From positions 864,001 to 928,000 of the forward strand of contig CP000070.1 in the NCBI GenBank assembly GCA_000002445.1: 64,000 nucleotides of DNA, written 5' to 3'. The stretch comes from Trypanosoma brucei (taxonomy: Eukaryota). The translations under genes and the position numbers were made by a program. Positions 1 through 64,000 of the stretch are shown one piece after another. The notes beneath the pieces were generated by a model. The model did not search any database and had not been told where the DNA came from. It was given only the letters and a program-made list of their open reading frames with translations. The stretch's first letter is position 1. Each line of letters opens with the position of its first letter.

Positions 1-1862
1 GCAGCTAGTTCATTTGTTTTCTCCTCTTGTAATCGGAGAAGATCATCCCTCTCAGACGAAACATCATGCAGTTTTGCGCCAAGTTCACAGAGTTCTTGTT
101 CTAGAGTATTCAGTTGTTGACGGCCTTCGTCGATTTGCTCCTTCAATAGATCTAGGCCATCCTTAGGTTCATTTAATTTCAACAGCAGCCGCTGCGTTTC
201 CCTGAATGGGTAATGCTGAAGCCGTTGAGCAATTTCCGAAGGATGAATGCTTGAAGGATGGGTGACATCAAATTCAACCACACGACCACTCGGAGTGAAC
301 GTTACATTACTCACACAATCCCTGTAGACACGACATGCATTAGCAGCATCAACAACAACAGCACAACGTAACTCTTCCGGTTTATTCTTCAGCAACTCAT
401 CTAACCTCTCACCTTGAAGTTGAACACACTGAGAACTTACCATGCAATCTCCCTCCATCGAAGCCATCCACCGAGAATCATGTTTCCGCAGCTCATCATT
501 TTCAGCACGAATCGCCTTCAGACTCTCTTGTAGCAAAGAAATTTTGGACTCAACGTTAGCAATCAGTTCATTAAGAGACTCAATTTCCTTTGCGTTATCA
601 GATTCGGCAAGACGAAGTTGCTCATTTTCCTCCTTAAGTTGTTGCAAATGTCGCTCCACCTCGCACACATGTTTCTTGAGCAAATCAAGCTCACGGGCTT
701 TTTCTTCTTCAGCACGGTGGAGCTCCTCGCTTTCTTTACTCAACTTTTTGATGTGTTGATCCTTTGCCGAACAGAGTTCATTTTGCGCATCAAGCTCAAT
801 CACCTTCTCTCTGACACACTCCCTCAATGCATCCACTTCCTCTTGCATCTTCTTCACCTTTTCCTCCATTTCCTCCAGATGACGACTCCGCAAGTCAAGT
901 TCACGTGCCTTTTCGGCCTCCGAATCCCGAAGCCCACCGTTTTCAGTGCGAAGTTCAGCAAGTTGCTCTTCCATCTCATTAAGTTTCTCATTCTGCACAT
1001 CAAGTTCACGTGCTTTCGCCTCATCAGAGCCGCGAAGTTGCTCATTTTGAACTAAAAATTCTTGAAGCTTACCGTCCAAGTCACCTAGTAAACCTTCCTG
1101 AACAACAAGATCATTCGACTTACACTCCAAAGTTCTCTTGAGATCACAATTTTCTTCCACTAAAGCATCTAATTGGTTCTCTACAGCAGTTAGCCGCGCC
1201 TGTTGTGCAGCTAGTTCATTTGTTTTCTCCTCTTGTAATCGGAGAAGATCATCCCTCTCAGACGAAACATCATGCAGTTTTGCGCCAAGTTCACAGAGTT
1301 CTTGTTCTAGAGTATTCAGTTGTTGACGGCCTTCGTCGATTTGCTCCTTCAATAGATCTAGGCCATCCTTAGGTTCATTTAATTTCAACAGCAGCCGCTG
1401 CGTTTCCCTGAATGGGTAATGCTGAAGCCGTTGAGCAATTTCCGAAGGATGAATGCTTGAAGGATGGGTGACATCAAATTCAACCACACGACCACTCGGA
1501 GTGAACGTTACATTACTCACACAATCCCTGTAGACACGACATGCATTAGCAGCATCAACAACAACAGCACAACGTAACTCTTCCGGTTTATTCTTCAGCA
1601 ACTCATCTAACCTCTCACCTTGAAGTTGAACACACTGAGAACTTACCATGCAATCTCCCTCCATCGAAGCCATCCACCGAGAATCATGTTTCCGCAGCTC
1701 ATCATTTTCAGCACGAATCGCCTTCAGACTCTCTTGTAGCAAAGAAATTTTGGACTCAACGTTAACAATCAGTTCATTAAGAGACTCAATTTCCTTTGCG
1801 TTATCAAAATCAGTAAGACGAAGTTGCTCATTTTCCTCCTTAAGTTGTTGCAAATGCCGTTC
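1..1862 (-). repeat. Higher-order direct repeat with a period of about 1208 bp. Copy 1..655 is about 98% identical to copy 1209..1862. The spacer at 656..1208 consists of degenerate 105-bp-family units.
   Basis: 'gcagctagttcatttgtttt' occurs at 1 and 1209. The plus-strand ORFs 442..759 and 1648..1872 start with the same 39 residues. The repeat may continue beyond the left edge. Confidence 0.85.
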
Positions 1863-4800
1863 CATCTCATGAAGTTTCTCATTCTGTACATCAAGTTCAC
1901 GTGCCTTGTCACCATCAGTATTGCGAAGCTCCTCATTCTCAGCGCGTAGTTCAGCAAGTTGCTCCTCCATCTCATGAAGTTTCTCATTCTGCACATCAAG
2001 TTCACGTGCCTTGTCACCATCAGTATTGCGAAGCTCCTCATTTTCCTCCTTAAGTTGTTGCAAATGCCGTTCCATCTCATGAAGTTTCTCATTCTGTACA
2101 TCAAGTTCACGTGCCTTGTCACCATCAGTATTGCGAAGCTCCTCATTCTCAGCGCGTAGTTCAGCAAGTTGCTCCTCCATCTCATGAAGTTTCTCATTCT
2201 GCACATCAAGTTCACGTGCCTTGTCACCATCAGTATTGCGAAGCTCCTCATTCTCAGCGCGTAGTTCAGCAAGTTGCTCTTCCATCTCATGAAGTTTCTC
2301 ATTCTGCACATCAAGTTCACGTGCCTTGTCCCCTTCAGTATTGCGAAGCTCCTCATTCTCAGCGCGTAGTTCAGCAAGTTGCTCCTCCATCTCATGAAGT
2401 TTCTCATTCTGCACATCAAGTTCACGTGCCTTGTCACCATCAGTATTGCGAAGCTCCTCATTCTCAGCGCGTAGTTCAGCAAGTTGCTCTTCCATCTCAT
2501 GAAGTTTCTCATTCTGCACATCAAGTTCACGTGCCTTGTCCCCTTCAGTATTGCGAAGCTCCTCATTCTCAGCGCGTAGTTCAGCAAGTTGCTCCTCCAT
2601 CTCATGAAGTTTCTCATTCTGCACATCAAGTTCACGTGCCTTGTCACCATCAGTATTGCGAAGCTCCTCATTCTCAGCGCGTAGTTCAGCAAGTTGCTCC
2701 TCCATCTCATGAAGTTTCTCATTCTGTACATCAAGTTCACGTGCCTTGTCACCATCAGTATTGCGAAGCTCCTCATTCTCAGCGCGTAGTTCAGCAAGTT
2801 GCTCTTCCATCTCATGAAGTTTCTCATTCTGCACATCAAGTTCACGTGCCTTGTCACCATCAGTATTGCGAAGCTCCTCATTCTCAGCGCGTAGTTCAGC
2901 AAGTTGCTCTTCCATCTCATGAAGTTTCTCATTCTGCACATCAAGTTCACGTGCCTTGTCACCATCAGTATTGCGAAGCTCCTCATTCTCAGCGCGTAGT
3001 TCAGCAAGTTGCTCTTCCATCTCATGAAGTTTCTCATTCTGTACATCAAGTTCACGTGCCTTGTCACCATCAGTATTGCGAAGCTCCTCATTTTCAGCGC
3101 GTAGTTCAGCAAGTTGCTCCTCCATCTCATGAAGTTTCTCATTCTGCACATCAAGTTCACGTGCCTTGTCACCTTCAGTATTGCGAAGCTCCTCATTTTC
3201 AGCGCGTAGTTCAGCAAGTTGCTCTTCCATCTCATGAAGTTTCTCATTCTGTACATCAAGTTCACGTGCCTTGTCACCATCAGTATTGCGAAGCTCCTCA
3301 TTTTCAGCGCGTAGTTCGGCAAGTTGCTCCTCCATCTCATGAAGTTTCTCATTCTGTACATCAAGTTCACGTGCCTTGTCACCATCAGTATTGCGAAGCT
3401 CCTCATTTTCAGCGCGTAGTTCGGCAAGTTGCTCCTCCATCTCATGAAGTTTCTCATTCTGTACATCAAGTTCACGTGCCTTGTCACCATCAGTATTGCG
3501 AAGCTCCTCATTTTCAGCGCGTAGTTCAGCAAGTTGCTCCTCCATCTCATGAAGTTTCTCATTCTGCACATCAAGTTCACGTGCCTTGTCCCCTTCAGTA
3601 TTGCGAAGCTCCTCATTCTCAGCGCGTAGTTCAGCAAGTTGCTCCTCCATCTCATGAAGTTTCTCATTCTGCACATCAAGTTCACGTGCCTTGTCCCCTT
3701 CAGTATTGCGAAGCTCCTCATTCTCAGTGCGTAGTTCAGCAAGTTGCTCCTCCATCTCATGAAGTTTCTCATTCTGCACATCAAGTTCACGTGCCTTGTC
3801 CCCTTCAGTATTGCGAAGCTCCTCATTTTCAGCGCGTAGTTCAGCAAGTTGCTCCTCCATCTCATGAAGTTTCTCATTCTGTACATCAAGTTCACGTGCC
3901 TTGTCACCATCAGTATTGCGAAGCTCCTCATTCTCAGCGCGTAGTTCAGCAAGTTGCTCTTCCATCTCATGAAGTTTCTCATTCTGCACATCAAGTTCAC
4001 GTGCCTTGTCCCCTTCAGTATTGCGAAGCTCCTCATTCTCTGCGCGTAGTTCAGCAAGTTGCTCCTCCATCTCATGAAGTTTCTCATTCTGTACATCAAG
4101 TTCACGTGCCTTGTCACCATCAGTATTGCGAAGCTCCTCATTCTCAGCGCGTAGTTCAGCAAGTTGCTCCTCCATCTCATGAAGTTTCTCATTCTGTACA
4201 TCAAGTTCACGTGCCTTGTCACCATCAGTATTGCGAAGCTCCTCATTCTCAGCGCGTAGTTCAGCAAGTTGCTCTTCCATCTCATGAAGTTTCTCATTCT
4301 GCACATCAAGTTCACGTGCCTTGTCCCCTTCAGTATTGCGAAGCTCCTCATTCTCAGCGCGTAGTTCGGCAAGTTGCTCCTCCATCTCATGAAGTTTCTC
4401 ATTCTGCACATCAAGTTCACGTGCCTTGTCCCCTTCAGTATTGCGAAGCTCCTCATTCTCAGCGCGTAGTTCAGCAAGTTGCTCCTCCATCTCATGAAGT
4501 TTCTCATTCTGCACATCAAGTTCACGTGCCTTGTCCCCTTCAGTATTGCGAAGCTCCTCATTTTCAGCGCGTAGTTCAGCAAGTTGTTCCTCCATCTCAT
4601 GAAGTTTCTCATTCTGCACATCAAGTTCACGTGCCTTGTCCCCTTCAGTATTGCGAAGCTCCTCATTTTCAGCGCGTAGTTCGGCAAGTTGCTCCTCCAT
4701 CTCATGAAGTTTCTCATTCTGCACATCAAGTTCACGTGCCTTGTCCCCTTCAGTATTGCGAAGCTCCTCATTCTCAGCGCGTAGTTCAGCAAGTTGCTCC

Positions 4801-7800
4801 TCCATCTCATGAAGTTTCTCATTCTGCACATCAAGTTCACGTGCCTTGTCACCATCAGTATTGCGAAGCTCCTCATTCTCAGCGCGTAGTTCAGCAAGTT
4901 GCTCCTCCATCTCATGAAGTTTCTCATTCTGCACATCAAGTTCACGTGCCTTGTCACCATCAGTATTGCGAAGCTCCTCATTTTCAGCGCGTAGTTCAGC
5001 AAGTTGCTCTTCCATCTCATGAACGTATCCCTGCAGCTGGACGTCACCTGATGCTGCTTCCCTAATGCGATGAAGCTCCTCATTTTCAGCGCGTAGTTCA
5101 GCAAGTTGCTCTTCCATCTCATGAACGTATCCCTGCAGCTCGACGTCACCTGATGCTGCTTCCCTAATGCGATGAAGCTCCTCATTTTCAGCGCGTAGTT
5201 CAGCAAGTTGCTCTTCCATCTCATGAACGTATCCCTGCAGCTCGACGTCACCTGATGCTGCTTCCCTAATGCGATGAAGCTCCTCATTTTCAGCGCGTAG
5301 TTCAGCAAGTTGCTCTTCCATCTCATGAACGTATCCCTGCAGCTCGACGTCACCTGAAGCTGCTTCCCTAATGCAATGAAGCTCTTCTTTTTCTATTAGT
5401 TGTCCTATTATCTGTTGATGTGGTCGCATGGGGCTGTGTTGTCCTTGTTTGTCTTCTTTTATTCGTACTGCTTTTCTTTCTTCGGGGGACTCTTCGCTTA
5501 ATGGTTCTTCGGTTTTTTGTTGCCTCTGACGATGTGCTCTTATGTTACATATATTATCTTTGTCGTGATCACGTAACGATTCGTCTTGTTCATGTAGCTT
5601 GCTGTGCTCTGTTGGGGTTTCTTTTCTGTACGTTTCCCTTGTCTGACATTCTTCTGAACTTTCGACGGATGTGTTGGTGCGGGTTGTTTCTTCTTCGCTA
5701 GTTTCTTTCTCTAAAAGATATCCGTCGTCTTTTGCGTCCTCGGTTTTTGTTTGAATAACTTCTTCTTTGTTTTCTTTTGTCCGGCGTAGTAAAGTGTTTT
5801 CGTCATTCAGTATGCGTAGCCTCTCCTCCAATGCTTTTATGTGCCCTCGTAGTTCCTCAATCTGAGCAATTTCCTCCCTGGTGGACATGAATAAATCACC
5901 ATCGTCCAGGGTTTCGTGCAAACTGTGAGAATAAGAAGGACTGTCTTGGTGATCTCCTTCCCTCCGGCCTCTATTGCTGTGTTGGTGAGGGTCACTTTCT
6001 CCTTGTTTCCCGATCGTTTGCATTAGTTGCAACACTGAAAGAAACTCTGCCCTCCTGACCCGTTGTGCGAGATCGTATTGTGACACGGAAGGAGGGTGAG
6101 AGACGGTGAACACGACAGATGTGTAGTACTCATTGAAACAAATATCGTCAATATCACTGATATCTACCTGGCAAGCACGAGCGGCATCCACAAGAACGGC
6201 TTTGTTGATATCTTCTCTATTGTTGATTATGTGCGTCCTCCATTCACGGAGATCGATATTCTTTTTGAGTGTGGATGTGACCCTCTCCCCATGTTGGTCT
6301 TTATGTCCCTCGATGATGTAGCCCTCTCTGCTCCCACCGCGAGTTGATGCATGCAGCGGAGACTCGTGCTCACTTACCCCCTGGTCCGTAGCGTCGTATC
6401 CTCTAATCTGATCACCGCTGCTTTCCCTTTGTAGTTCCTCTATTTCTTTGCGGTAGTGCTCCAGCTGACGAAGATCTTCGTCATGGCGCTGCTTAAGTTC
6501 GCTGATCTTGATTATCCCTTCTTGGCGCGTCTTCTCTGCCAGTTCACGCTGCTCGTTCAGGAGCTGCTGTAGCTCGTTGTTCACCCGCTGCGCTTCTTCA
6601 ATTTGTTGTAAGAGGTCACTGTTCTCTTCATGGGCAATATCAGTGGAATTTTGCCGTGGCTGAGAGTCCACTGCTTCGTCCTTCGGCTGCAAACCACCAC
6701 AGCTGAACCCCCCTTCCAACGCATGATGAAGAGCAACGTGGAGCAGCGGGCGGTGAATGGTAGCGCACCAGTCAATGAACTGCACATCCTTGTCCGTAAT
6801 GCTAACGACATCACCATTATCATCCGAAATACTCAAAACTGTCAGAATACAAGAACGGGAAACGTTGGTTGACGGCCTATCAGCAGAGGCAACGAACGTA
6901 AGGTACTGTTCGCTCTCATCTTCGCAAGCCCCATCGTCAACACTGCTTCCCTCTTCAGCACTGCAGTGCAACTTTGTTTCAATGCGCTTGATTTGCGTGT
7001 TCAGTTCCTTTATGTGAGCTATGTGGCTGGTAATATTCGCGTGCAGCTCGTCTGTGGACCGCTGAGAGTTTACGATCTCACATATGACGTGAAACATGCC
7101 CATCTGGGCAATGATCCAATCAAAAAGAAGAGGTAGCAGGGTGTCAGTACCGGACCTCGACCCGCCGGTCGTTTTCCCACTTAGTTGATTGCAGTAGAGG
7201 TGGACATCGGACATGTAGGCATCGTTGATGTCGTTGTAAAGTTCTACGCTCATATCAGTCATTGGGTCAAATTCCAGCAACCGCTGTATGTAGGTCGGAT
7301 CCCTCACAGCGGCCCGCAGGTCCTCCCACGACCATGAGGAATCAACAACCAAGTCCTCATTTAGAAGTGCGACAGTTGCCTCTAGCGCAAGCCGAAGTTG
7401 CACCGATGGAACCCGTGTGTTGAACACTTCGTGAAGTCGCACCTCCTCTACAGCCGCAATAGCACGACGAACGGCATCGGAAGACTCCTTTGCACGCCCC
7501 ATGGCCGCCTCATTGTTACGCCGAACAGCCGCCATCTCCTCGCGCAACGCCATAACACTCATGTGGCGGTGCCTCATCTCCTCCATTTTCCTCTCTTTGT
7601 CGATCCTTAGTGTGTTGAGAACAGCGGGATCGTGGCTGTTCTGTGGGAGCAACACACGCACCGTAGCGGAACGTGAATCCAGCTGCAACACGCGCCCCAG
7701 AAACCATCGCCGCTTGGAAGCTTTGCCTAATAATTCATAGGCCACAAGAGACCCCACGCACAAGGGGTCTTTCACACTATTAAGTAACGACTTCACACGG

Positions 7801-7892
7801 CTGTGGGTCGGACTAGCGCCTTTGTCCAACGCATGCAGAGAATCTGCTGTTTGTGACCACTCCTCATCGAAATGGCCTTCGGCGGTTGCCAT
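1..7892 (-). CDS. Giant repetitive coiled-coil protein. The N-terminus is complete (ATG at 7890-7892, revcomp) and the 3' end runs off the left window edge. Possibly the trypanosome flagellum-attachment-zone giant protein FAZ10.
   Basis: Translating the reverse strand by hand from the ATG at 7892 gives an uninterrupted frame (codon tops = 2 mod 3) down to position 1. An in-frame TAG lies just upstream of the ATG. The N-terminal ~830 aa are unique sequence. They are followed by 4 x 34-aa units (EELHRIREAASGDVELQGYVHEMEEQLAELRAEN), about 30 x 35-aa units (EELRNTDGDKARELDVQNEKLHEMEEQLAELRAEN) and degenerate heptad-rich coiled coil. This true frame is absent from the ORF track because it has no stop inside the window. 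The FAZ10 suggestion comes only from recalled gene order next to FPPS and the giant repetitive character. Confidence 0.8.
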   Translation of the reverse strand, partial: MATAEGHFDEEWSQTADSLHALDKGASPTHSRVKSLLNSVKDPLCVGSLVAYELLGKASKRRWFLGRVLQLDSRSATVRVLLPQNSHDPAVLNTLRIDKERKMEEMRHRHMSVMALREEMAAVRRNNEAAMGRAKESSDAVRRAIAAVEEVRLHEVFNTRVPSVQLRLALEATVALLNEDLVVDSSWSWEDLRAAVRDPTYIQRLLEFDPMTDMSVELYNDINDAYMSDVHLYCNQLSGKTTGGSRSGTDTLLPLLFDWIIAQMGMFHVICEIVNSQRSTDELHANITSHIAHIKELNTQIKRIETKLHCSAEEGSSVDDGACEDESEQYLTFVASADRPSTNVSRSCILTVLSISDDNGDVVSITDKDVQFIDWCATIHRPLLHVALHHALEGGFSCGGLQPKDEAVDSQPRQNSTDIAHEENSDLLQQIEEAQRVNNELQQLLNEQRELAEKTRQEGIIKISELKQRHDEDLRQLEHYRKEIEELQRESSGDQIRGYDATDQGVSEHESPLHASTRGGSREGYIIEGHKDQHGERVTSTLKKNIDLREWRTHIINNREDINKAVLVDAARACQVDISDIDDICFNEYYTSVVFTVSHPPSVSQYDLAQRVRRAEFLSVLQLMQTIGKQGESDPHQHSNRGRREGDHQDSPSYSHSLHETLDDGDLFMSTREEIAQIEELRGHIKALEERLRILNDENTLLRRTKENKEEVIQTKTEDAKDDGYLLEKETSEEETTRTNTSVESSEECQTRETYRKETPTEHSKLHEQDESLRDHDKDNICNIRAHRQRQQKTEEPLSEESPEERKAVRIKEDKQGQHSPMRPHQQIIGQLIEKEELHCIREAASGDVELQGYVHEMEEQLAELRAENEELHRIREAASGDVELQGYVHEMEEQLAELRAENEELHRIREAASGDVELQGYVHEMEEQLAELRAENEELHRIREAASGDVQLQGYVHEMEEQLAELRAENEELRNTDGDKARELDVQNEKLHEMEEQLAELRAENEELRNTDGDKARELDVQNEKLHEMEEQLAELRAENEELRNTEGDKARELDVQNEKLHEMEEQLAELRAENEELRNTEGDKARELDVQNEKLHEMEEQLAELRAENEELRNTEGDKARELDVQNEKLHEMEEQLAELRAENEELRNTEGDKARELDVQNEKLHEMEEQLAELRAENEELRNTEGDKARELDVQNEKLHEMEEQLAELRAENEELRNTDGDKARELDVQNEKLHEMEEQLAELRAENEELRNTDGDKARELDVQNEKLHEMEEQLAELRAENEELRNTEGDKARELDVQNEKLHEMEEQLAELRAENEELRNTDGDKARELDVQNEKLHEMEEQLAELRAENEELRNTEGDKARELDVQNEKLHEMEEQLAELRTENEELRNTEGDKARELDVQNEKLHEMEEQLAELRAENEELRNTEGDKARELDVQNEKLHEMEEQLAELRAENEELRNTDGDKARELDVQNEKLHEMEEQLAELRAENEELRNTDGDKARELDVQNEKLHEMEEQLAELRAENEELRNTDGDKARELDVQNEKLHEMEEQLAELRAENEELRNTEGDKARELDVQNEKLHEMEEQLAELRAENEELRNTDGDKARELDVQNEKLHEMEEQLAELRAENEELRNTDGDKARELDVQNEKLHEMEEQLAELRAENEELRNTDGDKARELDVQNEKLHEMEEQLAELRAENEELRNTDGDKARELDVQNEKLHEMEEQLAELRAENEELRNTDGDKARELDVQNEKLHEMEEQLAELRAENEELRNTEGDKARELDVQNEKLHEMEEQLAELRAENEELRNTDGDKARELDVQNEKLHEMEEQLAELRAENEELRNTEGDKARELDVQNEKLHEMEEQLAELRAENEELRNTDGDKARELDVQNEKLHEMEEQLAELRAENEELRNTDGDKARELDVQNEKLHEMERHLQQLKEENEELRNTDGDKARELDVQNEKLHEMEEQLAELRAENEELRNTDGDKARELDVQNEKLHEMERHLQQLKEENEQLRLTDFDNAKEIESLNELIVNVESKISLLQESLKAIRAENDELRKHDSRWMASMEGDCMVSSQCVQLQGERLDELLKNKPEELRCAVVVDAANACRVYRDCVSNVTFTPSGRVVEFDVTHPSSIHPSEIAQRLQHYPFRETQRLLLKLNEPKDGLDLLKEQIDEGRQQLNTLEQELCELGAKLHDVSSERDDLLRLQEEKTNELAAQQARLTAVENQLDALVEENCDLKRTLECKSNDLVVQEGLLGDLDGKLQEFLVQNEQLRGSDEAKARELDVQNEKLNEMEEQLAELRTENGGLRDSEAEKARELDLRSRHLEEMEEKVKKMQEEVDALRECVREKVIELDAQNELCSAKDQHIKKLSKESEELHRAEEEKARELDLLKKHVCEVERHLQQLKEENEQLRLAESDNAKEIESLNELIANVESKISLLQESLKAIRAENDELRKHDSRWMASMEGDCMVSSQCVQLQGERLDELLKNKPEELRCAVVVDAANACRVYRDCVSNVTFTPSGRVVEFDVTHPSSIHPSEIAQRLQHYPFRETQRLLLKLNEPKDGLDLLKEQIDEGRQQLNTLEQELCELGAKLHDVSSERDDLLRLQEEKTNELA
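1846..5000 (-). repeat. Tandem array of about 30 near-identical 105-bp (35-aa) coding repeats.
   Basis: 'tcagcaagtt' recurs at 2161, 2266 and 2581, giving a period of 105. Units differ only at a few positions: caccatcagt vs ccccttcagt (D/E), ctcagcgc vs ttcagcgc, tgcacatc vs tgtacatc, cctccat vs cttccat. These variants are arranged in blocks. Confidence 0.95.
5000..5395 (-). repeat. Tandem array of 4 x 102-bp (34-aa) coding repeats that are related to, but distinct from, the 105-bp family.
   Basis: 'acgtcacc' recurs at 5041, 5143, 5245 and 5347, giving a period of 102. Confidence 0.9.
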
Positions 7893-9065
7893 TGTAGGAA
7901 AGAGAACACGGAACACTAGCTAAAGCACCCAAAAGTACCTGGTCCCAAAACCCTGGTTGACACTTTGCTACTCTCCCCCTTCCCTCAATCGCTCTACTAC
8001 ACCTCGCTCACAAGTTCTACTGACTTCGCACTCAGCGGAGTTCGGATTCTTCCAAGACACGGCCAAATCCTCTCCTCCTCCTCCTCCTGTTTTTGCCCTT
8101 TTTTTTTCGTTCTATTACAAAAATTAAACAAAACTTTTGTCCTCCCCAACACTCACCCTCGCGGTGGCAAACACCAGTAGCAGTGGTGGTGTCGCCTCGT
8201 CACACTCGAAATGAACTACCGACTTGGGTGTGTTAACTCAGCCTTTCCACGGGGTTAGATCGCTCTTCAACTTTTCTGGCCCCTGTAGGTGCGGTTCTGA
8301 CCGTTCTTCGGGAATACTATAATGTACAACGATGCAAGCAGAGGAAACAGGAGAAATGAAATGATGGACACGACCCACTTGTAAAATCGACTAGTGCGTG
8401 GGTCTAAAGATAACACACAAATGCACAGTTATTTGTTTCTTACAAAGAAATCCGCACACTCAACGATACTTTTTCGACCTCTTCCTGCCGCTTGCAGTCT
8501 GACGCTCTTGCAACGATCCGCAAAAGCACAAGGCCAACACCAAACAGATACGATGCGATATGATATTATACGTATACCCACGTAATATCCAGAAAGTAGC
8601 GCATCTGCATCCTCCCCCCCCCCTCGTTGCAGCCACCTGTTTCTACGTGCGGGCACAATAAAGGAAGAAGGTCGCTTCCTTCTCACTATCAAGTGGAGGT
8701 CAAAGGAAAGACCACCCCTCTGGTCTGAGGCTTAAAATGAAAACAACGATGTGTCGGCAACTTCTGCAGTTCATTCAGGAGAATGGCACAACGTCGCATG
8801 TACGACCACCGTCGCCACCAGCAGCGGCACCGACAGAAGTTGATAGTTATAATTTTTTCCCCCTTTTAAAGTTCTGTACCGCGTAATCACCCGATGCCTC
8901 CTCCCTTCCTGTCGTTTGCTCGATGGGGAAGATAAATGTGAACGACAAATGTGGCAGTCACTTGTGAAGGGTCAAAATCAAAACATACCAATACACCACC
9001 AACTACGTCCTCAGCCTGACACCGCACCTTCCCACGCACGCACTCGCATGGGGCACCACACGCTC

Positions 9066-10847
9066 TCACATCTCGGATGGATGGTGCGTGACGAACACGT
9101 GCAGTGGGTCAAAGTCCTCGAGCAAGGGATTAAACCCACTTCGCGTAGTGAAGATAGATGTTTTATCACCCCCGAATGTTTTCCAAAACTGAGGGTGCGA
9201 CATGCTTGAAACCTCTTTATATGCACCGCATATATTGCGGTACACCGCCTTAAGAAGGTCGAAATCTGTAGGAAAGCAAATGTCGATCATTCCTGCGTTG
9301 CCATGCAGGGAATCCGCAGGACGACGGAGGTAAATGTCCTTGGCAATACGCGTCTTGCTTTGCAGCACCGGTCCATTCACGCCTGGGAGGCCTTGACGCA
9401 CCGACCCCCAATCTACAAGGAAAAGATGATGACGGGGAAAATACGTTGCACAGGTCTCAAGGAAGAGCATCGAGACTGTTGGCAGCCACAAGGTGCGGAA
9501 CGGGCTGTGCATCCACATCATCTTTGTAATAACTACCCGCAGAGGGTCGTACATGTTTGGCTCGATGCTCGTAAAGGGAGGTGGATCGATGTTGTCACGT
9601 CCACCGGTGAGGCACAGTACCTTGAGGCTATGAAACGACTCCTCCTGCATCCAGCGTGCATAGCGCAAGTAGCGAAGTATGACCGGATCCTTCACTGAAA
9701 AATACCTCTCGTGAGCAGTGGAAAGATTGTCATGTTGCTGGAAGTGAAACCATTGCTCATTACATACTCCATCGGCACTCAGCACGACACAATCGTGCGG
9801 CATACCAGAGAGTAACTCCACGCCGAACACGACGCAGCGCCTACGCTCCACTTCCCTCCAGTTCAAAATGGAGATGTTGTGAATTTTGACATGGTGGTAG
9901 TGCATAATAAGACGGTTACGAAGCACCTGCACGAGCTGAGGGTTTATTTCCACCACATGATACTCACACTGTTCGTACACAGAAGGGAAGTGCTCGCTCA
10001 GGTAGTCCAGAACACTAACAGCAAGTGCCCCTGAGCCCGCCCCAATATCGTACACAACCAGCGGGTCCCGAGGATCGAACTTCGCTCTCATCATGGTTAC
10101 CAGGTACTCTGCAATCACCCAACCGTAGTGTGGTTGAAAGAGTTGGGTGGGTGTGACACATGAGGGTGTAGAATCGTGAATCTTCCCCACGTAGCGCTCA
10201 TAGTCCTGCTGGTTGCGCAGGCTACCAAACGGAATGGGGTCAAAGTAGCCGGTGGTCATGAGTTGGCGGTATTTGCGATACAGTTTTGGGTAGTATCCCC
10301 ATTTCTTATGATACAAGGCAAAATGAATGAAGTCTCGCATAATCAACTCCGTTCCAAGTGACTCGTGGTCGGCGACAGCCCCACCTTCAAAAACAAGAAG
10401 GTCCTCGAATAGTTTTTTTTGTCGCGTCACTCGTCGCTCCTCCTCCTCAGCTGCAAGCTCGTGAAGGCGTGATTCTGACACAGCCTCATTACACGATGAC
10501 AATATGTAAGGCATCCCACTACCTACCGATGGAAGCACCGGGGTCGAGCTCATAGCAGCAGCATGGGGCCCCACGACGGCACCTGATGCAGTAGTCATAC
10601 TGCAATCAACAATGTTGCCCTGCGAGACACAAGAAGGGGCGCCATCGCAGCTATTATTACCATCATTTCCCTGATTGCTGTAATGCGGGGGCAGGAGAGC
10701 GGCGCTGCCGTCGCCTGGCGTACTGAAGGGACTGCGGCTTCCGGCAGCACCAGCAGCGGGAAAGGAATACCATCGTCTCCCCGGGGATGATGGGATGGAG
10801 CGGGGCGAAACCCGAAGGGTACGCCCACCGAGTGGGAAGTACCTCAT
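9066..10847 (-). CDS. SAM-dependent methyltransferase of the DUF185/MidA family (NDUFAF7-like). The N-terminal ~110 aa are low-complexity, so the true start may be an internal Met.
   Basis: ELIMRDFIHFALYHKKWGYYP (MidA N-terminal motif), VVYDIGAGSGALAVSVLDYL (glycine-rich SAM-binding loop) and YHVVEINPQLVQVLRNRL. Placement is by recalled family motifs only. Confidence 0.6.
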   Translation of the reverse strand: MRYFPLGGRTLRVSPRSIPSSPGRRWYSFPAAGAAGSRSPFSTPGDGSAALLPPHYSNQGNDGNNSCDGAPSCVSQGNIVDCSMTTASGAVVGPHAAAMSSTPVLPSVGSGMPYILSSCNEAVSESRLHELAAEEEERRVTRQKKLFEDLLVFEGGAVADHESLGTELIMRDFIHFALYHKKWGYYPKLYRKYRQLMTTGYFDPIPFGSLRNQQDYERYVGKIHDSTPSCVTPTQLFQPHYGWVIAEYLVTMMRAKFDPRDPLVVYDIGAGSGALAVSVLDYLSEHFPSVYEQCEYHVVEINPQLVQVLRNRLIMHYHHVKIHNISILNWREVERRRCVVFGVELLSGMPHDCVVLSADGVCNEQWFHFQQHDNLSTAHERYFSVKDPVILRYLRYARWMQEESFHSLKVLCLTGGRDNIDPPPFTSIEPNMYDPLRVVITKMMWMHSPFRTLWLPTVSMLFLETCATYFPRHHLFLVDWGSVRQGLPGVNGPVLQSKTRIAKDIYLRRPADSLHGNAGMIDICFPTDFDLLKAVYRNICGAYKEVSSMSHPQFWKTFGGDKTSIFTTRSGFNPLLEDFDPLHVFVTHHPSEM

Positions 10848-11280
10848 CTGAGTTGAGCGAATCCACAGAAGAAAAAAAATGGAGGAAGCAAATTAAAGAA
10901 ATACGAAAACAAAATAAGAAAGAGCAGGAAAAGTGAAAAAATATTAGAGTCGCGAGCACGCACCTTCATACACAAATATACATGCATGTACAGGGACGTA
11001 AATTGCTCAAAGGGTTCCTCTCTCAAATCGTGCAGCAACACGCAAAAACAGAGTAAAAGGAAAGAAACAAAGACGCAGCGGCACCGCAGCAACACTCGCT
11101 AAATACGGTTTTCAACGCCGAAAAACAGAAAAACAAGAGCAAACATAAAGCATTACGTATGTATATACACGCATGGTCTGCGCGAGAAAATGCACATACC
11201 TTGGTTATGCCGCCTCAATTGGATGGCCCCATACGCATGAACACGAGACCACATAACAACTCGCAGTGGTACACGAATGT

Positions 11281-12468
11281 TCAAGCAATAGGTTCGTTAT
11301 CATGTGTTTCTCTCTCTAACCGCACACCGCCTTTATGGTCACTTGTAGTTTCCCGTATCTCGCATGTCTCCCCCGGCTGGCTTGTGTCTCTACTCGGGTA
11401 GGCACCATCAGTCGCATTGTCCCCAAGGTTGTGGACCCCGATATCGGGAACGGCACCACTACTTCCTGCCGGATTCTTTTTATATCGGCGAAAGTCACGA
11501 CGCTTCTGGATTGCTAAGCACCCGCATGGCCCTTTACTTCTATCCGTGGCGACGAGTGGCTTTGACTGCTTCGATAACTTTTCACGCCTTTTCGCACGTT
11601 TGCTCAGCACGTGTTCGTACGTGGTTCGGCGGGTTAAGCAGAGATTGATATGAAACACTATGAGATTTCCCAATGCGGCCAGTCCAGCAGCGGAGAGCGC
11701 AAGTGTGAGAAAAAGAAAAACCATGTACGTCACGTAGCTACTGACTCCAAAACGCTCCTTGAGGCGGTCACTGAAGTCCTGCTTGTGTATAAATGCATTA
11801 GAGATGACGTAAATGCCAACGCCGAACACAAGGGCGATAGAACACCATGCTGTGCCCATGAAGCAGCAGAACATGACATAATTCCCCTCCCCTACACACG
11901 TGTTCAGCCAACGACAGTGGTGGTCGAAGCCGGGGACACACTTGTCACACACACTGCAGTGTTTGCTGCCCAAAATAACAAAGCGTCTGCAAAAGACGCA
12001 AGGCTCAGTACCAGGCGGGGCGGCTTCCTGCACAAGTTCCTCTTGTGCATAGCGTGGAACGTCCGTGGCAAAGACAATTGGGTCCTCAATCCGACTACAG
12101 GAAAGCGCTAATTTCAGCGCCGCTGTAGTGAATGTTAAGAAGCCAGAAATGGGGGAAATTATGCAAACCAGCAAACTATCGAGCATCGGAACGTGCAGTG
12201 TGAAATGCAGCGTAGCAAGCGTGACAATGACAGACCAAGCTATTACCTGAAGGGCGTCTAAAGGACACTCAAACCCACTGCGCCGCGGCCGTACAGGGCC
12301 CCCATAAATGTCAATCCACTGCCCAACAGGAGGCTCACAGCAACAGCTGCACATTAAAAGATTACAAGGACACACCGAACTGTGAACCTTCCAATTTGTT
12401 GAAGGGAAACAAGAAGCAACAAACCAGCAGTAACAGTAGAAGATGCTACGGCAAATCCGCCCCCACAA
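11281..12468 (-). CDS. DHHC-type zinc-finger palmitoyl acyltransferase. The start codon is uncertain.
   Basis: CSVCDKCVPGFDHHCRWLNTCVGEGNY is a canonical DHHC cysteine-rich domain. It is flanked by predicted transmembrane helices (LQVIAWSVIVTLATLHF, LLVCIISPISGFLTFTTAAL, AWCSIALVFGVGIYVI). Confidence 0.85.
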   Translation of the reverse strand: MWGRICRSIFYCYCWFVASCFPSTNWKVHSSVCPCNLLMCSCCCEPPVGQWIDIYGGPVRPRRSGFECPLDALQVIAWSVIVTLATLHFTLHVPMLDSLLVCIISPISGFLTFTTAALKLALSCSRIEDPIVFATDVPRYAQEELVQEAAPPGTEPCVFCRRFVILGSKHCSVCDKCVPGFDHHCRWLNTCVGEGNYVMFCCFMGTAWCSIALVFGVGIYVISNAFIHKQDFSDRLKERFGVSSYVTYMVFLFLTLALSAAGLAALGNLIVFHINLCLTRRTTYEHVLSKRAKRREKLSKQSKPLVATDRSKGPCGCLAIQKRRDFRRYKKNPAGSSGAVPDIGVHNLGDNATDGAYPSRDTSQPGETCEIRETTSDHKGGVRLERETHDNEPIA

Positions 12469-13006
12469 TAATTTACGTCTACTCCCCTCCGGTCCCGCTC
12501 CCTGCTGTTAAGTGTGCGTGTATGTTTGTGTCGCACTACAGCGTGTCCCCTTTTCCGATCCTGCTACTTTCTTCCACTCGTCCTCAAACAGTTCCTTAGG
12601 GTTTAGGTGTACCTCCCCTCACCTTATCCAACTAAACGTCGGGCAATCCAGAGGGACAGTGCTGAAGCAACGAGCAGATGCGGGGCCGATGCAATGGCAG
12701 CGCCACGTGTATCCCCCACCCTACTGGTCCTTAACCCCACCTCCCCACCGGCCCCTCCGTGTTATCAAAGAACTTTACTTCTTGCCGTTGTTTTTCCTCT
12801 TATTTCGCTCTCTGAGCAACTACTTTTTTTTTGCGCTTTCCGCTTTCCTCACTCTATTCCTCTCCCCCACCCCTTTCCCCAATGGAGCTTTTGATGCGTA
12901 CTTATGCGGGTGAAGAACCCACCGTATATGCGCACACACACAAACTGATGACACCGTGATGAGGAGCTGATGGTCAAAAATTGGCGATGAAGTCCCAACA
13001 GTAACA

Positions 13007-13032
13007 ATATATATATATATATATATATATAT
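13007..13032. repeat. (AT)13 intergenic microsatellite.
   Basis: Seen directly in the sequence. Confidence 0.95.
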
Positions 13033-14018
13033 GTGGCAATGGAAACAATTAAAGACTGTTACCACACGATCAGTGCCCAGACCAAACGCCCTAGACACTG
13101 TCTTCACTCACCTGTGGAGTGTAAAACCAAGAGGCCTAAGGAAAGAAACAGCGACAGTAGAAACAAAAACAGAAGGGGGCGATGAAAGTAATGACAGACA
13201 TTTGTACAAGTTATTCCCCAACATTAAGGGCACATCGCTGCAAATAGGAGTGAACAATTTTGCGGAAACAGAACATGAAGAAACGGACAAACAATGTTAA
13301 ACAAGGGGGAAAGCAACAACCACCAGGAAGTTAGAAAAAAAATTCAGAAAAGATGAAGACAGAGGCTTCCCAAGACGCCATCAACGAATGGCAGACACTT
13401 CTCTCCCATGTAAATTACAAACATGAGTAGAACGTCGCACGGTTACAGTTGGGTGAGAATTGCGTGCGAACAAGGATGGGTGGTAACGGGAGGGAAGTTA
13501 GCGATGACGAATTGCACTCCACACAAAAATAAGCGGGAAAGAGAAAATTAAAACGCCGACAACCAAAGGCTAAGTGGTAGCTCACACTTACGAATGACCC
13601 CTTTGGGCCCCCCGGGCCAAGCATAACCCATCGAGACGGCAAGAACCATATAATGAAAAAAAAAGAAAACGTAACCGAAGAAAAAAGTCGATAACCCTAC
13701 TTCACACGCAGGAAATTCCAACTCGGTAAAGAGCACAGACACACACAAGCACCGGCCACCACTCCATTGTACCGCACGAAACCTTTGTGCCTTCACCGCA
13801 CCGAGCCACCCGCACACAACACAATTTGTTCATTCACCCCGTCACTCTCTAATGCTTACACATAGGCGGTTGAGTCCCCTCTCCACACCTGCTGCCAACA
13901 ATGTGCCTCCTACCCTGCACTTTGACAATCGATAGATTTTCCCCCACTTACACTCCCCCCTTCACCTGTGTTTGCATCAACTGCAGGATACGCATTACTA
14001 CCATCGAGTCGCTGTCCA

Positions 14019-15122
14019 TCACTTCTGGCGCTTGTAAGTCTTTCCCCACAGAGTTTCTACGCTGGCAGCAAATCCTGGTGAGCAAAGCCTCAGTTTCTCA
14101 ATAAGCTCCTTCACCTGCTCTGCCACCGCAGCCTCGTAGGCTACATAATCCTCCTGCAGATCCGCTTCCTCATAGAGCCGCCTCACTGTGGCCACCTTCT
14201 CCGAGTCTCCACTGCCGTAGTTTGCTTTGAACTCAGCAATCTGCGCACTGCTCGCTTTTGCGAGAAATGTTACGGCCAACCAAGAACACTTTGCATCCTG
14301 AATGTCAGTTCCAACTTTTCCTAGCCGCTCGGGTGGTGTAAAACAATCCATGACGTCGTCCTGCACCTGAAAGTATTCGCCCATAAGCATGGCCAACTCT
14401 TCCGTAACGCCCATGTCAACGGTGGGAAGAGCCTCACTAACAATAAGCCCCATAACTAGTGGTAGAAGGTAAGTGTAATAAGCTGTCTTGTACTTCACAA
14501 TCCGCTTGTAATTGGAAAGGGTGAACTCCGCGAAATCTGTCGTAGTGGGCTGCGATACGTCGGGATCGAGTTTGTTTGAGTCAAACATTGACGTCACATC
14601 GTATAACTGCCCGACAGCTGTGGTGTAATCCACTCTGTTGAAACGACAGAGCAAATCCTGCAAAAAAGGACGGTCTGCAAAGAAGTGCATCGCCATCATG
14701 TGAGTCCACGACTTCAATAGCAGACCGTCATTTATAGCACACTGCACCGTGACGCCTGGGTGACGGTACCAGCATGGCTTACCACGCCGCGTGACGCTGT
14801 TGTCCATAATGTCATCTTCCACCAAGTAATGGGCCTGAAGGAACTCAATCATCCAACCACAAACACACGCATCGTGTAGAACACGTTTCCGCCTTGCCCC
14901 ATCGTCTTTTTCACCGTTGTTGTTTGGGCTTAGGGAAAGAAGGGACTCGGCCACATCGATCACCGTCAGGCCACGGTTGTATTTGCCGCCCAAGCATGTG
15001 GTGTCCATCATTTTCCGGAGGTATCTGACTCGATTCGGATCCATGTCGAACTTAAGTTTCAGTTCTTCGAGCAGAAACATCTGAATCTCATCATATACCT
15101 GCATAAACATTTGCATTACCAT
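14019..15122 (-). CDS. FPPS: Farnesyl pyrophosphate synthase (farnesyl diphosphate synthase).
   Basis: First aspartate-rich motif LVEDDIMDNSVTRRGKPCWY, second motif QVQDDVMD, and the GKVGTDIQDAKCSW box. The 367-aa length and N-terminus MxMQMFMQVYDEIQMFLLEEL match my memory of Trypanosoma brucei FPPS. Confidence 0.95.
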   Translation of the reverse strand: MVMQMFMQVYDEIQMFLLEELKLKFDMDPNRVRYLRKMMDTTCLGGKYNRGLTVIDVAESLLSLSPNNNGEKDDGARRKRVLHDACVCGWMIEFLQAHYLVEDDIMDNSVTRRGKPCWYRHPGVTVQCAINDGLLLKSWTHMMAMHFFADRPFLQDLLCRFNRVDYTTAVGQLYDVTSMFDSNKLDPDVSQPTTTDFAEFTLSNYKRIVKYKTAYYTYLLPLVMGLIVSEALPTVDMGVTEELAMLMGEYFQVQDDVMDCFTPPERLGKVGTDIQDAKCSWLAVTFLAKASSAQIAEFKANYGSGDSEKVATVRRLYEEADLQEDYVAYEAAVAEQVKELIEKLRLCSPGFAASVETLWGKTYKRQK

Positions 15123-15959
15123 TATACTTTCGCTGTGTGCGGTGATACCGCCTCTTGCTACTGTAGTTAAGTTTTTTTTCCTTCTGAAACAGAAGAGATA
15201 AATATTTTACAACAAGGAAAACTGTGCACTCAACACCACATCGAGAACACAAACATGTCTGGGGATAACCGCAACGCCTTTCTATCCCCGACTAAAAGAA
15301 GGAAAGCGTTAGGCACGTCAATATGCGGAGAGGGGGCACATGTCGACAAAGCAAGCGGTAAAATAATTCTTTAGCTGATAAGTAGAGAGTTTCTTATCTG
15401 TAAGCAATATGTTGCACTTCCGGCAAAACTCAAACAGATGCATATACATGGTTATACAGTCACAAGCAAAGACGTATATATACGTGTATGTCTGAGCAAT
15501 GAAACAGGTATCAAACTCAAGCACGCAATCGTAACCGCGCATGGACCGCAGAGTTTATCGGCGCGCCTAATACCACCTCCTCACCCCTTCATTCGTACAG
15601 GTAACAGCCACTTACATGCAGCACACATGGATCGGAGAAAAACAGTGCCGCGAGGGTGGCCATTGAAATGCGTCACACTGCACCGATTGGTACCTCAAAA
15701 GACAATGGCACGTCAGACAGCAACGCCTTGTGGGTTGACACACAAAAATGCTTACCCCTATCACTAGTACCCACACGCACGCAGCCCCAAACATACTCCA
15801 TTCTACGTTTCTCTATAAGTACGGCGTGTCCTCCTACTCCCAATGAACACTCATATTTTGAATGCGGAGCACCGTTTAGCCGAAACATTTGCCCTCTCTT
15901 GCCTTTCCTTTCCCAAACTCATATATTTGTTTCCTCATCTCGTCACTTTCCCTGTAGAG

Positions 15960-17750
15960 TCAGCGGTCACCAACCATCAGGACCGCACCTCCGCCCACGG
16001 AGGTGCCACGCGCCTGCTCTGTTTCTTTTAGAAGTATATTAATCTCATCCACAAGACGCAAGCACTCTGTCTTCAATCCAACGAAGTAGCTCTCCCTCCC
16101 CTTCAAACGAACAAATTCTTCGAGTGTGAAAGAGGACTGACGCAGTTGCCGCAGGCGTCCCTCAAGTGTGGACATGGACCGGTACGAAGTGTCTTCATTC
16201 AACTGCTTGCGCAAAGTGTCGACTGTTCCACTAAGCACATTTAGTTGCTGCTTGCTTGAGTCACGCAGCTTTATCAAGAATGTTCTTTCATTGAGAAGTT
16301 CCGTGCGGCGGGCGTCCACGTTGCGGCGCAATCCGTCCATGTCACCGTATTTGATCATCTCTTGTGACTGCTCTTCCATCTTAAGAGCGTGTGCCTGCAG
16401 CTCCGCCTTGATCTTTGTGTCCAAGTTCTCCACCTTCTCAAGTTCAACCTTGCGGTCCATCAACTCCCTCTCAAGTCGCTGGTGTGTCATTGTGTCGTGC
16501 TCAATCTGGTTTCGCTTTGCGTCTACCTCACTTTCTAGCGCTTGAAGGGCGTTTGGTGACCCTTCTTGTGGCATTTGCTTCTTGAGTTCTAAAGCTTGAG
16601 AGATTCGCTCAAGCAGTGTCGCGATGTTCCTCTGCACCTCGGTAATTTTGTCCATCTCCTCCTTCAACTTAGCAGGAAACGAGTCCATGAAGCTTTGCAG
16701 TTCGCGGTCCTTTTCCTGTAGCTCCTGGAATGCCTTAATGTTATCCCCACTGTAACTCTTCAACTCTTCATCCAGGGAGGCGCAGCGGTTCTTTGATTCG
16801 CTAAGAGCATCGCGCGTCTCATTCACCTGACGTTCAAGGACCTCAATGTCCCCACGGGCCGTCTTCACCTGTTTGATCAAAAGTTGTCGCTCCTCCTCCA
16901 CAGAAAGCGCACACTGTTTGGTTAACTCCTCCTTCAACTGACGCTTAGATAAAATACCACGAAGCACCTCAGCCGCTCGCTTCTTGTCGGGATCCGTCGA
17001 AAGCTTCGTCATCAGTAACTCCTGCTTCGCCGTTAGCATGCGTATTTGGTGCTGGTGGGAAAGAACAGCGTCTGACACATTGAACGCTTCGTCACGCGTT
17101 GCCTTGTATAAGCCGAAGTCCTGATTCTCCGCAAGAATACGACGGTCCAAGTTTTGCATTTCTTCTTCCAATGTTTGGGTATTCTTTTTCGTCAGCGCCT
17201 CCATTTCTTTGGCATTGAGAAAGAGCTGATCCACTTGTTTACGCTTTTCCCCATTCACCTGGTTTAGCTTTGTTGCTTGGTCCTTCACGCTGCTGGGGTC
17301 TTGTGTCGTGCTCTTCTCCAAAGCTAAATTAATATCAGCGAGAGTCCCCTTCAACTTTGCCGCCTCATCCGTCAGGGCCTTGTTCCGCTGCTGCAGTTGC
17401 GTGAGAACAGAGCCTCCTTTGACGATTAGTTCCTCTTGTTCGTTGAGACGCTCAATCTCCGTTGTTAGCTCCGTGATTTTCGGTCGCAGTAAGCCAATAT
17501 AGTAACTGCGATCACCCACCTGGCGGCCTGGTCCTGCGTTACCGGACCGTGTGGCTGCACGCATCCCCTCTAGTGTCACCGGGGCCTGTGCACTCACCGA
17601 AACGGCTTGTTGCAAGCTCTCACCCATACCGGCAACGCGGGCACCCCGCATTTGCGATCCAGGCCTCATCTGCGATCCGGGGCGCATCTGCGATCCCGGC
17701 CTCAACCCACTCGTCTGGTTGAAATTAGTCCGACCAAATCCCCCCTGCAT
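15960..17750 (-). CDS. IFT74: Intraflagellar transport protein 74/72-like coiled-coil protein.
   Basis: A basic, Gly/Pro-rich N-terminus with three RPGSQM repeats. It is followed by DRSYYIGLLRPKITELTTEIERL, which fits the conserved IFT74 entry into the coiled coil. The remaining ~500 aa are continuous coiled coil. The length of about 600 aa is typical. The identity rests on recalled motifs. Confidence 0.6.
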   Translation of the reverse strand: MQGGFGRTNFNQTSGLRPGSQMRPGSQMRPGSQMRGARVAGMGESLQQAVSVSAQAPVTLEGMRAATRSGNAGPGRQVGDRSYYIGLLRPKITELTTEIERLNEQEELIVKGGSVLTQLQQRNKALTDEAAKLKGTLADINLALEKSTTQDPSSVKDQATKLNQVNGEKRKQVDQLFLNAKEMEALTKKNTQTLEEEMQNLDRRILAENQDFGLYKATRDEAFNVSDAVLSHQHQIRMLTAKQELLMTKLSTDPDKKRAAEVLRGILSKRQLKEELTKQCALSVEEERQLLIKQVKTARGDIEVLERQVNETRDALSESKNRCASLDEELKSYSGDNIKAFQELQEKDRELQSFMDSFPAKLKEEMDKITEVQRNIATLLERISQALELKKQMPQEGSPNALQALESEVDAKRNQIEHDTMTHQRLERELMDRKVELEKVENLDTKIKAELQAHALKMEEQSQEMIKYGDMDGLRRNVDARRTELLNERTFLIKLRDSSKQQLNVLSGTVDTLRKQLNEDTSYRSMSTLEGRLRQLRQSSFTLEEFVRLKGRESYFVGLKTECLRLVDEINILLKETEQARGTSVGGGAVLMVGDR

Positions 17751-17989
17751 CTTTGGGAAGTATTGTATTCCGGTGCAGCAAAAGTGACTCCGGTACTCAA
17801 GCTCTTCCGTTCCTATTCAAATTGTATTCTCTTCGTCTAGGCGATGTCCAGCTCCGCTTTCCCCTCCTTTTACCAGCGATACTAAACTGTTATTCGCTTT
17901 TTATTCCCTGAAATCCCTGGCGGATCCTTCACGTGTTGTATCGTGCCCACAGCGCAAAAGAGTCGAATGAAATGACAAGAGGACTTGTG

Positions 17990-18001
17990 AAAAAAAAAAA
18001 A
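17990..18001 (-). promoter_or_regulatory. T12 polypyrimidine tract (sense strand) about 240 nt upstream of the IFT74-like start. A candidate trans-splicing polyY signal.
   Basis: An A12 run on the plus strand, inside a purine-rich intergenic stretch. Confidence 0.3.
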
Positions 18002-18630
18002 GAATGCGCCAAGCTGCTTAACCAATAGTGAAGCGGCTGCCAGTCACTCCCTTTGTCTCCCAAGCCACTAAAGCACCACGGGTTTGTGAAATAAGGGGGA
18101 CACGACATGATGTATATATGTATATATACGTACACATGAAAATTATTAGTGACCACTGAAAATGTTGCTATCTCACCCAGCAGTATTTACCATCAGGGTA
18201 TCTCCTCACTCGTATCAGTAAGGATTAGAAAAAAAAAAATGGCACACAACATGCTTACTCGGTAGAGGAAGGAAGGTAGAATTACGGATAGAGGGCAGAA
18301 ATAATAGTCAACAAACCTTCAGGCATCAAAGTCGCGGCCCACAATTACTGCTTCTGATTTCTCTTTTTTAAAACGTTGCCGCTGATTGTGTGAGTGTGTG
18401 TTACCTTTATTCGCGCGCTTCAGAGCGCTACCCCACTTTAAAATAACACACAACAGAGGACGCACGGCGGCCAGGAAACTATGCCTTACCTGTCTGTCGA
18501 CGCATTTTCCGCTCCCGCAAGTACAAGAGAAATACACAACAGCGGAACTGTCGAAATCACCACTTAGTACTGCTCCCACTTCACTTTCTTTTGGAGGCTC
18601 TGCTCTCTGTGCAAACTTCGGACTTATCAC

Positions 18631-19461
18631 TCACCAATCCAAATCAGCCGTGCGGACCCGCTTAGAAACGGGCTCTTGCTCCACCTCTTCCTCAATTACA
18701 AGCCGCTGCCGCCGTGTTCCACGACCACTACGGTGCACCACCGAAGAATCACCCCTTTTGCCTATTTTTCTATTGCTTTCCTCCATTTCTTCTTCCTCAT
18801 CCAACTCATCGTCCATCACAAACTCGGGGAACTCCTCATCCTCCTCATCTTCTAACGCTTCGAACTCAGTGCGGTCCTCCTCACGATCGAGTACCCGCTC
18901 AAATGCCTCAAGACTGCAATTGATCACGCTGTCATATGTCCCACTTCGCAACCGCTCCAACAGCTCCTTCTCCACTTCCAGTTCCAACCGTGCCGCAGCT
19001 TCTGCCTTTGCCTCGCGACGGATCAACTTATCCTCCTGGCGCTTGTTTACGGAAACGTACTCCACCTTTGGCTCTAACAACATCTTTCGGCGCCGCATCA
19101 AATACTGCTTAAGTCGCAGCAGCCGGGCCTTGACCTTGTTCACAAGCTTTTGGTCCCACCACTGTAGCTCTTCATCAATCTGAGCAAGCGCACGTGGAAA
19201 ATTAGCGTCAAGTCGGACTTTCTCCCATTGCCGCCGAGGCAGGTGCGCACGCTCCGCTGTCTTGACATAAAGGTAAAGCTCATCGTCATGTTCGACCACT
19301 GTGGCGTATTGTGCGTTTGAAAGGGGGCATACACCACGTTGGCAGAGACCTGTCACGTTGTACGGGTTGCGGCAGAAACGAGCCTTATCGTCGTGCGTCT
19401 TAACTTTAAATGAACAGAAAGTTTGCCCCATAACGTTCCACATCGCATCATCATGGTTCAT
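18631..19461 (-). CDS. MAK16: MAK16 (ribosomal L28e/Mak16 family) nucleolar 60S-biogenesis protein.
   Basis: MNHDDAMWNVMGQTFCSFKVKTHDDKARFCRNPYNVTGLCQRGVCPLSNAQYATV...LYLYVKTAERAHLPRRQWEKVRL matches the Mak16 N-terminal domain. The C-terminus is acidic. The ORF track extends 22 codons upstream to 19527 (MLASTRPL...), which I treat as a spurious extension. Confidence 0.8.
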   Translation of the reverse strand: MNHDDAMWNVMGQTFCSFKVKTHDDKARFCRNPYNVTGLCQRGVCPLSNAQYATVVEHDDELYLYVKTAERAHLPRRQWEKVRLDANFPRALAQIDEELQWWDQKLVNKVKARLLRLKQYLMRRRKMLLEPKVEYVSVNKRQEDKLIRREAKAEAAARLELEVEKELLERLRSGTYDSVINCSLEAFERVLDREEDRTEFEALEDEEDEEFPEFVMDDELDEEEEMEESNRKIGKRGDSSVVHRSGRGTRRQRLVIEEEVEQEPVSKRVRTADLDW

Positions 19462-19774
19462 CGCTCCAGTGTACTGAACACACGCGTCGCTAGTGTGTGA
19501 AAAAAGCGGCCGTGTACTGGCAAGCAATGGGTGTATGCACGCTGTCCTACGTAGAACCTCTAAACGTAACCTTCGCGGAAGAGAGCCCTCAGATCAGCAA
19601 GGAGATGAGAATGGGCGGTTGTTTTCCTAACAAGATAAAGTGATGAAAAAGGGTGATAACAGTTGTCAACTATATGCTCAGACTGATGAAGCTAGAAAAA
19701 AAATTGATAGTAAAACCTGTCAAGGCACTTTCCTAGCCTCTAGATGGGGATAAGTCATTTGAATGATTCCCTTA

Positions 19775-20956
19775 TCACGAAGGCACGTCCGTCAGCTGAA
19801 ACAGTGGGTGTTCTGGTCCAACATAATCTCGAACGGACGAAAGAGCTACAGCGCCAAACGGCACACCGAATGCATGAAGCTTCAACGCCTCCGTGAGGCA
19901 GCGCTCCAGGTCACCCGAAAGAAACAAGGTCACAACAAGGGCACAACGGTGATCGTGCTTGTGCGGATCGTCCGCGAGAATTGACCGTAGTCTCTTTTCA
20001 CTACATACATCGCCTTTCCACTTAATTGTCAAAGAGTGCATCATTCGTTGCGTGGCACATACGCGCGCAGCGTCGCTTTCAAATTCCACGCAAAACTCCT
20101 CGTAGTCTCCCCGCAACCGTTGCAAGTGGTCGTCTGCACACCTTCCCTGGACCAGGATAGCAAGACTCACCCATGCGAGGCACATTGCTGTGCTTCCCCT
20201 CAGTCTGGTATCACTTCCACAGTTTGAAGACATTGCATCTAGAGTGCCAAGCGCGCGGCCAAAGATTTTCTCTGCATACTCCGCCCGGCCCGTCGTCATC
20301 AAACGCTTGCCCATCTCAATCAACCGAGCGATGTCTACTGTCATTCGCTGTCCGACAACTGAAGCCGTATCAACTGCGTCGTCTTGCACTGGCTGTTGCG
20401 GGGATAACGGAAGTGATGATACTACGGCAATACTGTCACCACGTTGGTACGAAGCCAGGCGTTGGCATACCAACGCCACCTCAGAAACCAGATTCGCAAG
20501 TGGCTGGTGTAGCATGTCCGCAATCTCTCCCCTGTACACAATGAGAAGGAGCGGCGTCCCCTTTTCCTTGCCCAGCTGCGTTCTGGCGGCACCGAAGGCG
20601 TCATCGCTACAATTCCACAGGTGCAATCCCAACCTCGTGCCAAACTCGGTAGCGGCGGCCTTAACAACCCGTTCAAAAGCGATCAAATCTGCTGCAGTGA
20701 CTGCATCAACATCCGCCTCGTAGCACAGTAGCAGGTGATCAAAACTACTGGAGGTGAAAATAGACTGAAAACTATCTACGCTGTCAACTACGGACACGCA
20801 GAATTCGCCTAACGATGCCATAAAGTGCCTCAAAAGCAAATAAGCGAGGGTACGCATGTGCACGTAATTTTTGTTCCACAGTAAAATGGAGTATGGGAAA
20901 AGCGCAGTGAAGAAGGCAGTCATACACTGTTGTGTAAAAAAAGCACGTAGAAACAT
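19775..20956 (-). CDS. Hypothetical protein. It may combine a thioredoxin-like fold without a CxxC motif and a helical C-terminal half. The start codon is uncertain.
   Basis: A long ORF on the same strand as its neighbours with typical coding composition. No motif I can name with confidence. Confidence 0.55.
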   Translation of the reverse strand: MFLRAFFTQQCMTAFFTALFPYSILLWNKNYVHMRTLAYLLLRHFMASLGEFCVSVVDSVDSFQSIFTSSSFDHLLLCYEADVDAVTAADLIAFERVVKAAATEFGTRLGLHLWNCSDDAFGAARTQLGKEKGTPLLLIVYRGEIADMLHQPLANLVSEVALVCQRLASYQRGDSIAVVSSLPLSPQQPVQDDAVDTASVVGQRMTVDIARLIEMGKRLMTTGRAEYAEKIFGRALGTLDAMSSNCGSDTRLRGSTAMCLAWVSLAILVQGRCADDHLQRLRGDYEEFCVEFESDAARVCATQRMMHSLTIKWKGDVCSEKRLRSILADDPHKHDHRCALVVTLFLSGDLERCLTEALKLHAFGVPFGAVALSSVRDYVGPEHPLFQLTDVPS

Positions 20957-21080
20957 ATTGAAACTGAGGTGTGGTCCGAAATCACGGCAAACAGTAGCAA
21001 CTGCGTACTAACGTACTGCAACCGGGTATCCAGCCGTTTTCCTTTTCTGACTTTGTAAGGGAAGCATTATTTTACATGGG

Positions 21081-22394
21081 TCATGTTGGTGCATCCGCCA
21101 TACAATCGATCACCTCGTCTGGCAAACCCAACCGCATGTTGAGCACCGGATCCGGCTCTTCTGGAGCAATTGGGGCACCCCTTCCCCCACAGTAGGAAAG
21201 AGAGGTCCCCTCAAGGTTACAACCAGGGACTACCTCACAGTGAGGCTCGTCATGGCTCCACGTGCCACGGAAAACGCGGCCATCCCGTGTTTTGATTTCA
21301 CCCACACCATGTCTCCTGTCATCTAGCCAGTCACCAGAGTACTCAACTTCCCCGCATTGGTACACACCTCGTCCGCAACGCTTACCGCCTCGAAACTCAC
21401 CCTTGTAGCTACATTTTTTGTCTTGGGAAACAAACTCACCATCGCCATCGTATAGTCCCCTACACCAGGAACCCTTATACATGGACCCGTCGGCGTATGT
21501 GCATTTCCCGATGCCATGAACAGCACCACTGCTCCACCCTCCTTCGTACTGAAGCAACTTACTTGTATATGTCCCCGTGCCGTGCTTCCGTCCGTTACAC
21601 CAATCTCCGGTATAAACATCCCCATTGTAGTAGGTCATCGTTCCACGGCCGTGCTCATAGCCGTTTCGCCACTGGCCTTCGTACCTAGCCCCGTTAGTAT
21701 AGAAAAATGTTCCCGAGCCTTCGTACACGCCATTCACCCAATCGCCTTTATACGCATATCCCTCACGGTACAGGTACTCTCCGTATCCCCGTATTTGGCC
21801 GTCAACAAAATCGCCAATATACAGCCCTTCAGGTTCCGCCAGCTCGCCCCGACCATGCCATTTTCCGGCCAGCCACTTCCCGCTGTAAAGTGTTCCAAAG
21901 TTAGGGCTGCAGCACATGCCATTACCATTGCGCACTCCGAAGAACCATTCACCCTCGTAAATATCGTTATCTGCCACTCGGCGCATGACGCCCGTCCCGT
22001 GCATTCGGCAACTTTTCCAATTGCCTTCATACATATCGCCGTTGTCAAAAGTAATGGATTGATACCCTTCTGGACTCATTGCCTTCAATCGTTCACGTAC
22101 AACAATGAGCAGTTCGTCAAGAAGAGCCTGTGTGCGCTCAGATGCACGCTGCTCCACTAACTGCAGCTCCTCTCGCCGCTCATTCTGCTTTCGCAGCAGG
22201 TGTCTTAGCGACTTCTTGAAGTTCAAACATTCTATATGACCAGCCTCACGCTCTCTAAATGTCCTCTCAACTTCCTCCTGTGCTTCCAGCGACTGCCGCA
22301 GTATCTCTATCCCGCCCTTAGGGAATGTTGGGGGGTTCACGGACGGACAGGAACTCCACATCGGCACTAGGCCGATTCCTGATCCCAAAGCCAT
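21081..22394 (-). CDS. MORN-repeat protein with an N-terminal coiled coil.
   Basis: At least 10 tandem Y-x-G-x-W/F-x-x-G-x-x-H-G-x-G MORN units (YEGEWFFGVRNGNG, YSGKWLAGKWHGRG, YKGDWVNGVYEGSG, YEGQWRNGYEHGRG, YTGDWCNGRKHGTG and others). Confidence 0.85.
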   Translation of the reverse strand: MALGSGIGLVPMWSSCPSVNPPTFPKGGIEILRQSLEAQEEVERTFREREAGHIECLNFKKSLRHLLRKQNERREELQLVEQRASERTQALLDELLIVVRERLKAMSPEGYQSITFDNGDMYEGNWKSCRMHGTGVMRRVADNDIYEGEWFFGVRNGNGMCCSPNFGTLYSGKWLAGKWHGRGELAEPEGLYIGDFVDGQIRGYGEYLYREGYAYKGDWVNGVYEGSGTFFYTNGARYEGQWRNGYEHGRGTMTYYNGDVYTGDWCNGRKHGTGTYTSKLLQYEGGWSSGAVHGIGKCTYADGSMYKGSWCRGLYDGDGEFVSQDKKCSYKGEFRGGKRCGRGVYQCGEVEYSGDWLDDRRHGVGEIKTRDGRVFRGTWSHDEPHCEVVPGCNLEGTSLSYCGGRGAPIAPEEPDPVLNMRLGLPDEVIDCMADAPT

Positions 22395-22749
22395 TGTGTG
22401 CGGACCTTTTTACCTTTGGACCCTGGAGACAAACAAGCAAAGCTGGCGCAGCCTAAGCGGCAGGAAGCACCAATAGGACCTCTACCCAGGCAGCAATGTA
22501 GGGAAAGTCAAACACAGCGACAGGTGAACGACACGGAAGCCGCCCCTCAGACAGTGTGATCAACGTCTTCGATTACACAAAGAGGGAGAAAGTATGGAAA
22601 TAGGAAAAAGGGAGGAAGTAAAGATAGTTTATAAAACAGTAAAAGTGGGGTGGAAGCTGTAAGGTCAACAGCGGATGCGCACGGAGATCGAATGGAAGCT
22701 CTTCTGTCAGCTCCAACACGCATACATACCTAAAACAGCATAGACCCAT

Positions 22750-23199
22750 CTATTTGCCACGCATCTGCATCATGACGCTCTTAAATTCTTCAAACGACAC
22801 TTCGCCATCGCCATCTTCATCTGCTTCGGCAATCATCTCTTGCAGCACGTCATCGCCGGGGTTTTCTCCAAGGAGCTTAGCCACCTCCTTCAGGTTTGCA
22901 AACGAGATTTTCCCCTTTTTGTCCAAGTCGAATAACTGGAACGCCTTTAACACTTCCTCTGGGGAGTCCTTCTGTGCCATCCGTGACTTGACCATCCGCT
23001 CAAACTCCCCATATTCAATGAGACCATTGGCATTGGTGTTCATCGACCGTACAGTCCGTTCCACTTCATCCCTTGGAAGGTCTCCGAAACCCAAACCCTT
23101 CATTGCCAGTGCCATTTCCTCCGCGTCGATAGCTCCGGAGCCGTCCGCATCGAAGAGATTAAACGCTTCACGGATCTGTTCATCAGTAAGCGCCGCCAT
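22750..23199 (-). CDS. Centrin or calmodulin-like protein with four EF hands. Probably the centrin at this trypanosome locus.
   Basis: The protein is 149 aa. The four loops are [38 protein letters not shown] and [13 protein letters not shown]. The N-terminus [14 protein letters not shown] is centrin-like. Confidence 0.85.
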
Positions 23200-24760
23200 T
23201 GTGGCAAAACAAGCTCGGGCCCTGTTACTGATTATTTCGTTAACAGTGGTGTCCCCTTAAGCGCACACAGCTGCAGAAGTGAATATCTACTTCCTTGGAG
23301 AAATGTAGCTCACTAAGATGAAGCACCAAGAAGCAGAAGATAAATCAACGGTTCATATAAGGGAAGGAGAGTACAGCTCCACCACCCACCAGCAACCTAG
23401 CGTAAGTACATATAACCGGATAATGGTATGTGGTACGAAAAAAACAAACCCCACACATACAATTGTACCTACTTGGACGACACCAAATGAGGTTAAACCA
23501 ACCACATGGAAAAAAAAGGCACAGCATGCCCAACTTCTTCGCAGCCGAGTACCCTAACACCACAACGGTTCAACAACACCCTGCCATCCCACACTTATCC
23601 TTTTCTTCTCGTTGCACGCCTGTCAAGGGTTCACCTGATGCTTCCGTTTCAAAACGACATGGCGGCTACAGAAAGTCACTAATAATTCACCAGAGATAGC
23701 AGATGCGTAAGCAATGGACTTCACTAAACAACACACAAATTAGTGAGAAACGCAAAATACCCTGTCCGCACCCCACACACACCACGCATGAACGCAAACA
23801 AACTGACGATGCTAAATCCCGGAGACATACAAGTTGGAAATATAAGCGGAAAAAGAAGCACTCGATAAAACGCACAAAGGATAAACCAATCCCCGCACGA
23901 GCGGTTTGCGATCGCATACCCACACCTCCGGAAACGAGGACCACAGATAATGTACGCTAGCACCGGCTTCAAGAAAAGTAGCGGAAGCAGCAACTTGACA
24001 TCAGGGAGTGAATTGGTGCCAAACCATGTTTGCACTCCTATCCCAAGGCACCGCAGTACAGCAAACAAACATCAAATGACCACATACAGGCAACGCTTCC
24101 CGGGGGTCCGTCGGACCGAGATGAGATAACACAAAGCAGACCGGGGGGGGGGGGTTCTGCCTTCCTTTTGAGGGGCGCTTGACAACATCATTCACAGCGG
24201 CTGCCAGTTGCGTGGTCGGGGGTAGAGCGTGGTCTATAATTGCTCAGTTGTCAACCGGGCTCGGAGACCTACCATCACTGAAGGCAGTGTCTCAGTCGGC
24301 CCGCAGCCACCGTCCACAAGCATGCGCTGCACCGCTCAACGGCAGCAAGCTACACCAAATAACCTCCATTGATAACTATTGTACGACCCCACACCATCGG
24401 GAGCCCACACCTCCTCTCAACATCCCTGTCCCACTTTTGCTAACAAACAACAAAACAAAGGGGGAACAAGACTTTACCCATATAACACAACGACCCTAAA
24501 TTTTGGCTCTCACCCCCGGTATTCCCAGCAGTGAGTAGCTCTGTGGATGTCACTTAAGCACAGCCTTTACAATGACAACCTCCATTTATTTCACACACTC
24601 ACCAACACCCCCGCACATACCCGTACGTCATGCAGATTACTTTTTCGGGTGCTTCAGCAAAAGTGCAAGACACGAGGCACGTATTGATTATAACAGGAGC
24701 ATTTTTTCCCTCCAGTTCTCAGATAATTTTACATACGCAGCCGCAGCGCTACCACAATTC

Positions 24761-25099
24761 TCAAACAACATCCAACAGCGTGACCTCAAACACAATGACA
24801 GTGTTAGGAGGAATTATGCCAGGGAAACCAGTTGACCCAAAGGCCAGTGATGGAGGCATGGTGAGCCGACTGCGCTCACCCTTTGACATCTGCACAATTC
24901 CCTCGTCCCAGCCTTTGATGACCTCTCCGCATCCAACACGGAAAACAAACGGCTTCCCCCTTTCAATAGTGGAGTCGAACTTTCGACCATCAGGCAGATA
25001 TCCAACATAGTCCAGTGTCACGATACTCCCCTGACGCGGTATCGTTTTGCCATCGCCCTCAATGATCTTGTCCATCATAACGCAGTCATTTCGCGACAT
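24761..25099 (-). CDS. FKBP12-type peptidyl-prolyl cis-trans isomerase. The true start is probably Met8 or Met9 of the ORF.
   Basis: GDGKTIPRQGSIVTLDYVGYLPDGRKFDSTIERGKPFVFRVGCGEVIKGWDEGIVQMSKGERSRLTMPPSLAFGSTGFPGIIPPNTVIVFEVTLLDV aligns along its whole length with human FKBP1A. Confidence 0.9.
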   Translation of the reverse strand: MSRNDCVMMDKIIEGDGKTIPRQGSIVTLDYVGYLPDGRKFDSTIERGKPFVFRVGCGEVIKGWDEGIVQMSKGERSRLTMPPSLAFGSTGFPGIIPPNTVIVFEVTLLDVV

Positions 25100-26291
25100 T
25101 TCCGCCCTACCGATTGGTTTGCTTCAGCTCTAGGTAAATAAAGTCCACTTCAAAGACTTGTTAGTCTTCCCTATAATCGTTTTGTTTCTAGATTTCCTCC
25201 TTTGGAGGCAAATTACCTCACCTGACGATTGCTCTCCCTCTCTCTTTCTCTCTATTCGAAAAGAATTCGATTTGTAGCCTAATGCACTACTCTGTTATTG
25301 CCTTTTACTTTATTCTATAAAGGCGATGGGGCTTCTTGCTTTGTTCCACGCAAACTACGAATCAATAACAAGTGACTAGGTAGAGGGAGGGTGAGTTGTT
25401 TGCATTGGAACGCTCTTCGTTTCAATGCATGCAAAGAAACACTCTGGGAACTGTTTACTTGCCCCTCCAACGCTGTGAACACCCATTCGCCTACGACTCT
25501 GCGTCGAACAGACGTAAAAATTGCATTATATCCGAGGAACGGCAGATACCCATCGGGGTGCAAAGGTGCGCCATTTTTTCATGAATACACGGTACGGAGC
25601 TTTAAAAAAGGGTCATTGCTCCAGCAGGAATGGAGTCTTATCATCACCAGCCAAGTAGTTAACACGATGAACACGTTAACGAAGAAGAGATTTTAAAATA
25701 TAATAAGTAGGGAAAGTGTTCAGTTGAATATTCACCTGAACGGTGGCTCCAATCGATACGGCCGACAGTTTGCACACAGTTAGATAGAGTCCCACACCGG
25801 AGGTGCGAACCATAGCGTTAGGCCCTTTTTTTTTAGAAAAGGGGTTTAACTCTCGTGTGGTAAGCTCAATAGTCCTGCCAAACGAGTAAGTGGGAGTAAC
25901 TTCCCAATCAAACCAATCCGGTGGATCAAACAACCTACTGTCAGAATAGATATCCATCTCTGATGAAACCAGCTCCTGCAAGGTGAAGAATCACTAAAAC
26001 CTCGGTGGTCAAAGTGATCACTTCGGGCATTGCAGTATTTCGTAGGACTTCCCGCAGACCTCACGTTAGTAGGGGATATTGTTCCCTGCCACGAAGCAAA
26101 CCAAGCAAATTCTGCAAATGCACCCAGTTAACTAAAGGGAAACGTAAAACAACAGTAGTCTCCACCAAAGACAATGCTTATGGGTGAACGATCCATAAGA
26201 AGGCATACCACTCACATAAACAGGTAACGGAGGCAAAACGAATCCCAAAATATATTTATATATATTTGAAAATATCGCGTACGCACCGCCA

Positions 26292-27008
26292 CTAATAACG
26301 AGGAGACAGAATGTCAAGAACCTCCTTGCCTGGCATCGTGTGCAAAGCCCGCTCCCCTGACAACGCACGTTCCGTGTCCTCAAGCTTATCACCACTACTC
26401 TGACCGCATTCTGTAATCCACGCTCGACTAACCGGCGTACCACAGCTGGAGCCAGATAAAACGGCGACACGGTCAACCACTTCCCATCCATCGATAACCT
26501 GTCCGCAAACAACAAATTTGCCATCTAAATGGTCATTCCGTGCTAAGTTGAAAAAAAACTGTGAACCGTTTTGATTGGGGGCGCTGTGCGCCATTGCCAC
26601 CGTTCCTCGAAGATGTTTCCCTGCCTTACCCTCAAAACTCTCGTCCGGGAATGGAAATCCGAACACACTAACATTTCCTCGTCCATCCTTCAGCAAAATA
26701 TCACCCCCTTGCACGATAAACCCAGGGATGACACGATGAAATGGAATACCTTTGTAAAACAAGGGGCATTGGCTGTAACCTCGCTCACCAGTGCATAGTG
26801 AACGAAAATTTTCGGTTGTCTTGGGAACGATGTCGTGGAAAAGCTCAACACTCACACGGCCGAGTGCATCTCCCTCCACGGTGACGTCCATGAAAACCAC
26901 GGGGTTCACCTCATCTCGTTCGTACGGTACGAAATACTGCAGTATCCTCCCGTTAATTAGCTGTGCTAAACGCGTACGATGTAGCATTAACACTAGCAAC
27001 GCGACCAA
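26292..27008 (-). CDS. Cyclophilin-type peptidyl-prolyl cis-trans isomerase with N- and C-terminal extensions.
   Basis: NPVVFMDVTVEGDALGRVSVELFHDIVPKTTENFRSLCTGERG, HRVIPGFIVQGGD, GKHLRGTVAMAHSAPNQNGSQFFF and VCGQVIDGWEVVDRV are canonical cyclophilin blocks. Confidence 0.9.
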   Translation of the reverse strand: MVALLVLMLHRTRLAQLINGRILQYFVPYERDEVNPVVFMDVTVEGDALGRVSVELFHDIVPKTTENFRSLCTGERGYSQCPLFYKGIPFHRVIPGFIVQGGDILLKDGRGNVSVFGFPFPDESFEGKAGKHLRGTVAMAHSAPNQNGSQFFFNLARNDHLDGKFVVCGQVIDGWEVVDRVAVLSGSSCGTPVSRAWITECGQSSGDKLEDTERALSGERALHTMPGKEVLDILSPRY

Positions 27009-27471
27009 CTACCGATAATACGCTACCTTACCCTTTCTTTAACAGTTAAAAGAAAATAAGCCGCGCGAACACACAAATCAAATATGATAAGTTACCTAAA
27101 GACTCTAAAGGAAACATTGCGACTGCTTCGCGCTGGGAGCAGTAAAGACCACGAATCACCTTGTGCTTGTGTACAAGTTGTTTCTCTTTAATCTCCTACT
27201 TCATCCCTATATCGCACAACGTGGTAGTGCAAATATATGCTCACATGTTTCCTATTAACCTTGAATCCACCCTCAGGCGGACCAGCTTCTTTTCTTTGTT
27301 ACCCAATCAGTTTTGACGTACACATACCATATACAGGAAAAGGGATAAAGCTGCCTCAAACCTACTAAACCCGGAACAGGGCGTGCGCTCGGTTGAACAC
27401 GCAGCGATTCCCCCACAAAGATATAAACATTCGTGTTCACAACACCATATATGTACGGAATATCCAAGTTT

Positions 27472-28212
27472 TTAGCACCCGCAACCTGCCTTTTGCTTCG
27501 GTGGCGGTGGGCGCTGAGCCTCCGCCCTCGCTCTCGCTTCCGCTTCTGCCCTTGCTCTTGCTTCTGCCTCTGCCCTTGCTCTCGCTTCTGCCTCTGCCCT
27601 TGCTCTTGCTTCTGCCTCTGCCCTTGCTTCCGCTTCTGCCTCTGCCCTTGCTCTTGCTTCCGCTTCTGCCTCAGCTTCCGCGTCGGCTTCGGGGTTGGCC
27701 TCATCCTCCACGATGGGCTCGCCCTCAACCTCAATTTTCCGTCGCATGTATTCCCTCCTTATTTCTCTCATAGCCTCTCTCCCTTCTTCACCATACAGCG
27801 CATCCATAAACTCATCCACTGACACGTATCCCCGGTTATCCGAGTCCAGTGCGTTAAAAAGCGCATCGACCTCTTCAACACTGAGTGTGTCTTGAGTGGA
27901 ACCAACCTTTCCAGCGGTTTCCTGAAGTGTGGCGCGGGTAAAAATGCCATCAGGGGCGAGGGCAACAAGGTGCTTCGCCATTGCGTATGCGTCCCGAATG
28001 TGCTCACTCTCTTCACACATCAGCAAAAATTCATCTTCTGTTAGCAAGCCTGGAAACTGGCCTCGACGCGCGACATCCTCCACAGCCGACAACTTAAATA
28101 AGAATCCAGATTCCAAACCGGCAACAAGGGCTATAGATGGAGGGACAACTTTGTTTCCATCTCTCCTCTTGAAGTGCCGCTTTTCGAATGCAACATCTGG
28201 AGGGCAGAGCAT
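27472..28212 (-). CDS. EF-hand protein with a C-terminal (ARARAEAE)n octapeptide repeat tail. Tandem copy 1. Possibly the trypanosome I/6-autoantigen-type cytoskeletal Ca-binding protein.
   Basis: EF-hand loop ALDSDNRGYVSVDEFMDAL. The tail ends with about 10 x 24-bp repeats (27520-27690). Start chosen at MLCPPDVAFEK. The ORF-track extension to 28329 reads through conserved upstream sequence. The I/6 suggestion comes from recalled locus order only. Confidence 0.65.
   Translation of the reverse strand: MLCPPDVAFEKRHFKRRDGNKVVPPSIALVAGLESGFLFKLSAVEDVARRGQFPGLLTEDEFLLMCEESEHIRDAYAMAKHLVALAPDGIFTRATLQETAGKVGSTQDTLSVEEVDALFNALDSDNRGYVSVDEFMDALYGEEGREAMREIRREYMRRKIEVEGEPIVEDEANPEADAEAEAEAEARARAEAEAEARAEAEARARAEAEARARAEAEARARAEAEARARAEAQRPPPPKQKAGCGC
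27520..27690 (-). repeat. 24-bp coding microsatellite-like repeat (gcctctgcccttgctcttgcttct family) encoding (ARARAEAE)n.
   Basis: Seen directly in the sequence. It is absent from the downstream paralogue. Confidence 0.85.
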
Positions 28213-28521
28213 TATCTTGAATAAGGTAACAACAACTTTGAATATGTAAGGTTCTTCACCTACATGGACGGGGGAATTTAAAAGGAATGAAACGTAACTG
28301 CAGCATGGCGGGTAACGACAAGTACGCAACCCACGTAGAATTTTGAAGGAAATACTAACATGTGAGTTTGGGAAAGAATCAGCATATCGAAGACATTTGT
28401 ATTAAGCACATATGATAAAGCGAGCGACTGCAAATTTATTCCCGTCCCCTCACTTTCTAGGATAAAAGATTTAACAAATTCATCTGAATTTCTGTTGCCT
28501 GTCCACCCATTCCAGATCCGT

Positions 28522-29109
28522 TCACAACTCTGCCTCTTCATCTGCTTCCGCCTCCTCGTCCGCTTCTGCATCCACTTCCGCATCAGCTTCAGGGTTGGCC
28601 TCATCCTCCACGACGGGCTCGGTCTCAGCCTCAATTTTCCGTCGCATGTATTCCCTCCTTATTTCTCTCATAGCCTCTCTCCCTTCTTCACCATACAGCG
28701 CATCCATAAACTCATCCACTGACACGTATCCCCGGTTACCCAAGTCCAGTGCGTTAAAAAGCGCATCGACCTCTTCAACACTGAGTGTGTCTTGAGTGGA
28801 ACCAACCTTTCCAGCGGTTTCCTGAAGTGTGGCGCGGGTAAAAATGCCATCAGGGGCGAGGGCAACAAGGTGCTTCGCCATTGCGTATGCGTCCCGAATG
28901 TGCTCACTCTCTTCACACATCAGCAAAAATTCATCTTTTGTTAGCAAGCCTGGAAACTGGCCTCGACGCGCGACATCCTCCACAGCCGACAACTTAAATA
29001 AGAATCCAGATTCCAAACCGGTGCCAAGGGCTATAGATGGAGGAGTAACCTTGTTTCCGCTCCTCTTGAAGCACCGCTTTTCGAATGCAACATCTGGAGG
29101 GCAGAGCAT
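28522..29109 (-). CDS. EF-hand protein, tandem copy 2. It is a paralogue of 27472..28212 with a different acidic tail (EADAEVDAEADEEAEADEEAEL).
   Basis: The N-terminal ~180 aa are nearly identical to copy 1 (same EF-hand loop, and the same upstream block YPPCCSYVSFLLNSPVHVGEEPYIFKVVVTLFKI). The duplication offset is 1050 bp. Confidence 0.65.
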   Translation of the reverse strand: MLCPPDVAFEKRCFKRSGNKVTPPSIALGTGLESGFLFKLSAVEDVARRGQFPGLLTKDEFLLMCEESEHIRDAYAMAKHLVALAPDGIFTRATLQETAGKVGSTQDTLSVEEVDALFNALDLGNRGYVSVDEFMDALYGEEGREAMREIRREYMRRKIEAETEPVVEDEANPEADAEVDAEADEEAEADEEAEL

Positions 29110-29319
29110 TATCTTGAATAAGGTAACAACAACTTTGAATATGTAAGGTTCTTCACCTACATGGACGGGGGAATTTAAAAGGAATGAAACGTAACTGCAG
29201 CATGGCGGGTAGCAAGTATGTGGCTTGTAAAAACCTAAACTGGGTATAGGGGAAAGCAATACATATATACTGAGTTTCCCGTATTCCGCAAACTCTCACA
29301 ATGTGGGCCTTGCTTGATA

Positions 29320-30684
29320 TCATAACCTCTCCATCGATCTCGATGTGGAAATAAAAGATCCCAGGTCCCCAACCCGTCGAAATACAGACCCCATTTCATT
29401 GTTCCGTGGATCCATCTTACTGGGATATAGCTTATTTTTGAACTCCACCCAATCAAACTCGTTGCTGAACCCCTTTCCACTTCCACTAAGCAACCCCCGC
29501 GACTGTTGTGAAGGAAGGTGAGACCGACTCTCTCTTAAAGAACGCGGCACCTGTTTATAGACGGATGGCTGCTCTTCACGTAATGCCTGCAATTTGTTCG
29601 CTAGTTTTTCAAGATGTTCGTTTCCAACATACAAAGTGAGACCATCCTTCACGATCGCCTCAGCTTTCTCAAAGTCATCTTGATATGCTGCCGCCGCCGC
29701 CCATCCCACGTAACCCCTTGCGCAAGCGGTGCTCGTTGGCTTCACCTGTGGCTGCAGCAACGCCGCCTCTCTCCCGTTGTACTCTGCACCTTTGAAGTCA
29801 GCATTTAACAGTGAAGCAAATGAGATATTAGCGTGAGTAGTGGCCTGGGAATCAGGATCATGACAAAACATTAAGGCGTCAGCTAGCACGGATGCTGCAT
29901 CGCTATAGTTACCAGCATTAATGCACCCTTCTGAAATGGTCGTGAGCAGAAGAATTAGGCTTCTTTCATCATCTGCCGTCGTCTCAGCGGGGGACACTGT
30001 GGCCCCGATAAATGTACCTAAACTTTCGCTGATCTCCACTTGATGTTGTTCAGGCAAGCATTTTTCGCATTCCCCTAATACAGAAAGTGACCCTTCGAAA
30101 CGACTCCTCGCCAGCCGCCGGTGAGGCGTGCTCCCACCCTTTTCAACATAAGACTTATAATCAAACAGATCGTCTAGAAACCGGTCTTTTAAAACGGGGT
30201 TGGATAGTACGGATCTGAGACCAACAGGGGATATCTTAACCCCAAGTTGCTCCTCGAATTTTTTCATCGGAACGAGGAGAGGAGCAATACTGGGTTGCAA
30301 CGTCTTGTATCCACGTGCTGATTCAACCTCTGGGTACACTTCCACAGCTTTAAAGAAATCGTTAGAAGCGTTGACAAGCTCGCTAAGGGGATCTTTTATG
30401 TAGCAACGAAGCCACTCCTCCACCTCAACAGGTACGTGTTCCTGTTGATACGTTGAAAGAAATTCGTGTAGCCGGAATGGCACCTCCATACCAGTAGGAA
30501 AACACCCCAGTGTCCACCAGTACTTCATAGTGTACGGTCCTGGGCCGTGTGGACCCGGGAAGCGGTAAAGGTACAACGTTGGGTTCAGTGTCATATGTTT
30601 CTGATGTTTCGATCCTGGGCTCCATCCGCCCCTTTGGTAATTCTTACATGAAACACTCCGGAAAAGCATCTGAGGAGTCCTCAA
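29320..30684 (-). CDS. Hypothetical protein (454 aa). The C-terminal half is helical and possibly TPR-like.
   Basis: A long same-strand ORF with coding-like composition. No recognisable catalytic motif. Confidence 0.55.
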   Translation of the reverse strand: MRTPQMLFRSVSCKNYQRGGWSPGSKHQKHMTLNPTLYLYRFPGPHGPGPYTMKYWWTLGCFPTGMEVPFRLHEFLSTYQQEHVPVEVEEWLRCYIKDPLSELVNASNDFFKAVEVYPEVESARGYKTLQPSIAPLLVPMKKFEEQLGVKISPVGLRSVLSNPVLKDRFLDDLFDYKSYVEKGGSTPHRRLARSRFEGSLSVLGECEKCLPEQHQVEISESLGTFIGATVSPAETTADDERSLILLLTTISEGCINAGNYSDAASVLADALMFCHDPDSQATTHANISFASLLNADFKGAEYNGREAALLQPQVKPTSTACARGYVGWAAAAAYQDDFEKAEAIVKDGLTLYVGNEHLEKLANKLQALREEQPSVYKQVPRSLRESRSHLPSQQSRGLLSGSGKGFSNEFDWVEFKNKLYPSKMDPRNNEMGSVFRRVGDLGSFISTSRSMERL

Positions 30685-30922
30685 AATGCAATACCTTGAA
30701 AATTACACGAAACATGAGGATTCTTTTTTTTTTCGAATGGTGCAAATGAATAAAGAAACAATGTACACAACGTAAGTTCGCACTGTCAAAACTTATTTAA
30801 AAGGGGGATGAGAAGTAAAAAAAATTGAAGATAAATCCGCAGGAGCCTCAATGAAAATTCCAAACGTTTGCACCCCACGAATGCAACGCGAATGCATTTT
30901 CTTGTGTTTCGTGATCAATGAT

Positions 30923-31705
30923 TCAAGTAGCGAACTGTTTAAGTAAGCGCAACCAGTTAAGATATTCTTCCTGCTCCAGAAAGTGCGCCTGAGCCATCAT
31001 ATACTCAGCAAAGCCGTTATTTACACCACGTTCATCCAAATAATCTAGTATTTCATCAGTTAAATCGTCATCAAGTTCATTGAGCATCGGTCCGCGGTAA
31101 CGATAATCCCTGCAGCGTCTGCATTCGATATTCAGTTTCTGCCCGAAAGAAGTACCTACACTTGTTGTTTTACCTGGACCTAAAGCTCCGATAGAGTAGT
31201 CCATTTCCCTATCCGTGCTGTGAACCACAAGCGAATCCATCACCAATTCCATGTCAATCGAAGTTAACCCAAACTCCACGCCCCCTGAGTGTTGATGTTT
31301 CTTTATAAAGAGGTTGAAAACTAGATATTCTTCACCGTTCCGTTCCCCATTGTCCATCCGATATGTTTGTTCATATTTTTTTGGCTCCATCAAGGCAACG
31401 ACGTGCAAATCTTCCCTTGCACTATCATCGGCACCCATTGTTTTTGTCAAATCAAACCTGCAACTTCCAATTTTGTGCTCCATGCTCCATCCCGCCGGCA
31501 CAGCGGGTTTGGGGGGCAAAAAATCGCGTATGGCCTCTTCACTCAATTCACGCGTTGTAAGATCATAAAGCTTCCGGTGGCGGTAAAACGGTACCCGCCT
31601 TATCTGTTGAGGAGTTACCGCAGTGACTGGGTATCCCTGCGGGGAAACTTGGGAGTACAGGCGGTACTCACAAATCGCTTTGCGTGAAGCAACTACACGC
31701 CGCAT
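30923..31705 (-). CDS. Mitochondrial glycoprotein (MAM33/p32/gC1qR) family protein.
   Basis: An N-terminal presequence-like segment MRRVVASRKAI. An acidic C-terminal third ending LDDDLTDEILDYLDERGVNNGFAEYMMAQAHFLEQEEYLNWLRLLKQF, which is the family's characteristic C-terminal helix. Start set at the first Met downstream of a T13 tract plus AG (sense strand) at 31815-31831. Confidence 0.6.
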   Translation of the reverse strand: MRRVVASRKAICEYRLYSQVSPQGYPVTAVTPQQIRRVPFYRHRKLYDLTTRELSEEAIRDFLPPKPAVPAGWSMEHKIGSCRFDLTKTMGADDSAREDLHVVALMEPKKYEQTYRMDNGERNGEEYLVFNLFIKKHQHSGGVEFGLTSIDMELVMDSLVVHSTDREMDYSIGALGPGKTTSVGTSFGQKLNIECRRCRDYRYRGPMLNELDDDLTDEILDYLDERGVNNGFAEYMMAQAHFLEQEEYLNWLRLLKQFAT

Positions 31706-34700
31706 TTTGGGTGAGAACACCTTATACGTATTTTTTTTCCGTTTATGTGAATACCGGTAACAACAAACGAAGCTTATAAGAACAAAAATTGTCACGGATG
31801 TTCTAATTCGAAAGCTGTAAAAAAAAAAAAAGACAGACAAACGTATTAGTCGTTCGAGAAGATCAAGGGATATACACGGAGCACGCCGACAAAATTCTGC
31901 AAAACGTGTCGGCTTGCAGTGAAATATCGCCAAAATGCAATGCCACTAGAGGTACTCATATCATTACAACGCGAAAAATAGAAATACTGTGGTTACGCAT
32001 TACGAAGGCTGTCTGACTTCGAGAAGACACCGAGGAACGAATAATACGCACAAGCGCCCCAATGTGGCGAAAAGCTACTTCAAGGGGTCTGGTGAAAAAG
32101 GTAAGATCTGCACCGATGAGGGAATTTAAAATTCCAAATTTAAGAAACAGAAATTGGGTAAAGGAAAATAAATGCATCAACGACCATCGTCACGTGAAGC
32201 AAAACTCGGTAACCCACGGTTCAGTCAACCGATCTGCATTTGGGTGTGTATGGGGGGGGGGGCGCAGCGGTGCCGTGCTGAATAAATGATAAAATCATGT
32301 ACACCTAAATCAACGACTCCTTCCATCTGTATCGGCTCCCACAGATCATATGCCATAAGATTCAATTCTGGAAGTGAAAGTCGGTACATGTACTTTCACA
32401 CAAAATTCAGATACTGTGAACATTAGCACATGGTTTATGACATAGTTCAGCCAAGCGAAGGGTATCCCGGGGGGTCGAAGTTGCACACTGGACTTCTTTT
32501 CTTTTTCCAAAGCAACAAATTCTCCTAAATGTAACTGCGGATACAATGTCCACAGGCTTGAAATTCCAAACACTAAGTGGGAAATGGCAGTAAACCGTTT
32601 CAACGACAACTAAGACCGAACCCCCAGAAAACTTTGGCAGAAAACACAACCACTCGTGAAACAAAGAAAACTTGCAAACACAACGGTAAGCTCCGAAAGT
32701 CACCGCAATGTTTATTCATGTTTTCCTGTGAGTTTGAAAACCTTTAAAATAGTGCTGTTGAGGACCTTGTGGAGCCCAAACTCCTGAGAGCGAGTCAGTA
32801 GTTAAAAAGGGGCGGAAGTTCAATACTTACACAGACGTCCAACGAATTTTCTATCCCGAAAGCACTAGCAACTGAAGTACAGTGTTATGTGAACGGCGAA
32901 AGGGGGGGCGTGAACATGGCTTCCCACCTCTTCGCATCCGAAAATCTCTTGCCACACTCCATCAAGTGGGTTAATTTACGTTTTCGGGTGTAACGACACC
33001 CTCGCCGCACCCTTGTACGCTCCAGCGATCGCCATATCCGACACAACCTCCTTAATTTAGCATTAGCACTACCAGGCGATCCCAAAAGTTAGCCACCAGG
33101 ATTAACATTTCCTCGTTGTTTCTTTGAGCCCATCTTTCCATAACCGTTTAACTCCAACGACTGGGCTCGTTGCTGCTTTGTGTGCTGCGACGAATGTATA
33201 ATGAAACGTCGTAACATAGTCACACAGGTGGGAAATGGCTGGCAACTCACCTGACTAAAAACAAGGGGGCGCCGACAAGTTAAATCGCCAACTGAAAAAA
33301 CAACCGGACCCTACGCCACATCGCAGATACACACACCGGTACTCTTGTTCAGTGCATTTGTATTTCAACAGTGCTATGAAGCCGCTCGGCACGGTCCACA
33401 CAAGGCACCTAAAGGGGGTTCAGATCCTCTTTTACTCACTTAAATATGTTAAATAAGGCCATCCCTAGCATAGATCCGCGACCACAGCACCATGCAATGG
33501 AAATAGCAACCCTATCCCCCACTCATCTTCAAGCATGTGCACCAGGTAAGCTCATTAAACTGCAAAGAACTTCACTGAAACGCGGAACGGTAACACCACA
33601 ACCAGTTCTAATAAAAGAAATGTTCAGAGGCACTTCTCAATCCCCCACCTCACCCTCTCCAGAACCAACCCCTCATACCCACCGACTACGAAAGTGAAAA
33701 GTGGCGAAGCGCCCAAAACTGACACGAGGAGTGGGCAGCACGAAGCTACGGTGAGAAGGATCATAAAAGTCAGGCGGGCAACCACGCGTATCCGCTGGGT
33801 CAATATCTAAAAAAAAAAAAAGAGGTTGGCTGACCAACGGGCAGGACGCACCCTGTGCGACAAACAACCTGCAAAGATGGAAAAAAAAAAATGCGCCCCA
33901 CTTCCGAGCGGCAAACCAACCCAAATTTCCATACTCCAAATCGGTATACCCCTGCCCTCTTCCGACCGACGGAAATGTTTTCCCGACGCCGTTAGCAGAA
34001 ACACCGCGAGTCGAAGGACATGAGGGGGCGAACCGGACCGGAACAGGCGCGGAGTCCCCTTCCTTTATAACGGCCGGGCTTTCCGGGTCCAACTGGAGAA
34101 CACCAGTTTACCAGCGAGGAAATCGCAGAAAAAAGGTGCCAGGATTTTGGTGCTCGTCAGGGCAAGGGAGCTTCTCTCCAGTAGAGGTGCCCCGCTCGCT
34201 ACGTCGGCCATCCGCTGGCCTTACTGACCCGAGTAGTTTCTAGTTGGAAGAGCGGGGCGACGCCATCACCTCTCTCGTGGAGGTGGGCTCGCAGGGGGAC
34301 GCCTTATAAAGCCGTGTGTTTCTGGTTGCTAACGGTTGCTTACTCGTAATAACTGCAAAGCCCCGCCATCTTCCGCTGACCGCAGCAGACTTCTACGAAC
34401 CCACACACACACACACAAACCGCCCTCATTACGGGTATTTTCCGAGGCCTCAGGCGCGGGTGGTGGCACGTGCTGGTGTTGTGGTGGACGGTGCCTCGTT
34501 TTCGGGGGAATTGAGCTGAGAGGACGGAGGATTCGCTGGTGCGCCGTGTGGAGGAGAAAGCTGGTGTTTCCGTTCCGTTTGGGGAAGGCCACTTCGTTAC
34601 ATTGTGGTGGGCTGCACTTCCTACATATTCCCTTGGATAGGGAAAGCTTCCAACGGTTGGAATTTGAGGACGGTGCCCGCTAATTAAGTTAGTCAATTTC

Positions 34701-37700
34701 GGATTGGCGAGAGATGGCCTGCAAGAGGCTCCTTCTCCTGGTGGTGCCTTAGTGCTAGATTCGCATAAGGGCTGGTGTTGAGTTGAAAAGTGGGTTCTTC
34801 CGCTCCCTCCACACATTCAGTCGTTGGTCCCGCACTGCGGGAGCTAATAAAGGAATTAGACCTTATGAGAACGGCGGAGCGGGAAGCCGCACTGGGAAAC
34901 GGGGTTGGAATGGTTTCTTCCAAAGTTCTGAGAGCCGACAGAAAAAAGACACCATCGTTGAGGGCGGTTGACCCAACACCGAGAGGCAAAAGACAGAACA
35001 ACGCACCCCACTTCTTTCGCAAACGTTCCCATCTTCGTGCTACTGATTCGATTCGAGTGGTTTGGGACGTCGTTGAGGGCAAGAGCCCATCGCCTTATCA
35101 AGCGTTTTCACCGTAATGGGGTCCAGCGGTCATTGCCCAACGTGAGAGAAGACAGGGGCCTTGTGCTTCACCAGGGCCACTTATAAACAAGTGTATTAGA
35201 CCGCGGCAACACGGAACCAGGCACGGCGTCTAAATGCACCTGAAAAAAAAAAAAGCGAAATTTACACAGTTTTTTTTTTCTACCCACCACCACCTTGATG
35301 CTTTAAGACTTCCGGTGGTTTAACCCTCTTCCGGGGCCTCAGTTTGTCAAACAGTAGGAAAAGGTCGGAAGGAAAGGTGTATTCCACCATTCGCGTGAGG
35401 TTGCCCGGTGCGGGACGTGTGGCTTTGTACTTATCGACGTGGCGCGTCGGGATATGGGGGGCTTTAAAAAAAAATGAAAAGTATATATATCAAGAGTTGC
35501 CCCCCAAACTTTCGGTAACAGAGGCGTATGAGAGAAGAAAACGTCAGCGCGTAGGATAAAGGAGGGGAAAATATGACAGCAAAAAATATGGAGGGAGGCC
35601 ACTGCAGCGACAGGCATCTTCGTGCGAAGTCCGGAACCTCAACCTCGAATTGCAGAAACAGGATGTCAAAATGTGCCCCAACCCGCGCTCTTTTGCACCG
35701 AAGTCGTTTGGATGACGGATATCGACTCATTGTGGGAATGCCGGCAAAAAAATGGGGCAAAAGGAAATGAAGATAAATTTGAATACTACGATAGTGTCCC
35801 GGAAAAGCTATCATAGCACTCTCAGCTCCGGCACGGCCGTGCAAACATTCATGAACATAAGTCCTCGTGCAACGGATTAGGGTGTGCCGCCCAGTAACTG
35901 ACTGCGTTGCATGGTAGCGTACGTGTCGCGCGTGGCCCGCTATCATGCCCGTAAATTTACATCTTGGCGATTGCAAAAAAAAAAAACGGTCATCAGTACC
36001 ATTACGAAGAATAAGTCCGGCTAAACTGAAGAAGATTTCGAAGATTGGGGCAACGAGCCCGGGAGGTTTTACTAGAAGGGTGCTGGGAGGTATTGTGAGG
36101 GTGTCGGTTAGCATCGGCGGCCGCTGCTCGTGAATAAAATCCTATGCCCAATTCGGCGGAAAAGCAATAACGTGGCGTCGGGTCCTGTCGCATTGTACAT
36201 TCATGGGCAGCGGAGAGTTGACAGAAATTTACATCTGCGGAACGCCACTTCCGTGCCTCCGCCCAGGAAATCGATGCATTGCACAGCGTGGGGATCAGCC
36301 GTGTCGTGTTGGAACAGCATTTTCTCTCCCCGTTGGTCGCTGGGCGCACTCTCGTACACTGCCCGCAGCACTACCCGCGCCAAGGAGCTTTTGGAACCGC
36401 AAGGCGCAGGCGTGGGGGGGGGGGCGCACGCCTTTGACGAAAGTGCAAGGACAAGTCAACACACAAAAAAATATAAAACGAACGCAAAGGCATTTCTTTG
36501 CAAATGGACAATCAGGGGTGAGTAGGGGGCGAAGCTGTTACGCTCGCATGGGAGGGGCTGCGGCCGCACCGGGGAATGGGGCCCAGGCACAGGCTCCAGT
36601 TGAAATTCTTCGCCGAAGTGTCGCGACAGCGGATCCACAAGTTTGGGGGGCACTGGTGCCTCGACAGGTCTAAACATTTTCCACAATAGGGGAAGAGGAC
36701 GTGCCAGTTTGGGCTCAATGGAAGTGGGAAGAAGGGGCCGCCCCTCTGGCGAAGTGACTTCGGGGCCGAGATAGCAACCAGAAACCGGGATTTCAACGCG
36801 CATGAAGGAGCGTTGCGGGTCAGATAGCGCTGTGTTGCTAGGGGATGCGGTATTGGGTGGTCAGTGCGATGAAACCTTCAGCATCAGCAGGCAAAGCTGG
36901 AGATCCCCCTCAGCAATTTGTGAGCCACGCGCAGTTTGAGTGAAAACAGGAAAGGGCGGACCCCAAAGACGGGCGACCAAGGAGAGCACCAAACAGATGA
37001 TTTTGGAGTGCAAAACGGGAGAATAGTTTAGCCTCACAGCTGACTAGGCGTTTTTCAGAAGTTGGAAGTAGTGGGCGAGTATGCTAAGGAAAGCGGTCAT
37101 TACTTTCAACACCCCATCCCTCGCTTACCTTCGAAGCTCGTGTGGTCGAAAGTCGATGACTCGCCCGCTGCCACGCGTTCCAGAGCGTTTGAAGAGTTGG
37201 CAGCTTTGATTTCCATTGGGATGGGGAACTGAAAGGTATCACATCACTTGGCTCAGTGTTAATATCTGGCGGTATTACACCTGGTGTGTGTGTGCGTGGA
37301 TGTGAATGTGAAGGGGGGGGGGACCGTCAGGGGAAGAAGTTGCTTTCTTAGCCACGTAAGGGGATCTTAGTACCCCTCCCCGAAGACAAGAAGTTTGTAC
37401 GGGCATGAAGGGCTCTCTTACATGCAACGAGTACTAAGGAGGAAGTTAATTGCGGGGCTTGGAACTGCCTTCGCAATATCTCGAAAAAGTAATGCTGCAC
37501 CCAGTTTAGGGACTCCAGGGACCCAACACCTCATGCAAGTACATGCGTCTCTGTAGTCTGCCTCCTCCCTCGAGCTTTTCTTAGCTGCACCACTCCCTTT
37601 TTTTTAAAAAATCCCGAAACAAAAAAAAAGTAAAGGGATTAAATGTGATTAGCAAGGAAAATAAATGAATGCTTGTTCGGTCGTATTCAATTGAGCTCCA

Positions 37701-38879
37701 CAGCAGAAATCACATTGGGACGGCAACGGCGACACCGACCAGCAAGAACGACAACCAAATCCTACCACCTTCGGTCGAGGTATCGGCAGGTTGGATGAAA
37801 TAAACATCTCGAGCAAACACATTGCTGAACCCCCTTCTGTTAATGGTCATCCACGCAAAAGGAGAGCAGGAGAAAGGACAAACAAATGCGTCTGGAGGGA
37901 ACACACTAATGATACGAACCAATGTTCCAAGCGACTAACATCAGCGTTGTTTCTACTCCCTCCTCCTTCCTTCAGCCAAATGTACATGAAACGTAAGCAA
38001 AGTTGCCAGTTTAGGTGGAATTTATAATTAAACCACCTTGGCATCATGGGCTACCAAACTGTGCGGGTTGAAAAGGAATTGTCTTCAAGGTTTAAAAAAA
38101 AAAAAGATATTGGCATTAGCGGGGGAGCCGATGCGCCACGTCTGCTCTGCGGGCGCCTCCTGCCATGAAACCCCGTTCGGACCCAACACGATGCATCGGT
38201 ACCGCAAGAGCGGAACTGATCCCATCCCCTCCCACGGCAACCGGTGCAATTCCCGCTTAATTCGCCTCCCTGTGCCGTGCCCTACGGTTCGTACAATCCA
38301 GCTGTTCTACGCGGGGAAATAAGTATTCAGACCCGCAGCTCCTTACCCAAACAAAACAGAGAAATGAGAGAGGCGTGACGCGCGATACGCACAAAAAAAA
38401 GAGCTGCAATAATGAGGCAGATAGAAGTTTACAGCCCCACGATGATGTGCAAAAAGAAATGCGAAAGGTAATTGAACTCCATCGCTGTTGCACGCGGGCG
38501 TGCATGTGAATCAAAGTGACATGATCTGGTCAAATTGCCATGACATGCGGGAAAAGCAAACACCGGACGGGTTAATAGGAACACGTAGAACAAATTAACG
38601 GAACAAAAGAGAGCACCGCGACAAAAAACGAGATGATCACATATTTAGTCGACAGGAGTACGGAGCACCAAAAATCACCGCCTCCAATGCGAGGGTGCAC
38701 ATAAGTAAATTAAAACACAATACCGGCCGTTCACTTCCATGAACAAAAGCAAAATGAAAAGAAAAAAGGCAACATTAGGAGTGTCGCCCCCTTGTCCGTA
38801 ATCCGGTGAGAGCGAACTTGGCCCTGGTTTGTGAAACGCAGGCATCGGCAACGGCTGCCCAGTTCATTTCGAGCAACAT
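31706..38879. other. A 7.2-kb interval with no credible ORF on either strand, lying between two same-strand genes.
   Basis: Only ORFs shorter than 220 aa, with non-protein-like composition. The plus strand is purine-rich with G10-G11 runs (32252, 36414, 37313) and A10-A13 tracts. No internal repeats detected. Confidence 0.6.
31815..31831 (-). promoter_or_regulatory. Polypyrimidine tract (T13 in the sense strand) followed by an AG. This is a putative trans-splice acceptor region about 110 nt upstream of the 31705 start codon.
   Basis: The plus strand reads 'ctgtaaaaaaaaaaaaagacag'. This is the kinetoplastid polyY-AG signal architecture. Confidence 0.4.
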
Positions 38880-41360
38880 TTACTTGTATAATCCCCGCAC
38901 GAAATTTTTAACCCCACTCCGAAGTGATTTGGCCGCCTTCCGAACGATTCCTCGTGAATTTCCATTTTCCGACAGCACTGGGTACGTGTAGGGTTCTAAA
39001 GCAACACCGGTCGTTTGAAACTTGAGTATGGCATTCTCTTGTAAAAGGAACGGGGCATCGAGTGCGCGGCAGAAGTCCTTGTCGAACTCGATCACCGCAA
39101 GATGTTCACTATTCTGTTCGGCATTTGTATCCTCCTCCCCGGACGTGTCCTGCTCAAACGTGAGCTGTTTCACGGCACATATAAATTCATCGTGGTACTC
39201 GCCCTCATTGTCTTCGGCAGATATGATGAAAGTCAGCGCATCACTTGAGGTTACGGGAATACCGTCCTCTCGCAATCGGGGTACGACCAAACTGTCCCAT
39301 GCCTTACGCACAGCCTGCTCGATCTCAGAACACGGAACACCTACGGGAATGCCCTTTGCTATAAGGGCGCATCCCCAGTTCTCCACCGGCACAGGGCGTT
39401 TGAGAAAGGCTTGGCTCATAGATGGAAAGTGTATGTCGATGTTGCGCCCGAGCAACAGTTCAATATTCCGAAACTTGCTCTTGTCTTCGAACGCGTTTTC
39501 ATAACGGCGCTGAGTTGCAATCACCATATTGGATGCAGCCGCCTTTAGGCCGCAAATACCCCGCAAAATGTTACTGTGCATGGCGGCCGAGTTGGTGTAA
39601 AGACGCGCAATGGTGTCGCCGTTGTAAACATACAGTTCCGAGAGGGCCCGACCTATGGCGGCGGGGTACAGTGACGGGTTGCACGCCTCCTGCCACGTGG
39701 CCACGGAGTCCCTTCGAGGGGAACCGCTTAACTGCAACATTGCTAAGGTGGTTTCCAGAGGTCTCTCGCCTTCCTGCTCTTCTAGCGGGGGTAGTCGGTT
39801 CTGATCGACGAAGCTGTCGGGCTCCAACCTGAGATAGGCTAACATATTTAATGTTGATTGGAAACAGGTGTAAAAACACCCAATGTTTGTTCGATCCAAT
39901 GAGTCGGCGCAGTTCACTCGCACAAAGCTGGTTTGGCAGGAGTTCCGCGTAACGCCTCCATCAACGCCTATGGTTCCAGCGGTAACCAGTTCGTCTGTAG
40001 AAAATGTGGCGAGCAGGGTTGTCCAAAAGGTTGTAGTGGTGCGGTCAATACCCTGTTCCTTTAACATGTTGAGCCAGTCGACGTGCACGAGATCAAGTTG
40101 AGACCCCGGAAACGCCTGCTGCAGCGCCGCTTGTGATTTCGTGACGGCTTCTGTAAAGTGTTTTGTCAGAGCTTCCTCACTGCTATGATGACTTTGACGA
40201 AGCATATTGACGCAGCGCAACCTGGGGCCCCTGCCGGTGAGCTGTTCTCCCGAGTCGTACCTCATGATGGCAACCAGTTGAGTGAAGACGAAACTGAAGT
40301 ACGAATCGCACCCTCGGAGAACTTCTTCCTTATTTTGACTGAACATCATTGCTGGCTCCGAGATAGTCTTGCTGATTCGTGTTGACCAATGTACGGGAAC
40401 CGTGCCCCTAAGTATTGTGTGTTTGGCAAACTGAATAGGGCCATTGCCACCGCCCTGTCTCCACATCACATACTCGTACACGTGGTCGTTTCCCACCGCA
40501 TTGACTGCGTTCAATCCTCTACCGAAGTACCGGGGGCCTGGATTGAGGTTATTTTGTCTCCCGCACAGCAACACATGAAGGATTGAGCCGTCTTTAAGCA
40601 AAACCTCCTTCTCCGCAGCGAACCCGCGGAGCAACACCGAGCAACAACTTTCAACGCCTGCTGTTATAAACGGTTTTCGTAGCTGCCTTGACCAGTCACT
40701 GTGAAACTGTGGGCCGTTACCGTCTTTTGATGAAACGAACGGAAACGGCCGCCGTAAGTCGCAGTCATCCGAATAGTAATAACCCCCTTCATGGCTATAG
40801 GTCTCAAACTCCTTCAACCTATTTCTATCCCCCGACGTCAGGTACAGGGGTTCCGAACCGGGAATTCCAAACGAAATCCACTCCGTGCCACCAACCCGGA
40901 GGATTGCGCCACCAAATGGCAGCACCGCAGCCTCCTCAACTTTTGTAGCAACAAGGAAATACATCCTGTCGAGACGTAGGCATCCGAACAACGCCGCAAA
41001 CTCCACAAAGGACTCGAATGGACCACACTGTCTGTATGCGTCTCTCAAATTTGGAAACTCTCTATGGCAAAGCTTGTCGTAGCGCTGAATTTCTCCCCTT
41101 TCATCGACCACCAGCGGCACGCAATATGAACCGGCAGACCACTTTTGCCACTCCACCTCGTTTCCCGTTGCGGTTTCAGGTTGTTTGGCCACTGGTGACG
41201 AGGGCTTTTCAAAAAACATTAGCAGTTCCGGCTCTTTGGGAGGAGGCGGTGGCAACGGGCGAGCAAGAACTACAAAAAGTATACTTGTTCCGTCCTTTAC
41301 AGCCACGGCACACCGCTTGCGCGGGCTCTTCTCCACGTACATTTTTTCAGCCCTATTCAA
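38880..41360 (-). CDS. SAC-domain phosphoinositide phosphatase (Sac1/Fig4 family). No C-terminal transmembrane segment is evident, so it is more Fig4/Sac3-like than Sac1-like.
   Basis: The catalytic CX5R(T/S) motif sits inside RVNCADSLDRTNIGCFYTCFQ. The length is 826 aa. Confidence 0.85.
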   Translation of the reverse strand: MNRAEKMYVEKSPRKRCAVAVKDGTSILFVVLARPLPPPPPKEPELLMFFEKPSSPVAKQPETATGNEVEWQKWSAGSYCVPLVVDERGEIQRYDKLCHREFPNLRDAYRQCGPFESFVEFAALFGCLRLDRMYFLVATKVEEAAVLPFGGAILRVGGTEWISFGIPGSEPLYLTSGDRNRLKEFETYSHEGGYYYSDDCDLRRPFPFVSSKDGNGPQFHSDWSRQLRKPFITAGVESCCSVLLRGFAAEKEVLLKDGSILHVLLCGRQNNLNPGPRYFGRGLNAVNAVGNDHVYEYVMWRQGGGNGPIQFAKHTILRGTVPVHWSTRISKTISEPAMMFSQNKEEVLRGCDSYFSFVFTQLVAIMRYDSGEQLTGRGPRLRCVNMLRQSHHSSEEALTKHFTEAVTKSQAALQQAFPGSQLDLVHVDWLNMLKEQGIDRTTTTFWTTLLATFSTDELVTAGTIGVDGGVTRNSCQTSFVRVNCADSLDRTNIGCFYTCFQSTLNMLAYLRLEPDSFVDQNRLPPLEEQEGERPLETTLAMLQLSGSPRRDSVATWQEACNPSLYPAAIGRALSELYVYNGDTIARLYTNSAAMHSNILRGICGLKAAASNMVIATQRRYENAFEDKSKFRNIELLLGRNIDIHFPSMSQAFLKRPVPVENWGCALIAKGIPVGVPCSEIEQAVRKAWDSLVVPRLREDGIPVTSSDALTFIISAEDNEGEYHDEFICAVKQLTFEQDTSGEEDTNAEQNSEHLAVIEFDKDFCRALDAPFLLQENAILKFQTTGVALEPYTYPVLSENGNSRGIVRKAAKSLRSGVKNFVRGLYK

Positions 41361-41991
41361 AAACGAGAAAAAAAATCAATAGATATACAAATATATATAA
41401 ATGTGTACGTCTGTGGGTACCAGGGTGGCCAATCAACGCGAGTCTTCTTCCTTGTGTGCAAAGGGCCTTATTTCCACAGTGGTCACCCGACACCAACTTG
41501 GTCGCACTCCTTTCTTCCTTCCGCCTACTCCTCTTACCGAAAACGAAATAAAAATGTAAAAAGGGTAAGCCATACGAAAAATAAAGAACTATTATTGAGG
41601 GGGGGGGGTTGCGTCTGGCACAGCTGACTGACGGCACATACCCTCAATTCCTCCCCCATTTCCTTCTTCTTTCTCCGCTGACAATTCCGAGAGTACCATC
41701 ATTAGTCATATTTGTTTTCTTTATTTTCTTCTCGTTTTTGTTGCTATTTTGAGGACGTTGCGGAAAAATGAAGACCCTAACGGTTAAAAGGGAAGAAAAA
41801 CGATACGATTAACATACACACTTGCACACATGTACATATGTACACATAAAAAAAAAACTAAATGGCTAAATAAATTAAACAGTCTAAAAAAAAAAACACT
41901 GATGCAACAAGACGTTGCGGTGGTGCTTATGCACCGGAGAGAGAAGGATGGGGAAAAGAGAAGACACGGATCGTAGTTAAGGATCAATCTG

Positions 41992-42930
41992 TCACTTTGG
42001 GATGTATTTCTCATTACCCACCGCCTCATCCATCCGCTCCAACCACGGCTTGATTGTTGTTGCTTCGATAATTTCATTGTATAGTCGATGCCCTCTGACG
42101 GACTGCAGCACACCGTGGGTGTCCAAATCCGCGAGATCCGGCTTGGAACCGCCATGAAACTTCTTTTTCCCGTCGAGTAAACCCTCCTTAACAAACCTGT
42201 CAATTTCATTATGGAGTTTCACCTTTGGATCGTCCGTGGGGAGCAAGTCCCCGCTTTTTAGGAGTCGTGGTTTCGTGACGTACTGCGCCACGAGGTACAT
42301 GACCGGTGCACCCACAAGTTTTAGAAAGATCTTGTTCTTATACGGGATAGTTTCGATGTTGTCAATGTACGAGTATGACCCCCATGAGTTTAGGAGGGAT
42401 GAATTGAATTCCAATGTTAAGAGCCGAACCATAGGCCCACGAGCCCACTCACGCCATTTCTTAACTTCAGGGTCCTCCAACTGCTTTCCCATTCCTACGT
42501 GTTTCGCAACGGTACTGACTATTACCTCCGAATCCACGAGGAAAGGACCGTCATCACCCCTTACACAGAACTTCAGCTGTGGCACCTTCTTGTACGCACT
42601 CATGGATATCTCCTTTTTAAACATTGGCTCCACCTCCACACACTCGTATCGGATTTTGTTGTAATCGAGAAAACTCTTCGTGGTGGCACAAAAAGGGCAC
42701 GTTGAGTAGCGGTAGAGAAGAATGGGTGGGCACTTCTTTGGGTCGGTGATATGCGACAGTGCAAACTGCAGCTCCGTCTGGTCCTGCGCAGCGTTGAAAT
42801 CCTCAGCGGTGCAACTCCTGTTTTCCTCCAACCGCCGCTGATATGTCACATAGCCGCCAGCAAAACCCAAACCCGCCAAAGCGCCTGTGGCACACAGAAG
42901 CTTCCGTGACATGGACCCCTTTGTGAACAT
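41992..42930 (-). CDS. Glutaredoxin/GST-fold protein with a CPFC motif (prostaglandin E synthase 2-like).
   Basis: A hydrophobic N-terminal anchor (LLCATGALAGLGFAGGYV). It is followed by LLYRYSTCPFCATTKSFLDYNKIRYECVEV, a Grx-like CPFC active site, and a GST-C-like helical domain. Confidence 0.55.
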   Translation of the reverse strand: MFTKGSMSRKLLCATGALAGLGFAGGYVTYQRRLEENRSCTAEDFNAAQDQTELQFALSHITDPKKCPPILLYRYSTCPFCATTKSFLDYNKIRYECVEVEPMFKKEISMSAYKKVPQLKFCVRGDDGPFLVDSEVIVSTVAKHVGMGKQLEDPEVKKWREWARGPMVRLLTLEFNSSLLNSWGSYSYIDNIETIPYKNKIFLKLVGAPVMYLVAQYVTKPRLLKSGDLLPTDDPKVKLHNEIDRFVKEGLLDGKKKFHGGSKPDLADLDTHGVLQSVRGHRLYNEIIEATTIKPWLERMDEAVGNEKYIPK

Positions 42931-43345
42931 AACTGTTGTGTCTCTCCCTACCCCTTTATTTGTATTTTTTGTCTAATCTTTTGGTCCTTCGCCCTTCCTG
43001 CTTGAAATGATTGGCCGAATTCTCTGATTCTCCGGAGCTACAAGGGAGCGTAACGGTTGTGAAAGATAACAGGAGGATGTGCATCACGAAAATAGGAATT
43101 AATCCAGAGTAAGAAGAAAAGAAGAAAATGGGGGAATGATAAACCCAACGAACCGGGCAAACGAGGTGACAGCAAAGCCATAGATGGCGCTATACGAGAG
43201 AAAAGGAGTTATAACGATATAAACGTTGTGACCAACGTCGAAAAAGCGTGTGACGTTCATCACCAGATGAACCAACGAGGTTGCGTAACGTGCTTCTGTA
43301 TGCATTGATTTGGCCGTATGTACGTTTATGTGGAGATTATGCTCG

Positions 43346-44794
43346 TCAGGAGCCATAACGCATGGACGGCATCCCGTCTCCCCACGACTTGGTGTGCCGT
43401 GGCCAATCCTCATCATCCGTGTTGTTCAATCCCTTTGCATTAATTCTTGGTTCCTTCCGTAGCTCATTTTCAAGTCCTATCTCCCCAAGTGATGCGTACG
43501 GACGCATCCGGCGCTTTGAGCGAGTCTCCATCTTGCGGTAACGCCGTCCGTATTCATCCTGGTCGCCGTGGACGATGGCATTTACTCTGTTCGCATAAAC
43601 CTTTCGGGAAAGCCTCTTGAAGGGTTTATCGGGGACCTCCAAGGATTGTAGCATCTCGGCAATGCTGCCATCCCCGCTTCTGCCACTTAGCTTCTTGTGC
43701 GCACGCTTCTCCTCCGCGCTCATAAGAAAAGTACGTTCTGCCTCTTCCTTGCTTCGCCTCACACGGGCTCGCGCTAGTTCCTCGGGATCCAACGGCCACT
43801 GTCCCTTGGTATCCAGCCCATTTTCCACATGTTGCGCAATGAACGCGATTCGCTGACTATAGTCTACGACGCGAGAGGGCCATAGTTCGAATGCGTCCGG
43901 TTTCCTCAGGGCCAACCGCCTAAGTATTGATGCACGCTTTTGGCGCTTCCGCTGAAGCCAATGAAAGCGTCGTTTGCCTTGCCGCGCATCACGCAACTCA
44001 GCTAACGTAAGTGTTTCTTCCTTTGCTGCCTTGTACTCCTTTGCCTTTTTCAATCGCTCCCACTCACGCCTTCGTCTATCCAATGGCATGCGCCCTAGGG
44101 TAACGCGAAGGGCCTCATCCTTCTCCGTCAAGCCGAGTGAGCCAAACTTTACTCGGTCTCGTATGCTATAAGGGAGTGCATTCACCCACTCAGGAAAATA
44201 CGTATCGTCATCAAGCATGTAAGCATCAAGGCGTAGGGAAGGATACACGCCGTACTCTTCCACCAACCGTGTTTGATGGCGTTCAATAGTTTCTGCTTCA
44301 TTATCCGCGTGGCGCAGTTCCTTGAACAACCGGTGGAACTCCCTCGCACCGACGGGCTGTCCAAATTTATCCATCATGTGGTTTCGACGGTCAACCTCAT
44401 TTTCCATCAATTCCCGCAACGCGGTAGAGCACTTTTCACCGGGTGTGGGCGAGATGAGCGCCTGTTCATCAATTACTCTTGCGATTTCGTTGGCGTTACC
44501 TCCCAGGGGCTTGTCGCATCCAATATGAAGTTCTCTCTCAGTTACGTAGCCACTCTGTATCTTATCCAACTCTTTTCGCTGCTTCTCTTCACGAAGAAGA
44601 ATATCTTGTTTTTTTGCCACCTTGCTGATGGCTGCTATGCTCTTCTTGTTTCGGTATGCATGTGGCTCCGTGAAGGGATCGCCGCGTTCCCGGTCTGTGA
44701 GGAGCCCTTTGTTGAAATTGACACCACCAGACGTTGAGCGACGCCCGAACGGCAGCCGCTTGAAGGACACGTAACGGAGGGACGAATGCCACAT
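43346..44794 (-). CDS. Hypothetical basic (K/R-rich) protein of 482 aa.
   Basis: A long same-strand ORF. Its highly charged composition suggests a nucleic-acid- or ribosome-associated protein. No named motif. Confidence 0.5.
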   Translation of the reverse strand: MWHSSLRYVSFKRLPFGRRSTSGGVNFNKGLLTDRERGDPFTEPHAYRNKKSIAAISKVAKKQDILLREEKQRKELDKIQSGYVTERELHIGCDKPLGGNANEIARVIDEQALISPTPGEKCSTALRELMENEVDRRNHMMDKFGQPVGAREFHRLFKELRHADNEAETIERHQTRLVEEYGVYPSLRLDAYMLDDDTYFPEWVNALPYSIRDRVKFGSLGLTEKDEALRVTLGRMPLDRRRREWERLKKAKEYKAAKEETLTLAELRDARQGKRRFHWLQRKRQKRASILRRLALRKPDAFELWPSRVVDYSQRIAFIAQHVENGLDTKGQWPLDPEELARARVRRSKEEAERTFLMSAEEKRAHKKLSGRSGDGSIAEMLQSLEVPDKPFKRLSRKVYANRVNAIVHGDQDEYGRRYRKMETRSKRRMRPYASLGEIGLENELRKEPRINAKGLNNTDDEDWPRHTKSWGDGMPSMRYGS

Positions 44795-45321
44795 GTACGT
44801 TTCCTTTTCTTCCCATACGTGATTAGAGTTATTTTATTAATGTTGTGTGAATATCGACCACCCCGCCGTAGGCGATAAGAATAATGAGAAGTGAAATGGA
44901 GATAAGGAAAGGAGTACAGCGTGCTCTGCTGAAGCGAATTAGAAAAAAAAATGTTGTCAGTAAGACTTGAGGCGTTACACCGTGGCTTGACGCACCGTTC
45001 ATCCTTTTTTTGTTACGTTCACTTGACTTACGTCGTACGGTAGTGGACCCACTTCAAAACGAAAACTGCATGGATATATCAAACATTCGTTTTTCATAAT
45101 CGCGCGAATATACGCGTGCGTTAACTTCGTTTCCCTTCGACTTCCCTTCGATTCATTAAATCTAATTTATATACTCCCCGAGACGGTAGGAGCCGTTCAC
45201 CGCCTTCCTTTCTTTTCCTCGATACCCCAAAATACTCGTACGCACTTCTCTCCCTGTTTTACGGGCATTACAAATGACCGCATCTCACACTCACACTGAT
45301 ACTCATATATGCCATTCCTTA

Positions 45322-45726
45322 CTAATGCAGAGCTTTCGACCTCTTGTATGACATGGCGCGATAAATGTTGTAGCCGTGTACAGCCGCCAAACACACATTG
45401 ACAGCAGCAAGAGACCGACTGCCAGAGTTTTGCGGCTGAATGAGAAGTGCGTACACAAACCACAACAAACCAGTCGTGCAGAGAGCCGCGCTGGAGTTGA
45501 CGTCAATCTTTTCAACCGGTGGGTTCCCAACAAATATACCGTAGAGCGGAACGATGCTCAGCATCCACTTGAACGAGGGCGCTAGATTATAGACAGAATT
45601 CAGGTAAGCAACCACACCATACTTTTCGTACGATTTGAGGCACTGAAACACCCTTCCATTTCCAACATATTTGTGCAGCGGCTTTGGGAACAACTTGGGG
45701 ATGGCTTGTTTTGTGGTTGCAGACAT
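45322..45726 (-). CDS. Mitochondrial pyruvate carrier (MPC/BRP44 family) subunit.
   Basis: The protein is 134 aa and has two or three transmembrane helices. ALCTTGLLWFVYALLIQPQNSGSRSLAAVNVCLAAVHGYNIYR fits the MPC signature (A-L-x-x-T-G-x-I-W-x-R-Y-S-L-V-I-x-P-K-N ... V-N-x-F). Confidence 0.7.
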   Translation of the reverse strand: MSATTKQAIPKLFPKPLHKYVGNGRVFQCLKSYEKYGVVAYLNSVYNLAPSFKWMLSIVPLYGIFVGNPPVEKIDVNSSAALCTTGLLWFVYALLIQPQNSGSRSLAAVNVCLAAVHGYNIYRAMSYKRSKALH

Positions 45727-46001
45727 GTTTTCTCGTTTGACTCTGCTATTATTTTTCTTCCCCTCTTTCTCCTCCCCCCTTTACACCCCAAAGGACGAGA
45801 ACCGTAGAGGTGAGTGGATTGTTTAAGAGCGGTGAGCGGAAAAAAACAAACACAAGAAATGTCTTCTCCCAAATCATGAAGAAAAAAAAAAGGTGAAAGT
45901 AAAACAATGAAGGGAAGTCGCTTTCCCATTTTCAGGGAAACGATGTTAATAAGTGAAAGCATTTCCAAGTGGCCTCACACTCCGCAAACACACAGGCACA
46001 A

Positions 46002-46050
46002 ATATATATATATATATATATATATGCGCATACATATATATATATCTATA
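46002..46050. repeat. (AT)n-rich microsatellite with interspersed (CATA) motifs.
   Basis: Seen directly in the sequence. Confidence 0.9.
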
Positions 46051-46068
46051 TTTGTATGTATCTGTACT

Positions 46069-48144
46069 TTACAAAATGTCGGCATCCCCCATCTGCTGCA
46101 GAAAGAATCTCCGCTCGAACTCTGCAGTGCATCTCTGTGCCTCTTTGCTCTGATTCAAAAGTTGCTCCCAAATGGCGTTGTTGCTGCCCTGTACAGCGTT
46201 TGCTGAATCCTCTCTCTCGAGTCGCGCTAAGGATGGAATTGTTTTGATACGCCGGTATAGAATCATGTATTGCGGAGAGCACTGAGGTAATATCAGCTGC
46301 ATTGCAAAAAGTGTTCTAACAAGCGGAAGACATTTGGATGGCTCCATCAACGCTATTCGCACGTATGAAAGGGCGGGGGTTTCGATAAGCCGGACCAGGC
46401 GCTCCAGTTGCACGAGTGTGTTAGCCGACATCTCACAGGATCCCATGAAACGGACGAGTTGATAAGCGTGCTCGTAGGCACGGGATAAGAAGCAAAGCGA
46501 AAGCGCCGACACGGTGTTATAGCAAAAACAGTTATATAAGCCTAGAAACGCCTCGCGAGCGCGCGCGTCATCGACGCCCCGGTGGAGGACTTCGCGAAGC
46601 GGGAGGAGCTCCCTTGAGGTTAAGAGCATAGTGTTGAGCGTGATTACGAACTTCTCCACGAAACGCTTATCTTTGTGCGAGGAAACAACGTCAGCAAGCT
46701 TGAGACAGAGCTTTTCACATTGACCCAAGTCCTCCTCTTGATACCGGAGTTGCAATTGCTTTATGATTGTTGGCACTTTTGGAAGTAGCACATCCGCCTT
46801 CGTATGGATCAAGTCCACAAGACGAGCTATGAAGTGGTCAAAATGTACCTCACCTGATATCAGACACAATACTTCAATACACTTGTGCACAACGTGGAGG
46901 GAGCGGTCGCACAGCAGCGCTACGGTTGTATCAAAACTCGCATCGAAGCAACACTCCAGGACGTCTGGAGCCGCGTGCAAGACAAGCACTATCCACTCCA
47001 ATGCGGCGACGCGCACCTCCTCGACACTACGATCCGCGAGCTGTTCCAGTACACCCTTCAGGACGGCTTCGTACGGAATAGCTTTTGTGTCGTCACGTGG
47101 TGCCGCAATGAACTGAGTAATCTTCTGGTTAACCTTCTGAGCCGCAAGGCGTGTCTCAAGATCCTTAGACCCTAATTGTGATAGACACGCTTTTACAACG
47201 CCATCAGTGAGATCCAGAAGCTCCAATGCCCCGACGGTGTGCAGCTCTGATATCCACTCCAGCGCACTTTTCTTTGCCAGAGCCGCATTTGCATCCTGCA
47301 CACATTCACATGCTATGGAAACGAGTTTCGCCACCCGTACGTCCACGTGTCGAGTGAACGCATCTTTTGTCTTACCAAGACATTTTTGGAGCAACGACAA
47401 AGCTTCTGAACCGTTACATGTTCCCGAGAGAAGCAACAGGGGTTTTAGCAGCTGCCATAACTGAATAATAAAGTCATCGCCGGGGAGATTAAGAACGTGG
47501 TAAATCCACTCGAGGCACCATTCGACCACAGCTGAGTGAGTGCTGCCTTCATCGCCTGTCGCGCAACAGAAGGGTACCAGGGTTTCGTTGATGAAGGTCA
47601 CAAAAAGCTCCGTCTTGAATGAAAAGTTATCATTCCCCGTAACGAGCTCACGAATGGCGGACGATACCTCCCTTGCGAGCAATACCACACGTTTATCCCC
47701 CTCGCTTATCCCGCAAGCCACTCCACGAAACGTGCGAAGGAAGCAGAAGTTGAGAAGCTGTTGCTGCAGGTTGCGCACAAGTGCATGAGCAGCCTCAAAA
47801 GCTGCCATCCTCACGGACACATCCACATCTGCAACGCTGTCGAATACAATTGTTGCAAGGTCCTCAACCAGCCTCTGTTCATGATTTCTAGGAGGCAGTG
47901 ACGCTATAATCGCCCTAATCGCAATCATGCCACCCCTACGGTACGTCGGGGAAGTGGTCCGAAGTAAACTTCTTTCAATTTCATGCAATTCCTTCGTGGT
48001 TATTTCATATGCCTCTGTGATAGAGCTACTTCGGAATACCGTTGACACCTTTTGTGAGACTTCCTTTGCACCCTTCTGCCGCAGCTCTACCTTCGCGTCT
48101 ACCAAAAGCTTGAACGACCGCGCGGGGACGAAGGACTCCCCCAT
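46069..48144 (-). CDS. HEAT/ARM-repeat protein, Vac14-like (a putative scaffold of the PI(3,5)P2 Fab1-Fig4 complex).
   Basis: The N-terminus FKLLVDAKVELRQKGAKEVSQKV resembles the Vac14 opening helix. There are repeated D-x-D-x-x-VR-x-A-x-EA HEAT signatures, and a C-terminal region LYRRIKTIPSLARLE that resembles the Vac14 Fig4-binding domain. The assignment is by pattern only. Confidence 0.45.
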   Translation of the reverse strand: MGESFVPARSFKLLVDAKVELRQKGAKEVSQKVSTVFRSSSITEAYEITTKELHEIERSLLRTTSPTYRRGGMIAIRAIIASLPPRNHEQRLVEDLATIVFDSVADVDVSVRMAAFEAAHALVRNLQQQLLNFCFLRTFRGVACGISEGDKRVVLLAREVSSAIRELVTGNDNFSFKTELFVTFINETLVPFCCATGDEGSTHSAVVEWCLEWIYHVLNLPGDDFIIQLWQLLKPLLLLSGTCNGSEALSLLQKCLGKTKDAFTRHVDVRVAKLVSIACECVQDANAALAKKSALEWISELHTVGALELLDLTDGVVKACLSQLGSKDLETRLAAQKVNQKITQFIAAPRDDTKAIPYEAVLKGVLEQLADRSVEEVRVAALEWIVLVLHAAPDVLECCFDASFDTTVALLCDRSLHVVHKCIEVLCLISGEVHFDHFIARLVDLIHTKADVLLPKVPTIIKQLQLRYQEEDLGQCEKLCLKLADVVSSHKDKRFVEKFVITLNTMLLTSRELLPLREVLHRGVDDARAREAFLGLYNCFCYNTVSALSLCFLSRAYEHAYQLVRFMGSCEMSANTLVQLERLVRLIETPALSYVRIALMEPSKCLPLVRTLFAMQLILPQCSPQYMILYRRIKTIPSLARLEREDSANAVQGSNNAIWEQLLNQSKEAQRCTAEFERRFFLQQMGDADIL

Positions 48145-48195
48145 CGTGTGCTTCTAAAAGTGCCTTCGCCAAGTCCCCGTTTAAACAAAAAAGAA

Positions 48196-48242
48196 ATATA
48201 TATATATATATATATAAGATGTCTAATTTCAAGCATGAACGA

Positions 48243-48274
<32 letters not shown>
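48196..48274. repeat. Compound microsatellite: (AT)n at 48196-48216 and (CA)n at 48246-48274.
   Basis: Seen directly in the sequence. Confidence 0.95.
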
Positions 48275-49362
48275 CAAGAACTGTAACAAGAAGCATTAAG
48301 ACATGCACTGGCACGTGGCATCGAGGACGCAGAGGGAAAGTAAAAGGAAAGGAAAAATGATACCGGTAGTGAAAGGGAAAAATAGAATTGCAAACATGTA
48401 CTCGTGCCAACCCGGCCCCCACCTTCCTTTTTCGTTTTAAATATTTGCTCGTGGTTGCACTTCACCATTTAGAGGGCATTAAGGAACGAGACCACGTCGC
48501 CTGTGGTTGAAAAAAGCATCACAACCCGAAACCACAGCTCATCTGACAGCGTTATTAAGGGAGAAAAGTGACACGATCTCTCCCCAACATTACAAACCGA
48601 ACGGGATTGTGATGACTGACACGCAAAACATGGGGGTTCACCTCTACAACGAAAGTCGCACGACCCACCACCAGTACAAACCGATACAACGGTTGCTGCT
48701 TTACATTCATTTTACGAAGACTAGCAACCAGTAGACCACATCACGCACCGCGAAGTTCAGGTAAAATCGTCATACTTTTTAAATACCATAGACAAACACA
48801 GGCACATATATATACAATACCGCCCCAAACTGTCATTGACTGATGCTTTATCCATCCCTTCAGCAGCACAAAGCGTTAAGTCGCTGCCGCAGATATCCGC
48901 TGTAAGCGTTACATTGCTTTCACCACTACGTTTCAGGGACGAGCCGCTCTTAGAGTATATGAGGAGTGGTAGAAAACTATCCAATGGTAATGAGCAAACA
49001 TGGAGTAACATAAACCCAGTGATGGACGCAACAACCACACAGCATATCCAACATGTGGTGCCGAAGGGCAAAAGAAGCGAGCAAAGATAGCAATACATGT
49101 GAAGAGACAAAGGAAAAACTAAGCGCAGACACAAGTATACATGAAGATATGCCCCGTACGTACCACGCGAAAAAGCTCCCTTCCGTCCCTTCTCCTTTTT
49201 TTTTCTTCTTTGTGTAGTGAAAAAAATAATTAAGCGGACCCAAGCCTTTGTAAGGAGGGCTCGTGTGTATTGAGGTGTGTGTGTGTGTGGGGGGGGGAGG
49301 AACGAAAGGAAAGGAAAGCAACAGCGGCACGAACACCCCGCCGCTTTTGTTAGCGCATTAGC

Positions 49363-50196
49363 TCACACACTTTCCTCGTCAGACTTGCCTTTATTTGATA
49401 AACTTCTCACAATGGTTCGTGTAAATGCATCCACAGTATGGGGATCAAGCGAATAGGGAATGGTGTTCCCATCGCCGTAAAGGACTTCTTCTATAAGACC
49501 CCACAGAGACTCTTCTGTTGGTTCAATCACACTCTCATTCAGACGTGCAGCATACTCACTTAGTATAACTCCCGTTACTTTAAGCATGAGCTCCATTGTT
49601 AACATGGGGCCTGCCTTTATCATAGTGGGTTTCATTTCGATTTCCCCTTCCCGTCCTTCATTACCTGCAATATCTGTCTCCAGTGGTGGTAGCTTGGACG
49701 GTTGACTGTTTTCATTCCGTTGATTGTTTGAGTCATGACTTATTGCACATTTATTACCACACACTTCCCTCTTTTCTACAGCTGCTGTGGAGCCGCTACC
49801 GACGTTGGAAGGGCCGCGTTGGGCGAGACGAGGTGTGTGCTGCGATGATGTTGGGCGATCGGGCTCCTCGGAAGATGGCGTTACGGGGGCATGCACCAGC
49901 AAACGGCCATAATTATGTAATACACTTGCTGATTGCCCGTCAAGTGGCACATAGCAGCCCTCTTCTGAACTAAAAAAGAACAAATGAGACCCAAGAAGGG
50001 CCGATGGACCAGCGCCTGCTGATTGTTGCTTCAGTTGGACGAACTGATTTCGAATCTGCTGCAACATGTCCTCCGCAGAAAGGGGATTTCGTACCCTCAG
50101 TTGTACTCGCTGCGGTGCCTGGTCGTGCAAGGAAGAGTGCACCAAAAATTCCATTTTGCCAAAGTCACCACATGCCATTTTGTTGCACTTCCGCAA
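49363..50196 (-). CDS. Hypothetical protein of 277 aa with a Ser/Pro/Gln-rich middle segment.
   Basis: A same-strand ORF with coding-like composition. No recognisable domain. Confidence 0.5.
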   Translation of the reverse strand: MRKCNKMACGDFGKMEFLVHSSLHDQAPQRVQLRVRNPLSAEDMLQQIRNQFVQLKQQSAGAGPSALLGSHLFFFSSEEGCYVPLDGQSASVLHNYGRLLVHAPVTPSSEEPDRPTSSQHTPRLAQRGPSNVGSGSTAAVEKREVCGNKCAISHDSNNQRNENSQPSKLPPLETDIAGNEGREGEIEMKPTMIKAGPMLTMELMLKVTGVILSEYAARLNESVIEPTEESLWGLIEEVLYGDGNTIPYSLDPHTVDAFTRTIVRSLSNKGKSDEESV

Positions 50197-50984
50197 ACCG
50201 GTAGTTTGGTGGGAAGAGCCGCCGTCAGTAGCAAAGAAAAAGAAACAAATGATGATGTGCGGTACTTACTTCTTTTTTGCCGTTGTGGAAAGTAGGAGAG
50301 ACGATGTGTGCACAGAAGAAATATAACATGAAAAGAAAAAAAAAGAGAACGAAGGCAAACAGAATTATGTATGTTACAATTTAACACCTAAAATATCTCA
50401 ACGCTTTTATCATCGCACAACACGACTGGTCCCAGCCTACCGAGCCACTTGTTAAGGGTGCTATGCTGCTTGCTCATACGTAAACCAACTTCAAAAAAAA
50501 ATAAAACAAAATCATCCATCTCCACGATGCACCGGCTCTAAAAGCATCAGGACCCGAAAGCATTTGAACAATTCCCCCCTCTGCAAATTTAACCGAAGCA
50601 CAGCCTTTACGCTCCATTTCAAATGATGGCACGACTCCAAAAGAAAAAGAAGCACCCGCCACTTGCATTCCCCTGCCAATATAACAAAGCTTCATAATTC
50701 GTACTGCACCAATTACCGCCGTTGAGGTAAATCTCCAATATCCTCATTTGCCGCGTTCACGCATTTTGAAGAACCAACAACCAAAACCCATGAAGAATTC
50801 ATATACGCGGATAAGCATGGGTGGAAGAGCAACTAATATATGATACCGTGAACTAACGATAAATAAATCGCACACATATCGTCTCTGCATAAAGGAAGAA
50901 ATGAAATGAAATTTGTACTGAAGATGAAGAATTAAAGCAGATATAAAAACATGAACAGGATCCCAAGCGACCTACACACAAAGG

Positions 50985-51005
50985 CACACACACACACACA
51001 CACAC
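50985..51005. repeat. (CA)10 microsatellite.
   Basis: Seen directly in the sequence. Confidence 0.9.
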
Positions 51006-52663
51006 GCATGTGCAAAAGCACGCGCATATATACACAAATCACTTCCCGTATTGAAGGTTCAGGTGTGAGATGGTATAAATATATGTGGATGCATGCGGAT
51101 TCGTGTGTGAGTCGCGAAGATGAGAGGAAGATCTCAGTTGGCCATCGAAAGAACAAGGCTTAAAAACAAAAAAAAAAGATGGTACTCGTTCCCTTCCCAT
51201 TGGAGTGGTGCGAATGCTTCACCCCTCTACGGTTATACGTACATGTGGTCTCTTCACTATTGTTCCCTCACGACACCTTCATCAGCATTCACCTTCTTCT
51301 TCTTGTCAAATCATATTCTTTTTCTTTCGTTTCATTTCCTTTAAAAATGCTTTATTTTATTTGTGTCAATTCAATTCATTACATATTTTTCTCCTTCTTG
51401 TTCCTGCTTTTTTTTAAATTAATTTTCCCCCTTGCGTTCATCGCTTTTCCAACCTCTCCCCCCACTGAACTAACGACCCAACTTCACATAGACGTGGCAT
51501 GTTGATATAATACGTGGTGGTCGGCGAACAAACAAATAATCACAAGCACAATAATCTTCTTCTTTCCCTAAAAGTCAACAAACAGTAAAGTAAACAAACA
51601 AATAATTATATGATTATATATAATTATATATAGAACCAGAAAGAAGGGAAAGATATAAAATGAAATAGAGGCAGGGGCTTGGGCGACGGGGGATGGGGTG
51701 GGGAAGCTTAAAATAAAAAAACAAATAGAAGAAGAGAAATAAAGAGATAGAAGGGGAGAGGGGGGGGGCAAGCGATGCTAGATACAAGGTACACACCTCT
51801 CACTTCCGTACACACCTTCACTGGCACCGACACCTGTACAAAATAGCAGGAAAGCACATACGGAGCGAGTACGTGGTGTGAACAAAAAAAAAAGAAGAGG
51901 AAAAAGAACAAAACAAAATAAAAACATTAAATACAGCTGAAGAAAGGATACACTGCCCCCTCCCCCCGCCCCCATGCTCCTCGAAAGTGAAAAACAAAAC
52001 AAAACAAAGCGCTGATTCCCACACCTTCACGGGTGAACATATATGTTACTGAAATGAGGAAAAACCAGATTGGGGAATGGGAGGAAGGATATACGTAGAG
52101 GGATTATGTGTCCATTTGTTATGGTTTTGTTGTGTTTCACTTCCCGCTGCGCAGGTAACATAGCCCCCATTTCACCTCCCATCCTTCGTTATTCTTTTAT
52201 TTTTCTTTCCTCTATTTCCTCTCGTTTCTGCCTCCTCGTTTCTTTTCCTTTTGTTTTGCTTTTAACATGACGAAAACAAAGAGAAGAATTAATGTCACCA
52301 TCATTTACCCTGTAGGTCAGCCAAAATCCTCATCTTCCACTACTGTCCACGCACAACCACATACATACGCTTAAACTATGTGTCTTCCTTTCTCCACCTT
52401 TTCCTCTTTTTCTTGGCAAACACTTTCGTTCTGTTTTTTCCCTTTCTTTTGTTTTTTCGTTTTCTTCCTAAAATGTCTTTGGGCTTCGAAGTCAACATAA
52501 CAAATACTTCCTCAATGCGCCTTCTCTTCTCTTTATTTCTTTTTTTGTTTCTTAAAGCATTTATTTTTGTATGGGGCTTTAGTATGATGGCTACGCAATA
52601 CCGCTTCATTAGCTTTATTTTTCTCAAGCATCTTACGCCAGCATCCGGTGAAGACACAGTAAA

Positions 52664-52672
52664 AAAAAAAAG

Positions 52673-52691
<19 letters not shown>
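52664..52691. repeat. (TA)14 microsatellite.
   Basis: Seen directly in the sequence. Confidence 0.95.
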
Positions 52692-52703
<12 letters not shown>

Positions 52704-52850
52704 TCGCGCACATCTGCCATTGCTGTTGAACTCGCGCTCGGTCAAATGTCACTTCCCTTTTCAACAAAGTGCCGGGGCGTGAGGAAGAGGGAATCTCCCA
52801 CATATATTCCTTACCTCTATATACATCCTTTTGAGGTTCAGAAACCCCTT

Positions 52851-55800
52851 TTAGAAACCTCGCCCAACGGATGATTCGCGGTTTGTTGAAGCGCGTCGGG
52901 AAGAATCACGGTTGCCCGAAGGGTGCCCGCTACTCAATCTCGAATCGCGGGATCGCATCTCTAGTTGCTTGATAGTTTCGGTGCGATTGCGGAATGTGGT
53001 GCGCTTTTCGAGTGGGATGTGGTCCTCATTGCTGGCGTTCTTGGTTGGATGCCACGGCTGCCAGTTGCCGGAGGTGAGACTCGCCCCGGGGCTGATTGAA
53101 AAGTTGTGCTCATCCAATCTCTCACTTGGCCGTCGGACAGAACTTCGCGGTGACCTGTTGCGGGTGTTGGCGGCGGCACCGACATCTGAACTTTCAGCCT
53201 CTGAGGTGGAGGGTTTCCCTTCGGCAGCCCGGGTTCGGCCCGCACTGTCGCCGCGGCCACGTACATTTTCTGCGGAGTCCCGCTGTCCGCTGAGTCTACC
53301 CTTCTTCGTTGCTGCCTCGGGTGAAACCGGTTTTTTCCCCGATCCGGAACGCTTCTCGGAGCCGCCTTGAGATGCTGCCTTCTTCTTTGCGCTACGCTCA
53401 TCTCCTTTGCCAATTGGCGGCTTCCGATCTGGGCTCGGTGTCGGTGGTACGTCGAGTTTCACTGTCCGCTGCTCCTTCCCACCTTCCTTCTCAAAGCGCC
53501 CCTCAGAGCCCTTCGAAGACAATCGTTCACCCCCTTCCTCATTACGCTTCGAGAGCGGCTGCTCCTCTGTGGGTTCCTCCGCCTTGGGCTCATCGAGCTC
53601 CTCCAGATCCTCCTCCGCCAATTCCTTTGGAGAACGGGTATATTCATCCTCCTTCACAGGATACCGTTCATCCGCACCAGCAAGTCCCTGGGGTTCATCA
53701 AGCTCCTCCAAACTCTCCTCTTCTGCAGTGCGCTTTGAAAGAGGCCCATCATCTCCATACCCCTCCTCATCGGCCGACTTACCCGCTGCCTCCGTGGGAG
53801 TGCGCTTTTCTTTGCTTTTTTTGGGGGATTTGCGACTTTTCTCCGATCCTTCTTTAGACTTGCCTGTTGTTTCTCTGGGTGATCGCTTCTCCTTTCCCTC
53901 TTTGGGGGACTTGCGGCTCTTTTCCGACTCTTCCTTTGACTTGCCTGTTGTTTCTCTGGGTGATCGCTTCTCCTTTCCCTCTTTCGGGGACTTGCGGCTC
54001 TTTTCCGATTCCTTTGGGGAACGCTTCTTCTTGCGCTCTCCTCCACTGGGATGTTGTTCGTCCTCAGCAGCGTGGCCCTGAGGATCATCGAGTTCCTCGA
54101 GATCTTCATCTTCCTCATTGCGCTTTGAGAGTGGCTTATCCTGTGCGGAGCGGTCGTCCTCTGCGCTCTTAGCCGCAGATTCATTGAACCTATCCGATCC
54201 CCTTTCTTCTTCACTGCGCTTTGAGAGTGGTCTCTCCTGTGCAGAACGGTCGTCCTCCGCGCTCTTCACCTGCTGCTCATCGAGTTCCTCGAGATCTTCA
54301 TTTTCCTCATTGCGCTTTGAAAGTGGCTTATCCTGTGCGGACCGGTCGTCCTCTGCGCTCTTAGCCGCAGATTCATTGAACCTATCCGATCCCCTTTCTT
54401 CTTCACTGCGCTTTGAGAGTGGTCTCTCCTTGGGGGAGCGTCCATCCTCTGCGCTCTTCACCTGTTGCTCATCGAGCTCGTCAAGATATCTGCCCCCCTC
54501 TTCTTCATTACGCTTCGGAGAAGTGCTCTTTGGTGACCGCGATGTCTGCCTGGCAGTGGAACCTTTGCTGTTACTTTTCCTTGAGCTCCTGGGGGAGCGC
54601 TTCTGCGACCGTTGCTTCGAAGGTGATTTTTCCCTTGCGGACCGCCCCTTCTCCGCACTCTTCTCGCGAGAGTCACTTGCATATTCTGAACCATCTTCGT
54701 TCCTCCTTGAAGAGAGCTGGTCACTCCTCATTTCACTCTGTCGTTTGCTCCCTCCCCGGCCAGATCGTCCGCTCGCGCCTCTCCTGGGACTGGAGCCTTC
54801 CTCCTCCTTTTCATTACTTAGCTCCCTCTTGGACTCACCGTCATCCTCCTCAGTGGATCGGATGAGCTTGTAGGAGACAAGGATTTCTCCCCTCTTCACG
54901 GTTTCATTTTGCGGGTCGTGCATTTTTACGGTCAAGGCATCACTGTCGTTGAGCAACTCAAAGCGCCCACTGCTCACAATTCTCTTGTCGTCAAGAACTT
55001 GAACGTCAATGAAGGCTTGCCCACCGTCCATCTCAATGAAGCGCACCTCTTGATTCCAAGTGATGACATGCGCTAAGCCGTCAGCCTCTACCACAGCTGG
55101 CGCAGAGTATGTTGAACCTTCCATATCACAAGCAAAGACGGAAACCTGTCCCTGCGCCAATGGTTCCCCTTCCCGGTCTGTCAGGTTGAGTCCACGAACA
55201 ACCGTCAAGAACAATGATTCACGTGGTCCTGATCCATCTCTCTGTCCAGTACGGTCATTTGACATTTGTGTACCCTGTCTATCTTCCTCATTACTCTTCT
55301 GAATGGTTGCATATGATATGATTCCCCACTCGACCGCGATCTCACCCCAGAGTACATCCTCTTTGACCTTGGATTCGACGAGCAAAACTGCAGAACCCTT
55401 GTGGTAAAGCTTCTCGAAGTCAAGTGGAACAGCACCGACCACAATGAGTTCTTCGTCTTCTTCGTTTTCGACCTCATCCTTGGTAACACAAATGAGAACG
55501 TGACCAAGTTTCTTGGGTGTAATGAGTTGCAGCATCTGCGAACGGTCCTGGGGCAAGTAGGTACATCCTCCCTTTCCGTAATATGGCGAGGACGACATGG
55601 CTCCCTCACTGTTGAATGTGTAGAGACCTGATTCTGAGCAGTTGTCGTCCGTGTCGCGAAGCAGACACAGCACACCACCGTTGTATGGGAGGGCGCCATT
55701 ATCTGTATATTGGAACAAACGGTGGACAACAAAGTTACAGTTAATGGGGCCGCCCTCAAGGTTTTGCTTCAAGGCCGCACCATCTGCATCGTCCTCCCCG

Positions 55801-56576
55801 TCACGCTTTACATACCATGACACAACGATGGAACCCATCGGCGTTTCCTTCATGCGACCGTAGCTGCGGTGCATCTCCCCTGCCGCACAAACCGGCAAGG
55901 TTTCCTCATCACCGCGAGCGCGATTACGAAGAGCATGTGGGGGGACAACAATACCTCCAAACATGTGGTCGTTTTCAGCTGGAAGTGTGTCATCAACGAC
56001 AAGCACCTCCAAACCCTCCTCCTCATTTGGATACGGGAACTCAAACAGCTCCTCCCACGTGCAGATGGCGCTTCTTCCACGGGGGACCTTTGCTGTTTGA
56101 CCCTCAAACGCACCACAGCGCACAAGGACAGAAACTGGATCACGTGGATCGACATTAATGCTCTTACCATGGTGTACCGTGACGATGAGACGCGTTGTAT
56201 TCGTCTGTCGTCGCGATTTCCGCAGTTCATCTAATGTCGTTGGCGGTAGGGGAATTGCAGGCTGGTTTAGTTCTTCGTCTTCCATGACCCGCTGCAGGTT
56301 GCTGGTGCGCGGGCGGGGGATTGAGGGATGTGGGTTCTTCGCGCGTTCCTCAATGATGTTGATTTGCATTAGCTTTTCACGCTCCAGTTCCTTCTCCTGC
56401 TTAGCAGTGCGCAACAAGTGGTTGCGGCCCCGTGAAGGATTGATCTCCGCGCAGCAACTGCAGGCGTAGTGAACTGGCATTTGATCGTACGTGGAAAACG
56501 GAGGAAACCCCTCCCGGCGAATGAGGGACGTGGCCGTGTCATCCTCATGGGGAAGTGGTTCACCGAATATAGACAT
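52851..56576 (-). CDS. Protein of 1241 aa with two C2-like domains and a long charged, internally repetitive C-terminal region.
   Basis: Two C2-like beta-sandwich signatures: LIVTVHHGKSINVDPRDPVSVLVRCGAFEGQTAKV...WEELFEF and LFLTVVRGLNLTDREGEPLAQGQVSVFACD...WNQEVRFIE. These are followed by about 600 aa of K/E/S/R-rich sequence containing 3 x 27-aa and about 2.2 x 64-aa repeats. Confidence 0.6.
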   Translation of the reverse strand: MSIFGEPLPHEDDTATSLIRREGFPPFSTYDQMPVHYACSCCAEINPSRGRNHLLRTAKQEKELEREKLMQINIIEERAKNPHPSIPRPRTSNLQRVMEDEELNQPAIPLPPTTLDELRKSRRQTNTTRLIVTVHHGKSINVDPRDPVSVLVRCGAFEGQTAKVPRGRSAICTWEELFEFPYPNEEEGLEVLVVDDTLPAENDHMFGGIVVPPHALRNRARGDEETLPVCAAGEMHRSYGRMKETPMGSIVVSWYVKRDGEDDADGAALKQNLEGGPINCNFVVHRLFQYTDNGALPYNGGVLCLLRDTDDNCSESGLYTFNSEGAMSSSPYYGKGGCTYLPQDRSQMLQLITPKKLGHVLICVTKDEVENEEDEELIVVGAVPLDFEKLYHKGSAVLLVESKVKEDVLWGEIAVEWGIISYATIQKSNEEDRQGTQMSNDRTGQRDGSGPRESLFLTVVRGLNLTDREGEPLAQGQVSVFACDMEGSTYSAPAVVEADGLAHVITWNQEVRFIEMDGGQAFIDVQVLDDKRIVSSGRFELLNDSDALTVKMHDPQNETVKRGEILVSYKLIRSTEEDDGESKRELSNEKEEEGSSPRRGASGRSGRGGSKRQSEMRSDQLSSRRNEDGSEYASDSREKSAEKGRSAREKSPSKQRSQKRSPRSSRKSNSKGSTARQTSRSPKSTSPKRNEEEGGRYLDELDEQQVKSAEDGRSPKERPLSKRSEEERGSDRFNESAAKSAEDDRSAQDKPLSKRNEENEDLEELDEQQVKSAEDDRSAQERPLSKRSEEERGSDRFNESAAKSAEDDRSAQDKPLSKRNEEDEDLEELDDPQGHAAEDEQHPSGGERKKKRSPKESEKSRKSPKEGKEKRSPRETTGKSKEESEKSRKSPKEGKEKRSPRETTGKSKEGSEKSRKSPKKSKEKRTPTEAAGKSADEEGYGDDGPLSKRTAEEESLEELDEPQGLAGADERYPVKEDEYTRSPKELAEEDLEELDEPKAEEPTEEQPLSKRNEEGGERLSSKGSEGRFEKEGGKEQRTVKLDVPPTPSPDRKPPIGKGDERSAKKKAASQGGSEKRSGSGKKPVSPEAATKKGRLSGQRDSAENVRGRGDSAGRTRAAEGKPSTSEAESSDVGAAANTRNRSPRSSVRRPSERLDEHNFSISPGASLTSGNWQPWHPTKNASNEDHIPLEKRTTFRNRTETIKQLEMRSRDSRLSSGHPSGNRDSSRRASTNRESSVGRGF
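53800..54035 (-). repeat. 81-bp coding repeat x3 (SPKEGKEKRSPRETTGKSKEESEKSRK).
   Basis: 'ttctctggg' recurs at 53871 and 53952. Confidence 0.8.
54065..54500 (-). repeat. 192-bp coding repeat, about 2.2 copies (a 64-aa acidic unit DRFNESAAKSAEDDRSAQDKPLSKRNEE...).
   Basis: 'tcctcattgcgctttga' recurs at 54112 and 54304. Confidence 0.8.
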
Positions 56577-57127
56577 TTACTGCACGCTCACCTCTTCTAT
56601 CTCTTTACAATGGTGCTTATTTGTTTTGCTACACTCCGCAGCAACACACGTACTTCCCTTTTACGTCTTTCTCTCCTAACGCAGGAAAAGTACAGTATCT
56701 TTTTTTGATTTTTTTTATATACAGAATATATATGTATATATAGAGCTGTATACAACACCTCTTCTCCTTTCTCCTTGCTTCTTTTCCTAAACTACTTTCC
56801 TCTTTTTTTTCTTTTTGCCGTTGAAATTCGGTTTTTTACAAATTGTCTGGGGCCTTACCTTCGATCTGGCTCTGTTTGATGCAGTTTTGTTGTGGAATAC
56901 TTTGATAACCGCTGCTGTTATAGTTTTTTCCTTTTTTTTCTTACTTCACAAAACGATGTGGAGACGACGAACAGAGAAGTACACATGGAGAAGTATAGAG
57001 AAATTAAAGAGAAAAAAAATAGGTGAATACAAAGCAATCAATAGTTCGACCAAAGGCGTGCAACGGAAAATAATAACAATAACAGGACCCGAAGGGCAGC
57101 ACAGAGAAAAGTTCAGCATTTAAAACG

Positions 57128-57151
57128 TATATATATATATATATATATATA
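57128..57151. repeat. (TA)12 microsatellite.
   Basis: Seen directly in the sequence. Confidence 0.95.
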
Positions 57152-57561
57152 CGCATGGATATATACAGATATAAATGAGGTGTTGAGATGAAGTGTCGGT
57201 CAACGGACGTGTGCTGATGTCGCCTCCATGTTCATGTTCCTTTTTTTCCTCTCCACTCTCTAGACCCCGGCCAATCTTTCCAGTACTGCATTACTGTTTA
57301 CCGCCCTTTTTTCACCATTAGCCGTTTCCGTGTTCATCCACGCCAGCCCTCCCCCTTCCTCGGTGGCTTGCCTAAAGGGGAAAGGTTTTTTTTTGCAAAT
57401 ACATACATTCGACAACATGAAGGACGGGTCAAGAAGAAGAACAAAAAAGGGAAGAAAAAAATAAAAAATAAACAGTCACTCCTTCCCAAATACATACTGG
57501 TATTGAAGCGCTTCGCTGTTCGTGATGGTGCCAAGGCACAACATAGAGAGAAACTAGCAGC

Positions 57562-60500
57562 TCACCTGCCGGCTGCCATAGCAGCGGCATACACGTGTCC
57601 ACCCTTCGTACGTAGGAGTGCAACTTCTGTTCTCAGTGCATCAATTTCCTCTTGCTGTGCGGCAATAAGGAGACGCAGGTTACTGCGGTCTTCCTCCGTG
57701 GCAACGTTAATGCTATCGTACATTTTGCTGACAACTTTCTGTGTGGACTGCGCCAGCGACCTCTCGACACTCTGCCGGTCGCTCTCCTGGTCGCCGATGG
57801 TTTGCAGCAGGCTTGTGTTATACTCCAGGCTTTCATGTAATTTCTCTCGCAGTACTGCAATCTTTTTATCCCTTTTCCTCAGCTCCTTTTCCCACGACAA
57901 CTCCTCTAAGCGGAGTCTCTCCTTTAATTGCTCTACTTCTCGTGAGCCACACGAGGATTCTAAAACTTCCAAATTTACAATTTGGCCAAACTTAAGCAAC
58001 ATCGCCTCATATATCTTTTCTTCCCACTGTGTATGCAACGCTTGCTTCTCTGATCGTTCGCGTTGCAGGGCTTGCTGCTCTGCAACCATGCTTTTCAACT
58101 TTCCACGCCGATCGTGCTTTTCCTCAGCCAAAGCTCTAATCCGATCGTGTAGACCCGTTATAACTTTGTCTGACACGACCACTAAATCATTTCTACGGAA
58201 AGTATCTGGGCATCGCCCCTCTTCGTCGAGGCAGCGCACTTGACCACACCGCATAGCTACAAGAGTTTCCAACATATTCAACTGTTTACGCTTCTCTCCT
58301 TGAAAGTCTTCAATAGCCTTTAAACACGTAGAAACAGCCGCATTATTCTTGTCCGCAAGCGCTTTATGTTCCTCGATGCGCTGCTCCGTTGCTTCTAACT
58401 GACGCCGCTCCTCTGTAATGGCGTCCACGTAGTCCAACCGAACCTCACGCTTTTCGATTACTTCGCACCAGCGCTCCTCCGAGCAGTTTGGTGGACATAT
58501 TTCTTCCCATGCCTCATCTTCACCCATGTCGTCGTCATCGTCATCATCACTAGTGATATCATCATCGTTCCCCGACATGTCGCTGTGGTGTTTGCGTCGC
58601 TTTATTTGCCGCAGGAAAACCTTTGTGATATACGGTACATGTTCTGCGGGAAAGCTATTTGAAATGAAGATTTCTACCTCCCGACGGAACACTTTGTTGG
58701 CCTCCTGGAGTTTCTCAATGGACGCTGTCTGATCCTGCACAAGACGCTGCAGCTCCTCCATTTCTCTTAGACACCGGTCGCGTGAGTTCCTCGCTTCGTC
58801 GTAGCTACTTTGCAGCTCAAAATCTTTCTGACGGAACACCAATAAGATATTGTACTCACGAAACAACAACAGTGAGTGGGTATGGGCCAAACACAAATTG
58901 GCGTCCACCCTCGAACGTTCCTCGTACATACTCCACAATCGGACATCAAATTCATCCATCATTGCCTGTACTTGCGTGTGTAATCGTTGTCGCTCCGCGA
59001 GTAGTCGGTTCCTCTCAATTTGCAGCTCTTCCTCCTCCATTTCTGTGAGTTTTATATTTTCGTGCTTTACCCGTAGTTCATGGTTCATTCTCTCGCGTGC
59101 GGCTCCTGCAGCGAAGCCACCACCGCTAAAGGGCCTTCCACCCTTTGACGCCGCCAACGTGCCTGTACGTACGCTCCTCGTACGAGCCGCCGCAGTGCCA
59201 AAAGAGTCCCTATTGGCACTAATCGTTACCTTTCTACTATCCTCTCCCTCGCTGCGCCTTGTAGCAGGGGTGTCAGCGCCGCTGGTATCCGTATTAGTGG
59301 CGGGTTCACCAGTGGCGAGATCCGCACCGAAACCACGTTGTGCCTTTTTAGCCGTTTGCTCGCGCAATTTCTCTTCCTGACGCTGCTTCATAAATGCAAC
59401 GAGCCCGTCACGACTTATTTCAAAGCGCTTTCCAGGCATCTCCTCCGGTGTGAGCTTCACATCATCAGCGTGAAAACTCTTATCTTTCAACTTTTCGTTG
59501 ATGGCGCGTATGCGCTGCAAACTAACGTTGAGGGTTCCACACAACCTTTCCTTTTCGTCGCGAAGCTTCAACAGCTCATTGGAGAAGTTGTTGCGCATGT
59601 TGAAAATAATTTCCTCAAGGCGAATTAACTGCTGTAGCTTGATAACCGCAGAAGGCGCCGAGTGGTAAGAGGGATCTGTTCGCAAAATGCACTCGCCACG
59701 GCGCCGTGTTTCACGTCGCAGTTCCTCATTAAGGCTTGCCTCCTCCACCGCAGGATCTGGCTTGTGCGCAAGAAGCATCTCGTAGCCCTTCTTTCTCCAG
59801 TGCCGCTCCTCACGTCGTTCGTCCATTTTGTTGAGGTACTGTCGCATCGTCGTTGTTAGTATCTCCGCCTCCCGATGTGCTGCATTCATTTTTTGCTGTT
59901 CCCCCTCGTTCCGCTTCCTCTCCTCAGAATTTAGCCACCTTACAACCCCAGCGGCGGTTGACAGAGATAAATTACGAGGTGATTGCTGAGACGCCTCTCC
60001 ACTCGCCACGCTAACAATACCACGATCACCGTCACAGGCAAGACTGCTGCACCTTTCAGATCCAAGCAGCTCATCGATTTGTTGTTGGAATAGCTTGATA
60101 GATCCATCTACGTAAGGTGTGCGGAACGACGCAACGGAAAACTCTTTTGAAAAGCTTCGGACGAGGAAGCGGTCGTGGGCAAGGTTGTCAACAAATCGGT
60201 TCCGCATCTTCCTTGTACGAATATTTTCTCTGGCCAGTTCCAACGCCGTGGGTTTCCGTGACTCCTCAACGCGCTGACGCATTTCCTCCTGAAGCTCCCG
60301 GTATATCTGCGGATGTATTGTTATTTCCTCCTTCGACAGGCGATGAGTGAGCGCCAGAGATTGATTTTCCCGCAGAAGTCTGGCATACTTTTGATGCACA
60401 TCCTTCAGCTTATCCAAGAATAAATTGAGCTCACGCCGTTTCTCATCCTCGGCTCGGCGGCGATCATCAAGGTCCTTCTGCTCAGTTATGGAGAACGGAG

Positions 60501-62844
60501 CGAGTTGTGGCTCAACAATCTCCTCCGCCCTCAGTGGTTGGAGTTGGGCAACAGGCGAGGGGGGTTGTGGTGCAATACATCCGTCCAAGAGCTGTGCCAC
60601 AACCAGGCCATCCGACCCAACGGATACCAACATCTTGTCGTCAAAAGAGGTGCAGGCAGCTGCAATGGGCCCATCAAGTCTGTCATGTGCAGACGCCACG
60701 AGTATGGGCTCTAACCTTACTCTCCCCATCTCATCGAGTTGGCGCAAAAGCATCTGAGAACCCTCACATATAACAACAAGATACCTACCAGAATAACTCA
60801 TGCTGGAAGCCTCAGGGGTGTAGTCGCGATAGCACAAGTTCATTAACGGCTCCTCCACGTAATCTGGTGGTTCAATTCCTGTTGGTGGCAGTGGCGGAAG
60901 CTCCTTCTGACCCTCGTAGCGTACATGGAGTCCGTACTTGTAGAGAAGCTCTACTCCACCGGCCCCGATGGCAAAATCGCCGTCTGCCATAGGACAGATA
61001 AGCCGCACAGGCCAAGGTCCCAAATATTCTTCTTCCTCTTCTTCCTCTACGAAGCCCTCCCTCTCACCAGCAGACACATTTGCTTGCTTCTTTTCTACCT
61101 TTTTGCGCTGCCGAATACCTACAAGAGCGTAGTTGCACGTAAACTCATAAGACACGGATTGATCGACCATATCCCTCGTGGGGGCACGAATGGCGAGCAG
61201 CTTACCGCATTCAAATCCTATTAGGCAGCATGATGAGGCATCGTCCCACGCAACGCACGTTGCACCAGGCAAAGGGATCTTGCAAAATCCAATGGGCTCC
61301 AGCGATGAAAAATCGTCCAAAATGGTGAAAAAGAAAACTGTTCCGTGGGCAATAGTGCAAAGTCGATGCTCTGCAGCATCAACCGCGAACAGGGCAAGTC
61401 CATCGTTGTGGGGCCGCCACTGCCCGAGTAACGTAAATGCAGTGCTGCCACGCTTTACCAAGAGAACTGCACCACTCTTACAGCAGGCAAGGAACTTCTT
61501 TTTTTCCGGATCCTTTTGGAAGAAACGAAGACCAATCACCACATTTGGCTGAGGCAGACACATTTTGTACAACTCACGCGGTGTGACGTAGTCAACAAGG
61601 CGTATGGTGCCGTCCTCGCCACCCGTCACCACTGTATGATCAATTGGTGACAGAGCCGCGCTCGTTATGCTGCCGCCGTTGAATTCAAGAGCGGGAACGG
61701 CTTGCTCTTTCGGCTTCGTCACAGCGTTGTTTAATATGTCGTCCGGGTGTACGTATGGCACCCGCCACAACACACCAGCGCTGTCTAACACGACCCACTC
61801 GTCTACATCTTTGCAGTACGTAACTGAGCGAATAAAAGCACCCGCATGAACTAATATTTCGCCGAGACATTCGGGAACATAAAGTGGCGGCGCACCTTCT
61901 CCCTCAGCCACCTCTAGTTCACTTACTCGCCAGAAGCGAAAATAGCCATCATCTCCTGCAGTCATGAGTACGCGACCACCCTCCATCAGCTCCACAACAT
62001 TGATTGCACCTTCGTGGCATGGCGTGTAGTCATAACTCCGCGCCATAAACGTGGCTGCGGTGCCATCATCATCTTCTCTATCAACCTCGCGTGCAAAGCA
62101 GCATCTTATGAGATCACCCTCCCACAATATGATGAGGCCGCTCTCAGAGCCCGATATTACTTTTCCATCCGATAACACGACGAATCCGGAAACATTACTG
62201 ATTTCAAGGCGGCCGAATTTTCCCAGCAGGCCCTGCAGTTTTAGACCAGTGAAAGTGTTGGCCATTGTCCAAAATTTAATGTGTCCCGCACCACCCGACA
62301 CGAGCAGACCGCTATCGAATGGACTGAACAGTACTGTATAAACATCGGTGTTGTGACACTTGCTGCGGAGAACCATTCCACGTGACTCCCAGTCCCAAAC
62401 TGTAAGAAAGAAGTCCGGGTACATTCCAACGGTTGCCATCATGCTTCCATCTTTGTTGAAGGCACACGCACTAAATCCCTTCGTGGCGCCTTTAACAAAC
62501 TCACCCACTTCTGTGCGGGAGGGCCAACTATAGGCACGAATTGCCGGGTCACTGGGTTTTCTCTCACACACAACATAATACTGGCGTGATGGATGCACCG
62601 CGACTGCACCGACACCACCGTTTTCAGGTCCCTGCATTGACTCAATTGTGCCTTTGTGAACGTCTACAAACATTACGAACCTCCCCGAAGCCATGAGAAC
62701 AGTAGAGCCGGTGAGGGCACACACGCCGTTGTACCTCATGGAGTGAATGCCATGATGAGTAAAAATTTTGGTTCCTATCTTCGCCTGAGGATACACGTGA
62801 ATCGGAGGCTTTTCTTTGACCACCGCTTGTGCCGGTGCTGCCAT
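57562..62844 (-). CDS. WD40-repeat plus long coiled-coil protein of 1760 aa, cilia/flagella-associated protein CFAP43/CFAP44-like.
   Basis: The N-terminal ~700 aa carry multiple WD repeats (for example GHIKFWT, GLIILWEGD, GTIRLVDY). The C-terminal ~1000 aa are coiled coil with acidic patches. The size and architecture match the CFAP43/44 family. The specific ortholog is not resolved. Confidence 0.6.
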   Translation of the reverse strand: MAAPAQAVVKEKPPIHVYPQAKIGTKIFTHHGIHSMRYNGVCALTGSTVLMASGRFVMFVDVHKGTIESMQGPENGGVGAVAVHPSRQYYVVCERKPSDPAIRAYSWPSRTEVGEFVKGATKGFSACAFNKDGSMMATVGMYPDFFLTVWDWESRGMVLRSKCHNTDVYTVLFSPFDSGLLVSGGAGHIKFWTMANTFTGLKLQGLLGKFGRLEISNVSGFVVLSDGKVISGSESGLIILWEGDLIRCCFAREVDREDDDGTAATFMARSYDYTPCHEGAINVVELMEGGRVLMTAGDDGYFRFWRVSELEVAEGEGAPPLYVPECLGEILVHAGAFIRSVTYCKDVDEWVVLDSAGVLWRVPYVHPDDILNNAVTKPKEQAVPALEFNGGSITSAALSPIDHTVVTGGEDGTIRLVDYVTPRELYKMCLPQPNVVIGLRFFQKDPEKKKFLACCKSGAVLLVKRGSTAFTLLGQWRPHNDGLALFAVDAAEHRLCTIAHGTVFFFTILDDFSSLEPIGFCKIPLPGATCVAWDDASSCCLIGFECGKLLAIRAPTRDMVDQSVSYEFTCNYALVGIRQRKKVEKKQANVSAGEREGFVEEEEEEEYLGPWPVRLICPMADGDFAIGAGGVELLYKYGLHVRYEGQKELPPLPPTGIEPPDYVEEPLMNLCYRDYTPEASSMSYSGRYLVVICEGSQMLLRQLDEMGRVRLEPILVASAHDRLDGPIAAACTSFDDKMLVSVGSDGLVVAQLLDGCIAPQPPSPVAQLQPLRAEEIVEPQLAPFSITEQKDLDDRRRAEDEKRRELNLFLDKLKDVHQKYARLLRENQSLALTHRLSKEEITIHPQIYRELQEEMRQRVEESRKPTALELARENIRTRKMRNRFVDNLAHDRFLVRSFSKEFSVASFRTPYVDGSIKLFQQQIDELLGSERCSSLACDGDRGIVSVASGEASQQSPRNLSLSTAAGVVRWLNSEERKRNEGEQQKMNAAHREAEILTTTMRQYLNKMDERREERHWRKKGYEMLLAHKPDPAVEEASLNEELRRETRRRGECILRTDPSYHSAPSAVIKLQQLIRLEEIIFNMRNNFSNELLKLRDEKERLCGTLNVSLQRIRAINEKLKDKSFHADDVKLTPEEMPGKRFEISRDGLVAFMKQRQEEKLREQTAKKAQRGFGADLATGEPATNTDTSGADTPATRRSEGEDSRKVTISANRDSFGTAAARTRSVRTGTLAASKGGRPFSGGGFAAGAARERMNHELRVKHENIKLTEMEEEELQIERNRLLAERQRLHTQVQAMMDEFDVRLWSMYEERSRVDANLCLAHTHSLLLFREYNILLVFRQKDFELQSSYDEARNSRDRCLREMEELQRLVQDQTASIEKLQEANKVFRREVEIFISNSFPAEHVPYITKVFLRQIKRRKHHSDMSGNDDDITSDDDDDDDMGEDEAWEEICPPNCSEERWCEVIEKREVRLDYVDAITEERRQLEATEQRIEEHKALADKNNAAVSTCLKAIEDFQGEKRKQLNMLETLVAMRCGQVRCLDEEGRCPDTFRRNDLVVVSDKVITGLHDRIRALAEEKHDRRGKLKSMVAEQQALQRERSEKQALHTQWEEKIYEAMLLKFGQIVNLEVLESSCGSREVEQLKERLRLEELSWEKELRKRDKKIAVLREKLHESLEYNTSLLQTIGDQESDRQSVERSLAQSTQKVVSKMYDSINVATEEDRSNLRLLIAAQQEEIDALRTEVALLRTKGGHVYAAAMAAGR

Positions 62845-63141
62845 TTCTACCAGTTTTTTCCCCCTTTCTACAACGATTTATGTGAACGAAAAGTAACTAA
62901 GAAGCAGACGCCCCACAAGGAAAGGAAAAGAAAATGTTTCACTATGTGAAGGTGAATAAGTTGAGTGGAGACGTTGAATGGGACCAATTTGCTCAATACA
63001 CATGCGGGAAACAAGGAAGCACAAAACTTCCTTCACTCTCCACTCCCCACCAAGAGGACGATCGTTCTTTATGAACCTTCCCAATCGGGAAAAAGAAGTT
63101 CAGCACCTTCACAGAAATTTTTAAAGGAAGGATCGTCACGA

Positions 63142-64000
63142 CTAGTTTATCCCAAGTCGCTTCGCTAGGTCTGTGAGAGTGATGACAGGGTGAACACCTG
63201 ATGCCTTAGCATCTTCAGCAACGTTGGGTTCAGCAGTTATGAAAGCAACTTTGGTATGTTTCGCCGCCTGTATTGCATGAAACAACCTAATGCAACGGGA
63301 TTCATTAAGCCGTTCTTCCGTCTTCCACTTTCCCACTGTAACCGCAGCAGGATTCATTGCCAACTGCATTGTGAGAGAAAGGGGGAGCACCACAAACCAG
63401 GCGTATCGTGAGATCCACTCGAAGAGAAACTTTCGACCGTCATCAGTCAACTGTTCGGCTGTGCACACATCAAAGGGAACAAACGCAATGGCACCCATCT
63501 TTGTTGCGTATCCGTCCATCATCTTTGCAAAAGCCTCTGCTAGGGGAGGAGACTTCACGAGACTAGAAATGGCGCTTTCACAAACAACTGTACAGTAAAC
63601 ATGCGGCGACGTCAACAAACCGGCAAGGGCTTGCTCAACTGTGGTGCCGCATGTTTTTTCCGCCAAATCTCTGCCACCCAATAGTGATGCGAGTGGGCGG
63701 CTCTGGGGAATGGTACGGAGCGCATCAAGGGAGGTACCGTCACCGATACCACCGGAGCCGGATGATGCAACCGCAGGGCGCAACGCATAATAGAGAGCTT
63801 CAACGTTAAATGGCTCGACAGATGCCGCCACGCCTGCTGGGGTCGCTCGCCCTCCAAAAAGTTTCACGGGACATCGTAACGAGTTGGCCACTTCACTAAT
63901 GAAGGCACTGGCACCTACAGGCCTTCCAATGTCAATAATCGCACTAAACAGAGCCATACAAACAAATTCATCGCCGTCGCGCACACATAAACGTGCGAGA
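63142..64000 (-). CDS. Hypothetical protein. The 5' end lies beyond the right window edge; the ORF-track 'M' at 63984 is actually GTG, and the frame stays open to position 64000.
   Basis: A same-strand ORF of at least 286 codons. It has Gly-rich loops (SSGSGGIGDG) and a possible nucleotide-binding alpha/beta fold. No confident family assignment. Confidence 0.5.
   Translation of the reverse strand, partial: LARLCVRDGDEFVCMALFSAIIDIGRPVGASAFISEVANSLRCPVKLFGGRATPAGVAASVEPFNVEALYYALRPAVASSGSGGIGDGTSLDALRTIPQSRPLASLLGGRDLAEKTCGTTVEQALAGLLTSPHVYCTVVCESAISSLVKSPPLAEAFAKMMDGYATKMGAIAFVPFDVCTAEQLTDDGRKFLFEWISRYAWFVVLPLSLTMQLAMNPAAVTVGKWKTEERLNESRCIRLFHAIQAAKHTKVAFITAEPNVAEDAKASGVHPVITLTDLAKRLGIN

What the first reader, a model, noticed from the sequence alone, without database searches (positions are those of the whole stretch)
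1..7892. Giant coiled-coil gene with three tiers of tandem repeat homogenisation; copy number probably unreliable
Within one reading frame the gene carries three layers of repeats. (a) About 30 head-to-tail 105-bp units are more than 97% identical and differ only at about six mostly synonymous sites. These variants (D/E codon, ctc/ttc, gca/gta) occur in blocks rather than at random, which points to recent unequal crossing-over or gene conversion. (b) A separate set of four 102-bp units has a related but distinct consensus. (c) Degenerate relatives of the same unit fill 656-1208, and these are embedded in a 1208-bp higher-order repeat (1..655 matches 1209..1862 at about 98%) that probably continues past the left edge. 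Such arrays collapse or expand in assemblies, so the real protein may be much larger than it appears. The context (a gene of at least 8 kb, with a unique ~830-aa N-terminus, lying immediately upstream of the MidA, DHHC and FPPS genes) fits the trypanosome FAZ giant protein FAZ10. If so, the repeat number sets the length of a cytoskeletal ruler, and differences between strains would be of biological interest.
Basis: partly seen in the sequence, partly recalled or inferred. Interest (0 to 1): 0.6.

Follow-up and report, generated by a model that had tools for sequence, protein, structure and literature searches.

The report
Trypanosome FAZ10 giant repeat gene
This is the first 60% of the already characterised Trypanosoma brucei flagellum-attachment protein FAZ10; its near-identical 35-residue repeats are real, and the suspicion that they are under-counted in assemblies is already published, so the finding is correct but ordinary.

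Summary
The repeats are real. One minus-strand frame is open across 3..7919, with the ATG at 7892, and runs off the left edge. It holds 4 x 102-bp units, 30 x 105-bp units, seven degenerate in-register units, and a 1206-bp higher-order duplication whose first 558 bp are identical.

The gene is T. brucei FAZ10 (Tb927.7.3330). All 17 residues that a FAZ10 preprint cites by number match the window protein counted from Met 7892. Pfam finds three FAZ1_cons domains. The MidA-type, DHHC and FPPS genes lie upstream.

Published work already describes the 35-residue repeats, the 502 kDa predicted versus ~2000 kDa observed mass, possible mis-assembly of the repeats, and possible allelic variation in repeat number. 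The finding is therefore already known.

Variant "blocks" are not significant (p about 0.06-0.07); only a two-unit alternation in units 23-30 is (p 0.0012). The "ruler" idea has no support.

New side points:
- The 35-residue array keeps one heptad register over 1050 residues.
- Repeat periods in relatives are mostly multiples of seven.
- The "motif-less" N-terminus holds a dynein-stalk-like hairpin with a microtubule-binding-type domain and no motor.

Copy number cannot be tested here.

The parts
3..7892 (-). FAZ10 coding sequence, residues 1-2630 of a published 4334. It runs off the left edge, so about 5.1 kb of the ORF is outside the window.
   Evidence: Open frame and ATG. 17/17 numbered residues match published FAZ10. 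ORF length 13,005 bp from PMC5358337.
7641..7748 (-). Small three-stranded beta unit of the N-terminal module (aa ~49-84). The 'SH3-like' label is my impression only.
   Evidence: AlphaFold2 model, strands 25-60 of the modelled segment. Conserved G/V/Y/W columns in alignment A3. No fold search was done on it alone.
6954..7628 (-). Dynein-stalk-like hairpin: long helix (aa 89-146), small helical globular domain of microtubule-binding-domain type (aa 150-240), long return helix (aa 248-313).
   Evidence: Family profile against PDB sequences hits dynein MTBD constructs 6kjn/6kjo/6kio at E ~2e-8 and heavy chains at 5e-7. Pfam PF12777 matches 3 of 12 relatives. AF2 pLDDT 78. The Foldseek top 32 hits are all dynein stalk/MTBD.
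6021..6278 (-). FAZ1_cons domain copy 1 (aa ~539-624), inside the 'unique' N-terminal region.
   Evidence: Pfam PF23398 reports 3 stretches. Alignment A1 with the central copy, 25% identity.
4980..5387 (-). Four 34-aa (102-bp) units, EELH(R/C)IREAASGDV(E/Q)LQGYVHEMEEQLAELRAEN. The second half is shared with the 35-aa unit.
   Evidence: There is no coherent heptad phase across these units.
1830..4979 (-). Thirty 35-aa (105-bp) units, EELRNT(D/E)GDKARELDVQNEKLHEMEEQLAELRAEN. Units 23-30 alternate as 210-bp dimers. Units 28 and 30 end in ERHLQQLKEEN.
   Evidence: A single a/d heptad register runs over all 1050 residues.
165..1685 (-). Published 'central region' D2070-P2576: a globular domain, a ~300-aa coiled coil, then an identical globular domain.
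   Evidence: Residue numbering. The preprint shows a parallel dimer by SEC-MALS/CD and AF2.
1389..1646 (-). FAZ1_cons domain copy 2 (aa 2083-2168).
   Evidence: Pfam best stretch, 209 bits for the whole protein. AF2 pLDDT 88.5.
519..1253 (-). Seven degenerate 35-aa units in strict register (aa 2214-2458). They form the central coiled coil.
   Evidence: Consensus scan; unit starts are exactly 35 aa apart.
183..440 (-). FAZ1_cons domain copy 3 (aa 2485-2570), identical in sequence to copy 2.
   Evidence: 1206-bp offset with 100% identity over 1..558. Pfam.
1..655 (-). Distal copy of the 1206-bp higher-order repeat, cut by the window edge. Its partner is 1207..1861.
9066..15122 (-). Upstream neighbours on the same strand: Methyltransf_28/MidA-type (9066-10847), DHHC (11281-12468), FPPS (14019-15122).
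   Evidence: Pfam. FPPS matched to solved FPPS chains.

Best explanation
The window opens inside the Trypanosoma brucei gene for FAZ10 (Tb927.7.3330), a giant cytoskeletal protein of the flagellum attachment zone. It holds codons 1-2630 of 4334 on the minus strand.

Shown here, the protein is modular:
- an N-terminal module with a dynein-stalk-like helical hairpin;
- a FAZ1_cons globular domain;
- four 34-residue and thirty 35-residue near-identical repeats;
- a central coiled coil built from seven decayed copies of the same unit, bracketed by two identical FAZ1_cons domains.

Inferred for the repeats: because 35 = 5 x 7, the array keeps one unbroken heptad register. It would therefore form a long, very acidic coiled-coil rod of about 156 nm for the 30 units. 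This would continue the parallel dimer that others have shown experimentally for the central region.

Inferred for the DNA: near-identity, almost purely synonymous variation, the two-unit alternation at the array's distal end and the 558-bp perfect duplicate are the signature of ongoing unequal crossing-over or gene conversion. Purifying selection acts on the peptide and on unit length.

Inferred for function, from published RNAi and immuno-EM: the rod acts as a tether or spacer. It holds the paraflagellar rod and flagellar side to the FAZ junctional complexes, possibly anchored to microtubules by the N-terminal hairpin. It does not act as a length ruler for the FAZ.

The repeat number in this assembly equals the reference numbering and may under-count the true number.
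For: Identity:
- 17/17 numbered residues match; chance for six of them is about 1.5e-7.
- 35-aa repeats, ORF size and domain plan are as published.
- FAZ1_cons scores 209 bits against a cutoff of 27.5, in 3 stretches.
- Neighbouring genes match.

Repeats.

Heptad register: strongly hydrophobic residues fall in only two of seven phases across 1050 residues.

Selection on unit length: 9 of 11 relatives with clear arrays have periods that are multiples of 7 (14, 21, 28, 35, 42, 63); binomial p is 1e-6, or 2e-4 counting distinct values only.

Selection on the peptide: 7 of 9 variable sites are synonymous.

Recent exchange: lag-2 similarity p = 0.0012; 558 bp are identical while the next stretch falls to 50-80%.

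Function, from the literature:
- The central region is a parallel coiled-coil dimer.
- The C-terminus labels periodic junctional complexes ~122 nm apart.
- RNAi widens the PFR-FAZ gap from 47 to 61 nm.

N-terminal hairpin.
Against: - No direct alignment to the Tb927.7.3330 record was possible, because the protein collections searched do not hold it.
- The Tb927.7.3330 RNAi primers from PMC3313915 are absent from the window. They presumably lie in the 5.1 kb beyond the left edge, but this was not verified.
- FPPS differs at 6 of 367 residues from the deposited sequences, so the strain is unsettled.
- IUPred, as quoted in the preprint, calls the repeat regions about 97% disordered. Each unit has a Gly/Asp-rich stretch (NTDGDK) with polar residues at core positions. 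A continuous rigid rod is therefore not assured.
- The four 34-aa units break the register.
- Adjacent-unit clustering of variants is not significant.
- The window's own N-terminal sequence gives no Pfam MT hit; only the family profile and the model do.
- Microtubule binding is untested.
Confidence: 0.85

Rival explanations
1. The array is collapsed in this assembly. The real FAZ10 alleles carry many more 105-bp units (several-fold), which explains the ~2000 kDa band and its doublet.
For: - 502 kDa predicted against ~2000 kDa observed, with both the antibody and a Myc tag, and the authors' own suggestion of mis-assembly and allelic repeat variation.
- Units are 97% identical, several are fully identical, and exact matches run up to 365 bp at a two-unit offset. 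Such arrays are hard to assemble.
- Every close relative in a 1.84-billion-protein library stops at or before the array, at 822 aa or less.
- A short-read contig leaves the locus 43 bp before the first repeat.
Against: - Closing a 1500 kDa gap needs about 361 extra units, or about 38 kb. That is a very large omission.
- The protein is 34% acidic with pI about 4.4, and such proteins run slow on SDS gels (general knowledge).
- The central region forms a stable dimer.
- Sizing against titin and nebulin markers is coarse.
- Nothing in the window itself can count copies.
Confidence: 0.3
2. The copy number is essentially right. The excess apparent mass comes from anomalous migration of a very acidic coiled coil, an SDS-resistant dimer and/or modification.
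For: - Acidic composition and pI.
- Dimerisation of the central region.
- The authors list post-translational modification as an alternative.
- The window's numbering is identical to that used for a construct PCR-cloned from strain 427 with the expected 66 kDa product. At least the central region is therefore assembled correctly.
Against: - A four-fold shift is larger than acidity alone usually gives (general knowledge).
- ClpGM6, another repeat protein, shows the same kind of excess.
- The 427 reference may have been built on the 927 scaffold (own recollection, unverified). If so, equal numbering is weak evidence for the array itself.
Confidence: 0.35
3. Repeat number sets the length of a cytoskeletal ruler. 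It would do so for the FAZ itself or for the ~122-nm spacing of the junctional complexes, so strain differences in copy number would change cell geometry.
For: - The 30-unit rod would be about 156 nm, the same order as the ~122-nm staple spacing.
- Unit lengths in the family are held to heptad multiples. This argues that rod geometry matters.
Against: - The 'ruler' of the literature is the FAZ as a whole, modulated by protein composition and expression.
- The FAZ and flagellum still form without FAZ10.
- No data link copy number to any dimension.
- The full protein, with the second array, would be far longer than 122 nm.
Confidence: 0.1
4. The gene is not FAZ10 but a paralogue of the FAZ1/FAZ8/FAZ10 family, or another giant coiled-coil gene.
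For: - FAZ1-like proteins share both the N-terminal module and FAZ1_cons.
- No direct database record of FAZ10 was retrieved.
Against: - 17/17 numbered residues match.
- The repeats are 35-aa units, not the 14-aa FAZ1 repeats seen in P0013.
- The gene lies three genes from FPPS Tb927.7.3360.
Confidence: 0.02

Closest known systems
FAZ10 (Tb927.7.3330 / Tb427.07.3330), Trypanosoma brucei; Moreira et al. 2017 (PMC5358337) and preprint 10.64898/2026.05.05.722045
   Same: This is the gene itself: same residue numbering, 35-aa near-identical repeats, central coiled coil between two globular domains, and chromosome-7 context next to FPPS.
   Different: Nothing differs in kind. Details I did not find stated in the passages of those papers that I read:
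- the four 34-aa units;
- the two-unit alternation at the array end;
- the exact 1206-bp duplication with 558 identical bases;
- the strict 35-aa register of the central coil;
- FAZ1_cons copy 1 and the dynein-stalk-like hairpin in the N-terminal region, which Moreira et al. describe as having no recognisable motifs.
FAZ1 (Tb927.4.3740) and FAZ8, the other proteins listed with the PFAMB506/FAZ1_cons domain
   Same: For FAZ1-like proteins, tested here: they share the N-terminal module, FAZ1_cons domain(s), and a long tandem array with a period that is a multiple of seven.
   Different: P0013, which I take to be FAZ1 or a close relative from its repeat (own recollection), has 14-aa units and is much smaller. 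FAZ8 was not examined here; only the shared PFAMB506 domain is on record. FAZ10 has 34/35-aa units, three FAZ1_cons copies in the window, and an internal higher-order duplication.
Dynein heavy-chain stalk with microtubule-binding domain (Pfam PF12777; PDB 5ayh, 3wuq, 3err, 6rzb)
   Same: Antiparallel helical hairpin with a small helical domain at the tip. It is detectable by family-profile sequence search (E ~2e-8) and by fold search (E 9e-7, probability 1.0).
   Different: There are no AAA+ modules anywhere in the 2630 residues, so it is not a motor. The window sequence alone does not reach any Pfam MT score. An earlier Phyre2-based reading as 'dynein motor domains' that pull the FAZ (PMC7394968) is not supported by this anatomy.
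ClpGM6 and FLAM3, giant repeat proteins of the FAZ flagellar side
   Same: Both are giant FAZ proteins. ClpGM6 also has an apparent mass far above the annotated one: ~1500 kDa against 660 kDa predicted.
   Different: They have unrelated domains (calpain-like, Clu) and lie on the flagellar side rather than the intracellular side. Neither was examined here.
Molecular-ruler giants such as nebulin and titin (general knowledge)
   Same: Very large modular repeat proteins whose length could in principle measure a structure. Titin and nebulin served as gel markers for FAZ10.
   Different: No evidence exists that FAZ10 length sets any dimension. Its repeats are coiled-coil heptad multiples, not actin-binding or Ig/Fn modules.

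Membership tests
FAZ10 (Tb927.7.3330) - identity | Residue-by-residue collinearity with the published protein | tested here: met
   17 of 17 residues cited with numbers in the preprint coincide when numbering from Met 7892.
FAZ10 (Tb927.7.3330) - identity | Nearly identical 35-aa repeats within a coiled-coil domain after an ~830-aa N-terminal region | tested here: met
   30 units, of which 28 average 97.4% nucleotide identity. The publication gives 52 repeats over two domains; the second domain is off-window.
FAZ10 (Tb927.7.3330) - identity | Central region D2070-P2576: a coiled coil flanked by two like globular domains | tested here: met
   Two identical FAZ1_cons domains lie 402 aa apart with seven degenerate units between them.
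FAZ10 (Tb927.7.3330) - identity | Chromosome-7 position three gene numbers from FPPS (Tb927.7.3360) | tested here: met
   MidA-type, DHHC and FPPS ORFs lie upstream on the same strand. FPPS is 361/367 identical to the closest solved FPPS chains; that these are T. brucei is from memory. The gene ID comes from PMC6299225. The IDs of the two intervening genes are inferred, not looked up.
FAZ10 (Tb927.7.3330) - identity | Full length 4334 aa, with the second repeat domain and the C-terminal region used for the antibody | not testable with these tools
   1704 residues lie beyond the left edge of the window. No collection searched holds the full protein.
FAZ10 (Tb927.7.3330) - identity | Localisation to the FAZ intracellular domain; RNAi phenotype | not testable with these tools
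   Experimental; taken from PMC5358337.
Pfam PF23398 FAZ1_cons | Score above the gathering threshold | tested here: met
   209.2 bits against a cutoff of 27.5, in three stretches.
Coiled coil (heptad repeat) | Hydrophobic residues confined to a/d phases, coherent over the array | tested here: met
   In the 35-aa array, L/I/V/M/F occupy two of seven phases at 60% each; one further phase is at 20% and the other four at 0%. The 3.5-residue power is 20.1, against 0.5 for N-terminal residues 1-420. The 34-aa units show no coherence. Dimer formation of the array itself was not tested.
Dynein heavy chain (motor) | AAA+ ring modules | tested here: not met
   No AAA or dynein motor family appears in the Pfam scan of all 2630 residues at E <= 0.1.
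Dynein stalk / microtubule-binding domain (PF12777 MT; fold of 5ayh, 3err, 6rzb) | Sequence match to the stalk-MTBD family | tested here: inconclusive
   The window sequence alone gives no Pfam MT hit at E <= 1 (member 1). A profile of 12 family members gives E ~2e-8 to MTBD constructs and 5e-7 to heavy chains. Pfam MT matches 3 of 12 relatives, best E 2.6e-6.
Dynein stalk / microtubule-binding domain (PF12777 MT; fold of 5ayh, 3err, 6rzb) | Helix - small helical domain - helix hairpin fold | tested here: met
   AF2 model pLDDT 78. The Foldseek top 32 hits are all dynein stalk/MTBD: 5ayh at E 8.8e-7, and 6rzb_C with TM 0.73 normalised to the target. This rests on a predicted model, not a solved one.
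Dynein stalk / microtubule-binding domain (PF12777 MT; fold of 5ayh, 3err, 6rzb) | Binds microtubules | not testable with these tools
   Needs co-sedimentation or cryo-EM.
SEA / ferredoxin-like alpha-beta sandwich (for FAZ1_cons) | Fold match clearly above background | tested here: inconclusive
   [not shown]

The most novel reading that the evidence does not exclude
FAZ10, and with it FAZ1-type proteins, would be motor-less descendants of a dynein stalk. The N-terminal hairpin would be a working microtubule-binding domain that plants the protein on the microtubule quartet or on subpellicular microtubules. The heptad-phased repeat rod would then set how far the C-terminus reaches to the membrane junctions. 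The true unit number, possibly far above the 30 + ~20 of the reference and different between alleles, would tune that reach.
Probability: 0.25. Interest if true: 0.6.

Novelty: already known. Interest (0 to 1): 0.2.

Why it matters
For the finding as given, little changes. The gene, its repeats, its giant apparent size and the suspicion of collapsed repeats have been in print since 2017.

The practical value is a caution. Any annotation, proteomic mass or RNAi/tagging design at this locus rests on an array whose length has not been verified. A simple test is available: a 4.8-kb NsiI fragment, or spanning long reads.

The side observations could help people working on the FAZ:
- The repeat family is held to heptad multiples, which argues that rod geometry is under selection.
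- The supposedly featureless N-terminus carries a dynein-stalk-type hairpin without a motor. This gives a concrete, testable anchor point on microtubules and argues against the published idea that FAZ10 is itself a motor.

Tried and rejected
1. The Tb927.7.3330 RNAi primers from the NUP-1 paper (PMC3313915) were searched in the window with up to 2 mismatches. There was no match. They are probably in the off-window 3' part, so this gave no confirmation.
2. Word-indexed protein searches with the FAZ1_cons domain and with the central coiled coil found nothing. The aim was to see past the left edge. The N-terminal search found only two truncated relatives.
3. The exhaustive representative search found no full-length FAZ10, so lengths across assemblies could not be compared.
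4. A literature search for long-read resolution of the FAZ10 array returned irrelevant papers when loosely set. None of the 27 papers naming FAZ10 from 2017 on appeared from its title or abstract to resolve the array.
5. The AlphaFold database library was not available for fold search.
6. The claim that variants sit in blocks was tested by permutation and runs tests and is not significant.
7. The long ORFs in other frames of the array (+ strand 2054..5062; minus frame 2, 1772..5392) were considered. I rejected them as by-products of a stop-free repeat unit.
8. tRNA and Rfam scans of the window found nothing.
10. A search for 'mL100' literature found nothing relevant.

Full report
**What is in the sequence**

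One frame is free of stops across 3..7919 (2639 codons). Its first ATG is at 7892, and it runs off the left edge of the window. Two other long stop-free stretches sit within the array: + strand 2054..5062, and minus frame 2 at 1772..5392. I read both as side effects of a repeat unit that happens to lack stops in those frames.

**Tier a: the 105-bp units**

Tandem Repeats Finder reports one array at 1861..5329, period 105, 33.1 copies, 96% matches, score 5832. Read in the coding register, there are exactly thirty 105-bp units at 4979..1830, encoding EELRNT(D/E)GDKARELDVQNEKLHEMEEQLAELRAEN.

- Twenty-eight units are canonical, with mean pairwise identity 97.4% and minimum 94.3%.
- Units 28 and 30 carry the same 18-nt-different tail, ERHLQQLKEEN.
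- The canonical units vary at nine sites, six common and three singletons. Seven are synonymous third-position changes; D/E and A/T are the only replacements.

The statement that variants sit in blocks is not well supported. The summed Hamming distance between neighbouring units is only marginally lower than in permutations (p = 0.06-0.07). Of six common sites, only one passes a runs test (p = 0.015, uncorrected). What stands out is similarity at a lag of two units (p = 0.0012). It is produced by units 23-30, which alternate as [consensus][E-type] twice and then [consensus][variant tail] twice. This is a 210-bp dimer repeat, with exact self-matches up to 365 bp at that offset.

**Tier b: the 102-bp units**

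Four 102-bp units lie at 5387..4980. They encode EELH(R/C)IREAASGDV(E/Q)LQGYVHEMEEQLAELRAEN, whose second half equals that of the 35-residue unit.

**Tier c: the higher-order repeat**

- The offset is 1206 bp (402 codons, in frame), not 1208.
- Positions 1..558 are 100% identical to 1207..1764.
- Positions 1..655 against 1207..1861 differ at 7 positions (98.9%).
- Beyond that, identity falls to 50-80%.
- Between the two copies, seven degenerate units start exactly 35 residues apart (aa 2214, 2249 ... 2424; nt 519..1253). They match the consensus at 10-28 of 35 positions.

**What it is**

The gene is Trypanosoma brucei FAZ10.

- Pfam finds the FAZ1_cons domain (PF23398) at 209 bits against a cutoff of 27.5, in three stretches.
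- A 2026 preprint defines that central region as D2070-P2576 and names fifteen further residues by number. When the window protein is numbered from Met 7892, all seventeen are the stated residue.
- This also shows that the window has exactly the repeat count of the reference numbering.
[quoted passage not shown] The two globular domains are the identical FAZ1_cons copies 402 residues apart, and the coil between them is the run of degenerate units.
- The upstream ORFs on the same strand are a Methyltransf_28 (MidA-type) protein, a DHHC palmitoyltransferase and a polyprenyl synthase.
- The polyprenyl synthase is 361/367 identical to the closest solved farnesyl pyrophosphate synthase chains (5ael and 2ewg groups). 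I recall these as T. brucei FPPS; the tool output does not name the organism. FPPS is Tb927.7.3360.
- Every ORF of 200 residues or more that does not overlap a longer one is on the minus strand. This is expected for a trypanosomatid polycistronic unit.

I could not align directly to the database record, because the protein collections available do not hold it. The Tb927.7.3330 RNAi primers from another paper are not in the window. They presumably lie in the 5.1 kb beyond the edge.

**How it most likely works: the DNA**

This part is inferred. Four features are what unequal crossing-over and gene conversion produce in a tandem array under purifying selection on the product:

- near-identity between units;
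- variation that is almost only synonymous;
- a local two-unit periodicity;
- a 558-bp perfect duplicate next to much more diverged sequence.

**How it most likely works: the protein**

In the 35-residue array, the strongly hydrophobic residues occupy only two of the seven heptad phases, spaced as a and d. That register is unbroken across all 1050 residues because 35 = 5 x 7. The 34-residue units have no such coherence.

Relatives found by an exhaustive search include a FAZ1-like protein with 14-residue repeats. Their tandem periods are 35, 42, 21, 32, 21, 28, 14, 63, 28, 14 and 41. Nine of eleven are multiples of seven (binomial p = 1e-6; 2e-4 counting distinct values only). Unit sequence is free to change, but unit length is held to heptad multiples. 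This argues that a continuous coiled coil is the selected property.

At 0.1485 nm per residue (textbook value), the 30 units would span about 156 nm. The preprint measured or modelled 41-51 nm for the central coil and showed that it is a dimer.

There are caveats. Each unit has a Gly/Asp-rich stretch with polar residues at core positions. Disorder predictors quoted in the preprint score the repeats as about 97% disordered. The rod may therefore be segmented or elastic.

Published experiments place the C-terminus at periodic junctional complexes about 122 nm apart. [quoted passage not shown] A tether or spacer is therefore the best-supported role.

The 'cellular ruler' of the literature is the whole FAZ, not this protein. 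I found nothing that ties repeat number to any dimension.

**Copy number**

Moreira et al. found ~2000 kDa against 502 kDa predicted, with both an antibody and a Myc tag. They proposed that the repeats were mis-assembled and that the doublet might reflect allelic variation in repeat number.

Nothing in a single window can count copies. The indirect signs are trivial:

- Every close relative in the 1.84-billion-protein library ends at or before the array.
- One short-read contig (L001) matches 8107..5430 at 98.9% and then jumps to an unrelated cyclin-like locus 43 bp before the first repeat.

Against a purely genomic explanation:

- Closing the 1500-kDa gap would need about 361 more units, or about 38 kb.
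- The protein is 34% acidic with pI about 4.4.
- It dimerises.

I rate several-fold collapse at about 0.3 and an essentially correct count at about 0.35. The rest of the probability lies on smaller errors. The test is simple. NsiI does not cut the array and should release a 4806-bp fragment (1546..6352) if the assembly is right. Spanning long reads would give the same answer.

**A side result outside the finding**

The N-terminal region was described as lacking recognisable motifs. It contains a module of about 300 residues that is shared with FAZ1-like and other relatives.

- A profile of twelve such modules hits dynein microtubule-binding-domain constructs (6kjn, 6kjo, 6kio) at E about 2e-8.
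- It hits many dynein heavy chains, always in the stalk, at E down to 5e-7.
- Pfam's dynein stalk family (PF12777) matches three of the twelve.
- An AlphaFold2 model (pLDDT 78) shows a small beta unit, a 58-residue helix, a cluster of short helices and a 66-residue return helix.
- Its top 32 Foldseek matches in the PDB are all dynein stalks or microtubule-binding domains: 5ayh at E 8.8e-7, and 6rzb_C with TM 0.73 normalised to the target.
- There are no AAA+ modules in the 2630 residues.

An earlier paper noted Phyre2 'dynein stalk and motor' predictions in FAZ1, FAZ2 and FAZ10 and built a pulling-motor model on them. The anatomy here supports a passive stalk-type hairpin, not a motor. Whether it binds microtubules is untested.

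**Comparison and verdict**

This is FAZ10 itself. The features that define it and can be tested in the window are all met; total length, the C-terminus and localisation cannot be tested here. It works like other long coiled-coil tethers. It is not a dynein, because the motor test was not met.

The finding is correct in substance and its main interpretation is right, but it restates published knowledge. I rate it already known, with interest 0.2. The most novel reading still open is a microtubule-anchored spacer that derives from a dynein stalk and has a tunable repeat rod. It deserves a moderate score only if experiments confirm binding and geometry.

Noticed in passing
window 6954-7748 (minus), FAZ10 aa ~49-313: The 'motif-less' N-terminus holds a small beta unit followed by a dynein-stalk-like helix / microtubule-binding-type domain / helix hairpin. 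There are no AAA+ motor modules. The module is shared with FAZ1-like relatives.
   Followed up: yes
PDB chain 7aih_BG (also 7am2, 7ane), against alignment A2 of the N-terminal module: A 1347-residue chain deposited as 'mL100' matches the FAZ1/FAZ10 N-terminal module at E 1.6e-74 over ~300 residues. From memory, these entries are kinetoplastid mitoribosome structures. A FAZ1-family-like protein named as a mitoribosomal protein is odd. A literature search found nothing useful.
   Followed up: partly
L001 (Logan contig ERR7929163_2863) 1-4475, against window 8107-5430: This short-read contig follows the FAZ10 N-terminal region at 98.9% identity. At window 5430, 43 bp before the first repeat, it switches to an unrelated locus encoding a cyclin-like protein on the other strand, and the ORF ends there. 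It could be a chimeric contig or a real truncation or rearrangement.
   Followed up: partly
window 1830-2669 (units 23-30 of the array): The distal end of the array is a 210-bp two-unit repeat. The variant tail of units 28 and 30 (ERHLQQLKEEN) is the same sequence that opens each copy of the 1206-bp higher-order repeat. That boundary therefore occurs at least three times.
   Followed up: yes
relatives P0003-P0023: Tandem-repeat periods in FAZ10/FAZ1-family relatives are 14, 21, 28, 35, 42 and 63 residues in 9 of 11 cases; the exceptions are 32 and 41. Unit length is held to heptad multiples while unit sequence differs.
   Followed up: yes
[not shown]
   Followed up: partly
window 14019-15122 (minus): The FPPS protein differs at 6 of 367 residues from the closest deposited FPPS sequences. 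The window's strain or subspecies may therefore differ from the one used for crystallography.
   Followed up: no
window 52851-56576 (minus), repeats at 53820-54487: A second repeat-bearing ORF of 1241 aa has no Pfam hit. It carries a 192-bp unit x 2.1 (92% matches) and an 81-bp unit x 2.4.
   Followed up: no
window 2054-5062 (+) and 1772-5392 (minus, frame 2): Two further stop-free stretches of about 1000-1200 codons lie inside the array. They exist only because the repeat unit lacks stops in those frames, and a gene caller could mistake them for genes.
   Followed up: yes
window 7900-64000: All non-nested ORFs of 200 aa or more are on the minus strand. They include MORN-repeat, MAM33, SacI-homology, Vac14 and WD40/EML-like proteins. 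This fits one trypanosomatid polycistronic unit. No tRNA or Rfam family was found.
   Followed up: partly

What the first reader, a model, noticed from the sequence alone, without database searches (positions are those of the whole stretch)
240..6290. A recurring ~50-aa non-coiled-coil module punctuates the giant coiled-coil protein
Three places in the giant gene interrupt the heptad-rich sequence with a compact, hydrophobic module that is similar across sites. At about 6060-6290 it reads ...INNREDINKAVLVDAARACQVDISDIDDICFNEYYTSVVFTVSHPPSVSQYDLAQRV. At about 240-400, and in its higher-order copy at about 1450-1610, it reads ...ELRCAVVVDAANACRVYRDCVSNVTFTPSGRVVEFDVTHPSSIHPSEIAQRL. The shared pattern is (A/K)V(L/V)VDAAxACxV ... 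V(x)F(T) ... V(x)F(T)V(S/T)HP(P/S)S ... (L/I)AQR(L/V). This looks like a small globular or beta-hairpin insert spaced along a rod. It could be a regularly spaced docking site along a filamentous scaffold. I do not recognise it as a named domain.
Basis: seen in the sequence. Interest (0 to 1): 0.5.

Follow-up and report, generated by a model that had tools for sequence, protein, structure and literature searches.

The report
Known FAZ1 domain repeated in FAZ10
The recurring module is real, but it is the already catalogued ~100-residue "FAZ1 conserved domain" (Pfam PF23398) of trypanosome cytoskeletal proteins, seen here in the giant flagellum-attachment protein FAZ10, where its copies sit between the rod segments; what the domain does is still unknown.

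Summary
The giant ORF on the minus strand (7892 down to the window edge) carries three copies of a compact non-coiled-coil module. Copy 1 matches copy 2 at 34% identity (BLASTP E 2e-12; shuffle z about 19). Copies 2 and 3 are identical and lie 1206 nt apart.

The module is a named domain. All three copies hit Pfam PF23398 "FAZ1, conserved domain" at 64-81 bits against a cut-off of 27.5. This family was formerly Pfam-B PB000506, reported in 2015 in nine T. brucei cytoskeletal proteins.

The gene is Trypanosoma brucei-group FAZ10. It has 35-residue repeats, an FPPS neighbour about 99% identical to TbFPPS, and six residues named in a 2026 preprint that match by number. That preprint already modelled and expressed modules 2 and 3 as 12-kDa monomeric globular domains flanking the central coiled coil.

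Small additions: a fourth identical copy lies off-window before the C-terminal region, so the copies mark all four boundaries between FAZ10's five regions. Their spacing is irregular. The FAZ10 N-terminus is a divergent dynein stalk/microtubule-binding-like head shared across the family.

The function stays inferred: a structural or adaptor node. This is already known, so interest is low.

The parts
3..7892 (-). FAZ10 coding sequence (T. brucei-group, Tb927.7.3330-type). The first 2630 aa from the Met are in the window; the ORF is cut by the left edge of the window.
   Evidence: The frame is open from 7919 to 3. The 35-aa repeats match the description in Moreira 2017. Residues D2070, P2576, L2178, L2181, E2247 and K2252 named in the 2026 preprint all match by number. 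The neighbouring FPPS ORF is about 99% identical to T. brucei FPPS in PDB 5AEL/2EWG. The N-terminus matches L. major LmjF.22.1320 (P0037), and its L. mexicana counterpart LmxM.22.1320 is the published FAZ10 homologue.
5991..6296 (-). Module copy D1 (aa 533-634): the divergent FAZ1_cons domain, between the N-terminal region and repeat block 1.
   Evidence: Pfam PF23398 at 64.1 bits, E 1.1e-17, covering profile positions 2-91 of 93. AF2 core pLDDT is above 90, with topology beta-alpha-alpha-beta-beta-alpha-alpha.
1359..1664 (-). Module copy D2 (aa 2077-2178): the FAZ1_cons domain at the N-terminal end of the central coiled coil.
   Evidence: Pfam PF23398 at 81.5 bits, E 4.2e-23. AF2 gives pLDDT 91.1 and pTM 0.82. 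It corresponds to one of the 'globular domains' of the preprint's construct D2070-P2576.
153..458 (-). Module copy D3 (aa 2479-2580): the FAZ1_cons domain at the C-terminal end of the central coiled coil. It is identical to D2.
   Evidence: Pfam PF23398 at 81.3 bits. Window 1-558 is 100% identical to 1207-1764.
459..1358 (-). Central coiled coil between D2 and D3 (aa 2179-2478).
   Evidence: Heptad a/d contrast is 0.48 with no proline. The preprint reports a parallel dimer about 50.8 nm long, confirmed by SEC-MALS.
1861..5329 (-). Repeat block 1: 33 tandem copies of a 105-nt (35-aa) unit forming the rod between D1 and D2.
   Evidence: TRF reports period 105, 33.1 copies and 96% matches.
1..558 (-). 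Second copy of the duplicated segment, 100% identical to 1207-1764. It carries D3 plus the flanking coiled coil, and similarity continues at 92-98% to about 650.
   Evidence: Position-by-position comparison at an offset of 1206 nt; the repeat finder family D2.
6840..7772 (-). N-terminal head (aa 41-351): a divergent dynein stalk/microtubule-binding-domain-like module that co-occurs with FAZ1_cons across the family.
   Evidence: It is shared by at least 38 of 151 family representatives. The profile matches PDB dynein stalk/MTBD chains at E 7.8e-28 to 1e-22. Seven of 13 members hit Pfam PF12777. FAZ10 on its own matches Dictyostelium dynein at E 0.0065.

Best explanation
The module is the FAZ1 conserved domain (Pfam PF23398; formerly Pfam-B PB000506). 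It is a kinetoplastid-specific domain of about 95-100 residues that folds on its own, has an alpha/beta fold (beta-alpha-alpha-beta-beta-alpha-alpha), and shows no enzyme-like features. The gene is FAZ10, the giant protein of the flagellum attachment zone in the Trypanosoma brucei group.

Shown: FAZ10 carries four copies, three in the window and one off-window. They sit at the four junctions between its five regions: N-terminal head | D1 | repeat rod 1 | D2 | central coiled coil | D3 | repeat rod 2 | D4 | C-terminal region. D2, D3 and D4 are kept identical at the DNA level. I infer this is by gene conversion.

Inferred mechanism: the rods dimerise as parallel coiled coils, so each junction presents a pair of these globular domains. 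I propose they act as rod-terminating nodes. They end one coiled-coil segment and restart the next, give local flexibility, and offer lateral surfaces for attachment to neighbouring FAZ or cytoskeletal components. In paralogues such as Gb4, the same domain strung head-to-tail forms a beads-on-a-string rod. Microtubule anchoring is more likely to come from the dynein-MTBD-like N-terminal head than from this domain.
For: Domain identity:
- All three copies exceed the Pfam gathering score (64-81 bits against 27.5) over nearly the full profile.
- A profile built from the modules retrieves 151 cluster representatives out of 1.84 billion proteins.
- Every named member is a kinetoplastid protein, most labelled 'FAZ1 conserved domain-containing' or Gb4.

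Prior literature:
- Sunter 2015 reported the domain in nine T. brucei cytoskeletal proteins and used it to predict FAZ8.
- A 2016 review lists it for FAZ10.

Gene identity.

Fold:
- AF2 gives pLDDT 91 for D2 and 83 for D1, with the same topology.
- This matches the preprint's description of 'three antiparallel beta strands and four helices'.
- The preprint's recombinant domain is a 12-kDa monomer with a mixed alpha/beta CD spectrum.

Fourth copy:
- T. equiperdum and T. b. equiperdum proteins P0025 and P0153 read: end of a 35-aa repeat, coiled coil, a module identical to D2/D3, then a unique C-terminus of about 430 aa. An ATG8 gene lies downstream.
- The DNA is identical over 302 nt, and homology breaks exactly at the end of helix 4.

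Structural-role evidence:
- 216 of 402 inter-domain gaps in the family are 15 aa or shorter, meaning tandem arrays of up to about 24-26 copies. Another 83 gaps exceed 100 aa, meaning copies dispersed along rods.
- Conserved positions are mostly core hydrophobics plus G17, W20, D38, H68 and Y93.
Against: - No binding partner or phenotype has been assigned to the domain. The literature says its function 'remains unknown'.
- The isolated domain is monomeric, so strong homotypic cross-linking is unlikely.
- D1 is only 26-33% identical between Trypanosoma species, less than the N-terminal head at 39-48%. That argues against a highly specific conserved interface.
- The L. major orthologue has only two copies, close together at 807-908 and 979-1081, so the 'one domain per rod boundary' layout is not universal.
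- D4 and the full layout are inferred from a sister subspecies assembly, not from this window.
- The AF2 alignments held only three sequences.
Confidence: 0.6

Rival explanations
1. Specific docking module: each FAZ1_cons domain binds a defined FAZ partner (for example another FAZ1_cons protein such as FAZ1 or FAZ8, or ClpGM6/PFR components). The FAZ10 rod would then present fixed attachment sites that organise the intermembrane staples.
For: - The domain occurs only in cytoskeleton-associated kinetoplastid proteins, and five of them are FAZ proteins.
- Having the domain correctly predicted that FAZ8 localises to the FAZ.
- D2, D3 and D4 are kept 100% identical.
- FAZ10 shows a periodic immunogold pattern, and its depletion increases the PFR-FAZ distance.
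- The preprint authors suggest an interaction role.
Against: - Family members localise to very different structures: the FAZ filament, the flagellar tip (FLAM8), the PFR (PFC20) and posterior microtubule ends (Gb4). The domain is therefore not a site-specific address.
- Surface conservation is low: D1 is 26-33% identical between species.
- More than half of neighbouring copies in the family are packed head-to-tail, which suits a structural repeat better.
- The identity of D2, D3 and D4 can be explained by gene conversion alone.
- The spacing is irregular.
Confidence: 0.25
2. Mechanical element: the domains are unfoldable 'beads' or hinges that buffer tension from flagellar beating, by analogy with Ig/Fn3 domains in titin. 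They would have no binding role.
For: - The family contains tandem arrays of up to about 24-26 copies with linkers of 15 aa or less.
- The domains sit at breaks between long coiled coils in a proposed load-bearing protein.
- The domain is a small single alpha/beta unit without disulfide or metal motifs.
Against: - There are no mechanical data.
- FAZ10 has only four copies against more than 3000 residues of rod, so their contribution to extensibility would be minor.
- The analogy rests on general knowledge, not on a test done here.
Confidence: 0.1
3. Artefact: the identical copies 2 and 3 come from mis-assembly of a repetitive gene, and the weak similarity to copy 1 is due to chance or composition.
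For: Identity of 100% over 558 nt inside a highly repetitive gene is the typical signature of a collapsed or duplicated assembly. One public contig breaks exactly inside this sequence.
Against: - The central region carrying both domains was PCR-amplified from strain 427 and expressed as a 66-kDa protein. It is reported to be conserved in length across strains.
- Residue numbering matches the reference.
- The three identical copies have different flanks.
- D1 against D2 gives E 2e-12 and z 18.8, and all copies hit a curated Pfam model.
Confidence: 0.02

Closest known systems
Pfam PF23398 'FAZ1, conserved domain' (FAZ1_cons), formerly Pfam-B PB000506 / 'PFAMB506' (Sunter et al. 2015, PMC4406125)
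   Same: It is the same domain. All three copies score 64-81 bits against a cut-off of 27.5 over profile positions 2-91 of 93. The source is a kinetoplastid cytoskeletal protein, and FAZ10 is already listed as a PFAMB506 protein.
   Different: Nothing essential differs. The FAZ10 copies depart from some family hallmark residues: D2 has L for W20 and L for Y93, and D1 lacks G17.
The 'globular domains' flanking the FAZ10 central coiled coil (Osorio-Mogollon et al. 2026 preprint, 10.64898/2026.05.05.722045)
   Same: They are the same physical objects as modules D2 and D3. The construct limits D2070 and P2576 fall on the module borders. The fold description is the same.
   Different: The preprint does not link them to Pfam/PFAMB506 ('pfam' occurs 0 times in its text). 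It also does not mention the N-terminal copy D1 or the C-terminal copy D4.
Gb4 / FLAM8-type proteins: tandem arrays of the same domain
   Same: Same domain family. Many also share the N-terminal dynein-MTBD-like head.
   Different: In these proteins the copies are packed head-to-tail, up to about 24-26 per protein with linkers of 15 aa or less. In FAZ10, four copies are separated by coiled-coil rods of 300-1440 aa.
Ferredoxin-like alpha/beta plaits (SEA domain 2E7V/1IVZ, MscS C-terminal domain, SorCS2 and GPR126 sub-domains)
Dynein heavy-chain stalk/microtubule-binding domain (Pfam PF12777). This concerns the N-terminal head, not the module.
   Same: The family profile aligns over CC1-MTBD-CC2 of cytoplasmic dynein at E 7.8e-28 to 1e-22. 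Seven of 13 family members hit PF12777. Phyre2 hints of this were published for FAZ1 and FAZ10.
   Different: There is no motor domain. FAZ10's own sequence does not reach the Pfam threshold and gives only E 0.0065 against PDB. Microtubule binding is untested.

Membership tests
Pfam PF23398 FAZ1_cons | HMM score at or above the curated gathering score (27.5 bits) | tested here: met
   D1 scores 64.1, D2 81.5 and D3 81.3 bits. The off-window D4 in P0153 scores 78.2 bits.
Pfam PF23398 FAZ1_cons | Match covers essentially the whole 93-position profile | tested here: met
   Profile positions 2-91 (D1) and 3-90 (D2, D3) of 93.
Pfam PF23398 FAZ1_cons | Reciprocal retrieval: a profile of the modules finds proteins annotated as carrying the family's domain, all from Kinetoplastea | tested here: met
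   151 representatives at E 1e-3 or better. Named ones come from Leishmania, Porcisia, Leptomonas, Angomonas, Strigomonas, Lotmaria and Trypanosoma, and are labelled 'FAZ1 conserved domain-containing' or 'Gb4'. Unnamed members could not be placed taxonomically.
Pfam PF23398 FAZ1_cons | Compact alpha/beta fold with three beta-strands and four helices | tested here: met
   AF2 for D2 gives E5-13, H19-25, H27-42, E49-54, E60-68, H73-82, H86-95 at pLDDT 91. D1 has the same order of elements. This agrees with the preprint's model and CD data. It is a prediction only.
Pfam PF23398 FAZ1_cons | Family hallmark residues (G17, W20, A34, D38, A42, H68, L92, Y93 in D2-model numbering) | tested here: inconclusive
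   D38, A42, H68 and L92 are present in all FAZ10 copies. W20 is kept in D1 but is L in D2/D3. G17 is kept in D2/D3 but not in D1. Y93 is replaced in D2/D3 (L).
T. brucei FAZ10 (Tb927.7.3330) | Giant ORF with near-identical 35-aa repeats in two blocks separated by a central region | tested here: met
   33 copies of a 105-nt unit, followed by the central region. This matches Moreira 2017. The second block is off-window.
T. brucei FAZ10 (Tb927.7.3330) | Residue numbering of the published central region | tested here: met
   D2070, P2576, L2178, L2181, E2247 and K2252 all match.
T. brucei FAZ10 (Tb927.7.3330) | Chromosome-7 context and T. brucei-group origin | tested here: met
   The FPPS ORF at 14019-15122 differs from T. 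brucei FPPS (PDB 5AEL) at 5 of 367 residues. The C-terminal fragment P0153 has a chromosome-7 locus tag and an ATG8 gene downstream. The gene IDs of the neighbours (FPPS = Tb927.7.3360, ATG8.3 = Tb927.7.3320) are from my memory and were not tested.
T. brucei FAZ10 (Tb927.7.3330) | Full length of 4334 aa and the C-terminal region | not testable with these tools
   The window ends at aa 2630. The C-terminus was seen only in T. equiperdum records.
Ferredoxin-like / SEA-domain fold | Four-stranded beta-alpha-beta-beta-alpha-beta plait with a significant structural match | tested here: not met
Dynein stalk/MTBD (Pfam PF12777), for the N-terminal head only | Sequence match to the stalk/MTBD model | tested here: inconclusive
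   The family profile against PDB dynein gives E 7.8e-28, and 7 of 13 members hit PF12777 at best E 6.8e-12. FAZ10 alone gives no Pfam hit and E 0.0065 against Dictyostelium dynein.

The most novel reading that the evidence does not exclude
The paired FAZ1_cons nodes at fixed contour positions along a dimeric FAZ10 rod might be the sites where FAZ10 is cross-linked to other FAZ1_cons proteins or to junctional complexes. The layout is head, about 1440-aa rod, about 300-aa (50 nm) rod, about 1230-aa rod, tail. Under this reading, the inter-domain rod lengths would set the periodic spacing of the FAZ 'staples/sticks', making FAZ10 a molecular ruler built from a domain whose biochemical function has never been defined.
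Probability: 0.1. Interest if true: 0.6.

Novelty: already known. Interest (0 to 1): 0.2.

Why it matters
As a discovery it matters little. The domain is in Pfam and was noted in FAZ10 in a 2016 review. Its FAZ10 central copies were modelled and expressed in 2026.

Three small points are useful to specialists:
- The preprint's 'globular domains' are PF23398 domains. That links FAZ10's structure to FAZ1, FAZ4, FAZ6, FAZ8, Gb4, FLAM8 and PFC20.
- FAZ10 has four copies, one at each of the four boundaries between its five regions. Three of them are kept identical at the DNA level.
- Many family members, FAZ10 included, combine this domain with a dynein-MTBD-like N-terminal head, which suggests where microtubule anchoring resides.

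The biochemical role of the domain is still an open question in trypanosome cytoskeleton biology. The 12-kDa soluble monomer makes it experimentally tractable.

Tried and rejected
- Word-indexed homologue search with module D2 returned nothing, because the index covers kinetoplastid proteins poorly. The exhaustive HMM search replaced it.
- Regular periodicity is rejected. The spacings are 1544, 402 and about 1335 aa.
- I considered a metal or catalytic site formed by conserved H11, D38, C43 and H68 and rejected it. H11 is absent from all FAZ10 copies, and C43 is present in only 42% of family members. By strand geometry H11 and H68 should be far apart, but this is inference because I had no model coordinates.
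- I tested whether D1 is under stronger constraint than its flanks. It is not: 26-33% identity against 39-48% for the N-terminal head.
- Literature searches for functional dissection of the domain (PF23398/IPR056614/PB000506; FAZ1/FAZ8 truncations; Gb4) found no experiment on its function.
- I tried to explain why PDB 7AIH chain 'mL100' is a family member. The paper's main text does not mention it, so it remains unexplained.
- Assembly artefact as the cause of the identical copies is rejected (see rival explanations).
- The long ORFs in other frames across the repeat array (1769-5353 minus, 2111-5065 plus) are side-effects of stop-free repeats, not genes.


Full report
**1. What is in the sequence**

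The finding lies in a single reading frame on the minus strand that is open from 7919 down to 3. It has a plausible start codon at 7890-7892 (MATAEGHF...) and is cut by the left edge of the window. The long ORFs in other frames across the same region are by-products of a stop-free repeat.

The translation contains these parts in order:
- a unique N-terminal part
- a first copy of the module
- a charged linker
- 33 tandem copies of a 105-nt (35-aa) repeat at 1861-5329
- a second copy of the module
- about 300 aa of heptad-rich sequence
- a third copy of the module

An HMM built from the modules and run over all six frames of the 64-kb window finds exactly these three copies. Numbering from the Met:

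| Copy | Residues | Window coordinates |
|---|---|---|
| D1 | 533-634 | 5991-6296 |
| D2 | 2077-2178 | 1359-1664 |
| D3 | 2479-2580 | 153-458 |

**2. Is it more than chance?**

Yes. D1 against D2 gives 34% identity over 68 aa, BLASTP E 2e-12. The Smith-Waterman score is 105 against 24.4 +/- 4.3 for 2000 shuffles, and none reached it.

D2 and D3 are identical. Window 1-558 equals 1207-1764 base for base.

The modules differ from the rods in composition and heptad pattern. V/I/F/Y/W/C make up 22-26% of the modules against 5% of the rods. The a/d contrast is 0.20-0.21 in the modules against 0.45-0.48 in the rods.

**3. What it is**

All three copies match Pfam PF23398, 'FAZ1, conserved domain', at 64-81 bits (cut-off 27.5) over almost the whole 93-position profile. 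The unit is therefore about 95-100 aa.

The family was already described as Pfam-B PB000506 ('PFAMB506'). Sunter et al. 2015 found it in only nine T. brucei proteins, all cytoskeleton-associated (FAZ1, FAZ4, FAZ6, FAZ8, Gb4, PFC20, FLAM8, Tb927.10.870 and others). They used it to predict, correctly, that FAZ8 is a FAZ protein. The 2016 FAZ review lists FAZ10 as a PFAMB506 protein. [quoted passage not shown]

**4. Which gene and organism**

- The ORF at 14019-15122 differs from T. brucei farnesyl pyrophosphate synthase (PDB 5AEL/2EWG) at 5 of 367 residues. The window is therefore from T. brucei or a very close Trypanozoon relative.
- The giant gene fits the published description of FAZ10 (Tb927.7.3330): a 13-kb ORF on chromosome 7 with near-identical 35-aa repeats in two blocks separated by a central region.
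- Six residues that a 2026 preprint names by number (D2070, P2576, L2178, L2181, E2247, K2252) are all found at those positions in the window's protein.
- The N-terminus matches L. major LmjF.22.1320. Its L. mexicana counterpart, LmxM.22.1320, is the published FAZ10 homologue.
- My recollection that FPPS is Tb927.7.3360 and ATG8.3 is Tb927.7.3320 agrees with this but was not tested.

**5. Structure**

AlphaFold2 on D2, with a three-sequence alignment, gives pLDDT 91.1 and pTM 0.82. The elements are E5-13, H19-25, H27-42, E49-54, E60-68, H73-82, H86-95. D1 gives the same order of elements with a core pLDDT above 90. So this is a compact alpha/beta domain, not a continuous helix.

This is what the 2026 preprint reports for the two 'globular domains' at the ends of its central-region construct D2070-P2576: three antiparallel strands and four helices. 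The preprint's recombinant domain is a 12-kDa monomer by SEC-MALS with a mixed alpha/beta CD spectrum, while the coiled coil between the domains dimerises. The preprint never mentions Pfam or PFAMB506, so the link between the two bodies of literature is made here.

**6. The family**

An exhaustive profile search finds 151 cluster representatives among 1.84 billion proteins. Every one that carries a name is kinetoplastid.

Copy number per protein ranges from 1 to about 26. Of 402 gaps between neighbouring copies, 216 are 15 aa or shorter (head-to-tail arrays, for example Gb4 and a Porcisia protein with 24 copies). Another 83 exceed 100 aa (copies dispersed along rods, as in FAZ10).

Family-wide conserved positions are mainly core hydrophobics plus G17, W20, D38, H68 and Y93. 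The FAZ10 copies depart at some of these.

Between Trypanosoma species D1 is only 26-33% identical. That is less than the N-terminal region at 39-48%.

**7. A fourth copy and the layout of FAZ10**

One family representative, T. equiperdum TEOVI_000744700 (P0025), and its cluster-mate from T. b. equiperdum chromosome 7 (P0153, 782 aa) read as follows:
- the tail of a 35-aa repeat
- about 250 aa of coiled-coil-like sequence
- a module identical to D2/D3 from RKHDSRW to RLLL
- a unique C-terminus of about 430 aa, then a stop

An ATG8 gene lies downstream. Pfam confirms the domain at 78 bits. At the DNA level the contig is 100% identical to window 485-184 over 302 nt, and the homology ends exactly at the end of helix 4.

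So Trypanozoon FAZ10 has four copies, placed at the four junctions between the five regions defined in the literature: N-terminal, repeat 1, central, repeat 2 and C-terminal. The start-to-start spacing is 1544 and 402 aa, then about 1335 aa if the C-terminal lengths are equal. That is not periodic.

Three copies are kept identical, presumably by gene conversion, while D1 has diverged. The L. major orthologue has only two copies close together, so this layout is lineage-specific.

**8. Mechanism**

Shown:
- It is an autonomous globular domain of a kinetoplastid cytoskeletal family.
- It sits at the ends of coiled-coil segments.
- It is monomeric in isolation.
- It has no enzyme-like signature.

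Inferred: in the parallel dimer, each junction carries a pair of such domains. These would end and restart the coiled coil, act as flexible nodes, and possibly offer lateral attachment surfaces.

The frequent head-to-tail arrays, the varied cellular locations of family members and the weak surface conservation make me favour a generic structural or adaptor role over a specific docking site. I give the identity near-certainty. The overall statement gets 0.6 because the mechanistic half is untested. Rival explanations and refuting experiments are listed separately.

**9. Side finding**

FAZ10 residues 41-351 form a second module shared by at least 38 of the 151 family representatives, including Gb4-like proteins. 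A 13-sequence profile of it matches dynein heavy-chain stalk/microtubule-binding-domain structures at E 7.8e-28 to 1e-22 (3VKH, 3WUQ, 6KJN, 3ERR). Seven of the 13 hit Pfam PF12777. FAZ10 alone gives only E 0.0065 and no Pfam hit. Phyre2-based hints of 'dynein stalk' in FAZ1 and FAZ10 were published in 2020. This suggests that microtubule anchoring lies in the head, not in the FAZ1_cons module.

Oddly, the best PDB sequence match of this head (E 4.5e-92) is chain BG, 'mL100', of the Leishmania mitoribosome entries 7AIH/7AM2/7ANE. That chain also contains a FAZ1_cons-like segment at about 1225-1270. The paper's main text does not discuss it. I could not find out which residues are modelled.

**10. 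Verdict**

But the module is an already named and published domain in an already characterised protein. The 'regular spacing' and 'unnamed' parts of the interpretation are wrong. Novelty: already known. Interest: low (0.2). The unresolved function of the domain is the only real open question.

Noticed in passing
window 6840-7772 (minus strand; FAZ10 aa 41-351): The N-terminal head of FAZ10 is a divergent dynein stalk/microtubule-binding-domain-like module. It co-occurs with FAZ1_cons in at least 38 of 151 family representatives. The family profile matches PDB dynein MTBD at E 7.8e-28, and 7 of 13 members hit Pfam PF12777. FAZ10 on its own is below the Pfam threshold.
   Followed up: yes
PDB 7AIH/7AM2/7ANE chain BG ('mL100', 1347 aa); not in the window: A protein deposited as a Leishmania mitoribosomal protein is by sequence a member of this cytoskeletal family. 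It has the MTBD-like head at 12-314 (E 4.5e-92) and a FAZ1_cons-like segment at about 1225-1270 (E 3.8e-4). The paper's main text does not mention it. This could be a mis-assigned chain or genuine moonlighting; it is unexplained.
   Followed up: partly
off-window; L002:1-1596 (T. equiperdum) and P0153: A fourth FAZ1_cons copy, identical to D2/D3, precedes the unique FAZ10 C-terminal region of about 430 aa. DNA identity to window 485-184 is 100% over 302 nt and ends exactly at the domain's last helix. This suggests gene conversion tracts bounded by the domain.
   Followed up: yes
window 1-650 vs 1207-1856: The duplicated segment carrying D2/D3 is larger than the domain. It includes about 75 aa of upstream coiled coil (with a few substitutions, for example TDFDN/AESDN) and at least 59 aa downstream. 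The first 558 nt are 100% identical.
   Followed up: partly
window about 4960-5400 (minus strand; aa about 840-985): The first four units of the 35-aa array are a distinct variant (…HRIREAASGDVELQGYVHEMEEQLAELRAENEEL) compared with the main unit (…RNTDGDKARELDVQNEKLHEMEEQLAELRAENEEL). Main units alternate between NTDGD and NTEGD.
   Followed up: no
window 1769-5353 (-) and 2111-5065 (+): The ORF list contains long ORFs (1194 and 984 aa) in other frames and on the other strand across the repeat array. They are by-products of a stop-free 105-nt repeat, not genes.
   Followed up: partly
window 9066-63984: The long ORFs that look like genes (every one with a Pfam hit) all lie on the minus strand, consistent with one polycistronic unit. 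They include Methyltransf_28 (9066-10847), DHHC palmitoyltransferase (11281-12468), FPPS (14019-15122), a MORN-repeat protein (21081-22394), a SacI-domain protein (38880-41360), Vac14 (46069-48144), a 1241-aa protein with only a weak C2 hit (52851-56576), and a 1760-aa WD40/EML-like beta-propeller protein (57562-62844). None of them contains FAZ1_cons.
   Followed up: partly
P0002/P0152 (T. vivax FAZ10 N-terminal fragment) vs window D1 and D2: The T. vivax copy at the D1 position is more similar to T. brucei D2 (34%) than to T. brucei D1 (26%). This suggests that T. brucei D1 has diverged quickly, or that copies have been exchanged between positions.
   Followed up: no

What the first reader, a model, noticed from the sequence alone, without database searches (positions are those of the whole stretch)
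27472..29259. Tandem EF-hand paralogues with swapped C-terminal repeat tails
Two genes 1050 bp apart share an almost identical ~180-aa body. This includes the EF-hand loop DSDNRGYVSVDEF (DLGNRGYVSVDEF in copy 2) and even about 120 bp of upstream non-coding sequence. Their tails differ. Copy 1 ends in about 10 ARARAEAE octapeptides encoded by a 24-bp microsatellite. Copy 2 ends in a short Asp/Glu-rich tail (EADAEVDAEADEEAEADEEAEL). The different tails on a conserved Ca-binding body suggest subfunctionalisation, with different partners or localisation. Alternatively the microsatellite may be expanding or contracting only in copy 1. The locus order and the EF-hand plus repetitive character are reminiscent of the T. 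brucei I/6 repetitive cytoskeletal autoantigen; this is from memory and is tentative.
Basis: partly seen in the sequence, partly recalled or inferred. Interest (0 to 1): 0.5.

Follow-up and report, generated by a model that had tools for sequence, protein, structure and literature searches.

The report
Trypanosome I/6 antigen gene and paralogue
The two genes are the already described Trypanosoma brucei cytoskeletal "I/6 autoantigen" and a neighbouring sister copy that has lost the family's conserved lipid-anchor tail, so this is a known locus with a modest evolutionary twist.

Summary
Two minus-strand genes, 28212..27472 (246 aa) and 29109..28522 (195 aa), share a 656-bp block at 96% identity. 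The block covers 102 bp upstream of the ATG plus about 184 codons.

Copy 1 is the known T. brucei I/6 autoantigen (Tb927.7.3440), 99% identical to AGI6_TRYBB over the body.

The tails are not "swapped". All 17 orthologues from other kinetoplastids end in a charged spacer, a basic patch and CC/CGC. Its spacer is about 6.4 units of a 24-bp minisatellite, not 10. Copy 2 lost spacer and anchor and ends in an acidic "AEL" tail, as does the only T. congolense protein found.

Four other kinetoplastid loci have a single gene in the same syntenic slot. Inside the block, dS is 0 across codons 32-161 and about 0.3 in two flanking patches, a gene-conversion mosaic. The EF-hand loop is degenerate family-wide, so "Ca-binding" is doubtful.

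In passing: Swiss-Prot AGI6_TRYBB reads the repeat in the +1 frame, probably through two sequencing frameshifts.

Known locus, low to moderate interest.

The parts
27472..28212 (-). Copy 1 CDS = I/6 autoantigen (246 aa + stop): calmodulin-like body aa 1-163, short linker, helical repeat spacer aa 174-232, PPPP-basic-CGC end
   Evidence: Translation. 99% identical to AGI6_TRYBB over aa 1-166. AF2 model pLDDT 86.
28522..29109 (-). Copy 2 CDS (195 aa + stop): same body, short acidic tail ending AEL, no spacer, no basic-Cys end
   Evidence: Translation. Pfam EF-hand_8 47.2 bits. AF2 tail pLDDT 50-54. Tail net charge -15.
27659..28314 (-). Homology block, copy 1 side (splice region, 5' UTR and codons 1 to about 184)
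   Evidence: blastn 96.0% over 656 columns. Difference map.
28559..29211 (-). Homology block, copy 2 side
27518..27670 (-). 24-bp minisatellite, 6.4 copies, encoding (EAEARARA)n; predicted single long alpha-helix
   Evidence: TRF. The repeat finder D1. 24 of 27 charged residues have an opposite charge at i+/-4. AF2 helix 174-232 at pLDDT 93-98.
27475..27516 (-). Codons for QRPPPPKQKAGCGC: basic patch + CxC, the conserved family C-terminus and predicted S-acylation site
   Evidence: All 17 orthologues outside African trypanosomes end in a Lys-rich stretch (least pronounced in the three KxSxCC sequences P0079, P0093 and P0094) followed by CC or CGC. I/6 is a high-confidence palmitoylated, DRM-associated protein (PMC5617996).
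27811..27846 (-). Copy 1 EF-hand loop 4, DSDNRGYVSVDE (Arg at ligand position 5)
28711..28746 (-). Copy 2 EF-hand loop 4, DLGNRGYVSVDE (additionally Gly at ligand position 3)
28213..28292 (-). Copy 1 polypyrimidine tract (about 28292-28266), trans-splice acceptor AG (28261-28260) and 47-nt 5' UTR (28259-28213), all inside the duplicated block
   Evidence: The P0002 N-terminus ARDYIGEEPYIF equals adaptor + last 9 nt of the spliced leader + window sequence from 28259. The leader sequence is from memory, so the site is inferred.
29110..29189 (-). Copy 2 equivalent splice region and 5' UTR (AG 29158-29157, UTR 29156-29110)
   Evidence: Identical sequence to the copy 1 side.
28315..28521 (-). Copy 2-specific 3' UTR / intergenic spacer with no detectable homology to copy 1's 3' flank
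   Evidence: Local alignment versus shuffles, P = 0.3.
28122..28176 (-). Divergent patch 1 (codons 13-31, dS about 0.26): copy 2 residues S17, T23, G30 shared with T. congolense
27659..27728 (-). Divergent patch 2 (codons 162-184, dS about 0.32) at the body/tail junction, where homology decays

Best explanation
The locus is the I/6 autoantigen locus of a Trypanosoma brucei-group genome. It lies inside a minus-strand polycistronic unit, in the conserved kinetoplastid slot MAM33 / ~450-aa protein / I/6 / cyclophilin. Other kinetoplastids have one gene here; this genome has two in tandem.

The downstream gene (copy 1) is I/6 itself and keeps the ancestral three-part design.
(a) An eight-helix calmodulin/centrin-like head whose EF-hand loops are degenerate, so it is probably a protein-binding module and not a Ca2+ sensor.
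(b) A charged helical spacer. In T. brucei this is built from about 6 units of a 24-bp minisatellite encoding EAEARARA. The i/i+4 Glu-Arg pattern and the absence of a hydrophobic stripe fit a stable single alpha-helix about 9 nm long.
(c) A PPPP-basic-CGC end that is the likely S-acylation and membrane-binding site.

Inferred mechanism: a lipid-anchored tether or spacer between the inner leaflet of the plasma membrane and the subpellicular microtubule cytoskeleton.

The upstream gene (copy 2) has the same head and the same trans-splicing/5' UTR signals. It lacks the spacer and the anchor and has its own 3' UTR, so it should be regulated and localised differently, as an anchor-less version of the head.

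Evolution, inferred: the duplication probably predates the T. brucei / T. congolense split. Gene conversion has since repeatedly homogenised the 5' block and the body, leaving two old patches and the tails unconverted.

Shown here: the identity with I/6, the architecture, the synteny, the conserved C-terminus and the mosaic divergence. Inferred: which cysteines are acylated, the single-helix behaviour, the tether function, the age of the duplication and whether copy 2 is functional.
For: Identity. AGI6_TRYBB is 99% identical over the body. It matches copy 1 at every copy-distinguishing residue through position 166, the part both sequences read in the same frame.

Published properties of I/6 = Tb927.7.3440: cytoskeletal, 'non-functional EF-hand', high-confidence palmitoylated, DRM-associated (PMC5617996).

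Synteny and copy number. MAM33 and cyclophilin flank the pair in the window. The same order with one I/6 gene is seen in T. grayi, Leishmania and two Logan kinetoplastid assemblies. All long ORFs in the window lie on the minus strand.

Conserved C-terminus. 17 of 17 orthologues outside African trypanosomes end in a Lys-rich stretch followed by CC or CGC, after a charged spacer of 43-129 aa.

Spacer. 24-bp x 6.4 copies. 24 of 27 charged residues have an opposite charge at i+/-4. AF2 predicts helix 174-232 at pLDDT 93-98, against pLDDT 50-54 for copy 2's tail.

Head. AF2 gives eight helices. The best PDB matches are centrin and calmodulin (Foldseek E about 1e-4). The sequence profile hits KChIP and calmodulin. 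The loop is degenerate in all 19 family members.

Gene conversion. The 26 differences are clustered, with identical runs of 138, 83, 195 and 110 bp; P < 0.003 by permutation. dS = 0 over 89 synonymous sites in codons 32-161, against 0.26-0.32 in codons 13-31 and 162-184. There is no residual homology in the 3' flanks, which a recent whole-gene duplication would have left.

Old duplication. Copy 2 shares S17, T23, G30, K59 and the terminal AEL with T. congolense TCIL3000_7_2700. Copy 1 shares H13, D18, V30 and A31 with the T. grayi outgroup.

Expression of copy 1 and its splice site: cDNA-like P0002.
Against: - Patch dS of about 0.3, from only about 29 synonymous sites, looks low for a duplication older than the brucei/congolense split. 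It requires partial later conversion.
- No CGC-type gene from T. congolense was found, so that species may have a single AEL-type gene. I could not inspect its DNA.
- The orthology argument rests on four residues plus a three-residue terminus.
- The acylated cysteine is not mapped. African-trypanosome proteins also have Cys3 (MLCPP), and copy 2 adds Cys13.
- The DRM experiment used I/6-eGFP, apparently a C-terminal fusion, and it still partitioned into DRMs. A free CGC terminus is therefore not needed, or Cys3 is the site.
- AF2 confidence on low-complexity repeats is not proof of a stable single helix.
- Copy 2 has lost the near-invariant D18 and an EF-loop Asp, and overall dN/dS is 0.67. This is compatible with relaxed constraint.
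Confidence: 0.7

Rival explanations
1. Recent, T. brucei-specific partial duplication. A segment of about 650 bp (splice region + body + start of tail) was copied into the upstream intergenic region. Read-through into local sequence then created the short acidic AEL tail. The high identity reflects youth, not gene conversion.
For: - 96% identity with sharp block edges, and flanks with no homology at all.
- Four other kinetoplastids are single-copy.
- Patch dS is only about 0.3.
- Only one T. congolense family member was found.
Against: - The differences are not spread as expected for a young copy. dS is 0 over 390 bp but about 0.3 in two 55-70 bp patches, with codons changed at 2-3 positions.
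- This scenario needs convergent S17, T23, G30, K59 and a convergent AEL stop in T. congolense.
- It also needs T. congolense to have lost the CGC end independently.
Confidence: 0.15
2. Copy 2 is a decaying, functionless duplicate whose reading frame is kept open only by gene conversion from I/6.
For: - It has lost the family-defining spacer and basic-Cys end.
- It has lost the near-invariant D18 and EF-loop Asp125.
- 11 non-synonymous against 5 synonymous codon changes within codons 1-179, the part clearly homologous between the copies (four further non-synonymous changes lie in codons 180-186). Overall dN/dS is 0.67.
- Its tail is predicted to be disordered.
Against: - The ORF is intact, with its own intact trans-splice signal and a distinct 3' UTR.
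- The same anchor-less, AEL-ending architecture exists as an intact gene in T. congolense, implying long-term retention.
- With so few sites, dN/dS below 1 does not show neutrality.
Confidence: 0.12
3. Assembly artefact: one gene assembled twice.
For: Near-identical 656-bp block in tandem.
Against: - There are 26 clustered differences including a clean codon deletion, plus different tails, stops and 3' UTRs.
- Copy 1 is independently confirmed by AGI6_TRYBB and by cDNA-like P0002.
- Copy 2's private residues match a T. congolense gene.
Confidence: 0.02
4. The Swiss-Prot reading is right. On this view the I/6 repeat is the basic KQEQGQRQ-type sequence, and the window carries compensating indel errors or strain differences.
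For: AGI6_TRYBB aa 167-228 equals the +1 frame of the window with 60 of 61 aligned residues identical plus a 2-aa gap. P0002 has the same 6-nt repeat variant as AGI6_TRYBB.
Against: - Both readings start and end in the window's frame. The Swiss-Prot sequence needs a 1-nt loss at 27714 and a 2-nt loss at about 27520-27524, in GC-rich runs typical of gel compressions.
- The window's frame is the one conserved in copy 2 and in T. congolense (VEDEANPEADAE versus VEEGDASPEDQENPDAEAQAEA).
- P0002 does not return to frame at the second site.
- A later paper speaks of 'negatively charged repeats' in I/6 (PMC8625193).
Confidence: 0.05

Closest known systems
Trypanosoma brucei I/6 autoantigen (Swiss-Prot AGI6_TRYBB; Tb927.7.3440; Detmer et al. 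1997, cited in PMC5617996)
   Same: Copy 1 is this protein. The body is 99% identical (two substitutions, E61G and T99A) and the last 15 residues are identical. Copy 2 is its tandem paralogue, about 93% identical over the body.
   Different: The database protein reads the repeat block in another frame and is 3 aa shorter. Copy 2 lacks the repeat and the CGC end. None of the papers I could search describes copy 2.
Kinetoplastid 'I/6 autoantigen(-like)' orthologues (T. grayi XP_009314305, Angomonas deanei, Leishmania, Phytomonas)
   Same: Same synteny, same head of about 145 aa, a charged spacer, and a basic + CC/CGC end.
   Different: They are single-copy. Their spacers are non-repetitive or built from different ER/K-type repeats. 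Their N-terminus is MP..., whereas African trypanosomes have MLCPP.
T. congolense TCIL3000_7_2700 (uncharacterised)
   Same: Like copy 2, it has an anchor-less acidic tail ending AEL, and it shares S17, T23, G30 and K59.
   Different: Its tail is longer (73 aa) and contains AEAQAKAEAE, which resembles one I/6 repeat unit. It keeps the SD residues of the EF loop.
Calmodulin / centrin family (four EF-hands)
   Same: Eight-helix, two-lobe fold by AF2 and Foldseek. Pfam EF-hand_8 scores above its cut-off.
   Different: Identity is about 20%. Three loops are non-canonical and the fourth lacks ligand 5 (copy 2 also lacks ligand 3). The EF-hand is reported as non-functional.
ER/K single alpha-helix (SAH) spacers, e.g. 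myosin VI/VIIa/X (from general knowledge)
   Same: Alternating blocks of acidic and basic residues at i/i+4, no hydrophobic seam, and a predicted isolated helix of about 59 residues.
   Different: The composition is Ala-rich E/R instead of E/K/R. The helix is untested experimentally.
C-terminal polybasic + S-acylated cysteine anchors (e.g. plant type-II ROP GTPases; from general knowledge)
   Same: A basic patch immediately before terminal cysteines in a protein known to be palmitoylated and raft-associated.
   Different: There is no GTPase domain, and the modified residue is unmapped. CxC/CC also resembles Rab geranylgeranylation motifs, but there is no Rab fold here.

Membership tests
I/6 autoantigen family (kinetoplastid) | Sequence homology of the ~165-aa head to AGI6_TRYBB | tested here: met
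   Copy 1 is 99% identical over the head. Copy 2 is 93% identical. The family profile retrieves both.
I/6 autoantigen family (kinetoplastid) | Syntenic position between the conserved ~450-aa gene (with MAM33 upstream) and the cyclophilin gene | tested here: met
   Window. T. grayi, Leishmania and two other kinetoplastids.
I/6 autoantigen family (kinetoplastid) | Charged spacer followed by a basic patch and terminal CC/CGC | tested here: met
   Met for copy 1 (KQKAGCGC). NOT met for copy 2, which ends EADEEAEL. Copy 2 is therefore a divergent, tail-less member.
I/6 autoantigen family (kinetoplastid) | Association with the subpellicular cytoskeleton; palmitoylation | not testable with these tools
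   Literature only, and only for I/6 itself (PMC5617996). Nothing is known for copy 2.
Functional EF-hand Ca2+-binding proteins | EF-hand helix-loop-helix pair detectable by profile and by fold | tested here: met
   Pfam EF-hand_8 at 52.2 and 47.2 bits against a cut-off of 28. Calmodulin/centrin-like AF2 model.
Functional EF-hand Ca2+-binding proteins | 12-residue loop with oxygen ligands at positions 1, 3, 5, 9 and 12, and Gly at 6 | tested here: not met
   Copy 1 has Arg at position 5. Copy 2 has Gly at 3 and Arg at 5. Position 5 is a canonical oxygen ligand in only one of the 19 family members (Ser in P0074), and every member fails at least one of the scored positions. The other three loops are non-canonical. 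The literature says 'non-functional EF-hand'.
Single alpha-helix (ER/K-type) domains | Dense i/i+4 opposite-charge pairs and no hydrophobic heptad seam | tested here: met
   24 of 27 charged residues are paired at i+/-4. Ala occupies every second position, so there is no amphipathic face (and direct reading).
Single alpha-helix (ER/K-type) domains | Monomeric, stable helix in solution | not testable with these tools
   There is only the AF2 prediction (helix 174-232, pLDDT 93-98).
Rab-type CxC/CC geranylgeranylated proteins | Rab GTPase fold recognised by the Rab escort protein | tested here: not met
   No GTPase domain by Pfam or by fold. The CGC end is better read as an S-acylation site.

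The most novel reading that the evidence does not exclude
On this reading the I/6 family is a pan-kinetoplastid 'molecular ruler'. It would combine a calmodulin-like, Ca2+-independent head that docks on the subpellicular microtubule corset, a single-alpha-helix spacer of lineage-specific length (a minisatellite in T. brucei, hence evolvable), and a C-terminal dual-cysteine S-acyl/polybasic anchor in the plasma membrane. African trypanosomes would then have added an anchor-less, spacer-less paralogue. Gene conversion keeps this paralogue identical in its docking surface, so that it competes with I/6 for the same cytoskeletal sites and tunes membrane-cytoskeleton coupling, with its own 3' UTR providing stage control.
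Probability: 0.25. Interest if true: 0.45.

Novelty: already known. Interest (0 to 1): 0.27.

Why it matters
I/6 is an abundant, highly immunogenic, palmitoylated component of the trypanosome membrane skeleton, and its function is still unknown.

- Its conserved feature is a head-spacer-lipid-anchor design, not the repeat. This gives a concrete, testable model for how the plasma membrane is coupled to the microtubule corset.
- The anchor-less sister gene is a natural 'head-only' control for that model.
- The reviewed Swiss-Prot entry appears to give the wrong amino-acid sequence for the immunodominant repeat (basic Q/K/R instead of EAEARARA). That matters to anyone designing peptides, antibodies or diagnostics from it.
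- The locus is also a compact example of concerted evolution, with sharply bounded conversion tracts inside a polycistronic unit.

Tried and rejected
- **Full-length protein search.** The search with the full-length protein was swamped by low-complexity EA/RA hits from bacteria. Repeating it with the body alone found only AGI6_TRYBB and the T. congolense protein. A profile search again hit the candidate cap and returned only 10 proteins.
- **Exact-sequence look-ups.** Look-ups of copy 1, copy 2 and the T. congolense protein found no contigs. I therefore could not compare other T. brucei strains or subspecies for repeat number, nor inspect the T. congolense locus.
- **Residual homology outside the block.** I compared the copy 2 3' UTR with the copy 1 3' flank, and the two upstream intergenic segments with each other. 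Neither exceeded shuffled controls (P about 0.3). Only the GAR-rich start of the tails gave a weak match (P = 0.012).
- **Further paralogues in the window.** tblastn found none.
- **Literature.**
  - Emmer et al. 2011, the palmitoylome paper, is not held.
  - The neighbouring gene IDs appear in no paper.
  - Detmer et al. 1997 is not available, so what the authors said about copy number and about the repeat could not be read.
  - The T. cruzi azidomyristate hit for I/6, which has no Gly2, survived hydroxylamine treatment. It is therefore ambiguous evidence on lipidation and I did not rely on it.
- **Prenylation of the CGC end.** I considered and rejected Rab-like prenylation, because there is no Rab fold.
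- **Coiled-coil spacer.** I considered and rejected a coiled-coil reading, because the repeat has no hydrophobic seam.
Full report
**1. What is in the sequence**

The region carries two same-strand (minus) open reading frames. The coordinates in the finding are the maximal TTG-to-stop ORFs. Reading from the first ATG gives two CDSs:
- Copy 1: 28212..27472, 246 aa.
- Copy 2: 29109..28522, 195 aa.

A self-comparison gives one duplicated block, 27659-28314 versus 28559-29211. It spans 656 alignment columns with 26 differences, 96% identity and an offset of 897-900 bp. The quoted 1050 bp is the stop-to-stop distance.

The block begins 102 bp upstream of each ATG and ends about 184 codons in, within the Glu/Ala-rich start of the tail. 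Outside the block nothing aligns better than shuffled sequence. tblastn finds no third copy in the window.

The 24-bp array at 27518-27670 has 6.4 copies at 87% match. In protein this is four exact ARARAEAE units plus two degenerate ones, not about ten.

After the array, copy 1 continues QRPPPPKQKAGCGC-stop.

Both quoted EF-hand loops and the acidic tail of copy 2 are as described. Pfam EF-hand_8 is above its cut-off for both proteins.

**2. Identity**

Copy 1 is the Trypanosoma brucei I/6 autoantigen. Swiss-Prot AGI6_TRYBB is 99% identical over the first 166 residues and identical over the last 15. Within the part both sequences read in the same frame (through residue 166), it carries the copy 1 state at every residue that distinguishes the two copies.

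The literature equates I/6 with Tb927.7.3440. It describes a highly immunogenic cytoskeletal protein with a non-functional EF-hand.

All ORFs of 200 aa or more that do not overlap a longer opposite-strand ORF lie on the minus strand, as expected for a trypanosomatid polycistronic unit.

**3.

An exhaustive HMMER search with copy 2 and a profile search recovered orthologues from:
- T. grayi (annotated as I/6 autoantigen), Phytomonas, Leishmania and Angomonas (annotated as I/6 autoantigen-like);
- a dozen unnamed kinetoplastid assemblies.

All 17 share the head of about 145 residues, followed by a charged spacer of 43-129 residues, a basic patch and a terminal CC or CGC. Examples are ...KKAMCGC...KKKKASACC and ...KEKAKGCC. 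The KQKAGCGC end of copy 1 is therefore ancestral and is the most conserved tail feature.

Only two proteins lack it: copy 2, and the single T. congolense protein found (TCIL3000_7_2700). Both have strongly acidic tails (net charge -15 and -17) that end in AEL. The tails were not swapped. Copy 2 lost the spacer and the anchor.

**4. Synteny and copy number**

In the window the pair sits between a 454-aa ORF, with a MAM33-domain gene beyond it, and a cyclophilin gene. The same order, with one I/6 gene, is seen in T. grayi, Leishmania and two further kinetoplastid assemblies. The tandem pair is therefore a lineage-specific duplication in the ancestral slot.

**5. How the copies relate**

The 26 differences are strongly clustered. 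Identical runs measure 138, 83, 195 and 110 bp. Half of all differences fall within 60 bp. Permutation gives P < 0.003.

Nei-Gojobori estimates:

| Codons | dS | Note |
|---|---|---|
| 32-161 | 0 | 89 synonymous sites |
| 13-31 | 0.26 | divergent patch 1 |
| 162-184 | 0.32 | divergent patch 2 |

Several codons in the patches differ at two or three positions. This mosaic is what gene conversion between old duplicates produces. A young duplicate would instead show evenly spread differences and would still have recognisable 3' flanks.

In the unconverted N-terminal patch, and at one isolated site, copy 2 shares S17, T23, G30 and K59 with the T. congolense protein. Copy 1 shares H13, D18, V30 and A31 with the T. 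grayi outgroup. Together with the shared AEL terminus, this suggests that copy 2 and TCIL3000_7_2700 are orthologues and that the duplication predates the brucei/congolense split.

Caveats:
- The site count is small.
- A patch dS of 0.3 is lower than expected for that age.
- No CGC-type T. congolense gene was found, and I could not obtain T. congolense DNA.

I rate the old-duplication-plus-conversion scenario at roughly two in three. A recent partial duplication with convergence is about one in six.

**6. Structure and likely mechanism**

*Copy 1 model.* AlphaFold2 with the 19-sequence family alignment gives mean pLDDT 86:
- an eight-helix body (residues 1-163);
- a short low-confidence linker;
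- one uninterrupted helix, 174-232, at pLDDT 93-98;
- an unstructured PPPPKQKAGCGC end.

*The head.* Foldseek places the body nearest centrin and calmodulin (E about 1e-4, about 20% identity). A sequence profile finds KChIP and calmodulin EF-hands.

*The loops.* Only the fourth loop approaches the canonical pattern, and it has Arg at ligand position 5. Copy 2 also has Gly at position 3. The loop is degenerate in every family member, in line with the published 'non-functional EF-hand'. The head is therefore better viewed as a calmodulin-like binding module than as a Ca2+ sensor.

*The spacer.* In the EAEARARA repeat, 24 of 27 charged residues have an opposite charge at i+/-4, and Ala occupies every second position. 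There is no hydrophobic seam. From general knowledge of ER/K motifs, this is the signature of a stable single alpha-helix. At 1.5 Å per residue, 59 residues span about 9 nm. Orthologue spacers are also E/R/K-rich with many i/i+4 pairs but differ in length and sequence. The spacer is a conserved property realised by different low-complexity sequences.

*The anchor.* The basic patch plus terminal cysteines, in a protein known to be palmitoylated and raft-associated, is most simply an S-acylation and electrostatic membrane anchor.

*Inference.* I/6 tethers or spaces the plasma membrane and the subpellicular cytoskeleton.

*Points against or open.*
- The modified cysteine is unmapped.
- African-trypanosome proteins also have Cys3.
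- The DRM experiment used I/6-eGFP, apparently C-terminally tagged. A free C-terminus is therefore not required. This argues against prenylation but leaves the site open.

*Copy 2 model.* It has the same head and a low-confidence tail (pLDDT 50-54). It shares the splice region and 5' UTR with copy 1 but has a private 3' UTR (28315-28521). In trypanosomes the 3' UTR is where most mRNA-level regulation resides (general knowledge). Copy 2 is therefore predicted to be an anchor-less, differently regulated version of the head. Whether it is functional, a competitor, or decaying is not settled. It has lost the near-invariant D18, and overall dN/dS is 0.67. Against decay, the same architecture is retained in T. 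congolense.

**7. Side finding: the reference protein is probably frameshifted**

AGI6_TRYBB residues 167-228 (SWRMRPTPKPTRKLRQKRKREQGQ...) do not align with copy 1 in its own frame. They match its +1 frame with 60 of 61 residues identical plus a 2-aa gap. Deleting one A at 27714 and two bases at about 27524/27520 from the window sequence reproduces the Swiss-Prot frame pattern, including the return to ...AQRPPPPKQKAGCGC.

The window's frame is the one conserved in copy 2 and in T. congolense. It also agrees with a later description of 'negatively charged repeats' (PMC8625193). The immunodominant repeat is therefore most likely EAEARARA-type, not the basic Q/K/R repeat in the database.

**8. 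Transcript evidence**

A database protein of metagenomic provenance (P0002) is a frameshift-ridden translation of a copy 1 transcript. Its first residues, ARDYIGEEPYIF, equal a cDNA adaptor, plus the last nine bases of the T. brucei spliced leader (recalled from memory), plus window sequence from 28259 downward.

This places the trans-splice acceptor at AG 28261-28260, behind the polypyrimidine tract at 28292-28266. It gives a 47-nt 5' UTR, all inside the duplicated block. The translation extends to about 27258, so the 3' UTR of copy 1 is at least about 215 nt.

**9. Verdict**

The I/6 attribution is right. The locus is already known and annotated, so novelty is low.

What the analysis adds:
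- (i) the family-wide head-spacer-anchor architecture, which shows that copy 2 is the derived, tail-less form;
- (ii) a clear gene-conversion mosaic;
- (iii) a probable error in the reviewed reference sequence.

Interest is low to moderate.

Noticed in passing
window 27520-27714 (copy 1 repeat region) versus Swiss-Prot AGI6_TRYBB: The reviewed database sequence of I/6 reads residues 167-228 in the +1 frame relative to the genome. Removing one base at 27714 and two at about 27520-27524 reproduces it. Conservation in copy 2 and in T. congolense supports the genome frame, so the published repeat sequence is probably a double-frameshift artefact.
   Followed up: yes
window 28259-28261 and about 27258 (copy 1 mRNA ends): Protein P0002 (metaclust) looks like a single-pass cDNA translation of copy 1. 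Its N-terminus fits adaptor + spliced-leader 3' end joined at 28259, which defines the trans-splice site. It also carries the same 6-nt repeat variant as AGI6_TRYBB, hinting at a small strain polymorphism in the array.
   Followed up: partly
window 1861-5329, inside a minus-strand ORF open from beyond 6500 down to position 3: There are 33 near-perfect (96%) copies of a 105-bp unit encoding a 35-aa coiled-coil-like repeat (EQLAELRAENEELRNTDGDKARELDVQNEKLHEME). They sit in an ORF of more than 2166 aa that runs off the window start. Because of the repeat, a second minus-strand frame and the plus strand are also open (ORFs 1769-5353 and 2111-5065).
   Followed up: partly
window 53820-54487, inside ORF 52851-56576 (-): Two adjacent tandem-repeat arrays (an 81-bp unit x 2.4 copies; 96/192-bp units x 3.6/2.1 copies) lie within a 1241-aa ORF. 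Antisense ORFs of 224 and 251 aa are open across them.
   Followed up: no
window 29320-30684 (-) and L001 1047-2402, L002 4233-5567: The ~450-aa gene immediately upstream of I/6 is conserved and syntenic across kinetoplastids. It has a conserved N-terminal motif, YQRGGW.PG.KHQKHMT.NPTLYLYRFPGPHGPGPYTMKYWW, and no Pfam domain.
   Followed up: no
copy 2 codons 13 and 17-18 (window about 29073-29059) and copy 1/copy 2 codon 3: African-trypanosome family members start MLCPP (Cys3), where all other orthologues start MP... . Copy 2 adds a second N-terminal cysteine (H13C) and deletes the near-invariant Asp18. These are possible alternative acylation sites that could compensate for the lost C-terminal cysteines.
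   Followed up: no
PMC5617996: The only experimental membrane-association test of I/6 used I/6-eGFP, apparently a C-terminal fusion that would bury the CGC end. It still partitioned with detergent-resistant membranes.
   Followed up: no
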